A stretch of DNA of 64,000 nucleotides from Planctomycetota bacterium (lineage in GTDB: Bacteria; Planctomycetota; UBA8108; SXIK01), in the NCBI GenBank assembly GCA_965223265.1, contig OZ244999.1, forward strand, positions 8,928,001 to 8,992,000. The letters run 5' to 3'. This document shows positions 1-64,000 of the stretch, one piece after another; within the stretch, counting starts at the first letter, position 1, and each line of letters begins with the position of its first letter. Both the position numbers and the translations under genes were made by a program. The notes below the pieces were generated by a model. It had not been told where the DNA came from. It searched no databases and was given only the letters and a program-made list of their open reading frames with translations.

Positions 1-1281
1 TACAACAGTTGTATCGATCTATGCCTGCCCGAAGAGGCGCGCTGCGTCCGTGGCTGCGAACGTACGTACTCGGACGGGTTCACCGAGTGTCACCAGCTCG
101 ACGATCCTGCGGCGCGCGAGGCCTGCCGCGCTGAAGTCGAAGAAGCGGCAATCTCCTGCATGAGAGAATGCGGCGTCGGAGAGGAGGAGCTCTGCTTTCG
201 CAGCTGTGAGCTTGCGTTCACCGGCAACCTTGAAGGTTGTTTGTCGGGCGACGCGCAGGATCCAGAGTGCGAGCACCTGGCGCATTTGGAGATGGAGGTC
301 TGCCTCCTCGACTGCGACCCGAACGTGCCGGACGACGCGCGCTGTTTGACCAGTTGCGACCTTGCCTTTCAGGCGGCGCTGAGCGACTGCGACAGCGACG
401 AGTGCTATCAGGCAGCGCATGAGCAGTACGAAGCGTGCATTCGCGCTTGCGGCGTCGACGTGCCAGACGTGCCTCCTCTCGATCCCTGTTTGAGCGACTG
501 CGATCGCCGCTACGAAGAGGGCGTCTACCGCTGTCACGAGCTCGACGACCCAGAGGTTGCTTCGGAATGCCTCACGGGGGTCGAGCTTGAGTATCTCGCC
601 TGCCTCGGCGACTGTGGGGTCGACATTCCGGAGCCACCAGAGATTCCGGACGTGCCTTGCGTCGAGGGATGCGACGAGGCGTTCGAGAAGGCGTTGACCG
701 CCTGCATCAACGACGAGGACGGTGCGCCCGACGACGCCTGTTTCGCGGCAGCCGACAACGCCTATCTCATCTGTCTGGCGACCTGCGGTATCGAAGTCCC
801 GGACGATCCTGATTTGCCGGGACCGCCTCAGAGCGGCTGCGCGTTCGAGTGTGACGCTGAACTGTTGGAAGGGATCGCGGGATGCCTCGGCCCTGACGGT
901 CAGCTCGACATCAACTGTGTCGTGGGCTTGGTCGTCGACTTCGAAAACTGTCGCTCTGGCTGCGAGGATGACGCGGAGAGCAACGTGCTCGCAGCGCTTC
1001 TCCGCACCGCGGGAGCTCATGACAAGTTCCTGCGCGGCGACGCGAACCTCGATCTTGTTCTTGATCTCTCGGACGCTATCGCCATTCTGCAGCAACTGTT
1101 CGTCGGCGAGGGGCTGACGAACTGTCCAGATTCTGCAGACGGCAACGACGACGGTGAAGTCGACATCAGCGACGCGCTCGCGGTGCTCAACCATCTGTTC
1201 GTCGGTGGGCCGAGTCTGCCGCCGCCGCTTGATGCTCCTGGCTCCGACCCGACGGCCGACCTCTTAGGTTGCCGTCTCTAG
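1..1281 (+). CDS. Cys-rich repeat protein with C-terminal dockerin-like domain (5' end outside window)
   Basis: Frame is open from base 1. At least six C-x3-C-x10-C...C-x10-C-x3-C units, then FLRGDANLD...DLSDAI...CPDSADGNDDGEVDISDAL (Planctomycete-type dockerin). Confidence 0.85.
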   Translation, partial: YNSCIDLCLPEEARCVRGCERTYSDGFTECHQLDDPAAREACRAEVEEAAISCMRECGVGEEELCFRSCELAFTGNLEGCLSGDAQDPECEHLAHLEMEVCLLDCDPNVPDDARCLTSCDLAFQAALSDCDSDECYQAAHEQYEACIRACGVDVPDVPPLDPCLSDCDRRYEEGVYRCHELDDPEVASECLTGVELEYLACLGDCGVDIPEPPEIPDVPCVEGCDEAFEKALTACINDEDGAPDDACFAAADNAYLICLATCGIEVPDDPDLPGPPQSGCAFECDAELLEGIAGCLGPDGQLDINCVVGLVVDFENCRSGCEDDAESNVLAALLRTAGAHDKFLRGDANLDLVLDLSDAIAILQQLFVGEGLTNCPDSADGNDDGEVDISDALAVLNHLFVGGPSLPPPLDAPGSDPTADLLGCRL

Positions 1282-1304
1282 ATCGAGAGCCTGCGTACCT
1301 TGTG

Positions 1305-1330
1305 AGCCCCCGAGATCTCTCTCGGGGGCT
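1305..1330 (+). terminator. Intergenic hairpin, possible terminator or RNA stability element
   Basis: agcccccgaga-tctc-tctcgggggct is a perfect 11-bp stem 24 nt after the stop. The U-tract is weak. Confidence 0.5.
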
Positions 1331-1341
1331 GCTTCCGTTTC

Positions 1342-2280
1342 ATGGAACAGACTCCGAGAACGACTATCATGTTGCAGCAACTGAATTCAGCTCGCACCGC
1401 GGGAAGCCGTTCTACCGAGCCGAGCTCCGGCGCCCATCACGGTCGATTGGTACCGGGGCTGTCTTGTTTGCGAGCACTCGTCGGAACTTTCGCGTTCGCA
1501 GCCGGTTTGATCGGAGCGTCGCCGCTAGCTCCGGCGCCGTGCCGATCGATTACCGTTGAACCTGATCCTGCATGCGTCAAGCTCGATCCGATCCATGCCG
1601 AAGTCGGCACGTCCGTGCGTTGTCCCGTGCGAGTCGAGACGAGCGAGCCGGTCCGCGTCCTCGGCATCCGTATGGAAGGTGACCCGGGAATCCTGGCGCT
1701 GCGATCGTGGTCGTTCGGAGACGGCCTTGCACGGCACATAGCCGACCACGGCGAACCTCCAGCATGCGACGTCATCATCTACCCTAACGGCGCTGGCATG
1801 TTTTCGGTGATGGCGCTCTCCGTGCCGTATTCGAGTGCAGAGTACGGTGAGGATTGGCTCGTTTTCGAGTACGAAGTCACCGGGAAGGAACAGCAATCGA
1901 CGTGCGTTTTCGTCCAGAGCGACACGGACGACTACGAAGCGGGTGCGTTGTTGCGTCTGAGTGATCTCGTTTCACGCGCACCGAAACGCTGTGTGGCGGC
2001 ATTCGTCTCTGAGGCAAAGCCGTTCCGACGTGGTGACGTTGACGGCGATGGCCACGTCGGCCTCGGTGACGCCGTGCGGACCCTTCGAGATCTCTTCTCG
2101 TCACAGCCTGGTGTGCGGTGCCAGGATGCCGCCGATGTGGACGACGACGGCCGCCTGAGTGTCAGCGATCCCATCGCTCTGATTAACGCGCTGTTTCGCG
2201 GCGCAGGTCCCATCGGTGAGACGTGTGAGCTCGATGGGACGGTGGACAGTCTCCTCAGCTGCGAGCGGAGCGACTGTTGA
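1342..2280 (+). CDS. Secreted protein with cohesin-like beta domain and C-terminal dockerin-like domain
   Basis: C-terminal FRRGDVDGDGHVGLGDAV...CQDAADVDDDGRLSVSDPI; hydrophobic N-terminal segment. Start is uncertain. Confidence 0.75.
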   Translation: MEQTPRTTIMLQQLNSARTAGSRSTEPSSGAHHGRLVPGLSCLRALVGTFAFAAGLIGASPLAPAPCRSITVEPDPACVKLDPIHAEVGTSVRCPVRVETSEPVRVLGIRMEGDPGILALRSWSFGDGLARHIADHGEPPACDVIIYPNGAGMFSVMALSVPYSSAEYGEDWLVFEYEVTGKEQQSTCVFVQSDTDDYEAGALLRLSDLVSRAPKRCVAAFVSEAKPFRRGDVDGDGHVGLGDAVRTLRDLFSSQPGVRCQDAADVDDDGRLSVSDPIALINALFRGAGPIGETCELDGTVDSLLSCERSDC

Positions 2281-2296
2281 GCCAGCGGACGAGCCG

Positions 2297-5200
2297 ATGA
2301 CCGATCCCGAAAAACTTCGCAATCTGCTCGCCAACGAGAACTGGGTCCGCCAGCTCGCACGGCGGATGCTGTACGACGAGAGTTTCACCGACGACGTCGT
2401 TCAGGAGGTGTGGATTGCGGCGATTCGTCAGCCGCCCGCCAAGTCCGCCGCGCTGCAGGCCTGGTTGGCGCGGGTCGTACGGACGATGGCGGGTCGCGTG
2501 AATCGACGCACGAAGAGGCGCGCGGAGATTGAGAAGCGAGTCGTGAAGGCGAACGGTCAGGCTCCGTCCGTTGATCAGATCGCGCAGAATCTGGAGACGC
2601 AGCGCCGCTTGACCGACGCAGTCGCAGCGCTCGACGAGCCCTATCGAAGCGTTGTTTACCTTCACTTCTATCAAGGACTGCGCCTCGTCGATGTCGCCAC
2701 GACGCTGAACGTTAGCAGCTCGACGGTGCGGACTCGCCTGGCGCGAGGGCTCGAAAGACTCCGCAGTCGTCTCGAGGACGACTATGGCGATCGCTCCAGG
2801 ATGCGGAACGCGCTTTTCGGTTTGGTATTCGCCGGCAATTTGACGTGGATCGAAGGCGTGGCGGGTGCAGCGACTGCTTACAGCAAGAGTCATGTCGTGC
2901 CGGACGACGTCCGTGGCGAGAGCACCAAGGTTGAGGCGGGCGGCGTGGCTGCGTCGACCTCGGAGGCCAGGTCTCCGTCGATGTTCGTTCGTAGCGCCGC
3001 CGCGAGCCTGGCGATCATCGCGCTCTTTTTCGCGGTGCTACAGTTCGAGCGTTCGCCTTCCCAGCGCGCTGCTTCCCAGCCGTTTGCCACCATCGAAGCG
3101 GATGCGCAGCGCCTTGAGAAAGTTGACCGAAGCCTTGCTGGACTACCCGACTCCTCGCGATCTACGCCTGGCACCGAAACACTTCCTCGATCGAGCCCCG
3201 GCGTCCGCATCATCGACGAACGCGACGGCGACCCCGTCGCCGGAGCAAAGGTCTATCGGGTGCATCGCACTGAAGAGCGCTCGACTCCGCTCGGGGTCGC
3301 GGATGAGAACGGAGAGGTCGCGGTTGCCGCGGAAGTGCTCCGCAGGGATGGTCTTTTGGTCCTTGCTGAAGGCTATGTTGAGATGCAAGAAGCTGCGGGA
3401 ACGCGCGATGAGAACCTGCAGCCTCACGTGATCTCGCTCACTCCCGAGTTCGATGCTCAGGTGAGCATCCGGGCTGCCGACGGACGCCCTCTCGCAAATG
3501 TCGACGTTCGTTTCGATGCCGATATTCGCGGCATCGGATCAACACCGACGCTCTTCGCCGCGACGAGCCGCGACGGTATTGTCGCCTATACGCACCGCTA
3601 CGAACGCACGATGATTCGCACGCAAGCGCCGGGTTTCGCTGATCTTTCCGTCGTCGCGACGCCTCCGACAACGGTGTTGCAGCTGCGCGTGGGAAAGAGC
3701 GCGACCGGGATGGTGCTGGACGAGCGTGATCAACCGGTTGGCGGGTGTCGCGTACAGCTCGAGTCGGAGCTTCACCGAGCGCCGGTGATCTTGACGAGCG
3801 GTCGCGATGGTCGTTTCGACATGGGACGGCTTGCTCCGGAAGTCGAGATCGTCGCCAAGCTTTCCCATGATGAATTCCCTGTCACTGTGCATCGCGGCAG
3901 GCCGCCTCACGAGGCTTTGGGTTCTGCGGCTGGAGTGTGGTTGTTTCGCGTCCGCCGCGGCGTAGTAGTGACTGGCATCGTCCGTCGTCCGGACGGAGAT
4001 CCGGCCACACGTGGTTATGTCTTCGTCATGCGGCCGGAACCGAAAGGTGACGGCAACGTCGCCGCCGTCCCGATGGCGTCTCGGCTGCGCACCGCCGGTC
4101 TACCGAAACGACGGCGCGGTCGAGCGCGGCTCATGCCACTCGAGCGAGCACGGATCGACGGGGAAGGGACGTTCGAGCTTGGGCCGATCGCTTCTGAATC
4201 GCAGATTGAGCTTTTTCTTTTTGTGTTTCATCCCGGCTACCTAAACGCTCTTCTGCCGCTCGATATGTCGGCGAACCATCACGAGATTGACCTTGTCGAA
4301 GGCGGCGAGTTCTTTGGGCGCGTCCTCTCACCGACCGGAGCTCCGGTCAGCGGCGTGCAGCTCCATCTCGGGGATGTCTGGACGGACGGCCTCGAGTGTA
4401 TTGTTGGTCGCACGCGAACAGATAGTGAGGGGCGCTTTCGATTCACGGGTGTCCCAGATCTCAACAAGCACCCGCCACCCCTCGTCCCTGCTGACGCTTC
4501 GGCATCGGTCGGCGAGACCCTGAGTGAACGGCGACGCGACGTGGTGTTCTTGGCGACGTTCGCGCCCGACGAAATCCTCGCCGTCGACCACGTCACCATG
4601 GTCGAGTCGCCGCTAGAGAACGCCATTCCGATCGAAATGAAGGTAAACACCGGTGAGCCGACCGTCGTCGTCGTGACGAAGGGAAAGCAAAACGTGGACG
4701 TCGCCCTGCAACTGCGCGACTCACAAGATTTGCCGGTCAAGGCGTTCTGTCCGACCGTCCTTGTCGGTGAGGGCGGCGACGTCTACCAAGGCGTGATCGG
4801 TTCGGGTGTCCAGCGCCCTCGCTTCTTCGCCGACCAAATCGTGTCGCTACCCGCGGCGAGCCGTGTCGTCGGTCTCCTCATGCCGCACTCGTATTGCTGG
4901 CAGAGTGTCGAGCTCGATCCTGGAATGGGACCCGGCAAGGTCGATGTCTTCGTCGAGTCGCTACCGGTCCAGCCGGCACCGCTTCGTTTGCGGACGCAAG
5001 ATGACGTCGCTGCCGCTGGGCTCGAAGTTGCGATCGGATTTCCGTTCGCTTCGGCACCAACAGTCGCGCTGAGTCTCGGCGTCTCAAACACCGACGGCGA
5101 AATCGACGTGCGGTTCTTGCCTGCGGGCGAGTATCAAATCTACGTCGTCCCGCCCGGTTTGACGTCGCCGCGGCGCGGCCGCGTGCTCGAGATTCGAGGT

Positions 5201-5308
5201 GAGTCACGGGAGGTCATCGGACCGCGGGAAGTGATCGGACCGTGGCGCCGTTGGCTCGACGCCTCCACAGGAGGCACGGCAACGCTCGCGCTTCCCGCCG
5301 TGCCATAG
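2297..5308 (+). CDS. ECF sigma-70 factor fused to a TM helix and carboxypeptidase-regulatory-like beta-sandwich repeats
   Basis: DDVVQEVW..LQAWLARVVR (region 2), LDEPYRSVVYLHFYQGL...STVRTRLARG (region 4), a TM segment, then repeated G-x-V-x-D-x2-G-x-P-V motifs. Confidence 0.85.
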   Translation: MTDPEKLRNLLANENWVRQLARRMLYDESFTDDVVQEVWIAAIRQPPAKSAALQAWLARVVRTMAGRVNRRTKRRAEIEKRVVKANGQAPSVDQIAQNLETQRRLTDAVAALDEPYRSVVYLHFYQGLRLVDVATTLNVSSSTVRTRLARGLERLRSRLEDDYGDRSRMRNALFGLVFAGNLTWIEGVAGAATAYSKSHVVPDDVRGESTKVEAGGVAASTSEARSPSMFVRSAAASLAIIALFFAVLQFERSPSQRAASQPFATIEADAQRLEKVDRSLAGLPDSSRSTPGTETLPRSSPGVRIIDERDGDPVAGAKVYRVHRTEERSTPLGVADENGEVAVAAEVLRRDGLLVLAEGYVEMQEAAGTRDENLQPHVISLTPEFDAQVSIRAADGRPLANVDVRFDADIRGIGSTPTLFAATSRDGIVAYTHRYERTMIRTQAPGFADLSVVATPPTTVLQLRVGKSATGMVLDERDQPVGGCRVQLESELHRAPVILTSGRDGRFDMGRLAPEVEIVAKLSHDEFPVTVHRGRPPHEALGSAAGVWLFRVRRGVVVTGIVRRPDGDPATRGYVFVMRPEPKGDGNVAAVPMASRLRTAGLPKRRRGRARLMPLERARIDGEGTFELGPIASESQIELFLFVFHPGYLNALLPLDMSANHHEIDLVEGGEFFGRVLSPTGAPVSGVQLHLGDVWTDGLECIVGRTRTDSEGRFRFTGVPDLNKHPPPLVPADASASVGETLSERRRDVVFLATFAPDEILAVDHVTMVESPLENAIPIEMKVNTGEPTVVVVTKGKQNVDVALQLRDSQDLPVKAFCPTVLVGEGGDVYQGVIGSGVQRPRFFADQIVSLPAASRVVGLLMPHSYCWQSVELDPGMGPGKVDVFVESLPVQPAPLRLRTQDDVAAAGLEVAIGFPFASAPTVALSLGVSNTDGEIDVRFLPAGEYQIYVVPPGLTSPRRGRVLEIRGESREVIGPREVIGPWRRWLDASTGGTATLALPAVP

Positions 5309-5364
5309 GGTCCCCAGGGACGCCGTAACCTGTCACGTGCCCAAGCCTTCAGGTTCGGTGTCGT

Positions 5365-8300
5365 CTATCGCGCACCGTAGAAGACTTGAATTTCGCCGCG
5401 GCGGGTGTAGAGCCCGATGATATCGCGGTCCCCGTCGCCGTCAAGGTCGAGGATTTCGAGCCCGCGGGGGCCGCCACCGACGGCCTCACCACCGCCGACA
5501 CTCAAGTCGGCGCGGCGCGGGAACCTACCCGGTCGGCGTCCCAAGAAGACCGTCAGATTGTTTGCCGGCACAAAGACGTTCGCCGTGGTTAGATCGGGTT
5601 GGCCGTCGAGATCGAGATCACGCGCGACGACTTTTACCGGGCCGACGCCAGAGAGTTCGGTGAAAAACGATCGTTCAAAGGTTGCCGTGTCGCGCTGGGA
5701 GAAGACCGCCAGGGTGCCTTCGTCGCGGCTGGCCACGGCGATGTCGGGCCGACCGTCGAGATCGAGGTCAGCCACTGACACCGACGTTGGACGCTGTGTG
5801 GCGGCGCTGTCTTGAATGAGGATCGGAGTGAATCGACTCGACGCATCCGGCGTTTCTCCCAGAAGAACAGCGACATGATCACCAGAGAAACTCACGACGA
5901 CGACGTCGAGTCGACCGTCGCGATTTACGTCGGCCGTCTCAAGGTCCACAATGCCGTCCGTCACATCGCCGGCGTTGTAAAACTCCGCCGGCGCGAAGAC
6001 TCGTGGTGCCGTCTGCACAAAGATCGCCACCTCATCAGCGGTGGGTGATGCGGCGAAGACGTCGGCGAGGTTGTCGCGATTGAGATCACCAACCGCAAGA
6101 CTGGTCGCGTGCTCGACCCCCGCGAGGGCGTGCCGCTGGAGTGCGCCTAGATCGCCGACGGTCGCAGACTCCTGAAATAACACACTGAGCTCATCGCGGG
6201 CGCTGTCAGCAAGAATCAGATCGATCCTGCCGTTCGCGTCAACGTCGTGGGCGATCACCGCACGACCAGCAACCGGTGGTTGGAACGGCGATTCGACTCC
6301 GCTACCTTCAGGCAACGCGTCTCGCTGCAAGAATTCTCCGGGGCTGGCCTGCAAGAAGAGCGAGGCGCCAGCGAACGCGTTCGCTGCGACGACAACGTCG
6401 AGGTCGCCGTCGGCATCCAGATCAGCGACGGCAAACGACTCGGGCTCTCCTACAGTCGGAACACTGCCGATTTTCGTGTCATCCAGAGGCGCGCCAAGGT
6501 CGCCGTCGCAGGCAGGTGTCCCGGTTGAGCGTCGACTGGTTTGGTGATAAACCTCTACACCACGGAAAGTCGTGGCTGCTATGTCAGGCAATCCATCTCC
6601 GTCGATGTCGGAGAGCGCTGCCGTTGCGCGTGCGCCGATTTCTGACTGCCCTAAAATGATGCGCGGCGAGACTTCGAATGCCGGTATCGATAAGGCTGTT
6701 GTGAGATCTTCCTGAGAAAAAACAGACAGTCGACCGCCGACCAGACCGACAACCAGATCGATTCCGCCGTCGAGATCTATGTCACTCGCCGCGAGCATTG
6801 ACGGCCTCACTTCTTGGCCGCCAGTGGCGTCGAAGACGAGATCAGGTCTCGTGGTTTCTCCGACTGGGCGGCCGAATACACCGGTGTCAGATTGGAGGAA
6901 GATTCCGATGTTTTCGCTGCGCCCGTTTGCTGTCGCCAAGTCGATTCGACCATCGCCGTTGAAATCTGCGCTGACCACGAAGACCGGGCCTACCAGTTCA
7001 GGAGTCGCGAGCTCTCGACCGGAGAAACGCAGTGACCCATCGACAGCCGAGCGTTCCTGAAAAAATAGCGCGACGTTGTCGCTATCTTCGTTTGCCGTTG
7101 CGATGTCTAGCAGCCCGTTGTCGTCCAAGTCCGTGATCGTCAGCGCCACCGGCGCGCGGAGAAGGCCAGAATCCAGCACGGCTTCGTCGATCACGAGGTC
7201 CGGCTGGTTGTTTCCTCCCACTGAGGCCGGGCGCCCGAAATCACGCGGGCCGTGCTGCAAGAAAATGGCGACGGCGTTGAAGTCTGTGCTGGCGACGATG
7301 ACGTCGAGGTGCCCGTCACCGTTGAGATCTCCAGCGGTGACGAACTCCGGTCCGTTGGTGGAGGCAGCGCTTCCGAGGCGGAGCTGCGGACCCGGATCGC
7401 CGCACGTTCGTGGCGTGCCAATCTCTCCGTCAGCGTCCTGGAAGAAGATCGAGATTTGGTGGGACGAGCGGTCCGAGACGATCAAGTCAACATGGCCGTT
7501 GTCGTCGAGATCATGAGCGACCAGAGAGCTGGGCTCGTCGATGGCGTCGCACGCGTCCGGGCAGGTCTCTGATCGTTGGCAGCCGCCGAGCGTCATGTCG
7601 GGCTCGCGATCGCAGTCCGAACCGCCGGCGAGTCCATAGCGACGTGGGCTTGACTGGAGGTAGATTGCGAGATCTCGAGTGGATTCGTTGGCGGCGACGA
7701 TGTCGGTGTCGCCGTCACCGTCGACGTCGGCGAGAGCGACCTTCGACGGTGTTAAACTCGAGAATCTCTGCGGCAAGACGTCAAGCGCGGGAGCGACGCC
7801 CCGCGGCACGTCGGATTCTCCGGAGCGACCGCGTTCGCGATCGTATGGTGTGGCGCGGATCAGTACCTCACCGCCACCGGCGACGTCGGAGCTATCCCAG
7901 ACGAACACGCCAAAGGCGAGAGGGGCAGGCCGAACGAGTTCGGATCTGAGCTCGATCTGCCACCTCCCCAGCGGCACGCCGGTAGGTGTTGGCTGAAAGA
8001 GTGTCGGTACCGGTCGATCCAGTGTGACGATTTGAGTCGCGCCGTCGAAGTTCGTGATGCGACGCCTTTGACCGATTCCGCCGCTCGCGAGCAACTGAGT
8101 GGACTCAGGCGTCGTCAGAAGTCGTAGGTCGGCCGGACCCGTCGTGACGCGCGTCTTTGCGGGCAGCCCGGAGAAGATCTCAAAGCTCGTCGCGCGGTCG
8201 CTGGCGAGCTCGACCGCGCAGAGTTCGAGAGCATCGTCCGCATCGGCGTCCGTCACGACGAGCAGACGAGCGCCGTTACCTTCGAGCGCGATCGAGCTCG

Positions 8301-10188
8301 GTCGAGGCAGGAGTCGTCCGCCGGCGTTGACCGAGGTTACCGCACGTCGGCGGATGTCGACGCGCGCGATGCGACCGACTTGCCCACTACCATCGTCGCG
8401 GCGCCACTCTTTTTCGGCGACGTAGACGTGGTGCGGGCGCAGAGGGTCGATCGCGAGGCCTCGAGGAGACTTGAGATTGCGGAGCCGCGGCACCACCAGG
8501 ACGTCTCTCACCTCAGTCGTGCCGCCCGCCTCTCCGTCGCCACTGTCGGACGTATCAAAGACGAGCTGAACGAGCGAGTTGCCGACGGTCGCGATTGCGG
8601 TGTCGGTCCCGAACCACTCAAGCGCGTGCATCTCGCCGGAGACATCTGCACCTGACGTCGGCCGATAGAAGATCCTTTTGCCGCTTGCGAGTTGAACGCG
8701 AACGATCCACCAAAGATTGTTCGCTGTCACGCCAACCAGTGCCTCGCTGCGCTCGGCATCGAGCGCGAACGAGGTTGCCTGTCCGAAATCCGAGGCAACG
8801 ACGACGGCGGGCGAATCGCCGCCGAACTCGAGCCGTTGGAGGCGCCATCGCCCTGGATTGGGGTGGTCGATCACGAGGCCCGTGGGGCATTCTCCCAAGG
8901 CCAGTGCTGCAACCGGTTCGCTTAGCGGCGTCAGAGACGGAATCTCTCGGATCGTCTCCAGGTCGCGAATCAGGGCAATCTCGACTTCCGCGAACGTGTG
9001 AGAGAGAAGCTGCGAAGCTGTCGAGGTCAGCTCGGGCAGCCGGAGCTGGAGACGTTCAGGATCCTCCTCGGCGCTGAGAGGAATCGCCTCCCCGGAAAGA
9101 ACGATCGGTCTTTCCGAAGCGATCTGCAAGCGGCGCCGTTCGACAGCATCTTCGAGGCGTGTCTCGAGCTCCGCGCGCTGGGTCGGCAGCTCTGGGAAGT
9201 CGCTCTGGTCTTCACGCCGCCACTGAAAAACGACGCGGACAGCGTCGCGGTCGTCGTCGGCGTCTTCGATTTCGAACGGGACTGGGATGCCGCCGCGAAC
9301 ATCGGGATTGAGCACGAAGGAGCCGCTGCCAATCGTCGCAACGGGCACACTGTCGTTGTCGACACGAAACGGCGCGGACAGCGCCACGTCTCCCACAGAC
9401 CCAGTGCAATCTTCGGCTGCGATACCGACGACAACCTCTGTCAGATCGGTCTTTCCGAGCGTCGGCTCGGAGTTCCACGTGAGGTCATGAGCGCCCGGCA
9501 AGACACCCGACGTCGAGCCAGCGAGGAGATCGTCCTCAACCTCGGAAGGTTCGAGGAACGTCGCTCCGTTGTCTGTAGACACGGAAAAGCGGATGAGTGT
9601 CACCTCGTCGTCGCTGCTGTCATCGATCTCAAACCGAATGACCACTGCCTGTTCTTGCGTCTCTCCACCGACGATACGGACGTTGCGAACTTCCGGAGGA
9701 TCGTTGCCAACGAGAGACTCGAGGATGATCGCCGAGATGCCCGCTACACCGTCAGAGAACGGGGTTGCCGTCAGCGTCACACGATGAAGCCCGACGAATC
9801 CGTCGGCGGCTGCGTTCCAAATGACCGTGTGCTGCGTACCATCCGGGCAGCCACCAAACGTCGCCTCTGACGAGTCGATGAATCCTTCGATGACGTCGGA
9901 GGTGGGCGAGCCGACACGTTCTGCACGAAAGTTGAGTTCGACCTCGGTTGGCTCATCGCTCGACGCGATCACACAATAGCGAATCACGACGCGTTCAAGG
10001 TCGACCGGTCGTCCGAGGCAACCTGGCTCGAGCGACAGATTCGTAATCACGGGAGGCGACTGCGGCGAACTGCTGCCATCGTCGGTTGCCGCGAGGATGC
10101 CGAGCACGGCACCGATCGTGACACCATAGCAGCCGCTGAAACATAGAAGTGTGATCACTCCCACGGATGCGAAAATCCGCGCAGCCAT
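5365..10188 (-). CDS. Large FG-GAP/VCBS repeat lipoprotein
   Basis: Many ADxDGDGxxD motifs in the C-terminal half. Lipobox-like LCFSGC follows the MAARIF start. Confidence 0.85.
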   Translation of the reverse strand: MAARIFASVGVITLLCFSGCYGVTIGAVLGILAATDDGSSSPQSPPVITNLSLEPGCLGRPVDLERVVIRYCVIASSDEPTEVELNFRAERVGSPTSDVIEGFIDSSEATFGGCPDGTQHTVIWNAAADGFVGLHRVTLTATPFSDGVAGISAIILESLVGNDPPEVRNVRIVGGETQEQAVVIRFEIDDSSDDEVTLIRFSVSTDNGATFLEPSEVEDDLLAGSTSGVLPGAHDLTWNSEPTLGKTDLTEVVVGIAAEDCTGSVGDVALSAPFRVDNDSVPVATIGSGSFVLNPDVRGGIPVPFEIEDADDDRDAVRVVFQWRREDQSDFPELPTQRAELETRLEDAVERRRLQIASERPIVLSGEAIPLSAEEDPERLQLRLPELTSTASQLLSHTFAEVEIALIRDLETIREIPSLTPLSEPVAALALGECPTGLVIDHPNPGRWRLQRLEFGGDSPAVVVASDFGQATSFALDAERSEALVGVTANNLWWIVRVQLASGKRIFYRPTSGADVSGEMHALEWFGTDTAIATVGNSLVQLVFDTSDSGDGEAGGTTEVRDVLVVPRLRNLKSPRGLAIDPLRPHHVYVAEKEWRRDDGSGQVGRIARVDIRRRAVTSVNAGGRLLPRPSSIALEGNGARLLVVTDADADDALELCAVELASDRATSFEIFSGLPAKTRVTTGPADLRLLTTPESTQLLASGGIGQRRRITNFDGATQIVTLDRPVPTLFQPTPTGVPLGRWQIELRSELVRPAPLAFGVFVWDSSDVAGGGEVLIRATPYDRERGRSGESDVPRGVAPALDVLPQRFSSLTPSKVALADVDGDGDTDIVAANESTRDLAIYLQSSPRRYGLAGGSDCDREPDMTLGGCQRSETCPDACDAIDEPSSLVAHDLDDNGHVDLIVSDRSSHQISIFFQDADGEIGTPRTCGDPGPQLRLGSAASTNGPEFVTAGDLNGDGHLDVIVASTDFNAVAIFLQHGPRDFGRPASVGGNNQPDLVIDEAVLDSGLLRAPVALTITDLDDNGLLDIATANEDSDNVALFFQERSAVDGSLRFSGRELATPELVGPVFVVSADFNGDGRIDLATANGRSENIGIFLQSDTGVFGRPVGETTRPDLVFDATGGQEVRPSMLAASDIDLDGGIDLVVGLVGGRLSVFSQEDLTTALSIPAFEVSPRIILGQSEIGARATAALSDIDGDGLPDIAATTFRGVEVYHQTSRRSTGTPACDGDLGAPLDDTKIGSVPTVGEPESFAVADLDADGDLDVVVAANAFAGASLFLQASPGEFLQRDALPEGSGVESPFQPPVAGRAVIAHDVDANGRIDLILADSARDELSVLFQESATVGDLGALQRHALAGVEHATSLAVGDLNRDNLADVFAASPTADEVAIFVQTAPRVFAPAEFYNAGDVTDGIVDLETADVNRDGRLDVVVVSFSGDHVAVLLGETPDASSRFTPILIQDSAATQRPTSVSVADLDLDGRPDIAVASRDEGTLAVFSQRDTATFERSFFTELSGVGPVKVVARDLDLDGQPDLTTANVFVPANNLTVFLGRRPGRFPRRADLSVGGGEAVGGGPRGLEILDLDGDGDRDIIGLYTRRGEIQVFYGAR

Positions 10189-10533
10189 TCTTCCTTCCCG
10201 GGATCGGACCCAATCCGTCGACGTAGTGGGGCCGCCGCGGTGGCGGGAGCTACGAGCGACGCGAGTCGCGTGACACCTGTGAGTCAAACCCTGCCAACGA
10301 CAACTCCTCGCCTGACGATGATAGCGTCCGCGCATCGCGAGCGCATCGAGTCCGGTGTGAGGATTCTCGCCGGTAGCACGGTCGCCGTTTTGAATCGACG
10401 ATCTGCGCCGGATGTTCGTCTCGCATCAGCTGAGTGTTCGCCCGAGTGATCCCATCGATCGTTCGCGATGTCGCTCGCTGTGTGGCGCCTCTATTGCTTG
10501 TCGGTGGTGCTAACCCTGGGTTACTCTGAGCAT

Positions 10534-11106
10534 ATGAGCGTTTTGGACCTAGTCGAAGAGATCCGGAGTGGTGCACGATCTCGAGAGGCGCAAGAGGAGC
10601 TCTACCCACTTGTGCGTGAGGCGCTGCTGTCGCGGATCGAACGGCGATTGCAGTCGCGCCTGCGTTCGCGCGTCGACGCCGAGGATGTTCTACATGAGTC
10701 ATTCGTTCGAGCTATGGCCGCTCTCGATCTTTTTGAGCCACGGAGCGAGCAGGCATTCTTCGCGTGGGTGTTCACGATCGCGAAAAACCTCATGCTCGAT
10801 CAATCCAAGCGGCGTTCGGTGGGCGCGGTTCACCTCGTCGGCGGATCGCAGCAAGCCGGTCCGCGGCTTTCCCAAGTGCAAGGACGGGAGCGACGTGCCG
10901 AGAGCATGTTGCAGGGGACCGACGCGGTCGCTTCGCTACTGAAGCGACTCAAAGAGAGCGAAGCAGAGATCATTCGCTTGCGAAAGATGGAAGGGCTCAG
11001 CTTTGAGGAAATCGCTGAGCGCTACGGGAAGACACCGCAGGCGGTGCAGAGGTCTTTTTCCCGGGCGTGGACGAAGCTGTGTGAGTTGGTTGACGAAGGA
11101 CCGTGA
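10534..11106 (+). CDS. ECF RNA polymerase sigma factor
   Basis: VDAEDVLHESF, FFAWVFTIAKN and EGLSFEEIAERYGKTPQAV motifs. Confidence 0.9.
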   Translation: MSVLDLVEEIRSGARSREAQEELYPLVREALLSRIERRLQSRLRSRVDAEDVLHESFVRAMAALDLFEPRSEQAFFAWVFTIAKNLMLDQSKRRSVGAVHLVGGSQQAGPRLSQVQGRERRAESMLQGTDAVASLLKRLKESEAEIIRLRKMEGLSFEEIAERYGKTPQAVQRSFSRAWTKLCELVDEGP

Positions 11107-11261
11107 CCGCAGCAACAGATGGCCGTGTCCTTCGAGTTAGTGAAGGCCGGACTTGCTGATGGTCGGTTGCAGCGGTGAGTCGAGCGGAAGGAGAGATCGT
11201 GAGTCGAGACGGGACGCGATCTGGCGGTGGGCTGCCGGCCGCCGGTGAAAGCGAGCGCGAA

Positions 11262-11450
11262 ATGAGCATGACGCGTTACTGCATCGTCTGCGGCAGAAAC
11301 CTCGGCACCGAAGACGCGTGTCGCGCCCACTACGAGCCTGTGCCTAATTTTTTCCGGAGTGTTCCCGGGCCGCGTCGCGACGCCGCGCAGCGCTCTGTCG
11401 AACGTGCGACCGACGCCGAGATCGACGCCCGCGGCGATGAACGTCATTGA
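11262..11450 (+). CDS. Small hypothetical protein with CxxC motif
   Basis: Short ORF (YCIVCGR...C..H) that fills the gap between two genes. No family recognised. Confidence 0.3.
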   Translation: MSMTRYCIVCGRNLGTEDACRAHYEPVPNFFRSVPGPRRDAAQRSVERATDAEIDARGDERH

Positions 11451-12562
11451 CTGACGAAGGATGGCGGTGGCATGGCGCGATCGGCGTACGCCGCCACGCG
11501 TCCAGGCTCCCGAAAGATCGTCCATCGCCCCGTGGTTTCTTCGAGCGTGGCGTGGATACGGATGAAGCCAGCGAAGTCGCGCGGCAGCGGAATCCTGTAG
11601 TAGCGATCGAAGTCGCCAGCGCCGACGCTGAGTCCACGCTGCGAAAAGAAGAGCCTCATCTCCTGAGTCGCGGCGTCGTGGATCTCGAAAAGCTCGACGT
11701 CTTCGGGGGGTAGGGAGACGACCTCGTGGCCAGCCGCATCGAGAACCAGCTTTCGGACACGGTCGCGCGAGACGATGAGAAGTTCGTCGCCTTCTGCGTC
11801 GTAGCCAAGAAAGCTGTGAAGCTCACGGTGGTGTAGCGCCGGCAGCTTGCCGAGAATCCTTGGTGGAGCTTCCGTGGCGAAGAAGTCGACTGCCTTGCGC
11901 CCGAGGCTAATGCCTGCACGCTTCGGATCGCCTGATCCCCACCATGGCGGCAGCAGAGTATTCAGAAGCCAACCTTTCATTCCTGACCGCTCCAGAAGGT
12001 TGAGATCGAGACCTTTCACAAGCAGGTCTTCGTGGAAGAGGTTTTTTCGCTGCTCGCTCTCAGCCGTCTCGAGTCCCGTCGTCGATTGACCGATGCGCAT
12101 AGTCAAGATGACGTTTGATTCAGGGAACTCGCGGTCGGCGATGAGCCAGGATAGATGGCCCGCAGTCAGCCAAACGATCGTCGAGAACACCGCCGAACCG
12201 AACTGCGGGCGACTTGGGCCAAAGTCGCGGCCGCTGATCTCAAAGTCGACCCGAAGATCGGCTGGTGGATCATCGGTTGTCGTCACCGAGGTGAAAATCT
12301 CAGCACGGTCGAGTGCAATCGCTAGCCTTTGTCTGAAGCCAGCCTGGTTGCCGAAATCTGCAGGCGTCACTGCCGCGGCTGCATCGGTTGCTTCGGAAAC
12401 GCTGGCATCAGCGTCGCCGGCTGCGACCCATGTCACGTCACCAACATAGACGACGAAAGGCAATGGTGTCTCTTGATCTGCGTGCTGTCGCTGCGCGCAC
12501 GAAGCCCCTAGCAGGATCACCATGAGAGAGAAGAGATAGAAGCCTTTGCACATAGCCTCCAT
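11444..12562 (-). CDS. Hypothetical lipoprotein
   Basis: 372-aa ORF with signal peptide and lipobox LGASC. Confidence 0.7.
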   Translation of the reverse strand: MEAMCKGFYLFSLMVILLGASCAQRQHADQETPLPFVVYVGDVTWVAAGDADASVSEATDAAAAVTPADFGNQAGFRQRLAIALDRAEIFTSVTTTDDPPADLRVDFEISGRDFGPSRPQFGSAVFSTIVWLTAGHLSWLIADREFPESNVILTMRIGQSTTGLETAESEQRKNLFHEDLLVKGLDLNLLERSGMKGWLLNTLLPPWWGSGDPKRAGISLGRKAVDFFATEAPPRILGKLPALHHRELHSFLGYDAEGDELLIVSRDRVRKLVLDAAGHEVVSLPPEDVELFEIHDAATQEMRLFFSQRGLSVGAGDFDRYYRIPLPRDFAGFIRIHATLEETTGRWTIFREPGRVAAYADRAMPPPSFVSQ

Positions 12563-12645
12563 CTTTCCGGACGACTTCCTGCACAGCTACATTCTTTTCG
12601 TCGTCGCGTCTTGAGTCGGTCGTCGCGCCATGAGGTGCCGGTCGA

Positions 12646-15600
12646 CTACCTTGCGGCGTCGATAAAGGACGCTGAAGCTTGGTCGAGATCTATCACAACC
12701 CTAAAACCCGTGTCGGCGAAGCGGATGGCGTCGCGAGGTGTCTCGCGCAGGTCACACTGCTCGTACGGCGTGTCGAAGCTGCCGCCAACCGCGCGGTACT
12801 CGTCTTGATACCTCACGAGCTCCCTCACGTTGCCCACTTGATGAAGGATCGTAAGCGCTCTGTTCGTCTCGGCGAGTTGGGGCGGGAACGGGTCCAGATC
12901 GCTCTCCACCAGATGCCAATGTCGACGTCTTTCCCGCCAGAGCACAAAATCGAGGCGCGAGCTCCAGAGCTCCGAGTCTGGGCATTCCTTAGACCTACAA
13001 AATGAGTTTACCCATCTCTCGCCGGCTGCTTCGTCTGGCCAAGGGAAACGGGCGTTCGGGTTACCCAGCTGTGCTGCGCTGAGCCACTCTTCCCACGTCG
13101 GGAGCCGTGCGCCATAGGCGATGCGTGCATAGGCTTCCGCTTCCTTCCAGCCAATGCCGGTGACCGGAAAACGCTCACCGGAAACCCGGCGACCGCCGCG
13201 CCAATACTCCGGCCAGTGATCGCCAGACTCTTTCGTTTCGGTCCAGTATTTCGGACGTTCGTATGCACGGCGTAGAGTCGCGTCGCGGTACGACCCACGG
13301 TCGAACAACTTCGGGTGCATGAACTGACCGTTCGTCACCTCCGTGCGTGAGATGTAGAAGTTTCGATCGCCGACCGTACAAAGAATCCATGTCATGTCGC
13401 GCCATTCGACACGCGCTTTCCAGCGCTCCGATCGCTCGAACGTGAACTTCCGCGCCGAACGATCTCTACGCCCTAATTTGTCGGCAACGAAAAAAATCAA
13501 GACTCCCTTGCAGCGATTCGGCAGCTGTGAAAGCTCCACGGCGATGGTCATTGATTTAGGTGCTACTTTTCGGTCGTCCTCAGGATCTTCGTCGACGCGG
13601 CGCCAGGCGAGAGGGAGTTGCGTCCGATCGTTGACGAGTCTGTAATTGATCCGCAGAGCCTGTGGATCAACACCGTTTTCATCGGTGAGCGTGAGGGGTA
13701 ACTCATCGCTCTCCCCCAGCTGCAGAATGCCACCTTCCTCCCGTGCGCTCACTGTTGTCTTCGGTGCCGAGGGATTGATTGAGAGCGCCACTGACGTTTC
13801 ACCAACATGCCCTGCCTGGTCCACCGCCTCAAAGCGTACTTCGAAGTCACCTTCACTCAGTTTGAAGGCTTCTAGCGTTTCGAGTCGGAAATGTGTTGAG
13901 TCTGCGTTGGCACTCTTCAGTTTCGAGCTGTTGTTGTTGCAAACGGCGGTGAGGTTGGTCAGAGGTTCGCTAGAGGTCACCGCAAGCGATACGTCGCGGC
14001 CCGAGTGCGTATCGTGAAACAACGGATTCGTTTCACGACCGGAAGACAGTTCGGGCGTCAGTGTTGGCGCTTGCGTGTCCGCTTCGACGACGATCTGGCG
14101 AGCGAAAATCCTCTCGAGCTTGTCCTCGAAGCGCATGACGACGGGGACTGGAACGTCAAGCGGTAGTTCTATGTCGCGAAAGACTACGGCGTTTGGTGTT
14201 ACGGTGACACGGTCTGTATGACTGCACGCGGCACTGACGATTCGTCCCGCTGTGCAGAAGACTTTCAGTTCGTCGAGCTGAAGGCGGCCACGCTGCGATC
14301 TGGCCGTGCGGATCTTCTTGACCTTCGATGCCGCGATCTCAAGCGGGGCGAGGAAGTCCGTAGTGATGCTAGCTAAATCGATCTCCGGGTCGCTGACAGT
14401 GATGGTCAAAACGTCGTCATCGTCGAACGGTTCTGCAGCATCGTCGGTCAGTTTCGCTTCCGTGCGTATTTCGTTCGGTGCGGCCTGAGCGGTGTCTCGG
14501 GCATGGATGGTCCACGCGGACAGCTGCGGGTCGACCACGTCGATCGCCAACAAAAACGTGACGTCGGGTCGAATCTGATTCAACTCCAACGGCCGCAACG
14601 ACGTTTCGAGTGAGGCATGCAGTTCGAATGGCGACCACGCGCCGACGTTGGGGAAAATCTTGAACGGGACCCGCTCGCGGCGCGATCGTACCTCCAGAGA
14701 AGAGAGCTTTTCATTCGCACGCATCTGAAAAAAAGCTTTGCCGGCGACCACGATTGGGTCCTGTGGAAGGATCGTAAAGCCACACTCTTCGTCCACTAAG
14801 ATTCGAATCGCGGCGTGTCCGTTTGATCCGACATTGCGCGCTCGGTCTGTAGCTTCGACATAGATCTCATATTCTCCCGGCGACAGGGCTTGAAGAGGAA
14901 ACTTCCACATGTCGCCGTCGTGGCGAGAACCTGCCACAAGCATCGATCGACGGTCGTTTCTATGCACCGGTTGGACGTGAAGCTGAGCCTCGTGCAGCCG
15001 CGCGTCACGGATCGAGACCAAAAGCGCGGCGTCGCGTCGCAGGCGCATTTTCGAACGAACGTCAAGGGGCTCTCCGGAAGCGACAGCGAGTCGAATTCGC
15101 TCGCTGACGCGCGGTGGCTTCGCGTCTACGGCAATCGACAGGTCACCGCTAAGAATCAGTTCATTGAGAAAGCTCCGGGCGCGCCCCTCGATTTGAAGCT
15201 CGCGATCGATGAGAGAGGGGAGCTCGCCGGTAGCAGCGTCGAACGTCACGCGAACGTGTTCGCCATCAGCTTCGACGCGTGCGGCCGAATGACTTGTCGA
15301 CCACTTGGCATCGGCGGCCGATGGGTCTAGAGCAGCTTGCAGTTCAACCCGAGCCAGGCTCTTGGCGTCGGCAATGTAGATGGTTCGATCGTGAAGACGC
15401 TCTCCGTTCAGATGCCATGCGATGGGAGTTTCCGTCAGCGTGAAGAGCGCATTCCACGTTAGAATTCCCACCGCGATCAGAGCGGCTGCCGCGGCGATCC
15501 ATATCCAACGCGGCAGAGGCGGTCTGAGACGATTGATGAGTGCCTCCGCGCTCTGTACCCGTGCTGTCGGGTTTTTTTCGAGGCACAGCATTACCGTCGC

Positions 15601-16725
15601 AGCGAGCCACGTCGGAACTTCCTTGCGGAGTTCACGGATTGGCTGGGGCGTCTTCGTCTTGTGACAGTCCGCCCAGTATCGCAGGCGGTTCTCCGTAGGT
15701 GGGGGATCCTTCCAAGGACGCCGACCCGTCAACATTTGGTAGGCGGTGACACCGAACGAATAGAGGTCGGCTTCGTAGCCGCTCTTCCCGTCAAAAGCTT
15801 CCGGTGCCATGTACTCAGGCGTTCCGGAGCCTTCCACCACTGACGTGCCGACGCCAGAAGCGTCAGGGGCGTCGAACGCGGGTTGGTTTCCCAGCGGCTG
15901 CGCTTGACGCTTCGCCTCCGTCTTCATCGCCAAGCCGAAGTCGAGCACCTTGATGCGTTCGGCTGAGGCGAGCTGCTCATCTTTGAGCACCATGATATTG
16001 AGTGGTTTCAGATCACGGTGGACTCGGCGATTCGCGTGCGTCGCAGAAAGCGCACGCGCGATTCCCTGGAGGTAGCCGATGCATTCCCGAAGAGGCAGTC
16101 TGCCACGTCCGTCGCGGATGACGTCGTCGAGATTGTCGCCTCGCACGTATTCCATGAAAAAATAGGGCCATGGCTCTTGTCGCACGTTGTGAACGCGAAC
16201 GATGTTCCAGCAGCTCTGACCGATCGACTCGGTCAACCGCGCTTCCTCGACGAACACCTTGATGAATCGCGGCTGTGCGTAACCGACGCTCGGTCTGAGC
16301 ACCTTGACGACCGACTTCATCGACGGCTGTGTGACGTTGGCAGCGAGATAGACGAGTCCAAAACCGCCTTGGGAGATGAGCGACTCGAGGCGATAGCCAT
16401 CGAGTTCACGTCCGATGAGTTTTGCGAGTCTTTGGCCACACCACGGACAGAAATTCGGCACGAACTTCATACCGTGGTGGAGTTGGGCGTCGACCAAGCG
16501 CTCACACGTTCGACATTCGAACAGCTCGTCGCCGATTGCGAGGCTTGCTCCGCTGGTCAAACTGCCGAATGATACGTCGTCGTCCCAGCCGGCTGACTCG
16601 ACCTCTCCAAACTCCCACGTGCATTCGTGTCCGTTGGGGCAGCGTGTGGCGCCGGCTTCAACGTGCGCACCGCAGTAGGGGCAGTTTCGGCGCCCCTGTG
16701 TCGACATGTCACTCGTGTTTTCCAT
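12646..16725 (-). CDS. Membrane Ser/Thr protein kinase with N-terminal zinc ribbons and C-terminal FGE-sulfatase (SUMF1)-like domain
   Basis: CPYCG/CRTC/CPWCG; kinase motifs GGFGLVY, HRDLKPLN, DFGLA, GTPEYMAPE; TM helix; C-terminal TEVTNGQF, ARLPTWEEW, GNVREL, TGFRVV. Confidence 0.9.
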   Translation of the reverse strand: MENTSDMSTQGRRNCPYCGAHVEAGATRCPNGHECTWEFGEVESAGWDDDVSFGSLTSGASLAIGDELFECRTCERLVDAQLHHGMKFVPNFCPWCGQRLAKLIGRELDGYRLESLISQGGFGLVYLAANVTQPSMKSVVKVLRPSVGYAQPRFIKVFVEEARLTESIGQSCWNIVRVHNVRQEPWPYFFMEYVRGDNLDDVIRDGRGRLPLRECIGYLQGIARALSATHANRRVHRDLKPLNIMVLKDEQLASAERIKVLDFGLAMKTEAKRQAQPLGNQPAFDAPDASGVGTSVVEGSGTPEYMAPEAFDGKSGYEADLYSFGVTAYQMLTGRRPWKDPPPTENRLRYWADCHKTKTPQPIRELRKEVPTWLAATVMLCLEKNPTARVQSAEALINRLRPPLPRWIWIAAAAALIAVGILTWNALFTLTETPIAWHLNGERLHDRTIYIADAKSLARVELQAALDPSAADAKWSTSHSAARVEADGEHVRVTFDAATGELPSLIDRELQIEGRARSFLNELILSGDLSIAVDAKPPRVSERIRLAVASGEPLDVRSKMRLRRDAALLVSIRDARLHEAQLHVQPVHRNDRRSMLVAGSRHDGDMWKFPLQALSPGEYEIYVEATDRARNVGSNGHAAIRILVDEECGFTILPQDPIVVAGKAFFQMRANEKLSSLEVRSRRERVPFKIFPNVGAWSPFELHASLETSLRPLELNQIRPDVTFLLAIDVVDPQLSAWTIHARDTAQAAPNEIRTEAKLTDDAAEPFDDDDVLTITVSDPEIDLASITTDFLAPLEIAASKVKKIRTARSQRGRLQLDELKVFCTAGRIVSAACSHTDRVTVTPNAVVFRDIELPLDVPVPVVMRFEDKLERIFARQIVVEADTQAPTLTPELSSGRETNPLFHDTHSGRDVSLAVTSSEPLTNLTAVCNNNSSKLKSANADSTHFRLETLEAFKLSEGDFEVRFEAVDQAGHVGETSVALSINPSAPKTTVSAREEGGILQLGESDELPLTLTDENGVDPQALRINYRLVNDRTQLPLAWRRVDEDPEDDRKVAPKSMTIAVELSQLPNRCKGVLIFFVADKLGRRDRSARKFTFERSERWKARVEWRDMTWILCTVGDRNFYISRTEVTNGQFMHPKLFDRGSYRDATLRRAYERPKYWTETKESGDHWPEYWRGGRRVSGERFPVTGIGWKEAEAYARIAYGARLPTWEEWLSAAQLGNPNARFPWPDEAAGERWVNSFCRSKECPDSELWSSRLDFVLWRERRRHWHLVESDLDPFPPQLAETNRALTILHQVGNVRELVRYQDEYRAVGGSFDTPYEQCDLRETPRDAIRFADTGFRVVIDLDQASASFIDAAR

Positions 16726-17029
16726 CGCCGTCGAGATTCGTGGGATCCTGGCTCCGCCTTGTGGACGCTCGCGCCTTCTCTTCCACGATACACCCAGCGC
16801 GGAGTTTGGCCATTTCGCCGGCCTGGGGACGAGTCTACCGGATATGAATAGAGCGCGACCACCTCGTAGATTTGCCGCCCTCGGTACGTCAACGATTGAA
16901 CTAGAAGCCTCCCACAGCCACCATACGAGAGGCGGCAGATATGGGCGAGCCGAGCACCGGCTGGCACTGCGAGGGATACGTGTGATTTTCGTACCGATCC
17001 GCGCGGCGACGTTGGAGCGAGCACTTGTT

Positions 17030-17824
17030 ATGGACAACCCTGAACTCATCGCCAGAGGTCGATTGCAAGGCAAGGCGACGCTAGTCACAGGCGCTGCATC
17101 TGGCATCGGACGCGCGACGGCACTTCTGTTCGCGAGAGAAGGCGCTAGGGTCGCTCTCGGAGACCTCGACAGCGTCGGCGCCGAGAAGGTGGCTTCCCGG
17201 ATGCGTCAGGATTCGCACGAGTGTCTGGTCCTCCCGCTCGATGTGACGTCCGAAGACTCCTGGGCCTCTGGCACCAAAACGATTCTAGATACGTGGACCA
17301 GTCTAGACGTCCTGATCAACTGCGCCGGGATCTGCGATGACGCTCCGCTGACTACGTTGACCGTGGCCCAGTGGCGACGGGTGCTGGCTGTCAATCTTGA
17401 TGGGACATTTCTGGGTACCGCCGCGGCGATCCGTGCCATGTCGCTACAAGGACAGGGCTCCATCGTCAACGTTTCATCCCTGTCAGGCGTTAAGGCTTGC
17501 GCTGGAGCTGCTGCCTATTGCGCGAGCAAGGCCGGCGTGATCCAGCTCTCCCGTGTCGCAGCTCTCGAGTGCGCAGACGCTGGTGACAACATTCGGGTGA
17601 ACTGCGTTGTTCCGGGCGGGGTCAAGACCCCAATGTGGAAAACCTCGTCAATGTGGCCGGAAATCGCCACAACCGAGGAGTGGAACGCGCCGCCAAGCGT
17701 GCCGCCGTTGAAACGCTTTGCCGATCCAGCGGAAGTTGCGCGTGCGATTCTCTTTTTGGCATCCGATGAATCGTCGTACATTTCGGGAGCCGCGCTGGCG
17801 GTGGATGGCGGCGCTTCAGCCTAA
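17030..17824 (+). CDS. Short-chain dehydrogenase/reductase
   Basis: TGAASGIG, NCAG and YCASK motifs. Confidence 0.92.
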   Translation: MDNPELIARGRLQGKATLVTGAASGIGRATALLFAREGARVALGDLDSVGAEKVASRMRQDSHECLVLPLDVTSEDSWASGTKTILDTWTSLDVLINCAGICDDAPLTTLTVAQWRRVLAVNLDGTFLGTAAAIRAMSLQGQGSIVNVSSLSGVKACAGAAAYCASKAGVIQLSRVAALECADAGDNIRVNCVVPGGVKTPMWKTSSMWPEIATTEEWNAPPSVPPLKRFADPAEVARAILFLASDESSYISGAALAVDGGASA

Positions 17825-17921
17825 GTTTCGCCAGTTCCTACTGCGAGCGCACGCGAACGTGTCGGCCGAGTGGTCACTGATCTGCACTGCGCACAACCTC
17901 TTGAAGTTGGCGAAGGTGTAG
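17825..17921 (+). pseudogene. 3' remnant of an IS1182-like DDE transposase
   Basis: Translates FRQFLLRAHANVSAEWSLICTAHNLLKLAKV*, resembling the typical FRQFLLRG..KV..EW.L.C.AHNL.KL C-terminus. Confidence 0.7.
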
Positions 17922-17944
17922 GTCGCCTGTTGGGCCTCTCCGCA

Positions 17945-18015
17945 ACCGGATCCGTGTCCGTGACCGATTCCGTATCCGAATCCGCCACCGAGACCGGTTC
18001 CGGGTCCGAATTCGA
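17945..18015. repeat. Degenerate hexamer tract (CCGNNN)n, about 11 units
   Basis: ccggat ccgtgt ccgtga ccgatt ccgtat ccgaat ccgcca ccgaga ccggtt ccgggt ccgaat. Confidence 0.8.
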
Positions 18016-18092
18016 CGCGGCGCGCTGGTGGGCTAGCGCGGGCGCCGAACTCACGTCAAGCGACAGCGGCGATGTTTGCTGCACGCCGCGAT

Positions 18093-19766
18093 CTACTCGA
18101 CGTAGGCAACTTCACGCTCGATGTCCAGGCCGACAATGTCGTAGATGCGGCCCGTCGCACCGAGCAGCCGCGCCTCGCGGTTGCCGGAGTTGTAATAGTT
18201 CGAGGCAAGATTGCTCTCCGCCTCGACCAACTCAGAACGGGTGTCGAGCACTTGGTCGATCGTCACTTTGGCGTCGAAGTAGTCGCGCAGGCGCTGAGAG
18301 AACTCGGCAGCCTTCTGCTCAATGACACTGAGAAGAGTGTTGCGATTCTGTTCATTGTCGAGGAGCGCACTCGTCTCAGCGACAATCTCGCGGCGCATAT
18401 CCATGTTTTCAGCTTCCATTTGCGCGCGAAATTGGCGGATTTGTGCCTCGGCTTTGTTGCGCGTAGCTGTCAGAACGCGCCTGTCGTTGAGGCGAAACGA
18501 GAGGCCGCCGGCGACGCTCCAACCGTCCAGTCGATCGTCGAACGACTCGGATCCGAGCGGAAATTGCGTACCTTCGAGAAAGGCGCTGATGTCATATCGA
18601 CCGTCCCGAGCTTGATCGCGCTGTAGCTCAGCGTCCGCGATCGCGTCGTCGAGCACGGCGAACGTCGGGTTGTTGCTGCGAGCCTCGTCGATGAGCTGCT
18701 CAAGGCCTTCGGAGGTCGTCGCCTGGACGGCGACCGGACTGAGGCGATGCGGCGGGACGACGAGTTCGTGCTCCTCTTCAGGACGAACTCCAATCTCGGC
18801 GAGAAGTGTCGTGAGATACTCGCGCTCGCGAGACAGATAGCGCTCCGCTTGGGCGTCTGCGTCGGCGCGTACGGACTGCACTCTACCTCGGTCCTCGGGA
18901 CGCACTCGACGATCGTTGAGAAGGCCGTCAAGGGTGTCGACGAAACGGCTGTAGGCGAGGGCCAAACGCTTGTAATACACCGTCAAGGTGTAGGCGCTCG
19001 TGGCACTGACGACGAAGCTACGGTAGTTCTCGAGATAGTCCAACTGTGCCTTACGCGCGGTCGACTCTTGGAACGCCTGCGCGATGATGCGTTCCTGCTT
19101 TCGACGTGAACCTGAGAACGGAACTTCGATGCGCGCGCGGACGAGCACACCGCTGCCCTCTTCCAAATCGTCTTCGGTGACATCTGCGTCGTCGAAGCGA
19201 AAACGCGAGTGACTCGCACCCGCTTCTGTCCGCAGAACCGCACCTTCGAACGTCTCCTTCTGAAGGCCGACGACCGCTTCGCTGACGGTGCCGCGAGCAC
19301 CACGTCGGTTCGGAAAGTCCGCGTAGCTCGTGCGTGCTTCAAGAAACGGTTCGAAACGGTTGAGGTTGGCGCGGAACTCTGTCAGTCCGTGCTGTGCCGC
19401 GAGCATCTCTTCTCGCGCCGCTCTGACCCGATAGCTCTTGAGGTAGACTAGGTGGACGATGGTGTCGAGATTCAGCTGATACGGAGGTTTCTGCAGATCG
19501 CTCTGAAGCTGACGGATCTCTGCGAGCTTGTCGTCTGCAGCCGCACTTTCCGGCGTGTCAGCTGGAAGGCTCGGGGCCTGGTTCGTCGGAGAATGCCCGA
19601 CGTCGACCGGCTCCGTGTTGGAACAGCCGGCGTTGAGCAGCAGTGCGATCAGAACAACACACCGCCTTCGCGGTCGCAGGTCCGACTCGGGTTGGTGAGG
19701 GTTGTTCTCGGCGGGGGACGACAGCGACGGTGATTCGAGGCGGGGACTCAGCGCGGGTTTCTCCAC
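18093..19766 (-). CDS. TolC-family outer membrane efflux protein
   Basis: Two helical/beta repeats and the C-terminal pattern YFDAKVTIDQVLDTRSELVEAE. Possible lipobox LNAGC. Start is uncertain. Confidence 0.75.
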   Translation of the reverse strand: MEKPALSPRLESPSLSSPAENNPHQPESDLRPRRRCVVLIALLLNAGCSNTEPVDVGHSPTNQAPSLPADTPESAAADDKLAEIRQLQSDLQKPPYQLNLDTIVHLVYLKSYRVRAAREEMLAAQHGLTEFRANLNRFEPFLEARTSYADFPNRRGARGTVSEAVVGLQKETFEGAVLRTEAGASHSRFRFDDADVTEDDLEEGSGVLVRARIEVPFSGSRRKQERIIAQAFQESTARKAQLDYLENYRSFVVSATSAYTLTVYYKRLALAYSRFVDTLDGLLNDRRVRPEDRGRVQSVRADADAQAERYLSREREYLTTLLAEIGVRPEEEHELVVPPHRLSPVAVQATTSEGLEQLIDEARSNNPTFAVLDDAIADAELQRDQARDGRYDISAFLEGTQFPLGSESFDDRLDGWSVAGGLSFRLNDRRVLTATRNKAEAQIRQFRAQMEAENMDMRREIVAETSALLDNEQNRNTLLSVIEQKAAEFSQRLRDYFDAKVTIDQVLDTRSELVEAESNLASNYYNSGNREARLLGATGRIYDIVGLDIEREVAYVE

Positions 19767-20018
19767 TCTTTGGGCTCTTCTTTCCTTACGTTACCTGATC
19801 AGACTCCTTTTGGCGCTGGAAGTTAGCATGATGAATGGTGCTCCATCAATTCTTTAAGTCGAAATGGCGCAGTAATTTGCGTCAAAGTGCGTTATCAGAA
19901 CATGGGTGTTCCGATAAGAGCTTAACAGCCTTCCTGAAAACCGTCGCCGCTTGCATCCAGATCGGCCGCGCGCGGCGACGGGGGGCCGGGCGGTGCGTAC
20001 GGGTTCGGTAAAGGCGGC

Positions 20019-21500
20019 TCACTTGCTCGTGAACGTCAGAATCTGGCAGCGATTGTAGGTGCGCGGGATCGACAGCGTTTGACCGTCGATTTTGATCTCG
20101 AGACGCTCGGGTGCGGCGCCGAAATCAGTGCGACGCACGAGGACACGATCCGCGAGCCGCAGCGCCGAGACGACCGGCTGCGGCGTGCTCGGGACGTCAA
20201 AAATGAGCGGCGTGCCGTGGTCGAGGAATTCGCGGTATTCGAGTGCCGCGGCGTACACCTCATGCGGTGGTTTGATCTCGGTCTCGAGTTCGCTCGTCGG
20301 GCACCACATGCAGAACGTGTCGTGGCCGCGCAAGAGAAGATGCCAGAGGAGCTCGCGATAGGCGCCGTCACTCATCGGCACGAGGTGGGCTGGAAGACCA
20401 TCGGGCGGCGGTGCGGTCGGCGTCCAGTGGACGAACGGAATGATGGGTGTTTTCTGGGGCGTGTGACGTGCCGCATTCGAGCCCACCAGAAGCAAGTTGT
20501 AGAACCATCGATAGTCGGTGTCGCTGAAGTCGTATGCAGCAAAGATTTGGTACCAAGTGTAGACGACCGGCATGGCGAACGTGTAGCCGCTCGGCTCGAA
20601 CTCGTGCGCCCACTGGCGATAGAACGAGTTCTGATCGACGATGCCCGGGACGCCGGCGCCGGGCGACACCGGTTTCTCGAAGTAGTCGTACCAGTAGCGG
20701 TAGCCGTTGTGGGGGTAGGCGCCATAGTTGCTGATCAGCGCGTCGGGAAAATAGCTCTGGATCGGTTCTACGAAGACTCGACGCTGCATGTCGGATCGTT
20801 CTCGACGCAGCGCCATTTGGAACTCGGTAAAACTTTCGATGTTCTCGATCTGCTCTCGACAGCGCTGGCACCGCTTCGAGTTTTTCCACCCGTCGTTCCA
20901 CTCAATAGGGCCGTCGATCTCCCAATCAGCGGACCAAAGATCGAGGCGAACTCCCTCTTCGACGTATCTCTTGAGAAACGGCTCCAGGCGCGCACGCATG
21001 GCGGCGTAGCGATCCTTCAGGGCGAACGGGCAACCCATCTTCGCGCCGCCGAAGGAGTCGTCGAAGAACTTCGCGCCATCTGCGTCGACGTGCGCAGTGG
21101 CCGGGGAACCGTCGCAAAAGCTATAGACTGCACCTGTCGCGTCGACGTTGACTCGTAGCCCGAGTCGCTGCTGAATCTTCCCGACGCGTGCGGCATAGGC
21201 GGGGCTTTCGGGATCGCCGGCGCGCCAATGCGAGAAGACACCAATGCCGCGATCTGCCAACGCGCGCAGCAGACGCTCGATTTCTACGTCATCATCGATG
21301 CCGCTCATGACGGCGGACCAGGCATAGAACGGCAAGCGATCGCCGCGGTCGTATTTCAGCGGCGACGTCTGGCTGATGATGCGCTCGAGGAGCGGCTTCG
21401 ATCCTTGGGCCACGAGCGGCCGCGTCCAGCTCGTATAAAGGCTGCTGACCAGAACGGCGGGAAACATGAAGGTGGCGAGCAATCTCTTGGCGGCGGTCAT
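20019..21500 (-). CDS. Secreted hypothetical protein, possibly glycoside-hydrolase-like barrel
   Basis: 493 aa with signal peptide, rich in aromatic residues, DWEIDGP motif. Family not recognised. Confidence 0.65.
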   Translation of the reverse strand: MTAAKRLLATFMFPAVLVSSLYTSWTRPLVAQGSKPLLERIISQTSPLKYDRGDRLPFYAWSAVMSGIDDDVEIERLLRALADRGIGVFSHWRAGDPESPAYAARVGKIQQRLGLRVNVDATGAVYSFCDGSPATAHVDADGAKFFDDSFGGAKMGCPFALKDRYAAMRARLEPFLKRYVEEGVRLDLWSADWEIDGPIEWNDGWKNSKRCQRCREQIENIESFTEFQMALRRERSDMQRRVFVEPIQSYFPDALISNYGAYPHNGYRYWYDYFEKPVSPGAGVPGIVDQNSFYRQWAHEFEPSGYTFAMPVVYTWYQIFAAYDFSDTDYRWFYNLLLVGSNAARHTPQKTPIIPFVHWTPTAPPPDGLPAHLVPMSDGAYRELLWHLLLRGHDTFCMWCPTSELETEIKPPHEVYAAALEYREFLDHGTPLIFDVPSTPQPVVSALRLADRVLVRRTDFGAAPERLEIKIDGQTLSIPRTYNRCQILTFTSK

Positions 21501-21815
21501 AGTCTTTTTAGTCTTTCTTCAGCTCACTCCCCAAACGCTACAGAAGAGTGATGGCGAAGGAACCGCTCACACGGCGGCTAGGAAGCTGTCGGCGAGCTTC
21601 GAACGTCTGTTATCGGTCTGCTGGTCTGTGTCAGGGCGACAGCGCCCCGACGCCTCTTCAGCCTAAACTCGTCGACACCGAAATTGGAATGTCGAGTCCG
21701 CGTTTGTCGCGAGTTTTCCCACAGCCCACGACGGAGAGCGGAAACGAATCAAGAGCGCCGCACAGAGGCGTCACTTTTTGAAGGCTCCATTTGACGGAGC
21801 GTAGCTCCGGCACAG

Positions 21816-23531
21816 ATGAGCAACGAACACACTGAGAGAAGCGCAGTCCGCGAAGCGCAACCATTCCGCGTTTTCTTGAGGCGTGTCTGGGAACGCGGTT
21901 TTTCGCTCGATCTTCGAGCTCTTGCCGCGTTTCGAATTGGCGTCGGGTTTTTACTTCTGTGGAACTTGGGCGCGCGCTCTCTATGGCTTCGCGCGCACTA
22001 CACGGACGCCGGCATCCTGCCGCGCTCGTTTCTAATCGAGCACGACCCCAATAAGTGGGCAACGTCACTCTTTTTTGCCAACGGCTCCGCCGGCTTCGCC
22101 GCCTTTCTGTTCGTATTTCACACAATTGCGGCAGTCGCGCTTCTTCTCGGCTACCGAACCCGAGTTGCGACGTTCTTGAACTGGCTGCTTCTTCTGTCGC
22201 TCCACAACCGCAACCCCTGGATTTGCCAAGGCGGTGATTTCATTCTGCACCTCCTTCTCTTCTGGGGCTTCTTCCTCCCACTCGGCGCCCGCGCTTCGCT
22301 CGACGCTCTTCGCGGCGGACTCGCACGTGAGCGTCACGTGTGCAACGTCGCATCAGCCGCGCTGATACTGCAGATCGTGTTTATCTACGTCTTCACCGGC
22401 CTCATGAAAACTGGAGATTTCTGGCGCAACGACGGCACTGCAATTGAGTACGCGCTGCGCTACGAACACTTCACAGGTCCACTCGGCAAGTGGCTTCTGA
22501 ATTACCCAGACTTGCTCAAGCCTCTGACGCATTCGGTGCTCTGGATGGAGATCTTCGGGCCGGTTTTACTCTTTATGCCCTTTGCTTTCGTGCCGCTGCG
22601 CATCGTAGGCATCTTGCTGTTCCTAGGGTTCCACCTCGGTTTGGCGCTGACGATGGAGCTTGGTCTTTTTCCGTACATCTGTGCCGTCGCCTGGCTTGCT
22701 CTTCTGCCTTCGACAGTTTGGGAAGGCCTAGGCCGCTGCTCAGCAAGGAGTCGACTCTACGGCGTGTGCGTTGAGCTACTGCGCGCTGCAAACACTCCCC
22801 AGCGGCCGCGCGAGCCTTCGTCGTCAAAACGTCGTTCCGCGCCTCTGGCGTGTGCGCTCACTCCGCGCTGGGTCAATCCCGTCGCCGGTGTATTCCTCCT
22901 TTTCATCTTTCTCCTCAACGTGCGTTCGTTGCCGGAGTTCAGGCACTCGGGCCTCGCCGCAATGTTGCAACCGTTTGAGTTCGTGGCCAAGGGTCTCCGC
23001 GTCTCTCAGGACTGGATCATGTTCGCCCCCAATCCTCAAGTAGAGGCGGGATGGTTCGTCATGCGAGGCGAGCTCGGGGACGGATCCGAGGTGGATCTCT
23101 ATCGAGCGATCGTTCTGGATCGCGACGTGGGCATCGATTGGAGCGAACCTGTATTGGTCTCGGCGATGTATCCGACGCAGCGCTGGCGCAAGTGTCTCCT
23201 TCAGATGTATCGCTACGATCACCGCCGGGCTGTCTTGCCGTACCTTGCGAGTTGGCTGCGGCGCGAATGGTATCGTCGCCAATGGGCACGGCACGGTTTC
23301 GACGATGAGGCGAGCTGGAGGCTTAGGTCGATGGACATCCACTACATGCTACGATTGACGAGGCTTGGCGCAGAGCCTTATCGGAAGCCTCTTCTCCTCT
23401 ATCGTTGGGAGAAAGAAGGAGAAGAATGCTGGTACGGACGTGCGCACACAGATCCGCTCTGGCTCGAGGCGATCAGCCATGTGGGCGCCCAAGATACCGC
23501 GGCGGTGTCGGAACCGCAGACCGGGGAATGA
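21816..23531 (+). CDS. HTTM-domain membrane protein
   Basis: DLRALAAFRIG, SLHNRNP...GGD, QIVFIYVFTGLMK...W.DGTA, FHLGL and QDWIMFAP motifs. Confidence 0.85.
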   Translation: MSNEHTERSAVREAQPFRVFLRRVWERGFSLDLRALAAFRIGVGFLLLWNLGARSLWLRAHYTDAGILPRSFLIEHDPNKWATSLFFANGSAGFAAFLFVFHTIAAVALLLGYRTRVATFLNWLLLLSLHNRNPWICQGGDFILHLLLFWGFFLPLGARASLDALRGGLARERHVCNVASAALILQIVFIYVFTGLMKTGDFWRNDGTAIEYALRYEHFTGPLGKWLLNYPDLLKPLTHSVLWMEIFGPVLLFMPFAFVPLRIVGILLFLGFHLGLALTMELGLFPYICAVAWLALLPSTVWEGLGRCSARSRLYGVCVELLRAANTPQRPREPSSSKRRSAPLACALTPRWVNPVAGVFLLFIFLLNVRSLPEFRHSGLAAMLQPFEFVAKGLRVSQDWIMFAPNPQVEAGWFVMRGELGDGSEVDLYRAIVLDRDVGIDWSEPVLVSAMYPTQRWRKCLLQMYRYDHRRAVLPYLASWLRREWYRRQWARHGFDDEASWRLRSMDIHYMLRLTRLGAEPYRKPLLLYRWEKEGEECWYGRAHTDPLWLEAISHVGAQDTAAVSEPQTGE

Positions 23532-23551
23532 CTGCTAACCGGTGAACCAGG

Positions 23552-24598
23552 GTGGGTGAGTTCACTTTCGCGGTGCCCGGACCGATAAGAAACATCATGA
23601 GCGCGAAAGTGATCCCGAACGAGCCAACTGCAACTATGGGCTGTGCGCACCGGCGTCTGTTCACGGTGTCGGCGCGCGCGGGGCTGCGCTGCTTTCTAAC
23701 TGTCCTGGCGCCACGTGGCGGGAGGATTCTCCTGCCGGCCTATGTCGGCTACACGGAACGTGAAGGCTCGGGTGTGCTCGACCCGGTTCGGGAAGCGGGA
23801 TACTCCTTCGAGTTCTACCGCGTCGGTGAAGACCTCGCCGCGGACCTCGTCGACTTGGAGGCCAGAATTCAAGTCGGAAAGAACCAGGGGTACTCATTCA
23901 CCGCGATTCTGGTGGTTCACTACTTCGGTTTCCCCGAGCCGAAGTTGGCAACGTTGAGTGAGCTGTCGCGCCAATTCGGGGTAGTCATCATCGAGGATTG
24001 CGCCCACTGTTTGCCGTTGAGCGCCCATGTCGCGCGCGAAGGTGCTATCGGTCATGTCGGCGCGGCGAGCGTCTACGCGCTCCACAAGATCCTACCGGTC
24101 GAGTCCGGCGGCATTTTGCAGGTGAACGACCCGACTCTCCCCCTACCCACCCTCGAGGAGCGAGATCGCATCTCGCCCGCGGCGCTCGAAGTCTTCGCCA
24201 ACGCCGACTGGCGTGCGATCGCACAGAGACGTCATGACAACGCCGCGCTGCTTCTCGACCGACTAAGAAACGTATCGGGAATCCGCCCACTGGTCGCGGA
24301 AATCTCCACCGACAGCGCGCCCATGAACTTGCCGATCGTGGTTGCCGAGGCATCGCGTCACGATGTCTACATGGAGCTACGCCGGCGTGGCATCGAGGCG
24401 ACTGCGCTCTACTATCGACTCGTCGACGAGCTCGTCCGTGAGCGTTTCCCGGCGGGATTTGTTACCTCAGAGCGGATTCTCAATCTGCCTGTGCATCAAG
24501 ATCTTTCGGGTGCAGACATGGAGCGCATCGCAGCAGAGTTGAATGAGGCGGTGCTCACTTCTGGAAGAGTTGTGTCGCACGCGCTCGAACAGGACTGA
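23552..24598 (+). CDS. DegT/DnrJ/EryC1/StrS-like PLP-dependent enzyme
   Basis: VHYFGF, IIEDCAH, ALHKILP and ILNLPVHQ motifs. Confidence 0.85.
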   Translation: MGEFTFAVPGPIRNIMSAKVIPNEPTATMGCAHRRLFTVSARAGLRCFLTVLAPRGGRILLPAYVGYTEREGSGVLDPVREAGYSFEFYRVGEDLAADLVDLEARIQVGKNQGYSFTAILVVHYFGFPEPKLATLSELSRQFGVVIIEDCAHCLPLSAHVAREGAIGHVGAASVYALHKILPVESGGILQVNDPTLPLPTLEERDRISPAALEVFANADWRAIAQRRHDNAALLLDRLRNVSGIRPLVAEISTDSAPMNLPIVVAEASRHDVYMELRRRGIEATALYYRLVDELVRERFPAGFVTSERILNLPVHQDLSGADMERIAAELNEAVLTSGRVVSHALEQD

Positions 24599-24605
24599 CT
24601 CCACC

Positions 24606-25367
24606 ATGGTGAATTGGCAGAGTTTTTGGAATAGCTATCCAACGGGTGCGCGAGGAGGCGATCCTTTAGCGCAAGTGGGGAAGACGGTTGCCGGCGTGCC
24701 GATTTCGCCTGCACAACTCGAGACCATCGTTACGAGCGTACGCGACGGTCTTGATCTGCGCTCCGACGACGTCCTTCTCGACCTCTGCTGCGGCAACGGC
24801 GTTGTCACCCGACGTCTCGCTGAGCATTGCCGTCACGTCGTCGGTGTTGACTTTTCGACACCCTTGATCGAGTCGGCGAAGCGGCAAAACAGTGTGGAGA
24901 ATGTCGAGTTCGTCCAGTTGGACGCCCGCGCTCTCGGAACTCTGCGCCCGCACGCTGCCGGTGCGTTCACGAAGGTGCTTTGCTACGAAGCGCTCGCTTT
25001 CTTCGATCGCAAGGAGTGCGAACAGCTGCTGGCCGACGCTCTCAAACTGTGCGTGCCGGAGCCAGGTCTCTTCATCGGCAGCGTGCTCGATCGCCGCCGC
25101 CGTGGAAACTTCTTCAACACACTGCGACGCAAGTGCCTCTACTGGATTCGAATCCGCCTCTTGCGTCGCGAGGTCGGATTGGGACGCTGGTGGACGCCCG
25201 AGGAACTGGCCGCTATTGGTGCGCGCTTCGGTTTTCGCTGCGAGGTGCTCGACCAAGATCCGACGGTGCATACGGCGCATTACCGATTCGATATGCGCCT
25301 TCGTATGCGCCAGCAACTGGCGACGACGACCGTCACGGAGCAACCACCTGAAGGGGTCGCGACCTAG
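24606..25367 (+). CDS. Class I SAM-dependent methyltransferase
   Basis: LLDLCCGNG and VGVDFS motifs. Confidence 0.88.
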   Translation: MVNWQSFWNSYPTGARGGDPLAQVGKTVAGVPISPAQLETIVTSVRDGLDLRSDDVLLDLCCGNGVVTRRLAEHCRHVVGVDFSTPLIESAKRQNSVENVEFVQLDARALGTLRPHAAGAFTKVLCYEALAFFDRKECEQLLADALKLCVPEPGLFIGSVLDRRRRGNFFNTLRRKCLYWIRIRLLRREVGLGRWWTPEELAAIGARFGFRCEVLDQDPTVHTAHYRFDMRLRMRQQLATTTVTEQPPEGVAT

Positions 25368-25413
25368 ACTGCCCGGAAACCTCCGCAATGCGAAGAACCC
25401 GACAGGATTTTCC

Positions 25414-26271
25414 ATGGACATGATGGCCCACGAAAGCCAGTTCGCGGCGCAGCCCCTGAGCCTTGAGCGAGTCGTTGGCGTTTTTGGGATGCCGCGATCT
25501 GGAACGAGCTGGATTGGACAGATCTTTGACAGCCATCCACGCGTCGCGTTCCGTCTCGATCCACTCTTCTCTTACGCCTTTAAGAATCAGCTGGACGCGA
25601 ACTCGTGCGCCGGCTCCATCCGCGATTTCTTTGCAGCGGTCCATAACTCAGACGATGACTTTCTTCTGCAGACCGAGCGCCGCCGCGAGGGCATCTATCC
25701 AACGTTCACCAAAATCGACGTACCTGACACTCTCGTCTTCAAAACGACACGCTTCCATCATCTACTGGAGCCTTTGCTCCAGCGGTCTCGTGAACTGGTG
25801 ATTGTCGCCATCGTGCGCCATCCGTGTGGTGCAATCTGTTCTTGGCTGGAGACACCTCGCGAGTTTCCATCGACCGCCGATCCGAGCGTCGAATGGCGAA
25901 CGGGCCGGTGTCGAAAGACAGCGGACGAAGAGTTCTGGGGTTTCGACGATTGGAAGAGCGTGACGCTCCGGCACCTCGAACTTGAATCACGCCACCCCGA
26001 GCGCTTCGCGATCGTGCGTTACGAGAAACTCGTCGCCAGTGCGGAGGCGGAGACCGAGCGCTTCTTTCGTTTCTGCGGCCTCGAGCTGTCCGACCAGACC
26101 CGCGACTTCTTGCAGGCGTCTCACGCCTCACACAACAGCGACTCCTATTCGGTGTTTAAGAGTCCGTCAGTCGTCGACCGCTGGCGGGAGCGTTTGCCAC
26201 CGCGCATCCAAGAAGAGATCTTGTCGGAGGTGCAGGGGACGGCGTTGGAGCGGTTTATCGCTGATGAGTGA
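25414..26271 (+). CDS. Sulfotransferase family protein
   Basis: PAPS-binding motifs GMPRSGTSW and IVRHPCGAICS; VRYEKLV. Confidence 0.88.
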   Translation: MDMMAHESQFAAQPLSLERVVGVFGMPRSGTSWIGQIFDSHPRVAFRLDPLFSYAFKNQLDANSCAGSIRDFFAAVHNSDDDFLLQTERRREGIYPTFTKIDVPDTLVFKTTRFHHLLEPLLQRSRELVIVAIVRHPCGAICSWLETPREFPSTADPSVEWRTGRCRKTADEEFWGFDDWKSVTLRHLELESRHPERFAIVRYEKLVASAEAETERFFRFCGLELSDQTRDFLQASHASHNSDSYSVFKSPSVVDRWRERLPPRIQEEILSEVQGTALERFIADE

Positions 26272-26295
26272 TGGTAGTGGTGTGGGGGTAAGGAA

Positions 26296-26424
26296 GATTC
26301 AGAGACGGAGGCAGATTCAGATTCAGATTCAGATTCGGAGTCAGATTCAGATTCAGATTCAGATTCAGATTCAGATTCGGAGTCAGAGACAGATTAGACA
26401 GATTCAGATTCGGAGTCGGAATCA
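26296..26424. repeat. Hexamer tract (GATTCA)n with GAGTCA/GAGACA/GATTCG variants
   Basis: 6-bp periodicity is directly visible just after the sulfotransferase stop. Confidence 0.95.
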
Positions 26425-26446
26425 ACCTCTGAGCCCAGGTACGCCC

Positions 26447-26512
26447 GCCCACGCCCACGCAAACGCAAACGCAAACGCAAACGCAAACGCAAACGCAAAC
26501 GCAAACGCAAAC
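26447..26512. repeat. Hexamer tract (GCCCAC)2(GCAAAC)9
   Basis: Perfect tandem units, counted by eye. Confidence 0.95.
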
Positions 26513-26540
26513 CGGCGCGTCGGCGGCGCTCGAGCCGAAG

Positions 26541-26641
26541 GCAGAGAAGAGCTCTGCTGCTCCGGGCGTGCGTGCGGCGGCGATTTTGTCGATCGTAACC
26601 GAAGCAGAGCCGGCCTCAAGGGTGCCCTGGCGCCGCTCGGC
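26541..26641 (+). repeat. Truncated, gene-less copy of the four-helix-bundle leader
   Basis: 26594-26628 is identical (35 nt) to 50388-50422. Similarity extends upstream to gcagagaagag. Confidence 0.9.
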
Positions 26642-26648
26642 CTGGTTC

Positions 26649-27392
26649 CTACCTGCAGTTTGCGCCTGTGGACACGGGCGTCGCAGTCTCCAGCTCGACT
26701 TGCGCTAGCATGCTGCGAATCGTTTCCGGCGCGTTGAACATTAAGGCGTCGAGGATTGAGAGCCCGGGGATGAAGTCGTCCCGGCGCTGCGAGTATGCCG
26801 GTAGTGGGGAGCGCAGGAAGGTGAGGGGGATGGTGGCGCGCGCGAAAGCCTCAGCGTCGAAGATCTCTTTGCCGCCAGGAGGATTGAGATACTCAGAAGC
26901 GCCGAGTGCTTTGGAGATCTCCAGTGCCCAGTCGCCAGGATGGTGGATTTCGCCAAGCGACAGATCCATCTCAGAAAAGAACTCGTAACGAAACTCCACG
27001 CCGAGGTATTGAAACGTCGTCGCGAGCACACGCGCGTTCAAGCGTGCGAGGCTGGGTTCCTCGAGGTCCAGAGCGGCGTGAAGGCACTCGACGACGTCGT
27101 CGTAGTAGCGGGCGCGTTTTTTATAGTGAGTCAGCTGCCCGAAGAGTCTGCGGCGCCACTCACTCGAATCGTCAATGACGATGTCGCGAATCGCCGTCTC
27201 CCGCGGCTGCTTGCGCACCGGAACCGTGACATACTGCCAGCCCTCCCGAGGTTTCAGGATGCGGTTCCGATTGATCCAGCCATGGCGGATGTACTGGACA
27301 GTGTCGAAGAAAACCCAACGATCCACGTAGTGAGCGAGTGCGTAGTAGCCGAGGTATGGGGCGAAGTACGGCTGCATCACCGCGAGCTTCAC
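26649..27392 (-). CDS. wbqC: WbqC family protein
   Basis: MQPYFAPYLGYY, DTVQY..GWINRNRI, YLNPPGG and PGLSILDAL motifs. Confidence 0.9.
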   Translation of the reverse strand: MKLAVMQPYFAPYLGYYALAHYVDRWVFFDTVQYIRHGWINRNRILKPREGWQYVTVPVRKQPRETAIRDIVIDDSSEWRRRLFGQLTHYKKRARYYDDVVECLHAALDLEEPSLARLNARVLATTFQYLGVEFRYEFFSEMDLSLGEIHHPGDWALEISKALGASEYLNPPGGKEIFDAEAFARATIPLTFLRSPLPAYSQRRDDFIPGLSILDALMFNAPETIRSMLAQVELETATPVSTGANCR

Positions 27393-27698
27393 ATGGACCT
27401 CCCTGCTGCAGTTCCTGCGCTACGGCAGAATCTTCGCGACCCGTGTCGACGGTGCCAATACTCGGCGGTTGCGTCCGATAACTCGGCTCGAGCCTTGCCG
27501 GCGTCAGGCCACGTCTCACCGGGTCTCATTGAACCTCCGCGACCTCATCGTCCGAAGAAGATGAGTGCCGCGACGAGAGACTTCTCGCTTACTCGGACGA
27601 ATGACGCTTCGTCTTGAGGCCGCCTCGACGAGCTTCGTCGCGCAGGATCACAGCAGTGCGAACTCGACAAGGTGTTCACGAAGAGGATCGCGCAGAGG

Positions 27699-28553
27699 AT
27701 GGCGCACGACCCACAACCGCAGATCGCCCGATCGCTGACCCTGATTCAGCCAGCGAACCGGTGGAAGTTGTTCGACTTGCGTCAGATTTGGCGCCATCGC
27801 GATCTTCTCTGGATACTCGCCGTGCGTGATATCAAAGTGCGCTACAAGCAAACCGTCGTCGGGGCGATTTGGGCGCTGCTGCAGCCACTTCTCATGATGG
27901 TAATCTTCGCCAGTCTGTTTCACCTGCTGGGCCGGGTGCCAGCGTCAGGGGATGTTCCCTACGCACTAACTCTCTTCTGCGCGCTCCTCCCCTGGCAGCT
28001 CTTCTCGTCGGCAGTGACGCAAGTGAGCGATAGTCTCGTCACAAATCAGAACCTGGTCACCAAGGTCTACTTTCCGCGACTCATTCTCGTTCTCGCGCCC
28101 GCGCTTGCCTGCCTGGTCGATTTCGCAATCGCTTTCGCGCTGCTGATCGCCCTCCTTCTGATCTGGGGCATCACGCCGAGCGCGATGGTTCTAACGTTGC
28201 CGCTCTTTGTTCTCTTTGCGCTTTGCACTGCGCTGTCGATTGGTATCTGGCTGGCCGCACTGAACGCGCTCTACCGAGACTTTCGCTACGTGCTGCCGTT
28301 TCTGATTCAGATCGGGTTCTTTCTCAGCCCCGTAGTCTTTGAGACGGCGAGTCTCATCCCTCCCGAGTGGCACCCTGTCTACAGTCTCAATCCGCTCGTG
28401 GGTGTGATTGAAGGTTTCCGTTGGGCGCTTCTCGGTCACAGCGAGCCGCCACTCGTGCCTCTGATGATCTCCTTCGCTGTGGTCTGTTCGCTCCTCTACG
28501 GCGGTCTTCTGTACTTTCGACGCATGGAGCGTACCTTCGCAGACTGGATCTGA
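27699..28553 (+). CDS. wzm: Polysaccharide ABC transporter permease
   Basis: RDIKVRYKQTVVGAIWALLQPL, KVYFPRL and LNPL..VIEGFRWALLG motifs. Confidence 0.92.
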   Translation: MAHDPQPQIARSLTLIQPANRWKLFDLRQIWRHRDLLWILAVRDIKVRYKQTVVGAIWALLQPLLMMVIFASLFHLLGRVPASGDVPYALTLFCALLPWQLFSSAVTQVSDSLVTNQNLVTKVYFPRLILVLAPALACLVDFAIAFALLIALLLIWGITPSAMVLTLPLFVLFALCTALSIGIWLAALNALYRDFRYVLPFLIQIGFFLSPVVFETASLIPPEWHPVYSLNPLVGVIEGFRWALLGHSEPPLVPLMISFAVVCSLLYGGLLYFRRMERTFADWI

Positions 28554-29863
28554 TGGCAAACGAACTCGCCATACAAGCTGAAGGGCTCGGGAAACGCTAC
28601 GCACTCGGAGCGAGAGCCTCCTACCACCGGTTTTCTGAGCTGCTCAGTCACGCGGCGCGGCGACCTTTCCGCTGTTTGGGTCGACGTGGCGCCGCCGACC
28701 ACTCGGTGGCTGACGCGCCGCGCGAGACCTGGGCCCTCAAGGATGCGAGCTTCGACGTGGGGCATGGAGAGGTCGTCGGAATCGTCGGGCGCAACGGCGC
28801 TGGCAAGAGCACTCTCCTCAAGATCCTATCGCGCATCACTGCTCCAACGTGTGGGGAGGCGAGGATCTACGGTCGCGTCGGATCGCTTCTCGAGGTGGGG
28901 ACAGGATTCCATCCGGAGCTCACGGGTCGCGAGAACATCTTTCTGAATGGAGCCGTACTTGGAATGACGCGGTCGGAGATTCGGCGAAAGTTCGATGAGA
29001 TCGTCGCTTTCTCCGAAGTCGAGAGATTCCTCGACACTCCGATCAAGCGCTACTCGTCAGGCATGTACATGCGGCTTGCGTTTGCTGTCGCCGCACATCT
29101 TGAACCAGAGATTTTGATCGTCGACGAGGTCCTTGCAGTTGGTGACGCTGCGTTTCAGAAGAAATGCCTTGGCAAGATGGGAGACTTTGCAGAATCCGGG
29201 AGAACGGTGCTTTTTGTCAGCCACAACATGACAGCGGTCCAGGATCTGTGCCCGCGCACGATCCTCCTTGATGAAGGCAGAGTCGAGCGCCAAGGTCCCA
29301 CGGCGGAGGTGGTTGAACACTACCTCAAAAAGGTTCAGGGCGCCGTTCGGCGACAGGTTTGGGACGACGTGGCGACGGCGCCGGGCAACGACACTGTGCG
29401 ACTTCGCAGCGTGGAGTTGCGCACGGCAGCTGGGTCGCGTGACGTCGTCACGACGACGACCCCGATCGAACTTGTCTTCGAGTACTGGAACTTACAGCCC
29501 GGAGCCCGACTCAACCTGTCACTGACAGTTTTCGCGAAAGGTGGTGTTCTGGCGTTCAAGACCGGTCCGACCTTCGAGGCGGTATGGCATGGCAAGCCAT
29601 TCCCTGGCGGGCTGTTTCGCAGTGTTTGCCATATTCCCGGCAACCTCCTCAACGATGGGCGTCACTCTGTGACGCTCGTTGTGGCGCTCAATCAGCATGA
29701 GCTCATGCTGCGCCTGGAGAATGTGCTCGTCTTCGACGTCGTCGACGACGGCTCGACTCGCGGTGAGTGGCACGGTGATATTGCGGGGGCCGTGCGACCG
29801 ATTCTTGACTGGGAGACGGACCACGTCGAAGAGGGGGTGATGGTCCACGGAGGGCGGGAGTGA
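28553..29863 (+). CDS. wzt: Polysaccharide ABC transporter ATP-binding protein with C-terminal Wzt domain
   Basis: GRNGAGKST, YSSGM and DEVLAVGD motifs. TGATG overlap with wzm. Confidence 0.93.
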   Translation: MANELAIQAEGLGKRYALGARASYHRFSELLSHAARRPFRCLGRRGAADHSVADAPRETWALKDASFDVGHGEVVGIVGRNGAGKSTLLKILSRITAPTCGEARIYGRVGSLLEVGTGFHPELTGRENIFLNGAVLGMTRSEIRRKFDEIVAFSEVERFLDTPIKRYSSGMYMRLAFAVAAHLEPEILIVDEVLAVGDAAFQKKCLGKMGDFAESGRTVLFVSHNMTAVQDLCPRTILLDEGRVERQGPTAEVVEHYLKKVQGAVRRQVWDDVATAPGNDTVRLRSVELRTAAGSRDVVTTTTPIELVFEYWNLQPGARLNLSLTVFAKGGVLAFKTGPTFEAVWHGKPFPGGLFRSVCHIPGNLLNDGRHSVTLVVALNQHELMLRLENVLVFDVVDDGSTRGEWHGDIAGAVRPILDWETDHVEEGVMVHGGRE

Positions 29864-31095
29864 GTGCCGAAAAGAAACACGTGGACGATTTCGCGATCCT
29901 CGGGGGCAAGCCCGCGTTCGAAGTGCCGCTTCACGTTGGGCGGCCGAACATTGGCGACCGTGCGCGACTTCTGGAGCGGATCAACGCGATTCTCGACGGC
30001 AATCGGTTGACCAACCGTGGACCTTTCGTGCGCCAGCTCGAACAGACGATCGCGGACTTCGTTGGTGCGAAGCACTGCGTTGCTATGTGCAACGGTACCG
30101 TTGCACTCGAGATTGCGATCCGGGCGTTGGGGCTGGGGGGCGAAGTGATCGTGCCTTCGTTTACGTTTGTTGCAACCGCGCACGCGCTCCAGTGGCAAGA
30201 AATCACCCCGGTCTTCTGTGACATCGATCCGGACACTCACACGCTGGATCCGAGTCAAGTCGAACGCCTGATCACGCCGCGGACGACCGGCATCATCGGG
30301 GTCCACACGTGGGGGAGACCATGTGAGGTCGAGCTACTCTCGCGTCTTGCCGAATGTCACGGCCTGAAGTTTCTGTGCGATGCGGCACACGCGTTCGGCT
30401 GTTCGCTGCGTGGTCGAATGATTGGGGGTCGCGGCACCACCGAGGTGTTCAGTTTCCACGCGACGAAGTTCGTCAACGCGTTCGAAGGCGGCGCCGTCGT
30501 CACCGACGACAGTGCTCTCGCCGACAAGATGCGGCTTATGTGCAATTTTGGCTTCGTCGGCACGGATCGTGTTTCGTACCTCGGCACGAACGGAAAGATG
30601 TCGGAGGTCAGCGCCGCCATGGGGTTGACTTCGATCGAGAGTATGGAGAAGTTCGTAGCCGCAAACCAGGCGAACTATCATGTCTACCACGAGCGGCTCA
30701 GAGCAGTTCCCGGGTTGTCCCTTCTGCGATACGACGAATCGGAGCGTTGCAACTTCCAGTACATCGTTTGCGAGGTCCATCCTGACGAGTGTCAACTCAG
30801 CCGAGATCAGCTGGTGACGCTGTTGACCGCGGAAAACATCCTGGCTCGGCGGTATTTTTGGCCAGGGTGTCACAATATGGAGCCCTATCGCTCCTATTTT
30901 CCAAACGCCGGACTTCTCTTGCCGCATACGGAAGAGCTGGCAGGAAGGGTGCTGCAGTTGCCGACCGGCGCGTCCATCTCAGCGCTTGAAGTACAACGCG
31001 TTTGCGACATCATCGAGCGAGCGATGGAGTTGGGGGGTGAGCTTCAGGGGCGCATCCCTGCGCAACCTCAGAAAGCTCAGCCAGCCCTCGTATGA
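29860..31095 (+). CDS. NDP-4-keto-6-deoxyhexose aminotransferase (VioA/DesI-like, DegT family)
   Basis: NGTVAL, PSFTFVAT, DAAHAFG and FSFHATKF motifs. Confidence 0.92.
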   Translation: MSAEKKHVDDFAILGGKPAFEVPLHVGRPNIGDRARLLERINAILDGNRLTNRGPFVRQLEQTIADFVGAKHCVAMCNGTVALEIAIRALGLGGEVIVPSFTFVATAHALQWQEITPVFCDIDPDTHTLDPSQVERLITPRTTGIIGVHTWGRPCEVELLSRLAECHGLKFLCDAAHAFGCSLRGRMIGGRGTTEVFSFHATKFVNAFEGGAVVTDDSALADKMRLMCNFGFVGTDRVSYLGTNGKMSEVSAAMGLTSIESMEKFVAANQANYHVYHERLRAVPGLSLLRYDESERCNFQYIVCEVHPDECQLSRDQLVTLLTAENILARRYFWPGCHNMEPYRSYFPNAGLLLPHTEELAGRVLQLPTGASISALEVQRVCDIIERAMELGGELQGRIPAQPQKAQPALV

Positions 31096-32081
31096 GCTCT
31101 ATCAAAACGAGCGTTCTGATGGTGGCCTACAACCAGGAGCGCTACATCGCTCAGGCGATCGAGAGCGCACTGACGCAGCAGGTGGATTTCCCGATCGAGA
31201 TCGTTGTTGCTGATGATTGCTCGACAGATGGCACCGGCGCGATCGCGCGCGACTACGCACGGAAACATCCGCATCGCGTCGTCCTTCTCCAACGAGCTGC
31301 AAACATGGGAGGGCGGGCGAACTTCGCTGACGCCTACAAGGCGTGTCGTGGTCAGTACGTCGCGCTTCTCGATGGCGACGACTATTGGACGGACCCGACG
31401 AAACTCAACCGTCAGGTCTCGATGCTCGACAGTCACCCGGAGTGGACGCTCTGCTTTCACCGTGTGTGCTACGTGTATGAAGACGATCCTGGGGCGGTCG
31501 ATGAGTTTCCTGTAGGACTCACCGAATCCGAATATGGAATCGAAGATCTCCTGCAGAGCAATTTCATTCAGACTTGTTCGCTCGTCGTGCGCCGCGGGTT
31601 GATCTCATCGTTCCCCAATTGGTTCTTTCTTCCAGGGCCGGGGGACTGGCCCTTCGCCTTGCTCCACGCACGATATGGTCGCATCGGTTACCTGCCCGAG
31701 GTGATGGCCGCGTACCGAGTGCATGGCGGCGGTCGTTGGACACGGAAAGACCGCGCCGAAGCTTTTGCGGAGTCGGCTGGGATACTCGCGGCGTTCGCCT
31801 CCGACCTGCCGCGGCGCCAGCGACGCTACGCTCGTATCGGCATTGCGAATCTGCTGCTGGAGCGAGCCGTCGTCCTCGCCGAGACTGGGCGGTTGAAGCT
31901 CGCTCGCAGCACTGCGGCCGAGTCGATGCGTGTCCACCCCCTCACTTGTGGAGCCTTCTCGCGCCGGCGCCTGGCGCTCCTCTGCCGTGCCCTGACGCCG
32001 AATCTCTTTCGGCGCTACGCCCGTGTCGCGGCGCAAGATTCGGGAGCCGTGCGGCGCGATCGAGAATCCGCGCGCGTTTGA
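31092..32081 (+). CDS. Glycosyltransferase family 2
   Basis: YNQERYI, DDCSTDGT and LDGDDYW motifs. Confidence 0.92.
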   Translation: MSSIKTSVLMVAYNQERYIAQAIESALTQQVDFPIEIVVADDCSTDGTGAIARDYARKHPHRVVLLQRAANMGGRANFADAYKACRGQYVALLDGDDYWTDPTKLNRQVSMLDSHPEWTLCFHRVCYVYEDDPGAVDEFPVGLTESEYGIEDLLQSNFIQTCSLVVRRGLISSFPNWFFLPGPGDWPFALLHARYGRIGYLPEVMAAYRVHGGGRWTRKDRAEAFAESAGILAAFASDLPRRQRRYARIGIANLLLERAVVLAETGRLKLARSTAAESMRVHPLTCGAFSRRRLALLCRALTPNLFRRYARVAAQDSGAVRRDRESARV

Positions 32082-32335
32082 CGGCTTCAACACCAGAGAC
32101 ACGCGGGTTTCTCGTCCCCAGACGAACGACCGCCCGTTCGGCTGCCTCGCAGTCGGAGCCTTCACCCGACGCCTGCAAGAAGTGGCGAGCCCGAGCGTTT
32201 CTTTCCGTCTTTTTTTGCGAGACGTTGGAGTCATCGCCGGTCTGAAGGTCGCATCGTCCGGCGTCGATTTGGTATCCTGGAGGCTGCAGATCGTTTCGTG
32301 CCGCCCCCTAACAGTGACCGCCCAGGCCTGATCCC

Positions 32336-35300
32336 ATGCTCAAGGTCGCTCGACTTCTTTTGTTTTGCGAACGTCCTCCTCGTGCACGTAGTCAATCGAG
32401 GTCGGCCACGCCACACTTTTTCGCGTTGACGTACGCAGCGTTGCTCGCGAGTCTATCGATCTCGCTGCCTGCTGAGCTGTGCGCCGAAGACGAGACTGTC
32501 GACTTCAACGTCGACATCCGGCCGATTTTGTCGGACAACTGCTACCAGTGTCACGGGCCGGACGAGAAGAAGCGACAGGCCAACCTTCGTCTCGACACCG
32601 AAGCTGGAGCGTTCGCCGACCTCGGCGGGTACTTCGCGGTTGTCGCCGGGCATCCGACCTCCAGCGAGCTCTATCGTCGTGTCTCGAGTTCGGATCCGGA
32701 CGAACGGATGCCACCCCCTTCGGCGGAGAGACAGCTCTCGGATCGTCAGATCGCACTGCTGAAGCGTTGGATCGAAGAAGGAGCGAAGTGGGAAGGGCAT
32801 TGGTCGTTCGTGCCGCCGAAGTCCCCTGAGCCGCCGCGTGTGCGCGACCAGCATTGGTTGCGTAATCCGATCGACGCGTTCGTCTTGGCGCGGCTCGAAG
32901 CAGCAGGGTTAGAACCGTCCCCAGAGGCGCAGCGGACGACCCTGATCCGGCGCGCGAGTTTCGACCTCACTGGCTTGCCACCGACTCCAGCCGACGTCGA
33001 GACCTTTCTCGCGGACGAGAGTCCGCAAGCGTTCGCAAACGTCGTCGATCGCCTACTAGCTTCGCCGCGCTATGGCGAACGCATGGCGTTTCGGTGGCTT
33101 GAGGCATCGCGCTACGCCGACACCAACGGATACCAAAGCGATGGTGAACGATCGATGTGGCGCTGGCGTGACTGGGTCATCGATGCGTTTAACGATAACA
33201 TGCCGTTCGATCAGTTCACGGTCGAACAGCTCGCGGGAGATCTGTTGCCCGCGCCAACCCTCGAGCAGCGAATCGCTACCGGATTTAACCGCAATCATCG
33301 TGGTAACGGAGAGGGCGGTGTGATCGCGGAAGAGTATCTCGTCGAGTATGTCGTCGATCGCGTTGACACGACGGCGACCGTTTGGATGGGGCTGACGATG
33401 AACTGCGCGAGATGCCACGACCACAAGTATGACCCGATCAGCCAACAGGACTTCTACGGCGTCTTCGCGTTTTTTCATAACGTGCCCGAACGCGGCAAGG
33501 CGGTGAAGTATGGCAACTCGGCGCCGATGATTCCCGCGCCGACGCGCGAGCAGCAACGGCAGCTTGCCGCGCATGACGACGAGATCGCTCGTGCGGGAGC
33601 CAAGTTTGATAGCCTCAGTGACGCTATCGACACCGCGCAAGCGGAATGGGAACGCGGGATCTCTAGCCAAGGAGATCGGATAGTGTGGGCGCCGACCGAT
33701 GATCTGGTGGTGCACGTCGGTCTCGATGACACCCTGGCGGTTAGCGCAGCCTTTGCGGCAGCGCGGCGTGGGGCGGTGTTTCAGACGGAAGACCCGGCAG
33801 GTGGCGACGCCGCGCGCGAGGCTGGATCCTCGCTCGAAGTCGAGCCAACCTGGCATGGAGGTCAGCCGGCGTTCGTCAGCGGTCGTATCGATCGAGCGGC
33901 GCAGTTCGACGGCTCCAGCTTCGTTGACGTCGGCGATGTCGGCAAGTTCGGTTTTTACGACAAGTTCACCTGTGCTGCATGGATCAACCTGCAAAGCGGC
34001 GCTAGCGGTGGCATTGTGACGCGGATGCCCGACGCGCGACCGTTTGCTGGCTACAACTTTCACGTTGAGGACCGGAAGCTGCAGGCGAACTTTGTGCGGC
34101 GTTGGCTGGACGACGCCATACGCGTCGAGACCGTCGAGCGCCTCGATCTCGGACGCTGGTATCACGTAGCAATGACTTACGACGGTTCGCGCACCGCCGC
34201 AGGCGTGAAGATCTACGTCGACGGTGTGGAGCAACCACTCAAGGTTCACGTCGACGAGCTGAATCAGTCGTTCGAGACGGACTCGCCGCTGCGCATCGGG
34301 GCGCGCGGCAAGGTAGATTTCTTTCATGGCAGCCTCGACGAAGTGCGTGTCTACGGCGCTGCGCTCTCGGCAGCCGAGGTCTCGGTCGTTGCGGCGCCCG
34401 ACAGTATCGACGAAATCGCCGCGATTCCCGCAGCGGAGCGAACGGCTCGGCAGCAAGATAAACTGAGAGCGCACTTCCTGTCCGTCGCTGCGCCGCAGGA
34501 GATCCGGGACGCCCACCGCCGTGTCCGTGAGCTCATCGATGCGCGCGCCGAGCTGGTTGAGAGTTTTCCGACAACGATGGTGATGCAAGAGCGTTCCGAG
34601 CCGCGAACCACGCATGTACTGATTCGCGGCGAGTACGACAAGCCGGGTGAAATCGTTGAGCCTGGTGTGCCGAAGAGCCTGCCACCGATACCGGCCGGGG
34701 CGCCGATGAACCGCCTCGGACTTGCACGATGGATTGTCGATCCAAGCCACCCGCTCACAGCGAGGGTGGTCGTCAATCGCATCTGGCAGATGTATTTTGG
34801 TCGTGGACTCGTTAAGACCGTGGAGGACTTCGGCTCCCAGGGCGATCGACCCACACACCCTAAGCTCCTCGACTGGTTGGCCACGGAGCTTGTGCGGAGT
34901 GGGTGGAACTTGAAGTCGCTCCACCGGACGATCGTCACCAGTGCCACTTATCGCCAGACGTCTCGCGTGACACCGGAACGCGTCGATCGTGACCCAGGGA
35001 ACGAGCTGCTTGGGCGTGGTCCTCGATTTCGACTCTCGGCGCCTATGATTCGCGATCAAGCCCTCGCCGTGAGTGGGCTTCTCGTCGAGCGTGCGGGTGG
35101 CCCTTCGGTGAAGCCGTATCAGCCGCCCGGTTTGTGGAAAGAAGTGTCCGGCTACGCCTACGTCTCCGACACCGGCGAAGGACTGTACCGCCGTAGCCTC
35201 TACACTTTTTGGAAGCGGACAGTCGCTCCGCCGACGATGACGACCTTCGACGCGTCGGGGCGTGAAGCGTGCGCCGTGCGCGAGACGCGGACGAATACTC

Positions 35301-35641
35301 CCCTTCAGGCGCTCGCTCTCATGAATGACGTAACGTTCGTCGAGGCCGCACGCGTACTTGCTGAACGGACGTTGAAGCAGGCGGAGACCCCAGCGGAGCG
35401 TTTGCGATTTGCCTTTCGTCTCGCCACCGCTCGCTTGCCGAACGACACGGAGCTGGCGGTGCTCGGTGCGGGACTCGAAGCGCACCTCGACAGCTACCGT
35501 AGTGATCCGGCAGCTGCGGACTCGTTCACGAGTATCGGTGATTCGCCGCGAGACGGTGCGGTCGATGTGCCGGAGCTGGCTGCGTACACCGCGGTTTGCA
35601 GCCTGATCTTGAACCTCGACGAAGTGGTCACTAAGGAATAG
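32336..35641 (+). CDS. Planctomycete cytochrome c / DUF1549 / LamG / DUF1553 protein
   Basis: [28 protein letters not shown], LamG insert, [11 protein letters not shown] and NTPLQAL motifs. Confidence 0.92.
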
Positions 35642-35667
35642 GAGAATTGGCGATGGTCGGAGATTCG

Positions 35668-37143
<1,476 letters not shown>

Positions 37144-37229
37144 GTTGGACGTCGATGGCAGGCGTGATTGGCGGCAGAGAGTCAGCGTTCAGCGCGACGG
37201 TCATCACAAATGGCTACCACGGCACGAGA

Positions 37230-38171
37230 ATGAGCGATCTACCCACCGCCAATGATGCGACCGCTCGCACCGACGGCCGACGACGAGTCGCCTTGGTGCT
37301 GCTTGGTGTCGTGGCCTGTGGGTTGGGCGTCTTCGCTGCTACTGGGTACGCCCGGGAGCACTGGTATCTATGGCAGCTACGAGAAGGCGACGAGCCGGCG
37401 CGCATTGCAGCTGCACGTGTGCTCGGCGAGATGGGTTCGACGCGGGCGGTCCCGGATCTCATCGCAGCGCTCAAGGCCGTGCCGCGACCGATAATAGACC
37501 GCCAGATCGTCTGCGCGACGTTGGGGATTGAGAGCGCGGAAGCGGCGCACTATTCAGTCGCCGCGCTGGCCGCGATTGGCGAGCCCGCGGTCGACTCGCT
37601 CATGGCGTTGGTCGGAGAGACTCGCTCGCATTCCAGCGCCTTGGCGGCTGAGACTCTCCTGCGCATGGGCGAAGTGGCGGTACCGGCGTTGACGGAAGCT
37701 CTTGGACATGAAAATCGGGGCGTCCGATCTGCTGCGCGCCTGGCCTTGGCACAGATGGGCGAGCGCGCGCGGCCGGGAGTTCCGGCGCTTCTCAACGCGC
37801 TCGAACATGGGAACACGGAGGCGCGGCGCGGTGCAGCGTATGTCCTAGGAGTGCTTGGTTTCGAGCAGCCGAAGATCGTCGAGGCACTTGTCGCAACTCT
37901 CACCGATGCAGACGATGAAGCGCGATGGGAATCGACGGTCGCGTTGTCCACCTATGGCGCTCTGGCCAAGGAGGCAGTTCCTGGCCTGACGTTGGCGCTC
38001 GGCGACGCGAGCTGGCAGGTGCGTCGCGGTGCCGCTGCTGCTCTTGGAGCCGTGGGACCGGCCGCTACCGCGGCGCTGGGCGAGCTGCGCGTGCTCGCCG
38101 AAGGGGATGCCGAAGTCCTGGTGCGGGAAGAAGCCGGGAGCGCGCTCGAGCGGATTTCCTCCAGGCGCTGA
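37230..38171 (+). CDS. Membrane-anchored HEAT/PBS-lyase repeat protein
   Basis: N-terminal TM helix and repeated AVPALxxAL...VRxxAAxALG units. Confidence 0.85.
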   Translation: MSDLPTANDATARTDGRRRVALVLLGVVACGLGVFAATGYAREHWYLWQLREGDEPARIAAARVLGEMGSTRAVPDLIAALKAVPRPIIDRQIVCATLGIESAEAAHYSVAALAAIGEPAVDSLMALVGETRSHSSALAAETLLRMGEVAVPALTEALGHENRGVRSAARLALAQMGERARPGVPALLNALEHGNTEARRGAAYVLGVLGFEQPKIVEALVATLTDADDEARWESTVALSTYGALAKEAVPGLTLALGDASWQVRRGAAAALGAVGPAATAALGELRVLAEGDAEVLVREEAGSALERISSRR

Positions 38172-38315
38172 AAGCTCGCTCAACCACGCTTCAACATTGG
38201 GAGCGAATCACGGTGCCTCCCGGCGATGAATTCCCGGTGAGCGGGTGAATGTCCATCTTCGAGTGAGAATCTATGCGGACACGATCGGCGGGTGAGTGTA
38301 AACGCTTACGTCCTG

Positions 38316-40973
38316 TCAGCGAATGAATGTAGATTTCACGCGTTCCGACATCACCATGTACGGACAAAAGATGAGAGAGCCAATACCTGCCACGATGATC
38401 TCCCTCGTCTCTTCCCGACTGACAGCTTGGGCGAGTATAGGGATCTTCATGACTATGGCTTCGTCTAAACCAAGAAAGATGAGGCTGAGAAGTGAGGTGA
38501 TGATGTATGCAGAGGGAAAAAGTTTTCGCTTCGCAAAGAACAAATAGATCAGCGTCAGCGAAAAGATACCGAACGAAACATTGGCGATCACTTCCATGAC
38601 CAGCAGTGGAGCGATCAGCGGATGATAAGACTCGCCGGCTGGCATGGCGAATTCCTGCCAGATGTCGAGCGAGAAATATGCGTTGGTCGCTTCCGACATG
38701 GATGCGACGATCTTTAAAGGTGAAACACAGACACCAAAGCCAACTAGAATAAGCAAGCCTCTGAAGGGCGGGGCTTGCTTCATTTCAGTTTGAGCGCTGG
38801 TCGCTCTAAATCGTGGTGTACGGCAAAGCCAGAGCATGGCGACGGCGAAGAGAACGCTGTGGCAGACAGCAGTCATCACCATCGCCCAGTTAACACCGTC
38901 CGCAGCGGCGACTTGTCCGTCGTTCGTCTGTCTCTGCTTGCTTTCGTCGGCACGCTCGAGATAGTTTCCGAGCGACTCCTCGAACTCTTCGACTTTCGTG
39001 AGGTAGTCCGCGATTTCTTCCGGCCTTACCTCGTCTTTCTTGGTTTCAAGCTCGTAGAAGAAAACTATTTCGCTGTCAGAAGAGCGAGTGGAGCAATGAA
39101 ACGAAAACGCCTCGTGTGAGACCATGATTTGATCATCACTCACGTCCCAATCCTCGGGAAGCCGCACGGCAATTTCATGCTGTTTTCGCAGCGGATAGGA
39201 GAGCTCGACAGGCATTGTGCGCAAACGCGTTCTGGGTTCAGTCAGCACCGAGTTAAGACTGTCCGGATAAAACGACGCTGTAGGTCGTTGGTCGTCACCT
39301 GAAGAACTCCAAAGATCCTTTATTCGATACTCTTCGGCCACCTTGATCACGTTGTTTACTTCATCGTCTTCGACCTTCAGATCTCCGTGGATCGCGATTC
39401 CGTCGTAGAACTTCGCATAGTAATTCAAATAGTCGTCTTGAAGAGTCCGACGATCGGTTTCTGACAACGTCATTCGCATGCCGTCCGCATCGCCGCCGAA
39501 ATACGTTGTAGCGATACGAACCGAAGTCGCCTCGTCATACGAAGCGATGTCGAAGTCCTCCCGAACACGAGTCTCGGGTGTGCTCTCCTTTGGCACGATC
39601 ACCGGCTCCAGCTGCGTGTTCCCGGGCCGGATGACCAAAGCATAACCGTATTGGGGTAGATACAGGTTCTGCAGCTTCCCGCGTTGATAGGTCCTTGTTG
39701 GGTCCACCCAGACCTCGCTTCCAGGCACTCGAACTTTCACGATCACGTGATTGAACGCGTTTGGTGACGGCAGGCGATCCGCGAGAGACTTTCGGATCGA
39801 CGTGTTCACCAGGGCGGGATAACACTCGATGTCCATTGCTCGCAGAAACGTACAAAGCAAATATGCCTTATCTTTGCAGTCACCGAATCTCCGTTGGAAA
39901 GTGTGAACGGGCACAGAAGGTCGGTATGATCCGGGTCCAAGCTCGATTCCGAGATATCTCAGCTCGTCTTGCACGAAACGAATTGCCGCGCTCGCCCTTG
40001 CCGCGCTGGAGCTGTGGGCGTTTTCCCAGCGCTCAACCAGCTCAGACATTTCTGGAGTCAAAGAGTCCTCCACAGATGTGTAGAGATTCAACGCCCAGCG
40101 CACGACGTCGCCCCAGCTGTCGAAATCGCTGAGTTCGACATAAGAATAGGCCTCGTAGTGACTCGGAGACCGATCCTCCAAGATCAACGCCGGCTGCGGC
40201 GAGATTTCCCACACGAACTCTGTAGCGTCGCCGTCTTTCGTAATGTGAGGATCGAAAGCATCTCGATGCGCGCGCCATCGAAGTGACCCCTCCTTCGACC
40301 ACCGTACTCGGTAGTACTGCCTCTCTATCGGAACAGACCAGCGGACGTATAGACGACTCGAGTAATGTCCGTCCAAGACGGGGTTAGTTCCTCGATGTGT
40401 GTACGAGTACTCCACTACATCGCCGACGCGGAGGTCTCCTAGAAGCACCACGGCTGAATAGCGGCCGTCATAGATGTCGTTCGCTAACCGAGATTCTGGC
40501 TGAATGATCTTAACTGCACCGTCGTCAAGCTGTGTCCTTTCCTTCCCTTCACGGTGTACGTTGACTTTGTGGATCGTCAGCTCTTCAAAACTTGGATCGA
40601 AAGATACTGTCACGGTACCGTTCTCTTGAACGCCGGTCTCGTTTAGCATTTCGCGAACGTGGTGCGAATAAGTCTCTTCGTTCTCTGGATGTGCTTGATA
40701 TACCGTGAGTATGTAGCGAGTGGCGACGCCCGCATTTGGGTCGACCGACGACAGACTTCGACTCCAGTCGACGGTGTGTACCCAGTCGGGTTTCGGAGCA
40801 ATACGGACCTCCGGCGTTTCAGCCGCCGTCGCCGCATCGAACATCAGAAAGACGATCGCTAGAACGCAGGATGCCAGTGAACAGTTGATGTGCCCCAAGG
40901 ATCTTCCACTTCGCCGATCGCGAATCGCTCCCGGCGAGTTCCTAAGTGGTTGAGGTGATTGGATCAGTGACAT
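38316..40973 (-). CDS. DUF3857 + transglutaminase-like + DUF2569-like membrane protein
   Basis: DLRVGDVVEYSY, GDCKDKA, FNHVI, WVDPT motifs and C-terminal TM helices ending SERVKSTF. Confidence 0.88.
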   Translation of the reverse strand: MSLIQSPQPLRNSPGAIRDRRSGRSLGHINCSLASCVLAIVFLMFDAATAAETPEVRIAPKPDWVHTVDWSRSLSSVDPNAGVATRYILTVYQAHPENEETYSHHVREMLNETGVQENGTVTVSFDPSFEELTIHKVNVHREGKERTQLDDGAVKIIQPESRLANDIYDGRYSAVVLLGDLRVGDVVEYSYTHRGTNPVLDGHYSSRLYVRWSVPIERQYYRVRWSKEGSLRWRAHRDAFDPHITKDGDATEFVWEISPQPALILEDRSPSHYEAYSYVELSDFDSWGDVVRWALNLYTSVEDSLTPEMSELVERWENAHSSSAARASAAIRFVQDELRYLGIELGPGSYRPSVPVHTFQRRFGDCKDKAYLLCTFLRAMDIECYPALVNTSIRKSLADRLPSPNAFNHVIVKVRVPGSEVWVDPTRTYQRGKLQNLYLPQYGYALVIRPGNTQLEPVIVPKESTPETRVREDFDIASYDEATSVRIATTYFGGDADGMRMTLSETDRRTLQDDYLNYYAKFYDGIAIHGDLKVEDDEVNNVIKVAEEYRIKDLWSSSGDDQRPTASFYPDSLNSVLTEPRTRLRTMPVELSYPLRKQHEIAVRLPEDWDVSDDQIMVSHEAFSFHCSTRSSDSEIVFFYELETKKDEVRPEEIADYLTKVEEFEESLGNYLERADESKQRQTNDGQVAAADGVNWAMVMTAVCHSVLFAVAMLWLCRTPRFRATSAQTEMKQAPPFRGLLILVGFGVCVSPLKIVASMSEATNAYFSLDIWQEFAMPAGESYHPLIAPLLVMEVIANVSFGIFSLTLIYLFFAKRKLFPSAYIITSLLSLIFLGLDEAIVMKIPILAQAVSREETREIIVAGIGSLIFCPYMVMSERVKSTFIR

Positions 40974-41069
40974 TGTGCCGCGATTTCATGACTGAATTGG
41001 AGGTCTGCGGGCGATTGTCCACGCAGGGTCAGAGGCTAACAGACCGAGAGTCACCAGATTTTCCGAGCA

Positions 41070-42053
41070 CTAAGCGTAACCCTCATCGCGAAACCACTTC
41101 ACCGCCTTTTCGAGCGCAACTTCTGGTGCGGTCTGTGGCAGCCCGAGCGCATCGACCGCCTTGCGGGCGCTGAAGAACATTGTCTTGCGCGCGATTTTGA
41201 CGCTTTCGAGCGGAATAGCAGGCGGTCGTCCCGTCACACGTGCTATCGCCGTGCTGGCGGCAGCGGCGGACCAAGCCATGGTGTACGGAACGCGGCGGCG
41301 CGGCGCGCGAATGCCGGTCAGCTGCGCTAGGATTGTGAAGATCTGCTTTAGGTGCAGGTTCTGATTGCCGAGTATGTAGCGCTCTCCGACCTTGCCACGA
41401 TCCGCCGCGAGGAGATGTCCGGCGGCGACGTCTTCGACGTCGACGACGTTGAGACCGGTGTCGAGGTAGGCCTTCATCTTGCCGCGCATGAAGTCGACGA
41501 TCATTTGCCCCGTCGGAGTCGGCTTACGGTCTGCGGCGCCCACTGGTGCGCTCGGGTTGACGATGATCACCGGTGTGCCAGAGGCCGCTAGCTGCTTGAC
41601 CTTCTCCTCAGCGAGAAACTTCGAGCGTTTGTAGTGACCGACCATATCGTTCAGGCTGACATCCGTCTCCTCGTCGGCCGGGGTGCGATCGGCATGCAGG
41701 CCCAACGCGCCGACCGTGCTGGTGTACACGATGCGCTCGACGTTGGCCTGAGCCGCCGCGCTGATCAACTTTTCGGTTCCCGCGACGTTGGTTTCGTACA
41801 TGAGTTGCGGATCGCGCAGCCAAAACGTGTACAGCGCGGCGACGTGAAAGAGGCGGCTACACCCCTCCAGCTTTTCGGCCATGCCGTCGCCGTCAAGAAG
41901 GCTGCCACGCACGACTTCGACACCCGGGAGCGCTTCGAGAAAGTCAGCAGTCGTCGACGGCTGCACGAGCGCGCGCACCTTCTCTCCACGCTCCACGAGC
42001 TGGCGTACGACATGCCAGCCGACGAATCCAGTGCCACCAGTGACGAAATTCAT
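41070..42053 (-). CDS. hpnA: Hopanoid-associated NAD-dependent sugar epimerase
   Basis: TGGTGFVG, FHVAALY, GHYKRSKFLAE, KPTPTGQ and DTGLNVVDV motifs. Confidence 0.8.
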   Translation of the reverse strand: MNFVTGGTGFVGWHVVRQLVERGEKVRALVQPSTTADFLEALPGVEVVRGSLLDGDGMAEKLEGCSRLFHVAALYTFWLRDPQLMYETNVAGTEKLISAAAQANVERIVYTSTVGALGLHADRTPADEETDVSLNDMVGHYKRSKFLAEEKVKQLAASGTPVIIVNPSAPVGAADRKPTPTGQMIVDFMRGKMKAYLDTGLNVVDVEDVAAGHLLAADRGKVGERYILGNQNLHLKQIFTILAQLTGIRAPRRRVPYTMAWSAAAASTAIARVTGRPPAIPLESVKIARKTMFFSARKAVDALGLPQTAPEVALEKAVKWFRDEGYA

Positions 42054-42149
42054 GCGCAAAACTATAGTGTCTCGAGTCAAGAATTCGTAGCGTTATGTTT
42101 CGCTCCGAGGCACGCGAAACGACCGCAGTGACGTCGAGAGAGGTCAGCC

Positions 42150-42881
42150 ATGTCCCTACTGAAGGAAAAGATCTGCATTATTACCGGTGCCGGCACAGGG
42201 ATCGGCAAGGGCATCGCGCGGGCTTACGCGCGCGAAGGCGCGAAGCTCGTGCTTGCGTCCCGGCAGCGCGACAATTTGGAGAGGACCGCAGAGGAAGTTC
42301 GTGCAGGCGGTGGTGAGGCGCTTGTTGTCCCAACTGACGTGACCGTCGAGACTCAAGTTGTTGCGCTCTTTGAGAAGACGGTCTCCGAGTTCGGCAGACT
42401 CGACGTGCTGGTCAATAACTCCGGCGTTTTCGACGGTGGACCGATCGACGAACTGTCGTTGGCGACGTGGCAAAAGGTGGTCGATGTGAACTTGACGGGG
42501 CCGTTTCTCTGTTCGCGCGAGGCCATGAAGATCATGAAGCGTCAGCGCGGTGGGCGGATCATCAACGTCGGGAGTATCTCGGCGCAGATGCCGCGCTACA
42601 ACTCTGTGCCGTACACGACGACAAAGCACGGCCTCACGGGCATGACGAAAGCAACCGCACTCGAAGGCCGTGAGTACGGGGTCGTCGTCAGTGCACTACA
42701 TCCGGGCAACGTGCTCACGGAGCGTCGAGCGTCGAGCGACTCCGAAGCTGATCAAGAGCCTATGATGTCGACCGACGAGATCGCCAAGGTTGCGGTGACC
42801 ATGGCTGCACTCGATTCCGGCGTTAATCTTTTAGAGGCGATCGTTCTGCCTGTCGAACAGCTTTACGTCGGGCGCGGATAA
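42150..42881 (+). CDS. Short-chain dehydrogenase/reductase
   Basis: TGAGTGIG, NNSG and YTTTK motifs. Confidence 0.92.
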   Translation: MSLLKEKICIITGAGTGIGKGIARAYAREGAKLVLASRQRDNLERTAEEVRAGGGEALVVPTDVTVETQVVALFEKTVSEFGRLDVLVNNSGVFDGGPIDELSLATWQKVVDVNLTGPFLCSREAMKIMKRQRGGRIINVGSISAQMPRYNSVPYTTTKHGLTGMTKATALEGREYGVVVSALHPGNVLTERRASSDSEADQEPMMSTDEIAKVAVTMAALDSGVNLLEAIVLPVEQLYVGRG

Positions 42882-42919
42882 CGACTCTTCAATCTCCACA
42901 CTCATGAAGCTCCAGCACC

Positions 42920-43801
42920 ATGAAACGACTCACCGTTGGACCACTTTACTACGAGTTCAGCCGTCACAACGAGCCGCGCCTGCACATCGAATCTGGCGAG
43001 ACGATTCAAGTTGATGCTGAGGACGCACTCTCTGGTCAAATCCGTACGAACGATGACCGACGCGACAAAGAGGCGATGCCGTACAGCAATCCTCTCACCG
43101 GTCCGATCTTCGTCGAGGGCGCTGAGCCCGGGGATTCACTCGCCGTTGAGATTCACGAGATCCGTCCCAGCATTGGCCAGTGTGCGACACGTACCGCAGC
43201 GCCGCAGCAACTGTGCGAGTGGCTCGGCACAGACTGTCCACATGGAACGCACGTGTGCCGCATCGAAGGCGAGACGATTCATTGGAGCGATGACATCACG
43301 ATTCCATATGCTCCCATGCTCGGCTGTATCGGCACTGCGCCCGAATGGGGCGTTCCGACCACCGGGCCGGCGGGTCCGCACGGCGGCAACCTCGACATCG
43401 TCGAAGTTTGCCCGGGAAGCACGGTTTTTTTGCCGGTCTATATCCCTGGCGCCTATCTCTATCTTGGCGACGCACACGCAGCGATGGGGCACGGCGAACT
43501 TTCGGCCACGGGCCTTGAGATGCCGTCAGAGAGCGTTGTGACCGTCCGCGTGGTCAAAGATCGATCGATTCCCGCGCCGCGCATCGAGACCGCAGACGAG
43601 ATCATGACCATTTCGACCGGATGTCCCATGGAGCGATCCATGGCGCAGGCGTTTGCATGGTTAGCGCTTTGGATGGAGTCAGACTATGGGTGGGAGCGAT
43701 GGAAGGCTTACGATATCTTGACTCACACGGCGCGCGTGTCGATCGGCTACTATGCGATCGGTACGGTCGGAGTGAAGATCGCGAAACGCGTGTTGGGTTG
43801 A
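42920..43801 (+). CDS. Acetamidase/formamidase family protein
   Basis: NPLTGPIFVEGAEPGD, HGGNLD and GDAHAAMGHGE motifs. Confidence 0.9.
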   Translation: MKRLTVGPLYYEFSRHNEPRLHIESGETIQVDAEDALSGQIRTNDDRRDKEAMPYSNPLTGPIFVEGAEPGDSLAVEIHEIRPSIGQCATRTAAPQQLCEWLGTDCPHGTHVCRIEGETIHWSDDITIPYAPMLGCIGTAPEWGVPTTGPAGPHGGNLDIVEVCPGSTVFLPVYIPGAYLYLGDAHAAMGHGELSATGLEMPSESVVTVRVVKDRSIPAPRIETADEIMTISTGCPMERSMAQAFAWLALWMESDYGWERWKAYDILTHTARVSIGYYAIGTVGVKIAKRVLG

Positions 43802-43931
43802 TCGCCGCGGCCGGGTTGTTTGCCGCACGTCCGGCGGTCTCGGAGTGTGCGGTCTGGCCGCCCCTACTCGCGTCGAGTACGATGTGGCGAAACCCTCCCT
43901 TCTTTGATCGACACGACGACACACCACGCGC

Positions 43932-44825
43932 ATGCTGTTCGACACGCACACTAACTTGATGTGGTACCCCGATCACCTCTCCGACGAGTTCGTCGACTTT
44001 GCGTGGGAGGCGAAGAAGGCGAAGATGAAGCTGTCGCCGGACGTTTACTTCGCGGGTGCTGAAGTTGATGAGAAAAACGCCTTCGACTCGACTCCAGAGG
44101 CGCTCCTCGAAGCGACGCAGCAATGCGCAAAGGTCATCGTCTTTGGCATCAAGGCGCCCTTTTGCGGCATCAATGCCGACCAGGAACTGATCGCGAAGTT
44201 CGTCCGCCAGAATTCAGACCGCTTCATTGGCTGGTGTTCGGTCGATCCCAACGATCGTGACTGCGTCGAGCAGCTTGAGTACTACGTCGAGGAGCTAGGG
44301 TTTCGCGGTCTGAAGTGCTCGCCGATCTATCAGAACTGGAATCCCCAGGATCCCAAACACCTGCCGCTCTTTAAGAAGGCGGAGGCGCTTGGGATTCCCG
44401 TCAACGTCCATCAGGGCACCTCGTTCGTGCGTCCGGGACCACTCAAATATGCGAATCCGATTCTCCTCGAAGACATCGCGGTTGCGTGTCCTGAACTGCG
44501 ACTCATCATCGCGCACATGGGACACCCATGGGAGGATGAGTGCGTTGTCTTCATCCGCAAACACCCAAATCTCTATACGAATATCTCCGCGCTTCACTAC
44601 CGCCCGCTGCGTCACTATCAGGCGTTCATGACGGCCATCGAGTACGGAGTTGAGCACAAGCTGATCTTCGGTTCGGATTTTCCGTCGGCGACCCCGGAGC
44701 AAGTGATCGCAGGCCAATGGAAGGTGAACGACGTTGTCGAGGGGACGAGCTTCCCGCGTGTCTCTGATGAAGTCATCCACCGCATTATCTACGAAAATTG
44801 GAAACAGGTCATCGAACCGACGTAG
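43932..44825 (+). CDS. Amidohydrolase family protein
   Basis: DTHT, HQG, AHMGHPW and FGSDFP motifs. Confidence 0.88.
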   Translation: MLFDTHTNLMWYPDHLSDEFVDFAWEAKKAKMKLSPDVYFAGAEVDEKNAFDSTPEALLEATQQCAKVIVFGIKAPFCGINADQELIAKFVRQNSDRFIGWCSVDPNDRDCVEQLEYYVEELGFRGLKCSPIYQNWNPQDPKHLPLFKKAEALGIPVNVHQGTSFVRPGPLKYANPILLEDIAVACPELRLIIAHMGHPWEDECVVFIRKHPNLYTNISALHYRPLRHYQAFMTAIEYGVEHKLIFGSDFPSATPEQVIAGQWKVNDVVEGTSFPRVSDEVIHRIIYENWKQVIEPT

Positions 44826-44880
44826 GGAGCTGCGCCGCTGTTGCGAAGTGCAGAACCCTGCGCGTTGAGGGAGTTACGCT

Positions 44881-47157
44881 ATGCGCCGACTTTCCTTTGT
44901 TGTGCTCGCTTTGTTGACATCCTACATCGGTTTGCATCTGGCGCTCGCATCCCGAAAAGCTCTGGCTAATCCGCGTGATAGCGGACGCCGGGAACCGTGG
45001 ACAACGTCGAGAGTTGTCGGTAAGCCCGAACCGCCGTCGCCCTATTCGACGCAGATTGCGTTTCCGCACATCAAGTTTTTCGAGCCGCTCGCTATGACCA
45101 GTGTCCGCGGGACCGATCTACTATTGATTGCAGAGAAGCGCGGGCGAATCTACGCTTTTCGTAACGACCCAGATGTCGCCGCAGCTGAGCTTGTCATCGA
45201 CATTGGCCGGACCGTGTACGGCGTTGCTGCGCATCCGGACTTCGTGAAGAACGGCTTCATCTATGTCACGTACGTGCTCGATCCGATCGCATCGGAGCCC
45301 GAAGGCTCGCGTCTGTCTCGGTTTCAAGTTTTGGACGGTGAAGGACTGAAAGCCGATCCCGAGACCGAAAAGACTCTTCTCATTTGGCCATCGGGTGGGC
45401 ACAACGGCGGGTGTTTGACGTTCGGGCCTGACGGTTTTCTGTATCTCGCCACGGGGGACGGTAGCGGCATCGCTGATGGGTACAAGACCGGACAAGACGT
45501 CACCGATCTGCTGGCGTCAATCCTTCGTCTCGATGTCGACCGCGCGGATCCCGGCCGTGCCTACGCCATTCCGCCAGACAACCCGTTCGTCGGTATGCCG
45601 GGTGCGCGCGGGGAGATCTGGGCCTATGGACTGCGGCAGGTTTGGAAGATGGAGTTCGATCGTGCCACGGGCGACTTGTGGGCCGGCGAAGTCGGTCAGG
45701 ACCTGTGGGAAATGGTCTACCTCATCGAGCGCGGGGGGAACTACGGCTGGAGCGTGCGTGAGGGGCGTCACCCGTTTCGGCCAGGCCGCACAGAGGGACC
45801 GACTCCGTTTCAGGATCCGATTGTCGAACAACCGCACTCAGATTTTCGATCCATCACGGGCGGCATTGTCTATCACGGTTCGCGGTTGCCGCAGCTGACG
45901 GGAGCGTACGTCTATGGGGACTATGACACTGGCCGTGTGTGGGCGCTACGCTACGAGGGTGGCCGTGTCACGGCAAACTTCGAGCTTGTCGACACTCCGA
46001 TGCGCCTCGTGGACATCTGCGAGGACGAAGGCGGCGATTTTTTTCTCCTCGACTACGTTGGTGAGATCCGCCGTTTGGTGGTGAATCCGAAAGCGGGTGA
46101 TACGGAGGCGGCCAAGGCGTTTCCGCGCCGCCTGAGCGACACGGGAATCTTTGCGTCGACGCGAAATCACGAGCCAGCGCCGGGCGTCATCCCATACTCG
46201 GTCAACTCGGAGCTCTGGTCGGATGGTGCGTACAAGGAGCGGTTCATGGCGTTCCCCGGGCGCAGCCGGATCGAGCGCGACGCGATTCACTACCCTCAAC
46301 CGGCGCCGGGTTCAACACCGGGATGGCGATTTCCCGACGGCACAGTGCTCGTGAAGACGTTTTCGCTCGAGATGAAGCCGGGCGACCCGACCAGTCGGCG
46401 CCGGGTCGAGACGCGTCTCTTGCATTTTGAGCAGTTGGCGGGGCCCGAGACGGTTGGCGACCAGTACTGGCACGGATACTCGTACGTCTGGAACGAGGAT
46501 GAGACCGACGCCGAGCTCGTCGATGCGGTTGGGCTCGATCGAGCCTACGCCGTTCAGCGAGATGGAGAGACCTCAGAGCAGGTATGGCACTTTCCGAGTC
46601 GCGCCGAGTGTACGCTCTGTCACACCATGGCCGCAAAGTATGTGCTCGGCGTCAACGACTTACAGATCAACAAAGAGGTGGTCGTCGACGGTCGCTCCGT
46701 GAATCAGCTCGAGCAGCTCGAGCGTCTTGGAGTCTTCACTGACCCGTTGCCGGCGCCGACGAATGAGCTGCTGCGCCTCTACGACCATACCGATGCCAAG
46801 GTCGAGCTCGCGAGACGCGCACGCTCCTACCTGCACTCGAACTGCTCGCACTGCCACCGCAAGTGGGGCGGAGGGAACGCCGAGTTCCAGCTGCTTGCGA
46901 CTTTGCCGCTGACGCAGACCGGAACGCTCGGCGTGCCGCCGCACCACGGCGCTTTCGGTGCTGTGTCGCCTGCCCTGATCGCACCCGGAAGCCCGGAGCA
47001 GTCCGTCGTGCTGCGGCGCATGCAGATCACTGGACTAGGGCGCATGCCGCACATTGCCTCGAGCGTCGTCGACGAAGTCGGCGTCGGCATCATCCGTGAC
47101 TGGATCGCAAATCTACCGTCGGACGCGCGCGACGCCACGCCAGCCCAGGGCGACTGA
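44881..47157 (+). CDS. Glucose/sorbosone (PQQ-type) dehydrogenase propeller fused to a cytochrome c-like domain
   Basis: HNGGCLTFGPDG, IPPDNPF, EIWAYGLR, GGNYGW motifs; heme motifs CTLCH and CSHCH. Confidence 0.88.
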   Translation: MRRLSFVVLALLTSYIGLHLALASRKALANPRDSGRREPWTTSRVVGKPEPPSPYSTQIAFPHIKFFEPLAMTSVRGTDLLLIAEKRGRIYAFRNDPDVAAAELVIDIGRTVYGVAAHPDFVKNGFIYVTYVLDPIASEPEGSRLSRFQVLDGEGLKADPETEKTLLIWPSGGHNGGCLTFGPDGFLYLATGDGSGIADGYKTGQDVTDLLASILRLDVDRADPGRAYAIPPDNPFVGMPGARGEIWAYGLRQVWKMEFDRATGDLWAGEVGQDLWEMVYLIERGGNYGWSVREGRHPFRPGRTEGPTPFQDPIVEQPHSDFRSITGGIVYHGSRLPQLTGAYVYGDYDTGRVWALRYEGGRVTANFELVDTPMRLVDICEDEGGDFFLLDYVGEIRRLVVNPKAGDTEAAKAFPRRLSDTGIFASTRNHEPAPGVIPYSVNSELWSDGAYKERFMAFPGRSRIERDAIHYPQPAPGSTPGWRFPDGTVLVKTFSLEMKPGDPTSRRRVETRLLHFEQLAGPETVGDQYWHGYSYVWNEDETDAELVDAVGLDRAYAVQRDGETSEQVWHFPSRAECTLCHTMAAKYVLGVNDLQINKEVVVDGRSVNQLEQLERLGVFTDPLPAPTNELLRLYDHTDAKVELARRARSYLHSNCSHCHRKWGGGNAEFQLLATLPLTQTGTLGVPPHHGAFGAVSPALIAPGSPEQSVVLRRMQITGLGRMPHIASSVVDEVGVGIIRDWIANLPSDARDATPAQGD

Positions 47158-47250
47158 GCGACGAAGGCGACCGTTTCTGTCTACGCCGCGATCGATCGCG
47201 TCTTCGGCGCCACCTGTCCTCAATACGTGCTGCTGTGCGTGCTCGTTTAG

Positions 47251-47427
47251 CAGCCTGTTGAAAAGTGCTTCGAGCCGAAAACTGGTCTCTTCGCGTCCAG
47301 ATCGGCCGCGGCAAACGCAGGCAATCTTCGGGCCCTCTTCTTTCGATTCTGATGGCGAGTATTGGCGCGGCCCGTCTGGGCGTGAAGAGGCCAGTTTCTT
47401 CGGCCGAATGACTTCTTCAACGGGCTG
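47251..47427. mobile_element. 177-bp MITE-like foldback element
   Basis: Terminal inverted repeats cagcctgttgaa / ttcaacgggctg plus a long internal inverted repeat. No ORF. Confidence 0.7.
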
Positions 47428-47430
47428 GAG

Positions 47431-48927
47431 CTACTCTTGAGATAGCCGTCGAAACATGAGGCCTTCGAGCCTCTCGGCCGTCGGTTGTGGCCAAAAGTAG
47501 CTGGCGACAAGGCCGATGGCGAAAGCCGGGATGCAGCTCCAGGCACCATACCACCAGCCATGGACGTCAAGAATCACGGCGCCGATCGTACCCACGAACC
47601 CCGCTCCGATGCCGAACACCATCCCCATGGCGTTCGCACGTCGACTCAGAATCCCAAGCGTGAAAACCGCGAGCAAATTGCCGAGGAACGCACCGGCGAT
47701 TTTCATGAGTGTGTCGAAAATAGGACCGTCCGCCTGGTTGATCGCCAGCGATACGGCGATGACTGCGATGCCAAGGATGACGCACGCGGTGCGGCTCCAG
47801 CGCACGCTCTGCTCTCGGCCACGGAACCAATCGTAGACAACGAGCGCTGTGATGTTGTTGATGCCGCTGTCGACGCTGCTCATGGCCGCTGCGAAGAGTC
47901 CGGCGAGGAGAATGCCCGTGAGCCCTTGGATTGCCAGTTCATTGAGAACGAAGTGCGGCACCAGCTTGTCTTCCGTCGGCAGTCCGGCGAAACCATCGCC
48001 AGCTACCGCCCCGGCGTCCAGGCCTTGGTGATAAAACGCGAAGACCGCTGTACCGACGAGAAAGAAAAGAAGACAGACGGCCACAGTGAGCACGGCGTTC
48101 ATCACCATGGCCCAACGCGCGTCGCGGAGCGTCGGCACCGAAACGTAGCGCTGAATCGCGCCCTGCGACGCTGCATACGCAGGAATGTAAGCAAAAATCC
48201 CGTAGGCGCAAGCCGAGAAGAAGTTGTCGCTCTCCTCGAAACTGAAGTCGAACATATCGAACTTGTTGTGAGCTGCAGCCAGATCAACCATGCCGCCCAA
48301 ACCACCTTCGATGCGGCTCACGGCCAGCAGGAATACGGCCAGCATCCCGCCGCCCAGGGTGACCGACTGCAGCACATCCGTCCAAACCACGGCGCGGACA
48401 CCACCGATTGCAGTGTAGAAGGTCGCGAAGAGACCAAAGCCAGCCAAGGCGAGCGATAATTGACCTTCGCTCAGCTCGAAGACCGCCTCGAGGATGCGAC
48501 CGACGGCGACGAGCATCGTCCCCATCCAACCGACGGTGTAGATCGAGTAGAGGGCGCTTCCGAGTAAGCGGACGCGACGGTCGAAACGCCGCTCGAGGTA
48601 TTCGTAGAGGCTGACGAGGCGCAGGCGATGGTAGATCGGCAGGAAGACGATCGACACGACGGGCGTGACGACGAACGGGATGAAGAGGATCGCTAGATAG
48701 AGGTGGTAGTCGTCGTTCGCTGCCTCGCGTGGTAAACCCACGAACGAGTTGGAGCTGAAGGTGCTTGCGAACAGCGACACGCCGACCGGAAACCAGCCCA
48801 GCGTGCGACTGCCGACGAAGTACTCTTCGTTCGTCTCTTGGCGTTTCGAGAACCAAATCCCGATGCCGAGTACCACGAGCAGATAGAAACCACAAACGGC
48901 CCAATCGAGAGGTGAGATTGAATTCAC
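47431..48927 (-). CDS. Sodium:solute symporter (SSS family)
   Basis: EEYFVGSR, SLYEYLERRF, GGVRAVVWTDVLQ and FAAAMSSVDSGIN motifs. Confidence 0.92.
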   Translation of the reverse strand: MNSISPLDWAVCGFYLLVVLGIGIWFSKRQETNEEYFVGSRTLGWFPVGVSLFASTFSSNSFVGLPREAANDDYHLYLAILFIPFVVTPVVSIVFLPIYHRLRLVSLYEYLERRFDRRVRLLGSALYSIYTVGWMGTMLVAVGRILEAVFELSEGQLSLALAGFGLFATFYTAIGGVRAVVWTDVLQSVTLGGGMLAVFLLAVSRIEGGLGGMVDLAAAHNKFDMFDFSFEESDNFFSACAYGIFAYIPAYAASQGAIQRYVSVPTLRDARWAMVMNAVLTVAVCLLFFLVGTAVFAFYHQGLDAGAVAGDGFAGLPTEDKLVPHFVLNELAIQGLTGILLAGLFAAAMSSVDSGINNITALVVYDWFRGREQSVRWSRTACVILGIAVIAVSLAINQADGPIFDTLMKIAGAFLGNLLAVFTLGILSRRANAMGMVFGIGAGFVGTIGAVILDVHGWWYGAWSCIPAFAIGLVASYFWPQPTAERLEGLMFRRLSQE

Positions 48928-49156
48928 TGCGCGGCCTTGGCTGCTGTGGTGGTGCCGAACGGCGAGTTGGACGCACATTCGGCGGTGTGTGACGCGAGAC
49001 AAGACTTTAACGCAGGCGTTTTGATCTTTGCCACCCTGCTCGCTTAAAATTGGCGCGAAGTGGCGGTCGACTCTACTACGGCAGTTCTCGGCTGCTCACG
49101 CAGGGGCGACGAAGAGTCGGCTTGAGCACGATCGACGAAAACTCAGTGAGAACGCG

Positions 49157-50269
49157 ATGCGCATCGTTCGGATCGAACCCATTCCCATCAACGTGCCACT
49201 GAAAAAGGGGCTGACGACGAAGACGGCGCACGGCGAGCATGTCGATTCACCGTACGTGATCGTGAGGGTGCACACAGATGAGGGGCTCGTCGGCCTTGGC
49301 GAGGCGACGCTCGCACCGCGCTGGAGCGGAGAGACGAGTTCCAGTTGTGTTGCCGCGCTTCGCGACCTGATTTCCCCAGCGCTTGTCGGCGAAGATCCAC
49401 GCGACATCACGCGGCTACGCGGGCGCATGGAGCGGGTGCTGAAGCTCAATCCATTCACCAAGGCGGCCGTCGAGATGGCGCTTTGGGATCTCCGCGGCAA
49501 GTCGTTGGACGTCCCGATTTACGAGCTCCTCGGCGGTAAGATGCACGACGAGCTACCGATCAAGATGGTGATCGGCGCTTTCGATGTGCCGAAGGCCGTT
49601 CAGCTCGCCGAGCAGTTTCTCGATTGGGGCGTCAAATGCCTCAAGGTCAAAGTCGGCGTCGATCCTGAATCTGACGTCGCTCGCGTTGAGGCGGTTCGCA
49701 GCGCAGCCGGGCCGGACGTTCCCATCGCCATCGACGCGAACTGCGGCTGGAACTTGGCAACGGCGCGGCGCACGCTCGAGTGCCTCGAAGAGTTCGACAT
49801 CTTGGTCGCCGAGCAGCCGATTCCTCCCGGCGATGTCGAGGCGTTCGCGGATCTCCGCAGCGCGACGACCATCCCCATCATGGCGGACGAGAGCGTGTTC
49901 ACGTTGACCGACGCGTGGGTGCTGACAGCGGCGCGGGCGGTCGACGTGCTTGCCGTCTACCCCGGTAAGCACGGCGGCATCGCAGCCACTCTTGAGCTGG
50001 CGCACGTGGCGTGCGGTGCCGGGATCGCTTGTGCGATCGGGAGCAACCTGGAGCTCGGTATCGGTACGGCTGCTATGCTGCACGTGGCTGCAAGCAATCC
50101 CACCATCGACAGCAAGACGTTTCCAGCCGATTTGATCGGACCGCTTTATCACGAAGCCGACATGCTCACGCAGCCGCTCGAACTCGGGCCAACCGCGGCG
50201 CACGTACCGTCCGGCCCCGGCCTTGGAGTGGAGCTCGACGAAGAGGCGTTGGCACGCTGGCGGGAGTAG
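49157..50269 (+). CDS. Mandelate racemase/muconate lactonizing enzyme family protein
   Basis: KVKVG, DANCG, EQP and MADES motifs. Confidence 0.92.
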   Translation: MRIVRIEPIPINVPLKKGLTTKTAHGEHVDSPYVIVRVHTDEGLVGLGEATLAPRWSGETSSSCVAALRDLISPALVGEDPRDITRLRGRMERVLKLNPFTKAAVEMALWDLRGKSLDVPIYELLGGKMHDELPIKMVIGAFDVPKAVQLAEQFLDWGVKCLKVKVGVDPESDVARVEAVRSAAGPDVPIAIDANCGWNLATARRTLECLEEFDILVAEQPIPPGDVEAFADLRSATTIPIMADESVFTLTDAWVLTAARAVDVLAVYPGKHGGIAATLELAHVACGAGIACAIGSNLELGIGTAAMLHVAASNPTIDSKTFPADLIGPLYHEADMLTQPLELGPTAAHVPSGPGLGVELDEEALARWRE

Positions 50270-50367
50270 GGGTTGTTGCTGACGATGCGGGTGCTGAGAG
50301 CTGGGACGGAGATCGAGACGGGGAAAGAGACAGAAGCAGAGAAGAGGTGTGCCGCCAAGGGGCGTTT

Positions 50368-50491
50368 GCGGCGGCGGTATTGTCGAGCGTAACCGAAGCA
50401 GAGCCGGCCTCAAGGGTGCCCTCGCTGCGCTCGGCGCTTCGCGCCCTTGACCCCGACTCTGCTTTGGTTGGCGGGGGTGAAACGCCGCCGC
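50368..50491 (+). promoter_or_regulatory. Foldback leader of four-helix-bundle gene 1, putative ssDNA (Frpo-like) promoter
   Basis: Nested stems 50368-76/50483-91, 50391-407/50453-69 and 50410-19/50441-50 with a 14/13-nt internal bubble. -35-like and -10-like hexamers are 16 nt apart. Confidence 0.65.
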
Positions 50492-50540
50492 GTCGGGCGT
50501 GCGGCGAGAGTTTCACTCAACCGGTTGACTGGAGTCGCTC

Positions 50541-50864
50541 ATGGGCTTTCTCGCTTTGGATCACTCTGTTGGTATCGTTCGTCAGTTGCGTCCGCTTGTC
50601 TCGCGTGTGCGTCGTCACGACTCGAAGCTTGCCGCTCAGCTGCGCGACGCGGGGTCCTCCGTGGCGCTGAATTTGGGCGAGGGCAATCGGCGCTCTGGTC
50701 GTGACCGCGGGCACCTTTGGCGTGTTGCTTCAGGCAGTGCCGAAGAGGTGCGTACGGCGCTCCGTGTTGCTGAAGCTTGGGGCTACGTCGATGCGCAGGA
50801 GACAGCTTCGGTGCTTGCGGACATCGACGAGCTGCAGGCGATGCTTTGGAAGCTGACGCGCTGA
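50541..50864 (+). CDS. Four-helix-bundle protein (23S rRNA-IVP / bAvd-like family)
   Basis: QLRDAGSSVALNLGEG...HLWRVASGSAEEV motif; GGAG RBS at 50531. Confidence 0.9.
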   Translation: MGFLALDHSVGIVRQLRPLVSRVRRHDSKLAAQLRDAGSSVALNLGEGNRRSGRDRGHLWRVASGSAEEVRTALRVAEAWGYVDAQETASVLADIDELQAMLWKLTR

Positions 50865-50880
50865 GCTTGGGGTCTTGGGC

Positions 50881-50909
50881 CCGCCGTGCTTTTTCGCGCG
50901 GCGGTTTTT
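50881..50909 (+). terminator. Intrinsic terminator
   Basis: ccgccgtgc-tttttc-gcgcggcgg followed by ttttt. Confidence 0.75.
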
Positions 50910-51091
50910 GAGGCGGGGGAGAGGCAGAGGGAGAGACGGAACCGGAGGCAGAGACAGGGGCAGAATCAGAGACGGATGACGGATAGAGATACAGAAGCAG
51001 ATGACAGAGTCAGAGACGGAGACAGACACAGATACAGATGCAGAGCCAGAGACGGATTCGGATGACGGAGACAGGGCCAGAAGTCGGAAGC
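50910..51091. repeat. Degenerate purine-rich hexamer tract (GAGACA/GAGGCA/GATACA/GAGTCA)
   Basis: Visible 6-bp periodicity between the two convergent four-helix-bundle genes. Confidence 0.85.
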
Positions 51092-51101
51092 GCCGTGACC
51101 A

Positions 51102-51127
51102 GCGCCCGCTACGAAAGTAGCGGGCGC
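51102..51127 (-). terminator. 3' hairpin of four-helix-bundle gene 2
   Basis: gcgcccgctac-gaaa-gtagcgggcgc is a perfect 11-bp stem 14 nt after the stop. No U-tract. Confidence 0.6.
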
Positions 51128-51140
51128 ATGGGCGTCTCGC

Positions 51141-51464
51141 TCAGCGCGTGAGTCCGCTGAGAAGAGCCAGGAGTCGATCGAGGGTCTGGAGAGGAACTGA
51201 GACGTCTTCGGCCCTGAGATCTCCCCAGGCCACAGTGATTCGCAGGGCGGTCTCGACCTCCCGGGCACTGCCGCGCGCAACGCGATAGAGATGAAGTCGG
51301 TCTTTCCCGGAGCGCTCGGCACCCTCCGAGAGATTGAGCGCGACGGAAGAGGCAGCCCGCCGAATCTGCCGATGGAGATCGGGATCAAGCCGACGCAGCC
51401 GCAGCAATGGAGCCCGCAAGTCGCGAATCAAAGCGAGACTGACATCGAGAGCGATGAAGCGCAT
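51141..51464 (-). CDS. Four-helix-bundle protein (23S rRNA-IVP / bAvd-like family), paralog 2
   Basis: MRFIALD...QIRRAASSVALNLSEG...RVARGSAREV; GGAGG RBS; 107 aa, 57/107 identical to paralog 1 by ungapped hand alignment. Confidence 0.9.
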   Translation of the reverse strand: MRFIALDVSLALIRDLRAPLLRLRRLDPDLHRQIRRAASSVALNLSEGAERSGKDRLHLYRVARGSAREVETALRITVAWGDLRAEDVSVPLQTLDRLLALLSGLTR

Positions 51465-51506
51465 GAGAAGCCTCCGAAACGGTGAGTCAAGAGCTCGCCG
51501 CGTCCG

Positions 51507-51597
51507 GGCGGCGGTACTCCACCCCCCAACGCGGAGCGGAGTGGGTGTCAAGGGCGCGCAGCGCCGAGCGCAGCGAGGGCACCCTTGACCACGGGTA
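51507..51597 (-). promoter_or_regulatory. Gene-proximal part of the foldback leader of gene 2, interrupted by the recombinase element
   Basis: 51547-51588 matches the reverse complement of 50410-50451 at 41/42 nt. TTGACA on the minus strand at 51546-51551. Confidence 0.75.
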
Positions 51598-51615
51598 GCC
51601 CACACTGATGTTGGT

Positions 51616-52065
51616 TTGACGACCGTAACGGTCTTCTATCCCTACCACCCCCTTGCGGGACGCTCTCTGCCGGTCGTTCGGCGGACCTCGAGAGAACCGC
51701 CCTGCTACTTGGTTCAAATCGAGAAGCGCCAGCTCTTGGTGCCGTGCTGGATGACCGAGGAGAGCGCTATGTGGGTGGAGCTGTGTAGATCGCCCCACAT
51801 CGACGTGGAGGAGCTCCTCGTCATTGCGGCGATCGTAGAGTCTCGACTCCAAGAAGCACCATCGTCCATCCTTGACTCAGAACCAACTCGAACCAAGGAG
51901 GAGGACGATGGTGTGGACGCAGCTTACTCTACCGTTCTTGCCGCCGGAAGATCAAAGCGTGCTCGCAGTGCTGAGCGCGAAGGAGCGGGAGGAAATCGCT
52001 CGGGCAGTGGCGATTCTCCTGCAGGCGATCATCGAGAACCACGGTGTGGAGGGCGAGAACGATGA
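51616..52065 (+). CDS. Y4bD/DUF5372-like recombinase-associated small protein (no clear own start)
   Basis: VTVFYPYHPLAGRSLPVV...LVPCWMT motif, recalled as typical of ORFs preceding this recombinase class. Confidence 0.6.
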   Translation: MTTVTVFYPYHPLAGRSLPVVRRTSREPPCYLVQIEKRQLLVPCWMTEESAMWVELCRSPHIDVEELLVIAAIVESRLQEAPSSILDSEPTRTKEEDDGVDAAYSTVLAAGRSKRARSAEREGAGGNRSGSGDSPAGDHREPRCGGRER

Positions 52066-52075
52066 GGATCGATAG
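51908..52075 (+). CDS. Small hypothetical protein of the recombinase element
   Basis: Strong GGAGGAGG RBS; MVWTQLTLPF... amphipathic helix; overlaps the recombinase start. Confidence 0.6.
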   Translation: MVWTQLTLPFLPPEDQSVLAVLSAKEREEIARAVAILLQAIIENHGVEGENDEDR

Positions 52076-54152
52076 CAATCATCCAGGTGGCGTCACTACC
52101 GAGCACCTCAGGCGCGCGGCAGTAGTATACATTCGTCAATCGTCGCCAACACAGGTGAAGAACAACGAAGAGAGCACGCGCCTGCAACGCGAACTGAGGC
52201 ACAAGGCGGTCGATCTTGGCTGGCGCGAGCCGATTCTCATCGAGGACGATCTCGGCGAGTCGGCTTCTGGATTCGTCGATCGCCCCGGCTTCGAGAAACT
52301 GAAGAGCTGGGTCATTGCCGGGGAAGTCGGGATTATCTTCTGTCTCGAGATTTCCCGACTGTCGAGGAATTCGGTGGACTGGGCGCGACTGATGGAGCTT
52401 TGTCAGCACTTCAATACGCTGATCGCGGACACCGAGCAGGTCTACGATCTGTCGCTCTCTAACGACAGACTGTTGATCGGCATCCGTGGCTCGATCTCAG
52501 AAGCCGAGCTTGCGACGATTCGCTTGCGATTGCGCCTAGGTCAGCAGGCGAAAGCGAAGCGAGGTGAGCTGTGGATTCAGTTACCGATCGGCTACGTCTA
52601 CGACGACACTGAGATTGTCTTCGATCCCGACGAGAGAATCCGTACCGCGATCCGCCGTGTCTTTCAGGACTTCCGTGGCTCCAGTAGTGCCCGACAGCTC
52701 GCATTGCATTACCGAGACGCGGGGATCGAGTTTCCGAGTCGGGGCTTGGGCAACAAGACGGTCAGGTGGGCGGTGCCGTCGGCCAAGTCGCTACACAACC
52801 TCCTGGTCAATCCGACCTATGCTGGAGCCTACGCTTGGGGTCGTTCAAGGACGACAAGCAAGATCGCCGATGGGAGGCTGGTCAAACAGCGTGAACGTCG
52901 GCAAGATCCTGGTGAAGCTCGGGTGATGATCCGTGACCATCACCCAGCCTACATCGATTGGTCAGAGTACGAAGCGAACTTGAAGAAGCTATCGCAGAAT
53001 CGACCGCGAAGAGGGCTCGACGGCAACCGAGGAGCCGCGCGGGAAGGCCAGGCTCTCCTGGCGGGGATGTTGCGTTGTGGTCACTGTGGCGATCAGCTGA
53101 AGGTCCGGTACCGATACGAGAAGGCCTTCTATTACTGCGACGGCACACGAAAGGGGAACTCACGCATTTGTCTCTCTGTTGGGGCATGTCGCGTTGACCC
53201 GATCGTCGCGCAGCAGTTGTGTCGAGCGCTTGACTCCTCGGGGATCGAGGCTGCGACCAGGGCGTTCGAGCAGATCGAGAAGAGCCGAGCCGACGAGTTG
53301 AACTACGCGAAGCAGCAGGTCGAGGCTGCGCAGTACGCCGCCAGTCATGCATTCGAACAGTTCGACGCGTGCGATCCGAGGAATCGCCTTGTTGCGGACA
53401 ACCTCGAGAAACGTCTCAACGACAAGCTTCAGCGGCTTGCCGAGGCAAAGGAGACACTCCACAAGCAGCAGTCGTCGAGATTGACGTTGACTGTCGCAGA
53501 GCGAAAACGTCTCGAGACTCTCGCACGGAACTTCCAGTTGGTCTGGCGATCGACGATTGATGTCAGGCTGAAGAAGACTCTGCTGCGAGCAGCGATTCAC
53601 GAGATCATGATCAAGGAGAGCGGCGAGCTCGTTGGATCCAATCGGCAAAGTCGCCGCCTGGAATTGACGATTCACTGGAAGGGCGGCGTACACTCTACCT
53701 CCGAGCTGTTGCGATTCCCCTCTCCGAAGGCATCAAGGGAAGTTTCGGTGCTCGAGCTGATCAAGCGGCTCAGCGCCGCGGCGCATAGTGACAGCGAGAT
53801 TGCCTTAGTGCTTAACAGACGAAGGCTCACGACCACACGGTGGACCAAAGACAAGGTGACCGAATTTCGCAAACACAACGGTATCAATTCAGCGCAGTCC
53901 TCCGATGATGCGTTGTCGATGAACGGCGCCAGCAAGTACCTAGGAGTTTCCTCGATAGCATTACGTACGCTTGTCGAACGAGGATTGATCAGGAAAAACC
54001 AAGTCGCCGAGTTCGCCCCCTGGCGCGTCTCTCGCCACGAGCTGGACTCCCCAGGAGTCCGGAGCCTCGTGGCGACGCTCAAGGCGACGGGTCGATTCCC
54101 GCCTAAGGAGGGCTGCGCGAAGAACCAGATGACGCTCTTCGACGACCTATGA
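52062..54152 (+). CDS. Large serine recombinase (resolvase + recombinase + zinc ribbon + coiled coil + HTH)
   Basis: VYIRQSS catalytic Ser, EISRLSRN, LVNPTYAG, HHPAYI and LRCGHCG motifs. Confidence 0.93.
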   Translation: MRIDSNHPGGVTTEHLRRAAVVYIRQSSPTQVKNNEESTRLQRELRHKAVDLGWREPILIEDDLGESASGFVDRPGFEKLKSWVIAGEVGIIFCLEISRLSRNSVDWARLMELCQHFNTLIADTEQVYDLSLSNDRLLIGIRGSISEAELATIRLRLRLGQQAKAKRGELWIQLPIGYVYDDTEIVFDPDERIRTAIRRVFQDFRGSSSARQLALHYRDAGIEFPSRGLGNKTVRWAVPSAKSLHNLLVNPTYAGAYAWGRSRTTSKIADGRLVKQRERRQDPGEARVMIRDHHPAYIDWSEYEANLKKLSQNRPRRGLDGNRGAAREGQALLAGMLRCGHCGDQLKVRYRYEKAFYYCDGTRKGNSRICLSVGACRVDPIVAQQLCRALDSSGIEAATRAFEQIEKSRADELNYAKQQVEAAQYAASHAFEQFDACDPRNRLVADNLEKRLNDKLQRLAEAKETLHKQQSSRLTLTVAERKRLETLARNFQLVWRSTIDVRLKKTLLRAAIHEIMIKESGELVGSNRQSRRLELTIHWKGGVHSTSELLRFPSPKASREVSVLELIKRLSAAAHSDSEIALVLNRRRLTTTRWTKDKVTEFRKHNGINSAQSSDDALSMNGASKYLGVSSIALRTLVERGLIRKNQVAEFAPWRVSRHELDSPGVRSLVATLKATGRFPPKEGCAKNQMTLFDDL

Positions 54153-54249
54153 AGGTAAATCGACCGGGTTGTATCAAAGATTCGTCAGATTACGTCGGCT
54201 TACACCGAAAGGACTTACGACAGCGGAAGGTTGGAGGTGCATTGTGTGC

Positions 54250-54297
54250 TCGACTTCACAGTTCCGAGCACCGCGTAAGCTCGACAAGGCCGCCGCC
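54250..54297 (-). promoter_or_regulatory. Displaced distal arm of the gene-2 leader
   Basis: The reverse complement ggcggcggccttgtcgagcttacgcgg matches ggcggcggtattgtcgagcgtaacc at 50370 and can pair with 51507-51537. Confidence 0.7.
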
Positions 54298-54322
54298 GTG
54301 CGGTGACCCCAACCCACACGGA

Positions 54323-54569
54323 CTCCCACACGGACTCCCACACGGACTCCCACACCCACGGGAACGGCCGACGCGCACGCCGACAAGGCCGGACGGCACA
54401 CGGCGTGTGCCTGCCACGTTGAAGAGGCGCGCACCCCCTCCCACACGGACTCCCACACGGACTCCCACACCCACGGGAACGGCCGACGCGCACGCCGACA
54501 AGGCCGGACGGCACACGGCGTGTGCCTGCCACGTTGAAGAGGCGCGCACCCCCTCCCACACGGACTCCC
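54323..54569. repeat. 115-bp perfect tandem duplication containing 12-mer (CCCACACGGACT) subrepeats
   Basis: GGGAACGGCCG occurs at 54360 and 54475. Identity at offset 115 runs from 54323 to 54569. Confidence 0.92.
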
Positions 54570-54577
54570 CCTCCCAC

Positions 54578-54655
54578 GCCCACGCCCACGCCCACGCAAA
54601 CGCCCACGCAAACGCCCACGCCCACGCCCACGCAAACGCAAACGCAAACGCAAAC
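54578..54655. repeat. 13-unit mixed GCCCAC/GCAAAC hexamer tract
   Basis: Units counted by eye; same two units as at 26447-26512. Confidence 0.95.
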
Positions 54656-54671
54656 GCGCGCGAGCAATCTC

Positions 54672-55742
54672 CTACAGATCGCGGAAACGAAAGCTGCTTT
54701 CGATCTTGGCGGCGTCCGTTCTGCCATCGACCTCAACGTACGGATAGATCAGGAAATTCACTGGCCCGCCGCTCTGCGGTGGATCGAGAATCAGATCGCG
54801 TCCGCGCGAGAACGCGACGCGGTTTTCGCAGATGGCACCGAAGAAGTATTCTTTCCTCGTCGGGTCCTTGTCGGCCTCCGAAGCGTCCACCGGACGCCAG
54901 CGGCCGGCGTCGTCTTGGTACCAGGCCCAGCAGTGATAGCCGCCGACGGATCCTTCGCCGCGGCGTTCTGGAAGCGGAAATCCGATCTCAAAGACGGCGG
55001 GAATCTCCTTCGCGCGCGACATGGCGATGAAGAGAGTGTGAAAATCGGAACAGTTTCCCTTACCACTCTCGCAGACGTACTCCAGATTGCCGCGTCCCCA
55101 ACCCACGCCAGATTTGTCGTAGTCGACGTCGGCGAGAACTTGATCGTAGATCGCTTTCGCTTTTCCTTCGACGTCGGAGTGTCCGTGGGTGGCTCGTGCG
55201 GCTCGGAGTCTTGCCGCATCGCTGAGCGGCGCGAGGCGGTCTCCGGACAAAAGTCGCCTTCGACGTGGCAGACCGGGGAGGTTTGCGAGCGCGGCGACTT
55301 CGTGGCGGTCGACGTCCATCGTCACGGAGATCGGGATCTCGTCGGGTAGCGGCGCATTGAACTCGAGGTAAGCAAGACGGTTGCCGTAGACCTTCTCCTC
55401 GCCAAATTCAGGCTTCGCCGGAGCGTTCACCTCGACGCGCTGCACGGTCTGCGCGCCGTCGTCGGTCGGGAGCGGTAGCCAGATACGCACCTGATTGGCG
55501 TCTTTCGCGATGCCGGATATGGTCGTGCTGTATTCGAAGCGAAACAGTCGCCGACCCGAGAGGTCCGTTTGTTCTTGGGGCTCGCGACACGCGCAGAGCG
55601 GCAACCCGAAGACCAGAATGCACGCAAGACGGAGGAGCCGCGTGCGACAGGCCTGTCGACAAGCGCGCTGGGAGTTGTCGCAAGCGTTCAATCGATGCAA
55701 GCCACGATCGTGACGAATGGAAGAGTTCATAAACGAAAACAA
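54672..55742 (-). CDS. Transglutaminase-like domain protein
   Basis: Triad motifs GNCSDFH, YHCWAW and VDAS. Start is uncertain. Confidence 0.88.
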   Translation of the reverse strand: MFSFMNSSIRHDRGLHRLNACDNSQRACRQACRTRLLRLACILVFGLPLCACREPQEQTDLSGRRLFRFEYSTTISGIAKDANQVRIWLPLPTDDGAQTVQRVEVNAPAKPEFGEEKVYGNRLAYLEFNAPLPDEIPISVTMDVDRHEVAALANLPGLPRRRRLLSGDRLAPLSDAARLRAARATHGHSDVEGKAKAIYDQVLADVDYDKSGVGWGRGNLEYVCESGKGNCSDFHTLFIAMSRAKEIPAVFEIGFPLPERRGEGSVGGYHCWAWYQDDAGRWRPVDASEADKDPTRKEYFFGAICENRVAFSRGRDLILDPPQSGGPVNFLIYPYVEVDGRTDAAKIESSFRFRDL

Positions 55743-56080
55743 AGTTTTCCCCTTCTTAGCAGAGACCCGTCCTGTCGCTCACGTGCGCCGTGTACGACGA
55801 CGGGTGGGTTCGCTCTCGCACCTCTCGGAGTGCTGAAGCGAAGCTGGCCTTTGACGCGGCGCGGTGCACCATGTCGGCGGCGAGAAAGAAGGAGCTCCGC
55901 TGGAGCTATTTCGAAAGCGCGAGGAAAAATGCAGACGACCTGCCAGCAGTCACGCAGTGTGCTCAGCCAAAAGGCAAGGTGATCTGGTACTTTGAGAAGC
56001 GCTTTCGCATTCAAGAACAGTATCTGAAGCGGAAGGTTGCGTCAAGCGCGGCACGGCTGATCCGACGGCGGCTCCGTGTT

Positions 56081-57505
56081 TCAATCGACTCGCAGCACCA
56101 CCCCGGGGCTCTTCGCCGCCAAAACCCAAACCCGTACCCAATCGAGTCGCGGTGGTCGCTCCTCTTGTTCGTTCGCGACCGCGGTCAACCGCCGGTGGAG
56201 CTCAGTTTCATCTCGCAGCGCTAAATCGTCCACGCGATGCACGCCGAGTCTTTCGAGTAGGTGGCCGTAGCGCGCTCCGATCCCTTTGAACGTATAAAGC
56301 TCCGCGCGACCGACGATCTCATTTAGACGTCCGTTCACCCACGCGAGATCACTTGCGAGTTGGGTGCGCTCGTTGGAGGCTTCGACTCGACGCAGCAGCT
56401 GCCGTGGTCGCTGCACGTCGAGACCACGCAGCTGGCGCTCTTCGACCGCGGACAGGTCGAGGTCCTGTAGCGTCAACTCGAATGAGCCGCAGTTCGTGTC
56501 GACCGCGAGGAGCGCAACGAGGGCCCAAAAGAGCGGCTGTGCACGGCTCAAGGATTGCGCCCTGGGAGTTGTATGCTTCTGTGGCTCCATCGCGTAGCTG
56601 AGATCGTCCAGTCGTTCCCATGTCTCGCCGCGCCCAAGAAACGACGCCATGAGCGCGTACGCTGCAAGACAGTCGAACGCCAATGCTGGAAAACCGAGGA
56701 AGCCGAGGAGAGGCATTTCGAACAGCTTGAAGTTCTCAAGTCCGCGGACGGTGTAGATCCACTTTTGCGGTGCGAGATAGTTGCAGCTCTCCCAGACAAC
56801 TCCGCAAATCAAACCGGCGACAAAGACGCGCCCGAAGAGCCCCCAATCTCGAGATTCCATGTCACGCAGAATCGAGCGCGTGCCGCGGCGATAGTTCCAG
56901 GGATCGACGATGAACGTGAAACTACCCCAGATGAGCGGTGCGCAGTAGTACGGGAAGACAATCGCCGTGAAAGCCATTGCTGCCCCGAGGCCTTGCACTG
57001 CGTAGCTGACCCACGTGGGCAGTTTGCCGGGCGTCTCCGCTGGCGCGTCTCGGCGTCGCCAGAGCCCGAACGCGGTCAACGCATCGTAAGTCGAGAAGAT
57101 GCCGACGAACACAGTCGAGAACGAGAGAACGACGAAAACGCCCCCACCGAGAAGCTCCAAAAGGCTATCGGCGGTGAACACGCCAACGTAGTACCAGTTC
57201 TGGAAGCGGACGTTGAGGAGTTCAAAGAAACACCAAAACGTCGTCGACCACAGGCACATTGACAGAACGTAACGCCGTCTTGTTGTCAGCAAAGAGTCCC
57301 CACGACGCAGTGCGCTCAAGCCGTCAAGGATGAAGATGTATGACCACCAAGCGTAGGCGTAGAACGGCTGCGCGATCCACCCGATGTCACGCCACAATCC
57401 CCAGGCCGAAAGAGCCGCGAGCCCGAAGCCGGCGCACAGATGGAGAACACCGAGGCGCGCCACGGTCTTGGGCTGAAGAGGTAGACGAAGAGTCGTGGAA
57501 AACAT
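56081..57505 (-). CDS. Multi-pass membrane protein with C-terminal DUF4332-like domain
   Basis: FELLNVRFQNWYY, WESCNY...KWIY, LFEMPLLGFLGF; C-terminal KGIGARYGHLLERLGV. Confidence 0.75.
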   Translation of the reverse strand: MFSTTLRLPLQPKTVARLGVLHLCAGFGLAALSAWGLWRDIGWIAQPFYAYAWWSYIFILDGLSALRRGDSLLTTRRRYVLSMCLWSTTFWCFFELLNVRFQNWYYVGVFTADSLLELLGGGVFVVLSFSTVFVGIFSTYDALTAFGLWRRRDAPAETPGKLPTWVSYAVQGLGAAMAFTAIVFPYYCAPLIWGSFTFIVDPWNYRRGTRSILRDMESRDWGLFGRVFVAGLICGVVWESCNYLAPQKWIYTVRGLENFKLFEMPLLGFLGFPALAFDCLAAYALMASFLGRGETWERLDDLSYAMEPQKHTTPRAQSLSRAQPLFWALVALLAVDTNCGSFELTLQDLDLSAVEERQLRGLDVQRPRQLLRRVEASNERTQLASDLAWVNGRLNEIVGRAELYTFKGIGARYGHLLERLGVHRVDDLALRDETELHRRLTAVANEQEERPPRLDWVRVWVLAAKSPGVVLRVD

Positions 57506-57570
57506 GGCGTTCGTCCTTACGTCGGCGCGACGCGTGCACCCCGCGCATGCCCTCGGTTCAGCACGCCCCT

Positions 57571-58947
57571 TCAATTCAAACGGTTTAAGATGTCGCCCAG
57601 GCTTTGATCGAGAATCGCGAGCATCTCGTCGAGCTGTTCGCCCGTGGTGACGAGTGGTGGACCGAAGGCGATCCAGTGTGGATCGAAGCGGCACAAGAGA
57701 CCGAGTTCCAGCGCGCGACGCCCGACTTGCACGCCGAAAGCCACGTCGTCTGCAAATCGTTCCTTCGTCTCGACGTTACGGACAAACTCCATTCCTTGAA
57801 GAAAGCCTTTGCCACGAATGTCGCCGACGACGCCATGCTTCTCGGCCAGGCGTTCGAAGCCGCGGCGCAGGCGTTCCCCTTGGACTTTGACGTTGGCGAG
57901 CAGGTCGCGCTCGATGATCTCGCGCAGAACGGCCAGCGCGGCAGAGCACGAGATCGGATTACCTTCGAACGTGTGGCCTTCGACGAAGCCGGGGTTGTCG
58001 GTTGCGTCGCCCCAGAAGGAATCTGCAATCGAGCGCCCGCAGATCATCGCTGAGATCGGTGCGTAACCGCCGCCGAGTCCCTTGCCGACGCACAGTACGT
58101 CAGGTGTGACACCGAAAGTCTCAGCGGCGAACAGCTCTCCGGTGCGGCCAGCTCCGGTGATGATTTCGTCGAAGATCAGTAGCACGTCGTGGCGAGTGCA
58201 GACTTCGCGAAGGATCCTCAGGTATTCGTCCGGTGGATCAATGATGCCGCCGGTGTGGCCGATCGGCTCGACGATCACCGCCGCGACCGTCTTCGGATCT
58301 TCGAGGTCGACTACGTCACCGACCAATGTCGCACACGTGATGTCGCACTCGGGATAGGTCTTACCGAAAGGACAGCGATAGCAAGTTGGTGGAAACACGT
58401 GAACGAATCCTGGCGCCATGGGCTCGTTGACGGTCTTGCGCGATTTCAACCCAGACGCCGACAGTGAGCCAAGGGTAGAGCCGTGCCAGGAATGATAGCG
58501 CGATACTATTTTGTACTTACCCGCGTTCCCGCGGAGGCGATGATACTGGCGCGCCAATTTGATCGCGGCTTCGGTCGCTTCAGAGCCACCGCATTCGAAT
58601 TTGATCGCGCCGAGATCTCCCGGAGCGAGCTCGGCGAGCAGATTGGCAAGCTGGATCGCGACGGGGTTCGTCCCGTGCATCGCGGGTGAAAAGTGTGTGC
58701 GGTCGAGCTGCGCGTGCATCGAGTCGATGACGCGGCGGTTGTTGTGGCCGACCGAGACGACGTAGATGCCGCTGATGGCGTCGAAGTAGCGCTTGTCGTG
58801 GACGTCCCAGTAGAACACATCGTCGGCACGCTGCATGATGAGCGGATTCTTCGACCACTCGGCCATCTGGTCGCGGACGAAGATGCTGCGCAGGAACTGC
58901 TGCTCGGTCGTCTGGGCGGCGGAGATGAGATCGGGGAAGGTGTTCAT
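57571..58947 (-). CDS. Class III aminotransferase
   Basis: GGSEATE, SWHGST, IFDEIITGAGRTG and GKGLGGGY motifs. Confidence 0.92.
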   Translation of the reverse strand: MNTFPDLISAAQTTEQQFLRSIFVRDQMAEWSKNPLIMQRADDVFYWDVHDKRYFDAISGIYVVSVGHNNRRVIDSMHAQLDRTHFSPAMHGTNPVAIQLANLLAELAPGDLGAIKFECGGSEATEAAIKLARQYHRLRGNAGKYKIVSRYHSWHGSTLGSLSASGLKSRKTVNEPMAPGFVHVFPPTCYRCPFGKTYPECDITCATLVGDVVDLEDPKTVAAVIVEPIGHTGGIIDPPDEYLRILREVCTRHDVLLIFDEIITGAGRTGELFAAETFGVTPDVLCVGKGLGGGYAPISAMICGRSIADSFWGDATDNPGFVEGHTFEGNPISCSAALAVLREIIERDLLANVKVQGERLRRGFERLAEKHGVVGDIRGKGFLQGMEFVRNVETKERFADDVAFGVQVGRRALELGLLCRFDPHWIAFGPPLVTTGEQLDEMLAILDQSLGDILNRLN

Positions 58948-59335
58948 AGGTAATGTCTGCGGGTCCTCAAGAGGTCGGCGGTATCGCTGCGGATGATACT
59001 CGAGTTCATCGACGAGGTAAAACGGCCACCATGTGGCAGCGATCCGTCTCATGGCTTGCGGAACGTTGCTCGCTGACTCGGCGTCGGCTGGACGTGAAGC
59101 GGGTGACGGCGTACGATGCTCGACGCGATTCACCTGGCGTGTCGGCGATTTTTATACCGCGTGGGCGCAAGTCGCCGTCGCCTTGACGAAGTGTCGCCAA
59201 AGTCAGCGCTGACGAAAGCGAGCTTCGGCGCGGCAGTTTGTGCTGCAGGTCGCCGCGGAAACGACAACATAACTGCAGGAAGAAGGCGCGCGGTCGATGA
59301 ATGTGCGTCTGACCAACGAGCGGGAGATCAAGAAA

Positions 59336-60037
59336 ATGAGTGACGCGAAACGCGCCGCATTCGGCTCCGACGACCTGAGCCTTCCCGCGGCGCTGCGAGC
59401 TCCTCTTCAGGAGCATCTGGAGGATCTTCGAGGCAAGTATCTGCAGCGCGGCTGGGGGGCACGAGTCGGCTTCGGCGAGCGCCCGGCGCTCATCGTGATC
59501 GACCTGGCGAAGTTTTGGCTTGATCCAGATTTGCAGATCGGCAGCGATCTCGATTCCGTTGTCGACGCCACCTGCAAGGTCCTTGCGGCGTCACGGCAGG
59601 CTCAAATTCCGATCTTCTTTACGACGCTCGCATACGACCCTGCAGATCCTCCGAGTCCACAGAACGTTAAGCTACAGATGCGCATTCCACCGGATCCGGG
59701 CGACCTCTTCGAGGTCGACGCGCGACTGGAGCGGCGCGCCAGCGAGAAGCTGATCAAGAAGCGATACGCGTCATCGTTCAAAGGCACGAACTTACACGAG
59801 ATGCTCGCGTCCCTTGGCGTCGATACATTGATCGTCACCGGCATCAGCACGAGTCATTGCGTCTACGCGACGTGTCGCGATGCGACGGATAGCTTTCGGG
59901 TGATTGTCCCACGCGAAGCTGTCGGCGAGCGTTGCGAGATCATGCACGCGGTGAATCTCCTCGACATCGATATCGATCTCGGGGACGTCACCCCCGTCAC
60001 GCAGGTGGTGGAGTGGATCACGCGCCTGCGTGCGTGA
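59336..60037 (+). CDS. Isochorismatase-family cysteine hydrolase
   Basis: ALIVID, KRYASSF and TGISTSHCVYAT motifs. Confidence 0.9.
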   Translation: MSDAKRAAFGSDDLSLPAALRAPLQEHLEDLRGKYLQRGWGARVGFGERPALIVIDLAKFWLDPDLQIGSDLDSVVDATCKVLAASRQAQIPIFFTTLAYDPADPPSPQNVKLQMRIPPDPGDLFEVDARLERRASEKLIKKRYASSFKGTNLHEMLASLGVDTLIVTGISTSHCVYATCRDATDSFRVIVPREAVGERCEIMHAVNLLDIDIDLGDVTPVTQVVEWITRLRA

Positions 60038-60103
60038 CGTCGAGCCATCGGTGTGACTCGCACATGCTAGTGACCTCGATCGGGTGCGGATCGACTGTTC
60101 ACG

Positions 60104-60706
60104 CTAAGTTGCTGCGCCTTCGGAGGCCGGAGTCTTGCCGACGACGATCGCGATGACCGCGCCGGCGAGACCCCACGCGATCATGACGTCGGCGATCCCG
60201 ATGATCGTGAACATGTCCGGGTAGCCCCACCAAATCCAGTTGGGCAGGTAGCCAACCACGCTCGCGAACAGAGCCAGCCCGACGACGAAGGTCACCCGGG
60301 CCATGAAGCTCTGGAGTCGCGCTTGCAGTAGTAACCAGGTGACGACGATTGCGCCTAAGATGTTGACGGCTGCGCCAAAACCCATGTTGACGAACATTGA
60401 GGGCATGCCCTTCTTGCGCACGACGGCGAAGAGAAACGGACCCTCCGTCATCTTTCGCTGGCATTCGTCAAACGCCGCTTTCTTCTCTTCGGGTGTCATG
60501 TCGGCGCTGATTTTGGCCATTCCCGGGTAGGTGTAAACGCCCGGTTCATCGGAGGGGACACCGGCGACAACGGCGTCCTTCACGGCCGATTCGTCGTCCA
60601 AGGAGTTGATGGTCGGATTGTGCCACGTCAGCACCATCCACGAGACCATGCTCCACGCGAAGGCCACGACTCCGCCGATGATTCCACCAATGATTACCTT
60701 CGCCAT
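60104..60706 (-). CDS. Hypothetical membrane protein
   Basis: Four hydrophobic helices; GGAG upstream of MAKVIIGG. Confidence 0.75.
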   Translation of the reverse strand: MAKVIIGGIIGGVVAFAWSMVSWMVLTWHNPTINSLDDESAVKDAVVAGVPSDEPGVYTYPGMAKISADMTPEEKKAAFDECQRKMTEGPFLFAVVRKKGMPSMFVNMGFGAAVNILGAIVVTWLLLQARLQSFMARVTFVVGLALFASVVGYLPNWIWWGYPDMFTIIGIADVMIAWGLAGAVIAIVVGKTPASEGAAT

Positions 60707-60899
60707 CGTTTTCTCCGAAGCAGCGCCATGATCGATTTTTCGGACTCCACCGCATTGGTATAGCCTGCCGCTTGAGACAGCACAAGGGCTCGTCCAGGAC
60801 CTAAACCCGTACTCGCCCGCAGTTCTCTGGTTGCTCGGCTCGCGTCCTCTGGGGTACATTCGACTTCACACTCGGCACAGAATCGGAGGTTCATGCGCC

Positions 60900-62246
60900 A
60901 TGTTCGACGTGGGTGGGTTTTCAGCGACCGATTGCCAGGGCGTTTCGCGGCGCGGGTTTCTCCGCGTCGGCGCGAGCTTGCCGATCGCACTCGGCCTGAA
61001 CTCGTCGTTCGCCCGGCGCCTCGACGCGAGTGCCGGTCGAGCCAAATCAGTCCTGGTGGTGTGGCTTTGGGGTGGTCCGAGCCACCTCGACACGTTCGAC
61101 CCGAAACCCGATGCGCCTCTCGAGGTGCGCGGCCCGTTCGGCACGATCCCAACGCGCGTGCCGGGTGCGCGTTTTAGTGAACTGCTCCCGAAGCTCGCGC
61201 AGAGAAACCATCTCTACTCGCTCGTGCGGAGTAACGTGAACTTCAGCGGTGATCACTTGATCGCGGGGTCGATCGGACTCACGGGCGGCAAGGAAGGACC
61301 CACCGGGCACCCGCCCAACTTTGGATCTGTCGTGGCGCGGCATCGGCCAAGCGATCACATGCCTGCATTCGTCTCGTTGGCGAGTGGACCGATCGGTGAT
61401 GGACGTGGCCCGATGAAGGGGCATGGAGGCGGCAGCTGGGGGCCGGCGTACGACCCGTTGCTGGTGAACTGTTCCGAGGCGGGGCAGGTGGAAATCCCGG
61501 CGCTCAAGCTTCTCGACGGACTCACTCCAGCGCGGCTCGCCGCGCGCCGAACGCTGCTCGCCGATCTCGACGCGACGCGCCGCCGGCTTGATCTGCAGGC
61601 GGAGACGGCGCGTTCGCGCGAGTGGAAGGAGCTGCACGAGCGCGCCTACGCACTACTCGCTGCGCCGGAGGCGCGTCAGGCGTTCGATCTGAGCAGCGAG
61701 TCGCAGCGCCTGCGTGAAGCCTACGGGCACACGTCGTTCGGGCAGAGCTGTCTGCTGGGTCGGCGCTTGGTGGAGGCGGGCGTGCCTTACGTCCAGGTTA
61801 ACTGGAGCCGTTTCGTCGAGGTTCTCTATCCGTTCTCCGATTACGGCTGGGACACGCACGCCGACAACTTCCAGTTGCTCGCCGATTGGCATTGTCCGAT
61901 TCTCGACCGCGCTGTTTCCGCACTCTTCGACGACCTGAGCGATCGAGGCCTTCTCGATTCGACTCTGGTTGTCTGCCTTGGCGAGTTTGGCCGCACGCCG
62001 CGCATCAATCCGATCGGCTCGCGCGACCACTGGCATCCGTGTTACTTTTCGCTGTGGGCCGGTGCTGGCGTGCAGCCCGGGCGTGTGGTCGGTGAGAGCG
62101 ACGCCTACGCGGAGCACCCGGTGAGCGATCCGATCACTCCTGCGACTGTCGGCACAACCATCCTCGAGCTGAGTGGCATCTCTAGTCAGCAGCGTGCCGA
62201 GCTGAAGACCCTTCAAGACGGGCGTGTGATCCATGAGCTGCTGTAG
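60900..62246 (+). CDS. DUF1501 family protein
   Basis: SRRGFL, GGPSHLDTFDPKP, GWDTH, GEFGRTP and RDHW motifs. Confidence 0.92.
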   Translation: MFDVGGFSATDCQGVSRRGFLRVGASLPIALGLNSSFARRLDASAGRAKSVLVVWLWGGPSHLDTFDPKPDAPLEVRGPFGTIPTRVPGARFSELLPKLAQRNHLYSLVRSNVNFSGDHLIAGSIGLTGGKEGPTGHPPNFGSVVARHRPSDHMPAFVSLASGPIGDGRGPMKGHGGGSWGPAYDPLLVNCSEAGQVEIPALKLLDGLTPARLAARRTLLADLDATRRRLDLQAETARSREWKELHERAYALLAAPEARQAFDLSSESQRLREAYGHTSFGQSCLLGRRLVEAGVPYVQVNWSRFVEVLYPFSDYGWDTHADNFQLLADWHCPILDRAVSALFDDLSDRGLLDSTLVVCLGEFGRTPRINPIGSRDHWHPCYFSLWAGAGVQPGRVVGESDAYAEHPVSDPITPATVGTTILELSGISSQQRAELKTLQDGRVIHELL

Positions 62247-63291
62247 TGCGACGCTGCGACTGAGTGGTTGGCGCGGCGCGCTTCGATCGGTTCGGAAGTG
62301 TCTCCGCCTCACGGTCGCCATGGTTTTGGGCCTCTGCGCCGCCGCCTGTCCGCTCGCCGGAGTCTTCGCTGGCGAGCCTGTTGCCGTGACGAGCGATGGT
62401 CTCCTTAAGCTCGCACCTTCTTTCGCCGATGCCGGCGCTGCGATCGTCTACTCAGTGCATGACATCCCAAACCGAGTCACGCTGTTCAAACGCGACCTTG
62501 AAACAGGGGCGATGGAGCGTCTCCTGCCGAATACGGAAAACCACCAATTCGATGCAGAGCTCTCTCCCGACGGTCGTTATCTCGTCTATTCGCGGACGCT
62601 ATCGTCGCCTCAGATGCAGCTGGTCATTTACGACCGCCGCGAAAAGAAGGAGTCCGTCCACAATCCGCGCGGTGCACGCAGTACCATTCGTGGCGCAGTG
62701 GTGACGCCAGACTCCCAGCTGGTCGTCTTCAGCCAATCGGGGCCAGGCGGGCAGCAGATCGTGCGGACGAACATGAAGGCTGAGGAGCTGACGTACTTGA
62801 CGCGGTCGCCGGGGATCAACATCTCTCCGGCTGTCTCTCCGGATGGGCGCGCCGTGGCCTTCAGCTCGAGTCGTGACGGCAACCTTGAAATCTACGTCAT
62901 GAACATTGATGGATCCGAGCAGCGCCGGGTCACGCGCAGTCCGACGCTCGACATGCATCCCGCGTGGTCTCCCGACGGGCGTCGCCTTGCTTTCACCAGC
63001 AGCCGCGACGGCAACTACGAGATCTACGTTGTCACTGTCGCACGCAGCGCCGACGAGGGCGATGGCGAAGCGACCGCGAGCACAAGCGCTGGCAAGACAG
63101 CCTCGCAGCCCGCAGCTGCAGCACCCCCTCTTAAAGCGTTCAATCTCACGCAGCATCCCGAACGCGACGATTTTGCCGTCTGGCACCCCGACGGGCGTCG
63201 CGTGCTCGCGGTGTCTGAGCGGCGCGGTCGATTCGATCTTTATTTGTTCGAAGTGCCTGCGGAGGAGGTGGGAGGCGGGGTGGCGGAATAG
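62233..63291 (+). CDS. TolB-like PD40 beta-propeller protein
   Basis: Repeated SPDGR..AFSSSRDGN.EIYV. Start is uncertain. Confidence 0.85.
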   Translation: MSCCSATLRLSGWRGALRSVRKCLRLTVAMVLGLCAAACPLAGVFAGEPVAVTSDGLLKLAPSFADAGAAIVYSVHDIPNRVTLFKRDLETGAMERLLPNTENHQFDAELSPDGRYLVYSRTLSSPQMQLVIYDRREKKESVHNPRGARSTIRGAVVTPDSQLVVFSQSGPGGQQIVRTNMKAEELTYLTRSPGINISPAVSPDGRAVAFSSSRDGNLEIYVMNIDGSEQRRVTRSPTLDMHPAWSPDGRRLAFTSSRDGNYEIYVVTVARSADEGDGEATASTSAGKTASQPAAAAPPLKAFNLTQHPERDDFAVWHPDGRRVLAVSERRGRFDLYLFEVPAEEVGGGVAE

Positions 63292-63476
63292 AGGCGGAGG
63301 CAGAGGCAGAGGCAGAGGCGGAGACAGAGACAGAGGCAGAGGCGGAGACAGAGGCAGAGGCGGAGACAGAGACAGAGGCAGAGGCGGAGACAGAGGCAGA
63401 GGCAGAGGCGGAGACAGAGGCAGAGGCAGAGGCAGAGGCGGAGACAGAGACAGAGGCAGAGGCAGAGGCGGAGACA
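63291..63476. repeat. 31-unit hexamer tract of GAGGCA/GAGGCG/GAGACA
   Basis: 186 bp in exact 6-bp register, starting at the last base of the upstream stop codon. Confidence 0.95.
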
Positions 63477-63689
63477 TCCTGTCTGCGATTGAAGTGAGCC
63501 ACAAATCCTCTGCGGACGGGCTCGGACACCCTTGTCCTCAGGTTCGATTGGCGGTTGTAGGGCGTCGCGGCGGGCTTCACGTTTGGTGAGGTTTGCCGGT
63601 GTGCCTGTTACTCTACCGCACACGCACACCCGCCCTCGCCCACGTCCTTGTTCCGTCGTCGCCGCCTGTCGCCCCCGTCTGCGGCGCGC

Positions 63690-64000
63690 CTATCTCTGGA
63701 AGAGGAACTCCTGCGAGTTGAGCACGGCCCAGGCGACGTCTTCAAGCGCCTGCAGTCGATCGGCCTGCGACTCGACATAACGCAGGTTCGTCGACAGCTC
63801 CTCATCGCGCGGTGGCCGCGAATAAGCCGCGAGGTAGAGCCTTGTCACGATTTCTCGGTTCGTCCGCCCCGCTCGTTCGAGCTGGCGCAAGCGACTGTCT
63901 GCGTGACGCAGCTTGGAGTGAACAAGGTTGCCGTTGTAGAGCTGCAGCGCTTGGCCGATGCGTGCGTCGCCTGAGCGTTCGCACTCGCAGACCGTTTGGC
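63690..64000 (-). CDS. 3' end of a DUF1553-containing protein (5' end outside window)
   Basis: LYLAAYSRPPRDEE...LEDVAWAVLNSQEFLFQR, a typical DUF1553 C-terminus. Confidence 0.85.
   Translation of the reverse strand, partial: QTVCECERSGDARIGQALQLYNGNLVHSKLRHADSRLRQLERAGRTNREIVTRLYLAAYSRPPRDEELSTNLRYVESQADRLQALEDVAWAVLNSQEFLFQR

What the first reader, a model, noticed from the sequence alone, without database searches (positions are those of the whole stretch)
50290..51597. Candidate new system: four-helix-bundle (IVP/bAvd-like) cassettes of foldback leader + gene + 3' hairpin + hexamer tracts
Seen: two 107-aa paralogs (57/107 identical) lie tail to tail. Each has a leader with a 42-nt core that is 41/42 identical, far more conserved than the genes. 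Each has its own 3' hairpin (50881, 51102), and 6-bp-periodic tracts lie on both sides (about 50300-50346, 50910-51091, 54578-54655). Established: this fold occurs in 23S rRNA intervening sequences and as the nucleic-acid-binding Avd accessory protein of diversity-generating retroelements; stand-alone copies are largely uncharacterised. Inference: this is a self-contained, dispersing cassette with no transposase, reverse transcriptase or rRNA context, and it accumulates between convergent genes.
Basis: partly seen in the sequence, partly recalled or inferred. Interest (0 to 1): 0.9.

Follow-up and report, generated by a model that had tools for sequence, protein, structure and literature searches.

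The report
Repeated four-helix-bundle gene cassettes
The locus holds two copies of a small gene-plus-hairpin cassette that is repeated about 38 times in this bacterial genome, nearly always beside six-base repeat tracts; it is real and its function is unknown, and it may be a free-living relative of the intervening sequences found in some ribosomal RNA genes.

Summary
The two 107-aa genes are PF05635/TIGR02436 four-helix-bundle proteins, 57 of 107 identical. Each follows a foldback leader of about 130 nt; its 42-nt apex is 41 of 42 identical between the two copies. The 9.18-Mb genome has 38 PF05635 matches and 39 core copies. Of those, 36 precede such a gene. Among 34 intact copies dN/dS is about 0.14. 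The leader fold is supported by covariation: 15 of 32 pairs show compensatory changes, with invariant U-G pairs on the sense strand. Hexamer tracts lie within 1 kb of 31 of 36 cassettes, but only 63 of 413 tracts have a cassette nearby. There are three corrections. The B leader in the window is split by a 2,671-bp serine-recombinase element that targets this leader (6 copies). The tracts are a polar, genome-wide feature of gene 3' ends. The foldback is a wider module: of 28 testable metagenome contigs carrying its core, only 2 have an IVP gene downstream. My best reading (confidence 0.4) is that these are promoter-less, co-amplified cassettes read through from upstream genes, with the leader acting in cis on the RNA. 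How they disperse is unknown, and empty sites could not be tested.

The parts
49028..50269 (+). Upstream host gene (mandelate racemase/muconate lactonizing enzyme family). Its stop codon lies 66 nt before the conserved start of cassette A.
   Evidence: Pfam MR_MLE_C E 3e-55 and MR_MLE_N E 2.4e-23; ORF list
50300..50346 (+). Degenerate remnant of the purine-rich hexamer/12-mer tract that precedes A-type cassettes
   Evidence: Partial repeat copies, families D1 and D3. The five sister units have 12-27 copies of GAGACAGAAGCA at this place.
50365..50496 (+). Foldback leader of cassette A (R1 motif). It has three helices and a conserved 42-nt apex at 50410-50451.
   Evidence: R1 hit at 139.7 bits; fold z -4.29; covariation
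50541..50864 (+). IVP-A, a 107-aa four-helix-bundle protein
   Evidence: PF05635 and TIGR02436 over cut-off; AF2 pLDDT 96.6; Foldseek top hits 2RLD and 2GSC
50881..50909 (+). 3' hairpin of cassette A followed by a T run (terminator-like)
50910..51091 (.). Central hexamer tract (AGAGAC-like) between the two cassettes
   Evidence: TRF 50920-51053, period 6, 22 copies; repeat families D1 and D2
51098..51122 (-). 3' GC-rich hairpin of cassette B, with no T run
   Evidence: Fold -32.5 kcal/mol, z -4.20
51141..51464 (-). IVP-B, a 107-aa four-helix-bundle protein and paralog of A
51503..51588 (-). Proximal part of the cassette B leader: 3' arm plus apex. The core is at 51547-51588.
51589..54259 (+). 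Inserted 2,671-bp element with a large serine recombinase (52044-54152) and a small ORF (51872-52075). It splits the B leader at the edge of the core.
   Evidence: Resolvase, Recombinase and Zn_ribbon_recom domains. Six copies at 97.7% identity or more. Junctions are identical in 6 of 6 copies.
54260..54310 (-). Distal 5' arm of the cassette B leader, displaced by the insertion
   Evidence: Matches the sequence that directly follows the core in uninterrupted B leaders
54313..54657 (.). C-rich tract block on the B side: 12-mer CCCACACGGACT, a 115-nt tandem unit (54323-54590), then hexamers CCCACG/ACGCAA (54573-54657)
   Evidence: TRF. The same block lies beside other B cassettes.
54672..55742 (-). 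Convergent downstream ORF (356 aa). Its stop codon lies 15 nt after the tract block.
   Evidence: ORF list. Family not tested.

Best explanation
Shown:
- The locus holds two members (types A and B) of a gene cassette of about 550 nt that occurs about 38 times in this genome.
- A cassette has three parts. First, a foldback leader of about 130 nt with an outer helix, a covarying middle helix, and an apex. The apex is a 7-bp stem, a nearly invariant 17-nt bulge and a small variable hairpin. Second, a Shine-Dalgarno site and a 107-codon four-helix-bundle gene (PF05635/TIGR02436) under purifying selection. Third, a GC-rich 3' hairpin.
- Cassettes sit inside T-poor hexamer-repeat islands at the 3' ends of host genes. 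They are mostly co-oriented with the gene upstream, which gives tail-to-tail pairs between convergent genes.

Inferred:
- The cassettes have no promoter of their own and are transcribed by read-through from the upstream gene.
- The leader acts in cis on the RNA, in processing or translational control. A double-strand RNase or the cassette's own nucleic-acid-binding protein may be involved. The analogy is to the RNase III-processed stems of 23S rRNA intervening sequences that carry the same gene family.
- Copies arose by duplication of tract-plus-cassette units, possibly by recombination at the repeat tracts. No dedicated enzyme was found.

The foldback itself belongs to a wider family of modules found in other organisms in other gene contexts.
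For: Copy number and linkage:
- The genome has 38 PF05635 matches.
- Of 39 core copies, 36 precede an IVP gene; in the 34 full-length matches the ATG is 79-101 nt downstream.
- Of 39 R1 hits in G000, 37 are at cassettes.

Selection:
- All 34 intact ORFs are exactly 321 nt. Median dN/dS is 0.14 for A and 0.13 for B, at dS 0.54-0.58.
- Core identity is about 95%, against 70-74% at third codon positions.

Structure:
- 15 of 32 pairs show compensatory changes. 97.3% of cells are paired, against 85.6% in shuffles (0 of 500 reach it) and about 40% when slid.
- The U-G pairs are invariant, in 26 of 26 and 24 of 24 sequences.
- The sense fold is more stable than the antisense fold in 25 of 27 G000 leaders, with 101 versus 13 G-U pairs.
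- R1 scores sense far above antisense in independent metagenome copies.
- A genes lie on the leading strand (16 of 16) and B genes mostly on the lagging strand (16 of 20), yet they share the same sense-specific fold. This fits RNA better than folding of one replication template strand.

Expression context:
- There is no sigma-70-like site in 50200-51700 or 54150-54720.
- By my tally, 26 of 37 cassettes are co-oriented with the ORF upstream.
- In other lineages, 49 of 50 IVP genes have a hairpin domain of 80 nt or more upstream. Many of these include the Shine-Dalgarno sequence in the 3' arm.

Protein:
- The fold matches 2RLD and 2GSC, then the DGR Avd in its RNA-protein complex (8UB7, 4DWL; TM 0.83-0.87).
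- IVS stems are cut by RNase III (PMC4990558, passages).

Unit duplication:
- Six pair units share the whole A-tract-B structure but have unrelated flanks.
- Their A and B genes form single clades.
Against: - No RNA data exist for this organism, so transcription of the leader is not shown. The promoter scan covers one sigma-70-type consensus only.
- By the crude caller, 11 of 37 cassettes are not co-oriented with the upstream ORF.
- The foldback occurs in 31 metagenome contigs, and only 2 of 28 testable ones have an IVP downstream. It also lies 5' of IS110 and ISL3 transposase genes and other genes. The downstream gene is co-oriented in only 11 of 18 distinct loci. This fits an independent DNA repeat as well.
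- In other genomes the sense-versus-antisense asymmetry is weaker: 30 of 50.
- Compensatory changes in quasi-palindromes can also arise through template switching (recalled, not tested).
- A site-specific recombinase uses the leader as a DNA target.
- Protein binding to the leader is pure inference.
Confidence: 0.4

Rival explanations
1. The foldback is a DNA-level repeat of the MITE or REP kind, or a recombination site, that moves or is copied as DNA through a trans-acting recombinase or replication-fork events. In this reading the IVP gene is cargo that became linked to it in this lineage, and the hairpin matters as folded DNA rather than as RNA.
For: - The core is present in 31 metagenome contigs in varied contexts, and 26 of 28 testable ones lack an IVP.
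- It lies next to IS110 and ISL3 transposase genes.
- A serine-recombinase element inserts at one fixed position at the core's edge in 6 of 6 copies.
- One solo leader is broken inside the apex, at window 26541-26641. One cassette is internally deleted, like a miniature derivative.
- Cassettes and tracts show a strong replication-strand bias.
Against: - In G000 only 2-3 of 39 copies lack a gene, unlike REP or MITE families.
- There is only one marginal Y1 transposase match, with no cassette near it.
- A and B lie on opposite replication strands yet share the same strand-specific wobble pairs.
- The spacing to the ATG is fixed.
- The 17-nt bulge is nearly invariant across organisms. That looks like a binding site rather than a terminal inverted repeat.
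Confidence: 0.25
2. This is an ordinary old paralogous gene family with a conserved promoter or 5' UTR, kept for a host function. There is no mobility, and the tracts and hairpins are incidental features of intergenic DNA in this lineage.
For: - dS among copies is high (0.54-0.58) with strong purifying selection, so most copies are old and individually maintained.
- Tracts are common without cassettes: 350 of 413.
- No mobility enzyme is linked to the cassettes.
Against: - Copies lie at 30 unrelated loci with sharp boundaries inside the tracts.
- Pair units 90-98% identical in nucleotides (A-cassette side, against the window's copy) have unrelated flanks.
- About 15 decayed fragments exist.
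- Copies cluster by genome in several lineages.
- IVP genes sit at contig ends in fragmented assemblies of relatives.
- No promoter-like site was found.
Confidence: 0.15
3. The hexamer-tract islands are bidirectional Rho-dependent terminator zones. In this reading the cassettes are a host-serving part of 3'-end formation at convergent genes, for example RNA 3'-end processing or protection, rather than selfish elements.
For: - With orientation normalised, tracts lie between convergent ORFs in 52 of 86 C-type and 25 of 49 R-type cases.
- A transcript entering from either side meets a C-rich, G-poor tract at the far side: CCCACG for one direction, UGUCUC for the other. This is read directly.
- Cassettes lie between a stop codon and those tracts.
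Against: - This is inference from composition only, and that rut sites are C-rich is recalled knowledge.
- Related genomes have many T-free runs but no IVP genes: G003 with 5,883 and G012 with 3,149 T-free 72-mers. The tracts therefore do not need the cassettes.
Confidence: 0.1
4. The cassettes are parts of a retroelement system, with an Avd-like accessory protein and template RNA mobilised by a reverse transcriptase encoded elsewhere.
For: - The fold is close to the DGR Avd in its RNP.
- The genome encodes four identical RVT_1 copies.
Against: - The four RT copies lie at 1.90, 3.42, 3.52 and 5.91 Mb. By my reading, the nearest cassette is about 147 kb away.
- No template/variable repeat pair was looked for or seen.
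- A PADLOC scan of both proteins gave no match.
Confidence: 0.03

Closest known systems
ORF-bearing intervening sequences of 23S rRNA genes (Leptospira and Coxiella 'S23p' IVS)
   Same: The protein family is the same (PF05635). A long stem is associated with the ORF, and no enzyme for mobility is known. These elements are regarded as selfish and are excised by RNase III (PMC4990558, abstract and passages).
   Different: The cassettes are not in an rRNA gene: the single 23S gene is 2,993 nt and has no cassette. The stem lies 5' of the ORF instead of enclosing it. There are about 38 copies in mRNA-gene intergenic regions. The leader has no similarity to the rRNA operon.
Avd accessory protein of diversity-generating retroelements
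   Same: The four-helix-bundle fold matches (TM 0.83-0.87 to 8UB7_E and 4DWL_D). Avd works bound to a structured RNA. PF05635 is reported to resemble Avd (PMC10053308, passages).
   Different: There is no adjacent reverse transcriptase. Sequence identity to Avd chains is about 10%. The genes are multi-copy and stand-alone.
Stand-alone TIGR02436 'four helix bundle' genes inserted between other genes, for example in cas loci
   Same: These are small stand-alone PF05635 genes wedged between unrelated genes. Eighteen were reported in cas loci (PMC3936711, passage).
   Different: That paper does not describe a conserved leader, 3' hairpin or repeat tracts in the passage I read.
Bacterial MITE/REP-type intergenic palindromes (Correia, ERIC, REP/BIME)
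   Same: These are dispersed GC-rich foldbacks at gene ends. They are often co-transcribed, are targets for IS insertion, and some are cut by RNases (recalled; Delihas review PMC3184786 seen only in a search listing).
   Different: Here the foldback is tied to a protein gene in 36 of 39 copies. No RAYT-like partner was found. The bulge sequence is conserved across organisms.
Integron gene cassettes (promoter-less ORF plus a folded attC site)
   Same: Both are a promoter-less ORF joined to a strand-specific imperfect hairpin with a variable terminal structure (recalled comparison).
   Different: The cassettes are dispersed singly or in pairs rather than arrayed beside an integrase. The hairpin is 5' of the ORF at fixed spacing. 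The attC end motifs are not evident by reading. An integron integrase was not searched for.
Large serine recombinase elements (XisF-type, Ccr-type) — comparison for the inserted 2.67-kb element only
   Same: It has Resolvase, Recombinase and zinc-ribbon domains. Insertion is site-specific, with identical junctions in 6 of 6 copies.
   Different: It scores below the curated cut-offs for XisF and Ccr. It is very small (2,671 bp), and its target is the IVP-B leader.

Membership tests
PF05635 / TIGR02436 (23S rRNA IVP, four helix bundle protein) | Profile score above the curated cut-off | tested here: met
   PF05635 at 55.3 and 50.5 bits against 33.8. TIGR02436 at 57.7 and 52.2 bits against 24.
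PF05635 / TIGR02436 | Up-down four-helix bundle like 2RLD and 2GSC | tested here: met
   AF2 pLDDT 96.6 with four helices. Foldseek finds 2RLD and 2GSC at E about 1e-4 and TM 0.8-0.9. By sequence, 2GSC matches at E 7.4e-6.
PF05635 / TIGR02436 | Homopentameric ring | not tested
   No complex prediction was run.
PF05635 / TIGR02436 | Motif GxxRxxxSxxxNxxE (as quoted in PMC3936711) | tested here: inconclusive
   R35, S40, N44 and E47 are invariant in alignment A2. The spacing is R-x4-S-x3-N-x2-E, one residue off the quoted consensus.
23S rRNA intervening sequence element | Inserted in a helix of the 23S rRNA gene | tested here: not met
   The one 23S gene, at 2,007,925-2,010,917, spans 2,993 nt for 2,925 model positions. 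The nearest IVP match is about 32 kb away.
23S rRNA intervening sequence element | Terminal inverted repeats that enclose the ORF in one stem | tested here: not met
   The foldback closes on itself 5' of the ORF. The 3' hairpin is separate.
23S rRNA intervening sequence element | Excision by RNase III | not testable with these tools
   This needs an enzyme assay or RNA end mapping.
Diversity-generating retroelement | Reverse transcriptase gene next to the Avd-like gene | tested here: not met
   Four RVT_1 matches lie at 1.90, 3.42, 3.52 and 5.91 Mb, none near a cassette.
Diversity-generating retroelement | Template and variable repeat pair | not tested
   Not searched.
REP/RAYT or MITE repeats | Cognate Y1 (RAYT) or other transposase flanked by, or matching, the repeat | tested here: not met
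   There is one Y1_Tnp match at 27.3 bits at 4,206,881. No core or cassette fragment is nearby.
REP/RAYT or MITE repeats | Most copies are gene-less solo elements | tested here: inconclusive
   In G000 only 3 of 39 core copies lack a gene. In metagenome contigs 26 of 28 testable copies lack an IVP.
Any Rfam family | Covariance-model match | tested here: not met
   No match at E up to 1 on window 49500-55500. None at E up to 0.1 on 12 IVP loci. Only a tRNA (plus one sub-threshold Plastid-ycf2 match overlapping that tRNA on the opposite strand) on 12 metagenome loci.
Large serine recombinase (inserted element) | Resolvase, Recombinase and zinc beta-ribbon domains | tested here: met
   E 1.9e-19, 1.8e-13 and 9.4e-6, all over their cut-offs.

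The most novel reading that the evidence does not exclude
The cassettes are the free-living form of the elements known as ORF-bearing rRNA intervening sequences. They would be a transposase-less class of selfish cassette in which the four-helix-bundle pentamer and its own structured leader RNA form a particle. That particle would secure the cassette's expression from host read-through transcripts and promote its copying into the polar hexamer-repeat islands at gene 3' ends. The same foldback module would be reused by unrelated mobile genes (IS110, ISL3, a 541-aa ORF family) as a portable 5' control element.
Probability: 0.12. Interest if true: 0.85.

Novelty: new variant of a known kind. Interest (0 to 1): 0.66.

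Why it matters
The PF05635/TIGR02436 family is widespread. It occurs in rRNA intervening sequences, DGRs and cas loci, and as stand-alone genes. Outside DGRs it has no known function. This genome offers about 38 natural replicates of one architecture: a structured leader, the gene, a 3' hairpin, and polar repeat tracts.

The leader has covariation support and matches no Rfam family, so it is a candidate new structured element with a testable partner. If the protein binds or processes its own leader, that would give the family its first stand-alone mechanism. It would also explain why the same gene sits inside RNase III-processed rRNA stems.

The hexamer-tract islands and the leader-specific serine-recombinase element are separate, testable observations on how gene 3' ends are organised in this lineage.

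Tried and rejected
- rRNA mimicry. The leader shares only 7-11-mers (plus two 13-15-nt imperfect matches, E 0.45-7.9) with the 23S gene and the rRNA operon region. Rejected.
- Known RNA families. None matched.
- Expression data. No RNA holder was listed for this stretch.
- Read laying. The four DNA runs are contigs only. A joint 51587->54258 exists in three runs, but intact paralogous B leaders in the same genome give the same joint, so it cannot show excision.
- Empty orthologous sites. The flanking MR_MLE gene has at most 36% identical matches in 5 related genomes. Synteny could not be used.
- Exact core in relatives. It was found in 0 of 40 relatives at up to 3 mismatches. In a phylum sample, 2 of 401 genomes had it, one of them G000 itself.
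- Plasmids and phages. tblastn with IVP-A gave no match at E 1e-5. The core was found in 0 viral contigs.
- Defence systems. A PADLOC scan gave no match.
- RAYT/IS200 partner. One marginal, unlinked match.
- Promoters. No sigma-70-like site was found. Other sigma types were not scanned.
- Genome-level link between tracts and IVP genes. A 400-kb sample of G001 (no IVP) has few period-6/12 repeats. However, counts of T-free 72-mers are as high in G003 and G012, which lack IVP matches, as in genomes that have them. There is no clean link, and the measure is noisy.
- The 115-nt tandem unit. Its fold is no better than shuffles, z -0.6 to -0.8.
- Careful tree. It did not finish in time, so the quick IQ-TREE tree was used.
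- Literature. Searches found no description of a conserved leader or hexamer tracts with stand-alone IVP genes. Supplementary motif catalogues could not be read and might list one.
- Complex prediction. Not run, because no binding claim rests on it.
Full report
WHAT IS AT THE COORDINATES

Two 107-codon ORFs lie tail to tail, at 50541-50864 (+) and 51141-51464 (-). They share 57 of 107 residues. Both pass Pfam PF05635 (23S_rRNA_IVP) and NCBIfam TIGR02436 (four helix bundle protein) above the curated cut-offs. An AlphaFold model built on an 8-sequence alignment has pLDDT 96.6 and four helices. Its best solved matches are 2RLD and 2GSC, followed by the DGR accessory protein Avd (8UB7_E and 4DWL_D, TM 0.83-0.87).

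The 42-nt core is present at 50410-50451 (+) and 51547-51588 (-) with 0 and 1 mismatch. None was expected in 100 shuffles. The similarity extends over 67 nt at 85%. The A leader folds at -70.2 kcal/mol, z -4.29. Both 3' hairpins exist. The one at 50881-50904 is followed by a T run and is the only terminator-like site in the region. The tracts at 50920-51053 and 54573-54657 are reported by TRF. The stretch at 50300-50346 is only a degenerate remnant.

THE GENOME-WIDE PICTURE

The window is bases 8,928,001-8,992,000 of a single 9.18-Mb contig.

- Copy number. The genome has 38 PF05635 matches, 36 of them over the cut-off. It has 39 copies of the core at up to 7 mismatches. Of those 39, 36 are followed by an IVP match. 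In the 34 full-length matches the ATG lies 79-101 nt after the core.
- Two types. The proteins fall into an A type and a B type. There are seven convergent A/B pairs.
- Intact and decayed copies. All 34 intact ORFs examined are exactly 321 nt. Median dN/dS is 0.14 (A, 15 copies) and 0.13 (B, 19 copies), at dS 0.54-0.58. The core is about 95% identical among copies, against 70-74% at third codon positions. About 15 partial copies also exist. They include an internally deleted cassette at genome 8,664,757-8,664,953 and a solo 5' leader at window 26541-26641 that breaks off inside the core.
- Boundaries. Conservation begins about 70 nt 5' of the core and ends just after the 3' hairpin. Repeat tracts lie on both sides.
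- Pair units. Six of the seven pair units align over the whole A-tract-B structure, while their outer flanks are unrelated. Their A genes form one clade (support 98). Their B genes fall in one clade (support 99) together with three single B copies (quick tree).

THE LEADER IS A CONSERVED STRUCTURE

I aligned 26 leaders: 10 A, 9 B, 5 from genome G007 and 2 from G021.

- RNAalifold predicts 32 pairs, and 15 of them show compensatory double changes.
- 97.3% of cells are paired, against 85.6% after shuffling (0 of 500 shuffles reach it) and about 40% when partners are slid.
- Two U-G pairs are invariant, in 26 of 26 and 24 of 24 sequences.
- In G000 the sense strand folds better than the antisense strand in 25 of 27 leaders, with 101 versus 13 G-U pairs. 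These copies are related, so the counts are not independent.
- Reading 26 distinct cores from several organisms, the apex is a 7-bp stem that is fully paired in 22 of 26. It shows GGG/CCC, GAG/CTC, GGA/TCC and GTG/CAC variants. It also has a 17-nt 5' bulge that is identical in 14 of 26 cores and differs by one base in the other 12 (seven of them the same G-to-T change), plus a small hairpin whose arms and loop vary.
- No Rfam family matches.

DISTRIBUTION OF THE LEADER

- The exact core is found in none of 40 relatives.
- A covariance model (R1) finds the leader in 4 of 59 genomes of the class: G000 (38 hits), G007 (13), G021 (3) and G042 (1).
- In G021 all 3 hits lie just upstream of its 3 IVP matches, one of which was not used to build the model.
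- In G007, 9 hits are testable. Seven precede an intact IVP, one a degraded IVP, and one has none. The others touch contig ends.
- The single G042 hit has no IVP downstream.
- G007 is a MAG labelled Planctomycetota. More distant IVP relatives come mostly from MAGs labelled Myxococcota or Deltaproteobacteria.
- In those genomes the hairpins are unrelated in sequence, yet 49 of 50 loci have an upstream hairpin domain of at least 80 nt and 30 pairs. This measure is generous in GC-rich DNA. Many of these hairpins end at the ATG with the Shine-Dalgarno sequence in the 3' arm. There the sense strand is more stable in only 30 of 50.
- Copies cluster by genome in the tree.

A TWIST: THE FOLDBACK IS WIDER THAN THE GENE

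An exact search for the conserved 5' half of the core found 31 metagenome contigs and no viral contig.

- Only 2 of the 28 contigs with enough room have an IVP gene downstream: L205, and L208 with PF05635 at E 6e-20. Both also have a hexamer tract upstream.
- The others show the same extended foldback, with conserved outer helix, internal loop and apex. Their contexts differ: 179 nt before an IS110-family transposase gene, 206 nt before an ISL3 transposase gene, before a response regulator, before a DUF6438 protein, and before unknown ORFs. One contig (L183) holds two tandem units, each a foldback followed by a 541- or 547-aa ORF with no family match.
- R1 scores these copies at 46-92 bits in the sense orientation.
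- By a crude ORF caller, the downstream gene is co-oriented in 11 of 18 distinct loci.
- In a sample of 401 genomes of the phylum, the core occurs only in G000 and once in G346.

The tight leader-gene link therefore holds in the G000/G007/G021 lineage, but the foldback is a module with a wider life of its own.

THE HEXAMER TRACTS

- TRF finds 413 merged tracts with a period that is a multiple of six.
- 31 of 36 cassettes have one within 1 kb. The random mean is 2.7 and the maximum 10 of 36 in 1,000 draws. Only 63 of 413 tracts have a cassette within 1.5 kb.
- There are two tract kinds: purine-rich (GAGACA-like) and C-rich (CCCACG- or ACGCAA-like). Both are T-poor on one strand. That strand follows the replichore, with the origin near 7.95 Mb and the terminus near 3.52 Mb by GC skew.
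- A genes are on the leading strand in 16 of 16 cases. B genes are on the lagging strand in 16 of 20.
- With orientation normalised, tracts lie between convergent ORFs in 52 of 86 (C-type) and 25 of 49 (R-type) cases.
- Cassette loci are convergent in 15 of 30 cases, tandem in 11 and divergent in 4. By my tally of that output, 26 of 37 cassettes are co-oriented with the ORF upstream. All of these use a crude GC3-based ORF caller.
- Thirteen purine-tract to C-tract junctions carry no cassette.
- In other genomes, 22 of 41 IVP loci have a period-6/12 tract within 600 nt upstream, and 15 of 41 have one downstream.
- At genome level the link is not clean. G001 (no IVP) has few such tracts in a 400-kb sample. 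G003 and G012 (no IVP matches) have as many T-free 72-mers as IVP-rich genomes.

THE INSERTED RECOMBINASE ELEMENT

The B leader in the window is split right after the core (51588/51589) by a 2,671-bp element. It encodes a large serine recombinase with Resolvase, Recombinase and zinc-ribbon domains. The displaced outer arm of the leader follows at 54260-54310. The genome has six copies of the element at 97.7% identity or more. All six share the same two junctions. Five abut a B-type core and the sixth a truncated B cassette. This is a separate element that uses the B leader as its site. Most cassettes do not carry it.

WHAT IT IS NOT

- The single 23S rRNA gene has no IVS-sized insert and no cassette near it. 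The leader does not resemble the rRNA operon.
- Four identical RVT_1 genes lie far from any cassette.
- One marginal Y1 transposase match is unlinked.
- There are no plasmid, phage or PADLOC matches.
- No sigma-70-like promoter was found in the locus.

HOW IT MOST LIKELY WORKS

Shown:
- a repeated unit of leader, gene and 3' hairpin;
- purifying selection on the protein and stronger constraint on the leader apex;
- a strand-specific conserved fold;
- placement in polar repeat islands at gene 3' ends.

Inferred:
- The cassettes lack a promoter and are read through from the upstream gene.
- The leader works on the RNA in cis, in processing or translational control. This is by analogy with the RNase III-cut stems of rRNA intervening sequences that carry the same gene family (PMC4990558, abstract and passages) and with Avd acting in an RNA-protein particle.
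- The protein may bind its own leader.
- Copying of tract-plus-cassette units, perhaps by recombination at the tracts, spread them.

I put 0.4 on this reading. The main rival, at 0.25, is that the foldback matters as DNA: a MITE- or REP-like repeat or recombination site, with the IVP gene as linked cargo. The metagenome contexts, the IS neighbours and the recombinase target speak for that rival. The rarity of solo copies in G000, the fixed spacing to the ATG, and the same strand-specific fold on both replication strands speak against it.

COMPARISON WITH WHAT IS IN PRINT

- PF05635 genes are reported inside 23S rRNA intervening sequences (PMC4990558).
- They are reported as resembling Avd (PMC10053308, passages).
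- They are reported wedged into cas loci (PMC3936711, passage).
- My searches found no description of a conserved structured leader, 3' hairpin or hexamer tracts with stand-alone copies.

VERDICT

This is a real, strongly non-random architecture with about 38 natural replicates. It includes a candidate new structured element with covariation support. The mechanism is unknown, and mobility is not shown. I file it as a new variant of a known kind.

Noticed in passing
window 51589-54259 (and G000 2581199-2584005, 6779080-6781887, 7186253-7189226, 8597768-8600939, 8835385-8838122): A 2,671-bp element encodes a large serine recombinase and a small ORF. It is present in six near-identical copies, each inserted at the same position at the edge of a B-type IVP leader core. 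The junctions read ...CCCTTGA|CCACGGG... and ...GACTTCAC|A....
   Followed up: partly
whole genome G000; in the window 26295-26512, 50920-51053, 54313-54657, 63290-63476: The genome has 413 hexamer-periodic tracts of two kinds, purine-rich and C-rich. They are T-poor on the strand that follows the replichore, and they are enriched between convergent ORFs. Their composition suggests bidirectional Rho-dependent terminator zones; this is my inference and is untested.
   Followed up: partly
window 26541-26641: A solo 5' part of an A-type leader lies right after a purine tract (26295-26417) and a C-rich tract (26457-26512). It breaks off inside the core after TCAAGGGTGCCCT. It looks like a decayed cassette.
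   Followed up: partly
G000 8664757-8664953: An A cassette is internally deleted. The leader, through the core, is joined directly to the last ~25 nt of the ORF and the 3' hairpin. It is still flanked by the usual tracts and forms a miniature derivative.
   Followed up: yes
window 54323-54590: A 115-nt tandem unit (2.3 copies here, about 5 at G000 7449699-7450324) recurs beside several B cassettes. Its fold is no better than shuffles.
   Followed up: partly
L183 (metagenome contig), 2390-6731 minus strand; also L200: Two tandem units each consist of the same foldback followed by a 541- or 547-aa ORF with no Pfam or NCBIfam match. Five contigs share a sharp left boundary about 95 nt upstream of the foldback, as a mobile element would.
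   Followed up: partly
L192 and L210 (metagenome contigs): The same foldback lies 179 nt before an IS110-family transposase gene and 206 nt before an ISL3 transposase gene. A further conserved stretch (GGGCGATGG...GGGCTCCGGAC.CCGG) follows it.
   Followed up: no
G000 1895554, 3424405, 3516453, 5913461: Four copies of an RVT_1 reverse transcriptase ORF of about 450 aa give near-identical scores. They are probably one mobile retroelement family and are not linked to the cassettes.
   Followed up: no
G000 5176226-5176601 and 385622-386059: Two IVP-like genes or fragments lack the leader. One scores 53.1 bits on PF05635 and the other 22.4 bits.
   Followed up: no

What the first reader, a model, noticed from the sequence alone, without database searches (positions are those of the whole stretch)
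50368..50491. Leader has the geometry of a single-stranded-DNA promoter with a pre-melted bubble
Seen: outer stem GCGGCGGCG/CGCCGCCGC (50368-76/50483-91), an unpaired 14/13-nt bubble, a 17-bp spacer stem with two non-Watson-Crick pairs, and a TCAAGGG/CCCTTGA stem. The bottom strand reads TTGAGG-16nt-TACGCT, with the -10 at the bubble edge; the other arm carries TTGACC. Copy 2 has TTGACA/TTGACC and TAAGCT, and the 26.6-kb copy has TACGAT, so TAnnnT is kept in all three. Copy 2 has a different but still pairing stem (ACGCGG/CCGCGT), i.e. covariation. In duplex DNA the gene-facing -35 has no -10 (TGGCGG). Established: Frpo/ssi ssDNA promoters of conjugative-plasmid leading regions work as such hairpins. 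Inference: folding of the template strand would direct RNA polymerase into the gene, so the protein would be made only when the locus is single-stranded or extruded. Caveat: two G-T wobbles favour the top strand and one the bottom, so an RNA structure is an alternative.
Basis: partly seen in the sequence, partly recalled or inferred. Interest (0 to 1): 0.88.

Follow-up and report, generated by a model that had tools for sequence, protein, structure and literature searches.

The report
Conserved hairpin leader with promoter-like geometry
A real, evolutionarily conserved DNA/RNA hairpin sits in front of a small four-helix-bundle gene that is copied about 37 times in this genome and also occurs in another bacterial phylum; it most likely works as a folded RNA leader, but one arm also carries a strikingly conserved promoter-like pattern that keeps the single-stranded-DNA promoter idea alive.

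Summary
The hairpin at 50368-50491 exists as described: 9-bp outer stem, 14/13-nt internal loop, long inner stem. It is far from chance: 96.8% of cells paired and 11 of 33 pairs with compensatory changes. It is the leader of a 107-aa PF05635/TIGR02436 gene. The genome holds about 37 such cassettes in two subfamilies, often as convergent pairs flanked by hexamer microsatellites. The same core leader precedes homologous genes in a second planctomycete genome and in Myxococcota MAGs.

The -12 base is paired and -11 is the first unpaired base.

Against: wobble pairs favour the sense strand (108 vs 29). There is no plasmid, phage or viral context. Type-A copies, including this one, have their template strand on the leading-strand template in 16 of 17 cases. 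No RNA data were available.

Odds: sense-strand RNA leader, with an unexplained antisense promoter-like motif, about 0.4; hairpin ssDNA promoter about 0.3. Neither is shown. No Rfam family matched and I found no paper describing it.

The parts
50350..50356 (+). P0 upstream strand (TGCCGCC). It can pair with the 5' arm of P1 (50370-50376). Seen in type-A copies only.
   Evidence: 94.8% of 77 cells paired across 11 type-A copies. Four pairs vary C/U opposite G, and no pair changes on both sides. Slides of +/-3 also pair (80.5% and 88.3%), so support is weak.
50368..50376 (+). P1 5' arm (GCGGCGGCG).
   Evidence: Pairs with 50483-50491. Invariant in the 31 aligned copies, so it carries no covariation information.
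50377..50390 (+). 5' side of the internal loop (14 nt). Conserved TCGAnnGT(A) on the sense strand.
   Evidence: Conserved in sequence in types A and B, G007 and the Myxococcota leaders.
50386..50391 (-). -10-like hexamer TACGCT on the template strand. T(-12) is the last paired base of P2 and A(-11) is the first unpaired base.
   Evidence: A at -11 and T at -7 in 64 of 66 rows; controls.
50408..50413 (-). -35-like hexamer TTGAGG on the template strand, 16 nt from the -10-like hexamer.
   Evidence: Spacer is 16 nt in 36 rows, 15 in 27 and 17 in 3.
50391..50416 (+). P2 5' arm, ending in TCAAGGG.
   Evidence: helix 2 has changes on both sides in 9 of 13 pairs.
50417..50443 (+). Apical region, almost invariant among planctomycete-type copies. 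The Myxococcota leaders have a different, branched apex.
50444..50469 (+). P2 3' arm, starting with CCCTTGA. Holds sense-strand TTGACC (50447-50452) with no -10 downstream.
   Evidence: 0 of 62 sense arms have nAnnnT at 15-17 nt.
50470..50482 (+). 3' side of the internal loop (13 nt, G-rich).
50483..50491 (+). P1 3' arm (CGCCGCCGC). Can pair instead with 50501-50506.
50477..50516 (+). Alternative hairpin P3. The 3' end of the loop plus the P1 3' arm pairs with downstream GCGGCG and GTTTCAC. Mutually exclusive with P1.
   Evidence: appears in the minimum-energy fold; only moderately better than shuffles.
50531..50534 (+). Shine-Dalgarno-like GGAG.
   Evidence: GGAG is invariant in 39 aligned leaders.
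50541..50864 (+). Type-A four-helix-bundle gene (107 aa).
   Evidence: PF05635, 55.3 bits; TIGR02436, 57.7 bits; PDB 2gsc_A, E 7.4e-06.
50881..50904 (+). Terminator-like hairpin followed by a T run.
   Evidence: A comparable hairpin follows the stop codon in the 37 copies listed.
51141..51464 (-). Type-B four-helix-bundle gene (107 aa), convergent with the type-A gene.
51465..51588 (-). 3' two-thirds of the type-B leader ('copy 2'), cut off from its 5' arm.
51589..54260 (+). IS-like insertion: orf149 (51616-52065) and a large serine recombinase (52044-54152).
   Evidence: Six near-identical copies in the genome.
54261..54310 (-). Displaced 5' arm of the type-B leader: P1 5' arm, loop with AGCTTA, and ACGCGG.
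26573..26641 (+). Orphan 5' half of a type-A-like leader, with no 3' arm and no gene.

Best explanation
The element is the conserved leader of a small, multi-copy gene cassette. The cassette consists of the leader hairpin, a 107-aa four-helix-bundle (PF05635) gene and a terminator. Two subfamilies are often arranged as convergent pairs and are flanked by hexamer microsatellites.

I think the hairpin most likely acts on the sense strand, as the 5' untranslated RNA of the gene. It consists of an outer stem (P1), an internal loop of conserved sequence and a long covarying stem (P2).

P1 can be replaced by a downstream hairpin (P3). P3 takes up the purine-rich 3' side of the loop and a pyrimidine-rich tract just before the ribosome-binding site. 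In type A, P1 can also be replaced by an upstream hairpin (P0). The fold could therefore gate translation or processing, possibly through binding of the gene's own nucleic-acid-binding product to the loop.

Shown: the hairpin, its covariation, its copy number, its cross-phylum conservation and the bias of wobble pairs towards the sense strand.

Inferred: that it is transcribed, that it switches, and what binds it.

The sigma-70-like -35/-10 pattern on the antisense arm is real as a sequence pattern, and this model does not explain it. Within the model it would be an outward-facing promoter in duplex DNA.
For: Structure: 33 predicted pairs, 11 with compensatory changes. 96.8% of cells are paired, against 34.0-52.4% when the partners are slid. 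The covariation score is 0.267 against 0.105 in shuffles, with 0 of 500 shuffles reaching it.

Strand:
- Between-arm transition mismatches are sense-strand wobbles 108 times and antisense wobbles 29 times in 53 distinct leaders. By group: Myxococcota 64/12, G007 24/6, type A 12/5, type B 8/4, three metagenome leaders 0/2.
- Two U.G pairs are invariant in 31 of 31 copies. Two pairs drift A-U/G.U or U-A/U.G/C-G.
- The sense strand folds better in 38 of 38 planctomycete-type leaders and in 18 of 24 Myxococcota genome loci.

Alternative pairing near the ribosome-binding site:
- P3 appears in the minimum-energy folds.
- The sense strand beats the antisense strand for this pairing in 32 of 39 leaders.
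- G007 copies show GAGAG/CTCTC, GGGGG/CTCTC and GGGGG/CCCTC states.

Context:
- Homologous genes with other leader classes bury the start codon in a 20-26-bp closing stem.
- In the Coxiella IVS paper (passages read, PMC4990558), the homologous S23p ORF lies within a stem-loop that RNase III cleaves in the stem.
Against: - No sense-strand promoter was found upstream. The consensus scan lists none, and conservation among type-B copies starts only about 10 nt before P1. A duplicated cassette would therefore have no promoter of its own.
- The antisense arm keeps TTGAnn-15/17-nAnnnT in 64 of 66 rows, with -11 exactly at the loop edge. An RNA model has no reason to predict this.
- P3 is only moderately better than composition-matched shuffles: mean -12.9 against -10.7 kcal/mol. 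Only 10 of 39 leaders had 10 or fewer of 200 shuffles as good, and type B is no better than shuffles.
- P0 has no change on both sides.
- In the mixed-class metagenome set the sense strand is more stable in only 23 of 59 leaders.
- There was no Rfam match and no RNA run.
Confidence: 0.4

Rival explanations
1. When the template (bottom) strand is single-stranded, or extruded, it folds into the hairpin. The distal helix then forms a duplex -35, P2 forms the spacer, and the -10 lies pre-melted in the loop with P1 as the downstream duplex. Sigma-70 holoenzyme starts near 50480 and transcribes into the four-helix-bundle gene. The cassette would thereby carry its own promoter, one that is active only as a hairpin.
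For: - TTGAnn-15/16/17-nAnnnT occurs on the template-strand arm in 64 of 66 rows. The -12 position is T in 42, C in 18 and G in 6.
- Background rates are 11.3% at genomic TTGA sites and 0 of 62 on the sense arm.
- The middle three bases of the hexamer vary freely (TACGCT, TACAAT, TAAAAT, CACGAT and others), as in real -10 boxes.
- T(-12) is the last paired base and A(-11) the first unpaired one.
- The template side of the loop is 13-14 nt in most copies, the size of an open-complex bubble. That size is recalled, not tested here.
- Covariation of the spacer stem requires intrastrand pairing.
- There is no duplex promoter facing the gene.
- The copied unit begins only about 10-35 nt before P1, so an internal promoter would make the cassette autonomous.
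- The bottom strand folds as DNA at -39.1 kcal/mol, z -2.80.
- Type-B genes are head-on to replication in 16 of 20 cases, which places their template strand on the lagging-strand template.
Against: - Sense-strand wobbles outnumber template-strand wobbles 108 to 29. On the template strand, several conserved or drifting pairs become A.C mismatches.
- No source of ssDNA is evident. The copies are chromosomal. No match was found in 72,556 plasmids by DNA or protein, in 50,697 phage records, or in viral contigs.
- Type-A genes, including this copy, are co-directional with replication in 16 of 17 cases, so the exposed strand is the sense strand.
- P3 and P0 use sequence outside the predicted transcript, though their support is moderate to weak.
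- Two type-B copies have loop sides of only 8 and 10 nt.
- This copy's -10 matches the consensus at only 3 of 6 positions.
- The conserved internal-loop motif within the 'spacer' (GTGCTCGG / CCTCCGC) is not something a spacer needs.
Confidence: 0.3
2. This is a DNA-level element without an RNA role. The leaders would be the inverted-repeat ends of a mobile two-gene cassette. Each end would carry an ordinary outward-facing duplex promoter and a palindrome recognised by a protein such as a recombinase, transposase or repressor. The hairpin would matter, if at all, only as a transient DNA structure during movement or replication.
For: - The two leaders of a pair are inverted repeats: 67 nt, 85% complementary, 1,045 nt apart.
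- The pair architecture and the flanking hexamer arrays recur in Myxococcota.
- Cassette orientation is polar with respect to replication. By my tally from the listing, 25 of 30 independent units are polar, a bias recalled as typical of ssDNA-dependent mobile elements.
- A serine-recombinase element sits at the same point of the type-B leader in 5 of its 6 copies, so the leader is recognised as DNA by at least one enzyme.
- The promoter-like pattern works as written in duplex DNA.
Against: - Compensatory changes that alter the stem sequence while keeping pairing (9 of 13 P2 pairs) point to a folded single strand, not to a sequence-specific duplex site.
- No transposase lies within the cassette.
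- The genome has only one weak Y1-transposase match (27.3 bits).
- Nothing conserved lies downstream of the outward promoter except microsatellites.
- The sense-strand wobble bias has no explanation in duplex DNA.
Confidence: 0.15
3. The promoter-like pattern is a coincidence of a conserved RNA internal loop and a conserved palindromic helix, and it has no transcriptional meaning on either strand.
For: - The conserved positions extend beyond a -10 box. C at -10 and CGA at -6 to -4 are also kept in many copies.
- This copy's hexamer is a poor consensus match.
Against: The joint pattern (TTGA, fixed 15-17 nt spacing, A and T at the two key positions with a variable middle) holds in 64 of 66 rows across two phyla. 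The background is 11.3%, and the other arm shows it in 0 of 62.
Confidence: 0.1

Closest known systems
Frpo / ssi single-stranded DNA promoters of conjugative-plasmid leading regions
   Same: The template strand folds into a hairpin that presents -35 and -10 elements to host RNA polymerase and directs transcription into the downstream gene. These features come from passages of PMC11541004 read. Here, the -35-like and -10-like hexamers and their spacing sit on the template-strand arm in 64 of 66 leaders.
   Different: - This element is not on a plasmid or a conjugative element, and no oriT or leading-region context was found.
- It is present in about 37 chromosomal copies.
- The downstream gene is a PF05635 four-helix bundle, not ssb, psiB or an anti-defence gene.
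- No sequence comparison with known Frpo sequences was made, because I held none.
- ssDNA dependence is untested.
- The wobble bias favours the other strand.
Minus-strand origin of filamentous phages and ssoA-type single-strand origins (recalled, not from any call)
   Same: These are hairpins in ssDNA that mimic a promoter and are used by RNA polymerase.
   Different: They prime complementary-strand synthesis on phage or rolling-circle plasmid ssDNA. No such replicon or ssDNA intermediate is evident here, and there were no matches in phage or viral collections.
23S rRNA intervening sequences that carry an S23p (PF05635) ORF
   Same: The protein family is the same. The ORF is associated with a long stem formed by complementary sequences. 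In Coxiella, RNase III cleaves that stem (PMC4990558, passages).
   Different: - In the IVS, the stem encloses the ORF and lies inside the 23S rRNA gene.
- Here the hairpin precedes the ORF and the loci are intergenic.
- The genome's single 16S gene lies far away, at 2.0 Mb. The 23S gene was not located.
Structured 5' leaders that gate translation by alternative pairing (riboswitch-like or autoregulatory protein-binding leaders)
   Same: It has a conserved internal loop, a closing stem mutually exclusive with a downstream hairpin next to the Shine-Dalgarno sequence, and covarying stems.
   Different: No ligand or binding protein is known. There is no Rfam family. No sense promoter was found. 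The element is multi-copy and linked to a cassette.
Leaders with an embedded outward or antisense promoter, such as IS10 pOUT and hok/sok (recalled, not from any call)
   Same: A promoter of opposite polarity is embedded in a structured leader of a mobile or selfish locus.
   Different: The predicted leftward transcript would overlap at most about 10-40 nt of any sense RNA. The only hairpin in that stretch pairs well on the sense strand only.

Membership tests
Frpo/ssi ssDNA promoter | The template strand folds into a hairpin in which -35 and -10 elements are presented in duplex-like form. | tested here: met
   TTGAGG-16-TACGCT lies on the template arm. The bottom strand folds as DNA at -39.1 kcal/mol. 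The pattern is kept in 64 of 66 leaders. This copy's -10 matches the consensus at only 3 of 6 positions.
Frpo/ssi ssDNA promoter | Located in the leading region of a conjugative element, with downstream genes on the transferred strand. | tested here: not met
   About 37 chromosomal copies. No DNA or protein match in 72,556 plasmids. No match in phage records or viral contigs.
Frpo/ssi ssDNA promoter | Transcription depends on the single-stranded form. | not testable with these tools
   No RNA run was listed. The four runs laid behaved like DNA contigs.
Frpo/ssi ssDNA promoter | Sequence similarity to known Frpo/ssi elements. | not tested
   No reference Frpo sequence was available from a tool. 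Supplements of PMC11541004 are closed.
Any Rfam family | Reaches a family's gathering score. | tested here: not met
   0 matches in the 64-kb window; the best match at E up to 10 is a plant miRNA model at 20.7 bits (gathering score 137), which is noise.
23S rRNA intervening sequence (IVS) | Inserted in a 23S rRNA helix and excised from the precursor rRNA. | tested here: inconclusive
   The locus lies between an enolase-superfamily gene and another cassette gene, and Rfam finds no rRNA in the window. The genome's 23S gene itself was not inspected for an IVS.
23S rRNA intervening sequence (IVS) | ORF of the S23p / PF05635 family flanked by complementary sequences that form a stem. | tested here: inconclusive
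   The protein family is met (55.3 bits against a cut-off of 33.8). However, the stem precedes the ORF rather than enclosing it.
PF05635 / TIGR02436 four-helix-bundle protein (the gene product) | Scores above the curated cut-offs. | tested here: met
   55.3 and 49.2 bits (cut-off 33.8); 57.7 and 52.2 bits (cut-off 24). PDB 2gsc_A, E 7.4e-06.
Invertible promoter switch (inverton) | The promoter segment between inverted repeats is found in both orientations. | tested here: not met
   All 65 genuine leaders have the promoter-like arm in the same orientation relative to the gene. No strand-changing joint was seen in the laid contigs, but contigs drop rare variants.

The most novel reading that the evidence does not exclude
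A chromosomal, cassette-borne hairpin promoter. Each four-helix-bundle cassette carries its only promoter split across the arms of a 124-nt hairpin, with the -10 pre-melted in a 13-14-nt bubble. The gene is then transcribed only when its template strand is single-stranded, for example during replication of head-on copies, repair, uptake or movement of the cassette. This would be the first ssDNA promoter family outside conjugative plasmids and ssDNA phages. It would be conserved in two phyla, and it would tie expression of an Avd/S23p-like protein to the single-stranded state of its own locus.
Probability: 0.3. Interest if true: 0.9.

Novelty: new variant of a known kind. Interest (0 to 1): 0.7.

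Why it matters
Either outcome adds something new.

If it is an RNA, it is an undescribed structured leader of about 130 nt with strong covariation. It serves a large and functionally obscure protein family: PF05635, which includes the S23p ORFs of rRNA intervening sequences and the Avd proteins of diversity-generating retroelements. It also hints at autoregulation.

If it is a hairpin promoter, ssDNA-dependent transcription would extend from plasmid leading regions to chromosomal cassettes in Planctomycetota and Myxococcota.

In both cases the cassette as a whole looks like an unrecognised mobile or selfish unit, and its means of spread is unknown. Its features are:
- convergent gene pairs;
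- hairpin leaders;
- flanking hexamer microsatellites;
- polarity with respect to replication;
- a serine-recombinase element that inserts into the leader.

The locus gives a clean experimental contrast. The sense-strand and template-strand models make opposite predictions for 5' ends and for wobble-to-mismatch mutants.

Tried and rejected
Rfam: 0 matches at gathering thresholds in the window. At E up to 10 over 50250-51750, only noise.

RNA evidence: no RNA holder was listed. The four best runs (X1-X4, kind unknown) gave contigs that break at the repeats and reach up to 213 kb, so they behave like DNA. They say nothing about transcription.

Mobile context: no plasmid match by DNA or protein, no phage match, and no viral-contig relative.

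Distribution by DNA or covariance model:
- BLAST found matches in 2 of 41 related genomes.
- Model R1 found matches in 2 of 21 genomes of the order.
- Many of those genomes are incomplete, and only 150 candidates per genome were scored.

Other promoter readings of the sense arm: I considered a sigma-54-like pattern (TGnCACG-N4-yyGC) and ECF-like patterns. I dropped them because the critical GG is usually GA or GT and the spacing varies (by eye, on the output).

Inverton: rejected, because all leaders share one orientation.

Cruciform extrusion in duplex DNA: judged unlikely from recalled knowledge, because the centre is GC-rich and about 27 nt of it is non-palindromic. Not tested.

Pseudoknot between the 5' loop strand and the apex: five bases can pair, but the variable loop positions do not covary with the invariant apex (by eye).

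K-turn or loop-E readings of the loop: they do not fit (by eye).

P3 extension: initially looked decisive, but shuffles of the downstream tract pair almost as well, so I downgraded it to moderate.

P0: one-sided changes only.

Read-through from an upstream co-oriented gene: my crude ORF caller found a co-oriented upstream ORF for 8 of 12 callable type-A copies and 5 of 12 type-B copies. That is too rough to use.

Replication polarity depends on an origin near 7.9 Mb and a terminus near 3.5 Mb, both inferred from cumulative GC skew.
- In support: the single 16S gene is co-directional at 2.0 Mb, and a DnaA-family match lies at 7.96 Mb.
- However, the best DnaA match is at 5.35 Mb.

The alignment A4 made by cmsearch mixed sense and antisense matches, so I did not use it for counts.

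Literature: searches found no paper describing this leader or cassette. Only search listings were seen for those, plus passages of PMC4990558 and PMC11541004. Supplements are closed, so Supplementary Table 2 of PMC11541004 (Frpo sequences) could not be compared.

Full report
WHAT IS THERE. It has a 9-bp outer stem P1 (50368-76 with 50483-91) and an internal loop of 14 nt (50377-90) and 13 nt (50470-82). A long inner stem P2 ends in TCAAGGG/CCCTTGA, followed by a GC-rich apex.

The structure is the minimum-energy fold on either strand. As DNA the bottom strand gives -39.1 kcal/mol (z -2.80) and the top strand -41.5 (z -3.15). As RNA the top strand gives -80.4 (z -4.80).

Fifty bases downstream lie a GGAG and the start of a 107-aa ORF (50541-50864). 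The ORF belongs to PF05635 (23S rRNA intervening-sequence protein, 55.3 bits) and TIGR02436 (four helix bundle protein, 57.7 bits). Its nearest solved relative by sequence is 2gsc_A. A terminator-like hairpin follows at 50881-50904.

IT IS A REPEATED CASSETTE. The window lies in a 9.18-Mb single-contig genome that holds 38 PF05635 matches (36 over the cut-off) and 43 DNA matches to the leader.

Thirty-seven genes could be anchored at their start codon. Seventeen are 'type A' (MGFLALDH...) and 20 are 'type B' (MRFIALDVS...). Thirty-six are 107 aa long. Each is followed by a terminator-like hairpin and hexamer microsatellites.

Seven A/B pairs are convergent, as in the window (A at 50541-50864 on the + strand, B at 51141-51464 on the - strand). 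Both types carry the same leader architecture.

- 'Copy 2' is a type-B leader split by a 2.7-kb insertion, so its arms lie at 51465-51588 and 54261-54310.
- The 26.6-kb copy is an orphan 5' half.

THE HAIRPIN IS UNDER SELECTION. I aligned 31 distinct copies: 23 from this genome and 8 from G007, a genome of another family in the same order. RNAalifold predicts 33 pairs, 11 of them with compensatory changes.

For that structure, 96.8% of 1,023 cells are standard pairs, against 34.0-52.4% when the partners are slid by 1-3 columns. The covariation score is 0.267 against 0.105 in shuffles (0 of 500 reach it). In P2, 9 of 13 pairs change on both sides. P1 never varies in these copies, so it is uninformative.

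IT IS OLDER AND WIDER THAN THIS GENOME.
- By BLAST, the leader is found in 2 of 41 related genomes. With covariance model R1 it is found in 2 of 21 genomes of the order: 41 matches in the own genome and 14 in G007.
- Searching named genomes with the protein alignment gave 48 loci. One Planctomycetota MAG locus has the full leader (119.5 bits). The rest are mostly Myxococcota MAGs whose proteins are 40-55% identical.
- Many of these MAGs have a weaker R1 match (24-38 bits) immediately upstream of the gene, and a second match on the opposite strand downstream. That is the same convergent-pair layout.
- By eye and by pattern search, the MAG leaders share the core: GTGCTCGG, then TCAAGG, a different branched apex, CCTTGAC and CCTCCGC. 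They are also flanked by hexamer microsatellites.
- The 80 metagenome loci add more planctomycete-type and Myxococcota-type leaders. They also add other leader classes in which a 20-26-bp closing stem contains the start codon.

No Rfam family matches. Three literature searches found no description of the leader or cassette.

On the template-strand arm, 64 of 66 rows read TTGAnn (CTGGAC in three), a spacer of 15 nt (27 rows), 16 nt (36) or 17 nt (3), and a hexamer with A at position 2 and T at position 6. The two misses are L138+ and a spurious match inside a coding region.

The first base of the hexamer is T in 42 rows, C in 18 and G in 6. The three middle bases vary freely. Genome-wide, 11.3% of TTGA sites have such a hexamer at that distance, and the sense arm has it in 0 of 62 leaders.

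The geometry also fits. The -12 base is the last pair of P2 and -11 is the first unpaired base. The template side of the loop is 13-14 nt in most planctomycete-type copies, though 8 and 10 nt in two type-B copies. P1 then provides the downstream duplex.

No gene-facing duplex promoter is visible. Conservation among copies begins only about 10 nt (type B) to about 35 nt (type A) before P1, so the copied unit has no other promoter candidate. The features of Frpo used for comparison come from passages of PMC11541004.

EVIDENCE AGAINST IT, AND FOR A SENSE-STRAND RNA.

(a) Where the two arms differ by a transition, the result is a G.U pair on the sense strand 108 times and on the template strand 29 times, counted in 53 distinct leaders. 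The bias holds in Myxococcota (64/12), G007 (24/6), type A (12/5) and type B (8/4). It does not hold in three metagenome leaders (0/2). These are cells, not independent events, and several come from conserved positions. In the 31-copy alignment two U.G pairs are invariant, and two pairs drift between A-U and G.U or among U-A, U.G and C-G.

(b) The sense strand is the more stable one in 38 of 38 planctomycete-type leaders and in 18 of 24 Myxococcota genome loci. In the mixed-class metagenome set it is more stable in only 23 of 59. The sense strand is also slightly G+T-rich (0.53), which inflates this measure.

(c) The 3' side of the loop and the P1 3' arm can pair instead with a downstream tract just before the ribosome-binding site (P3). 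P3 appears in the minimum-energy folds, and G007 copies show WC, wobble and re-compensated states. This part of the RNA would lie upstream of the start predicted by the hairpin-promoter model. However, composition-matched shuffles pair almost as well: -12.9 against -10.7 kcal/mol, with only 10 of 39 leaders clearly better. I therefore count this as moderate evidence.

(d) In type A, an upstream tract GYYGYY pairs with the P1 5' arm only through U.G wobbles (P0). Of the cells, 94.8% are paired, but no pair changes on both sides, and +/-3 slides also pair.

(e) There is no ssDNA context. No plasmid, phage or viral relatives were found.

(f) With the origin near 7.9 Mb and the terminus near 3.5 Mb (cumulative GC skew; partly supported), type-A genes are co-directional with replication in 16 of 17 cases and type-B genes are head-on in 16 of 20. 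Replication thus exposes the template strand of B but the sense strand of A, and the finding is a type-A copy.

(g) Relatives of the gene in rRNA intervening sequences sit in RNA stems cut by RNase III (PMC4990558, passages).

HOW IT MOST LIKELY WORKS. I put the sense-strand RNA leader first, at about 0.4. In this model a P1/loop/P2 hairpin in the 5' UTR has a closing stem that competes with P3, and with P0 in type A. The competition gates ribosome access or processing. The conserved loop is the likely binding site, perhaps for the cassette's own four-helix-bundle protein. All of this is inferred.

The model leaves two facts unexplained: the missing sense promoter and the conserved antisense promoter-like pattern.

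It fails on strand bias, context and type-A polarity. I give it about 0.3.

A purely DNA-level reading treats the leaders as inverted-repeat ends of a mobile cassette, each with an outward duplex promoter. I give it about 0.15. Coincidence of the promoter pattern gets about 0.1.

No transcript data could be had, so 5'-end mapping is the decisive experiment.

COMPARISON WITH KNOWN SYSTEMS. As a member of the Frpo/ssi family, the element meets the structural criterion. It fails the context criterion, and the functional criterion could not be tested. It resembles how an Frpo is described to look, but I do not file it as one.

It is not an rRNA IVS, although the protein family is the same. As an RNA it would be a new family of a known kind. 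As a promoter it would be a new variant in a new setting.

SIDE OBSERVATIONS are listed separately. They are the serine-recombinase element that targets the leader, the microsatellites, the replication polarity and the other leader classes.

Noticed in passing
window 51589-54260 (orf149 at 51616-52065; recombinase at 52044-54152): A 2.7-kb IS-like element encodes a 149-aa protein with no Pfam or NCBIfam match and a 702-aa large serine recombinase (Resolvase, Recombinase and Zn_ribbon_recom domains; XisF-like at 103.6 bits, below the cut-off). The genome has six copies, 99.9-100% identical at the protein level. Five sit at the same point in the 5' arm of type-B leaders. The sixth abuts a truncated type-B coding region whose sequence resembles the leader apex.
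   Followed up: partly
window 26283-26520, 50943-51077, 54547-54690, 63254-63505; also L105, L118, L120-L131 and L167-L227: Arrays of 6-nt (often 12- or 18-nt) microsatellites flank nearly every cassette in this genome. They also flank the homologous cassettes in Myxococcota MAGs and metagenome contigs, with different repeat units. Their origin and function are unknown.
   Followed up: partly
whole genome (G000:C1): Cassette polarity follows replication. Type A is co-directional in 16 of 17 copies and type B is head-on in 16 of 20. By my tally from the listing, 25 of 30 independent units (7 pairs, 10 type-A solos, 13 type-B solos) share one polarity. The origin and terminus are inferred from GC skew only. 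The purine-rich strand of the microsatellites may be what is polar.
   Followed up: partly
L108, L114, L118, L129, L154, L168, L186, L192, L214, L216 (upstream of the gene): Other leader classes of homologous genes have a 20-26-bp near-perfect closing stem that contains GGGCATG and the first codons. Their 3' arm carries a recurrent TG[GT]CACG-N4-yTGCG motif 12-14 nt before the ATG. The motif looks sigma-54-like but usually lacks the second G.
   Followed up: no
window 54323-54552: A perfect 115-bp tandem duplication lies just beyond the displaced 5' arm of the type-B leader. Related copies occur at the other insertion sites.
   Followed up: no
G000:C1:5176239 and 4913457 (type-A copies outside the window): Two type-A genes are intact but have damaged leaders. 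One has lost everything between the start of P2 and the Shine-Dalgarno region. The other lacks P1 and the 5' loop strand. They could serve as natural controls for expression.
   Followed up: no
G000:C1:4206881-4207093: This is the genome's only match to the Y1 (IS200/IS605-type) transposase family, and it is weak (27.3 bits, cut-off 23). No link to the cassettes was established.
   Followed up: no
window 49028-50269: The upstream neighbour is an enolase-superfamily (MR_MLE) gene on the same strand, ending 99 nt before P1. Read-through from it into the leader cannot be excluded for this copy.
   Followed up: no
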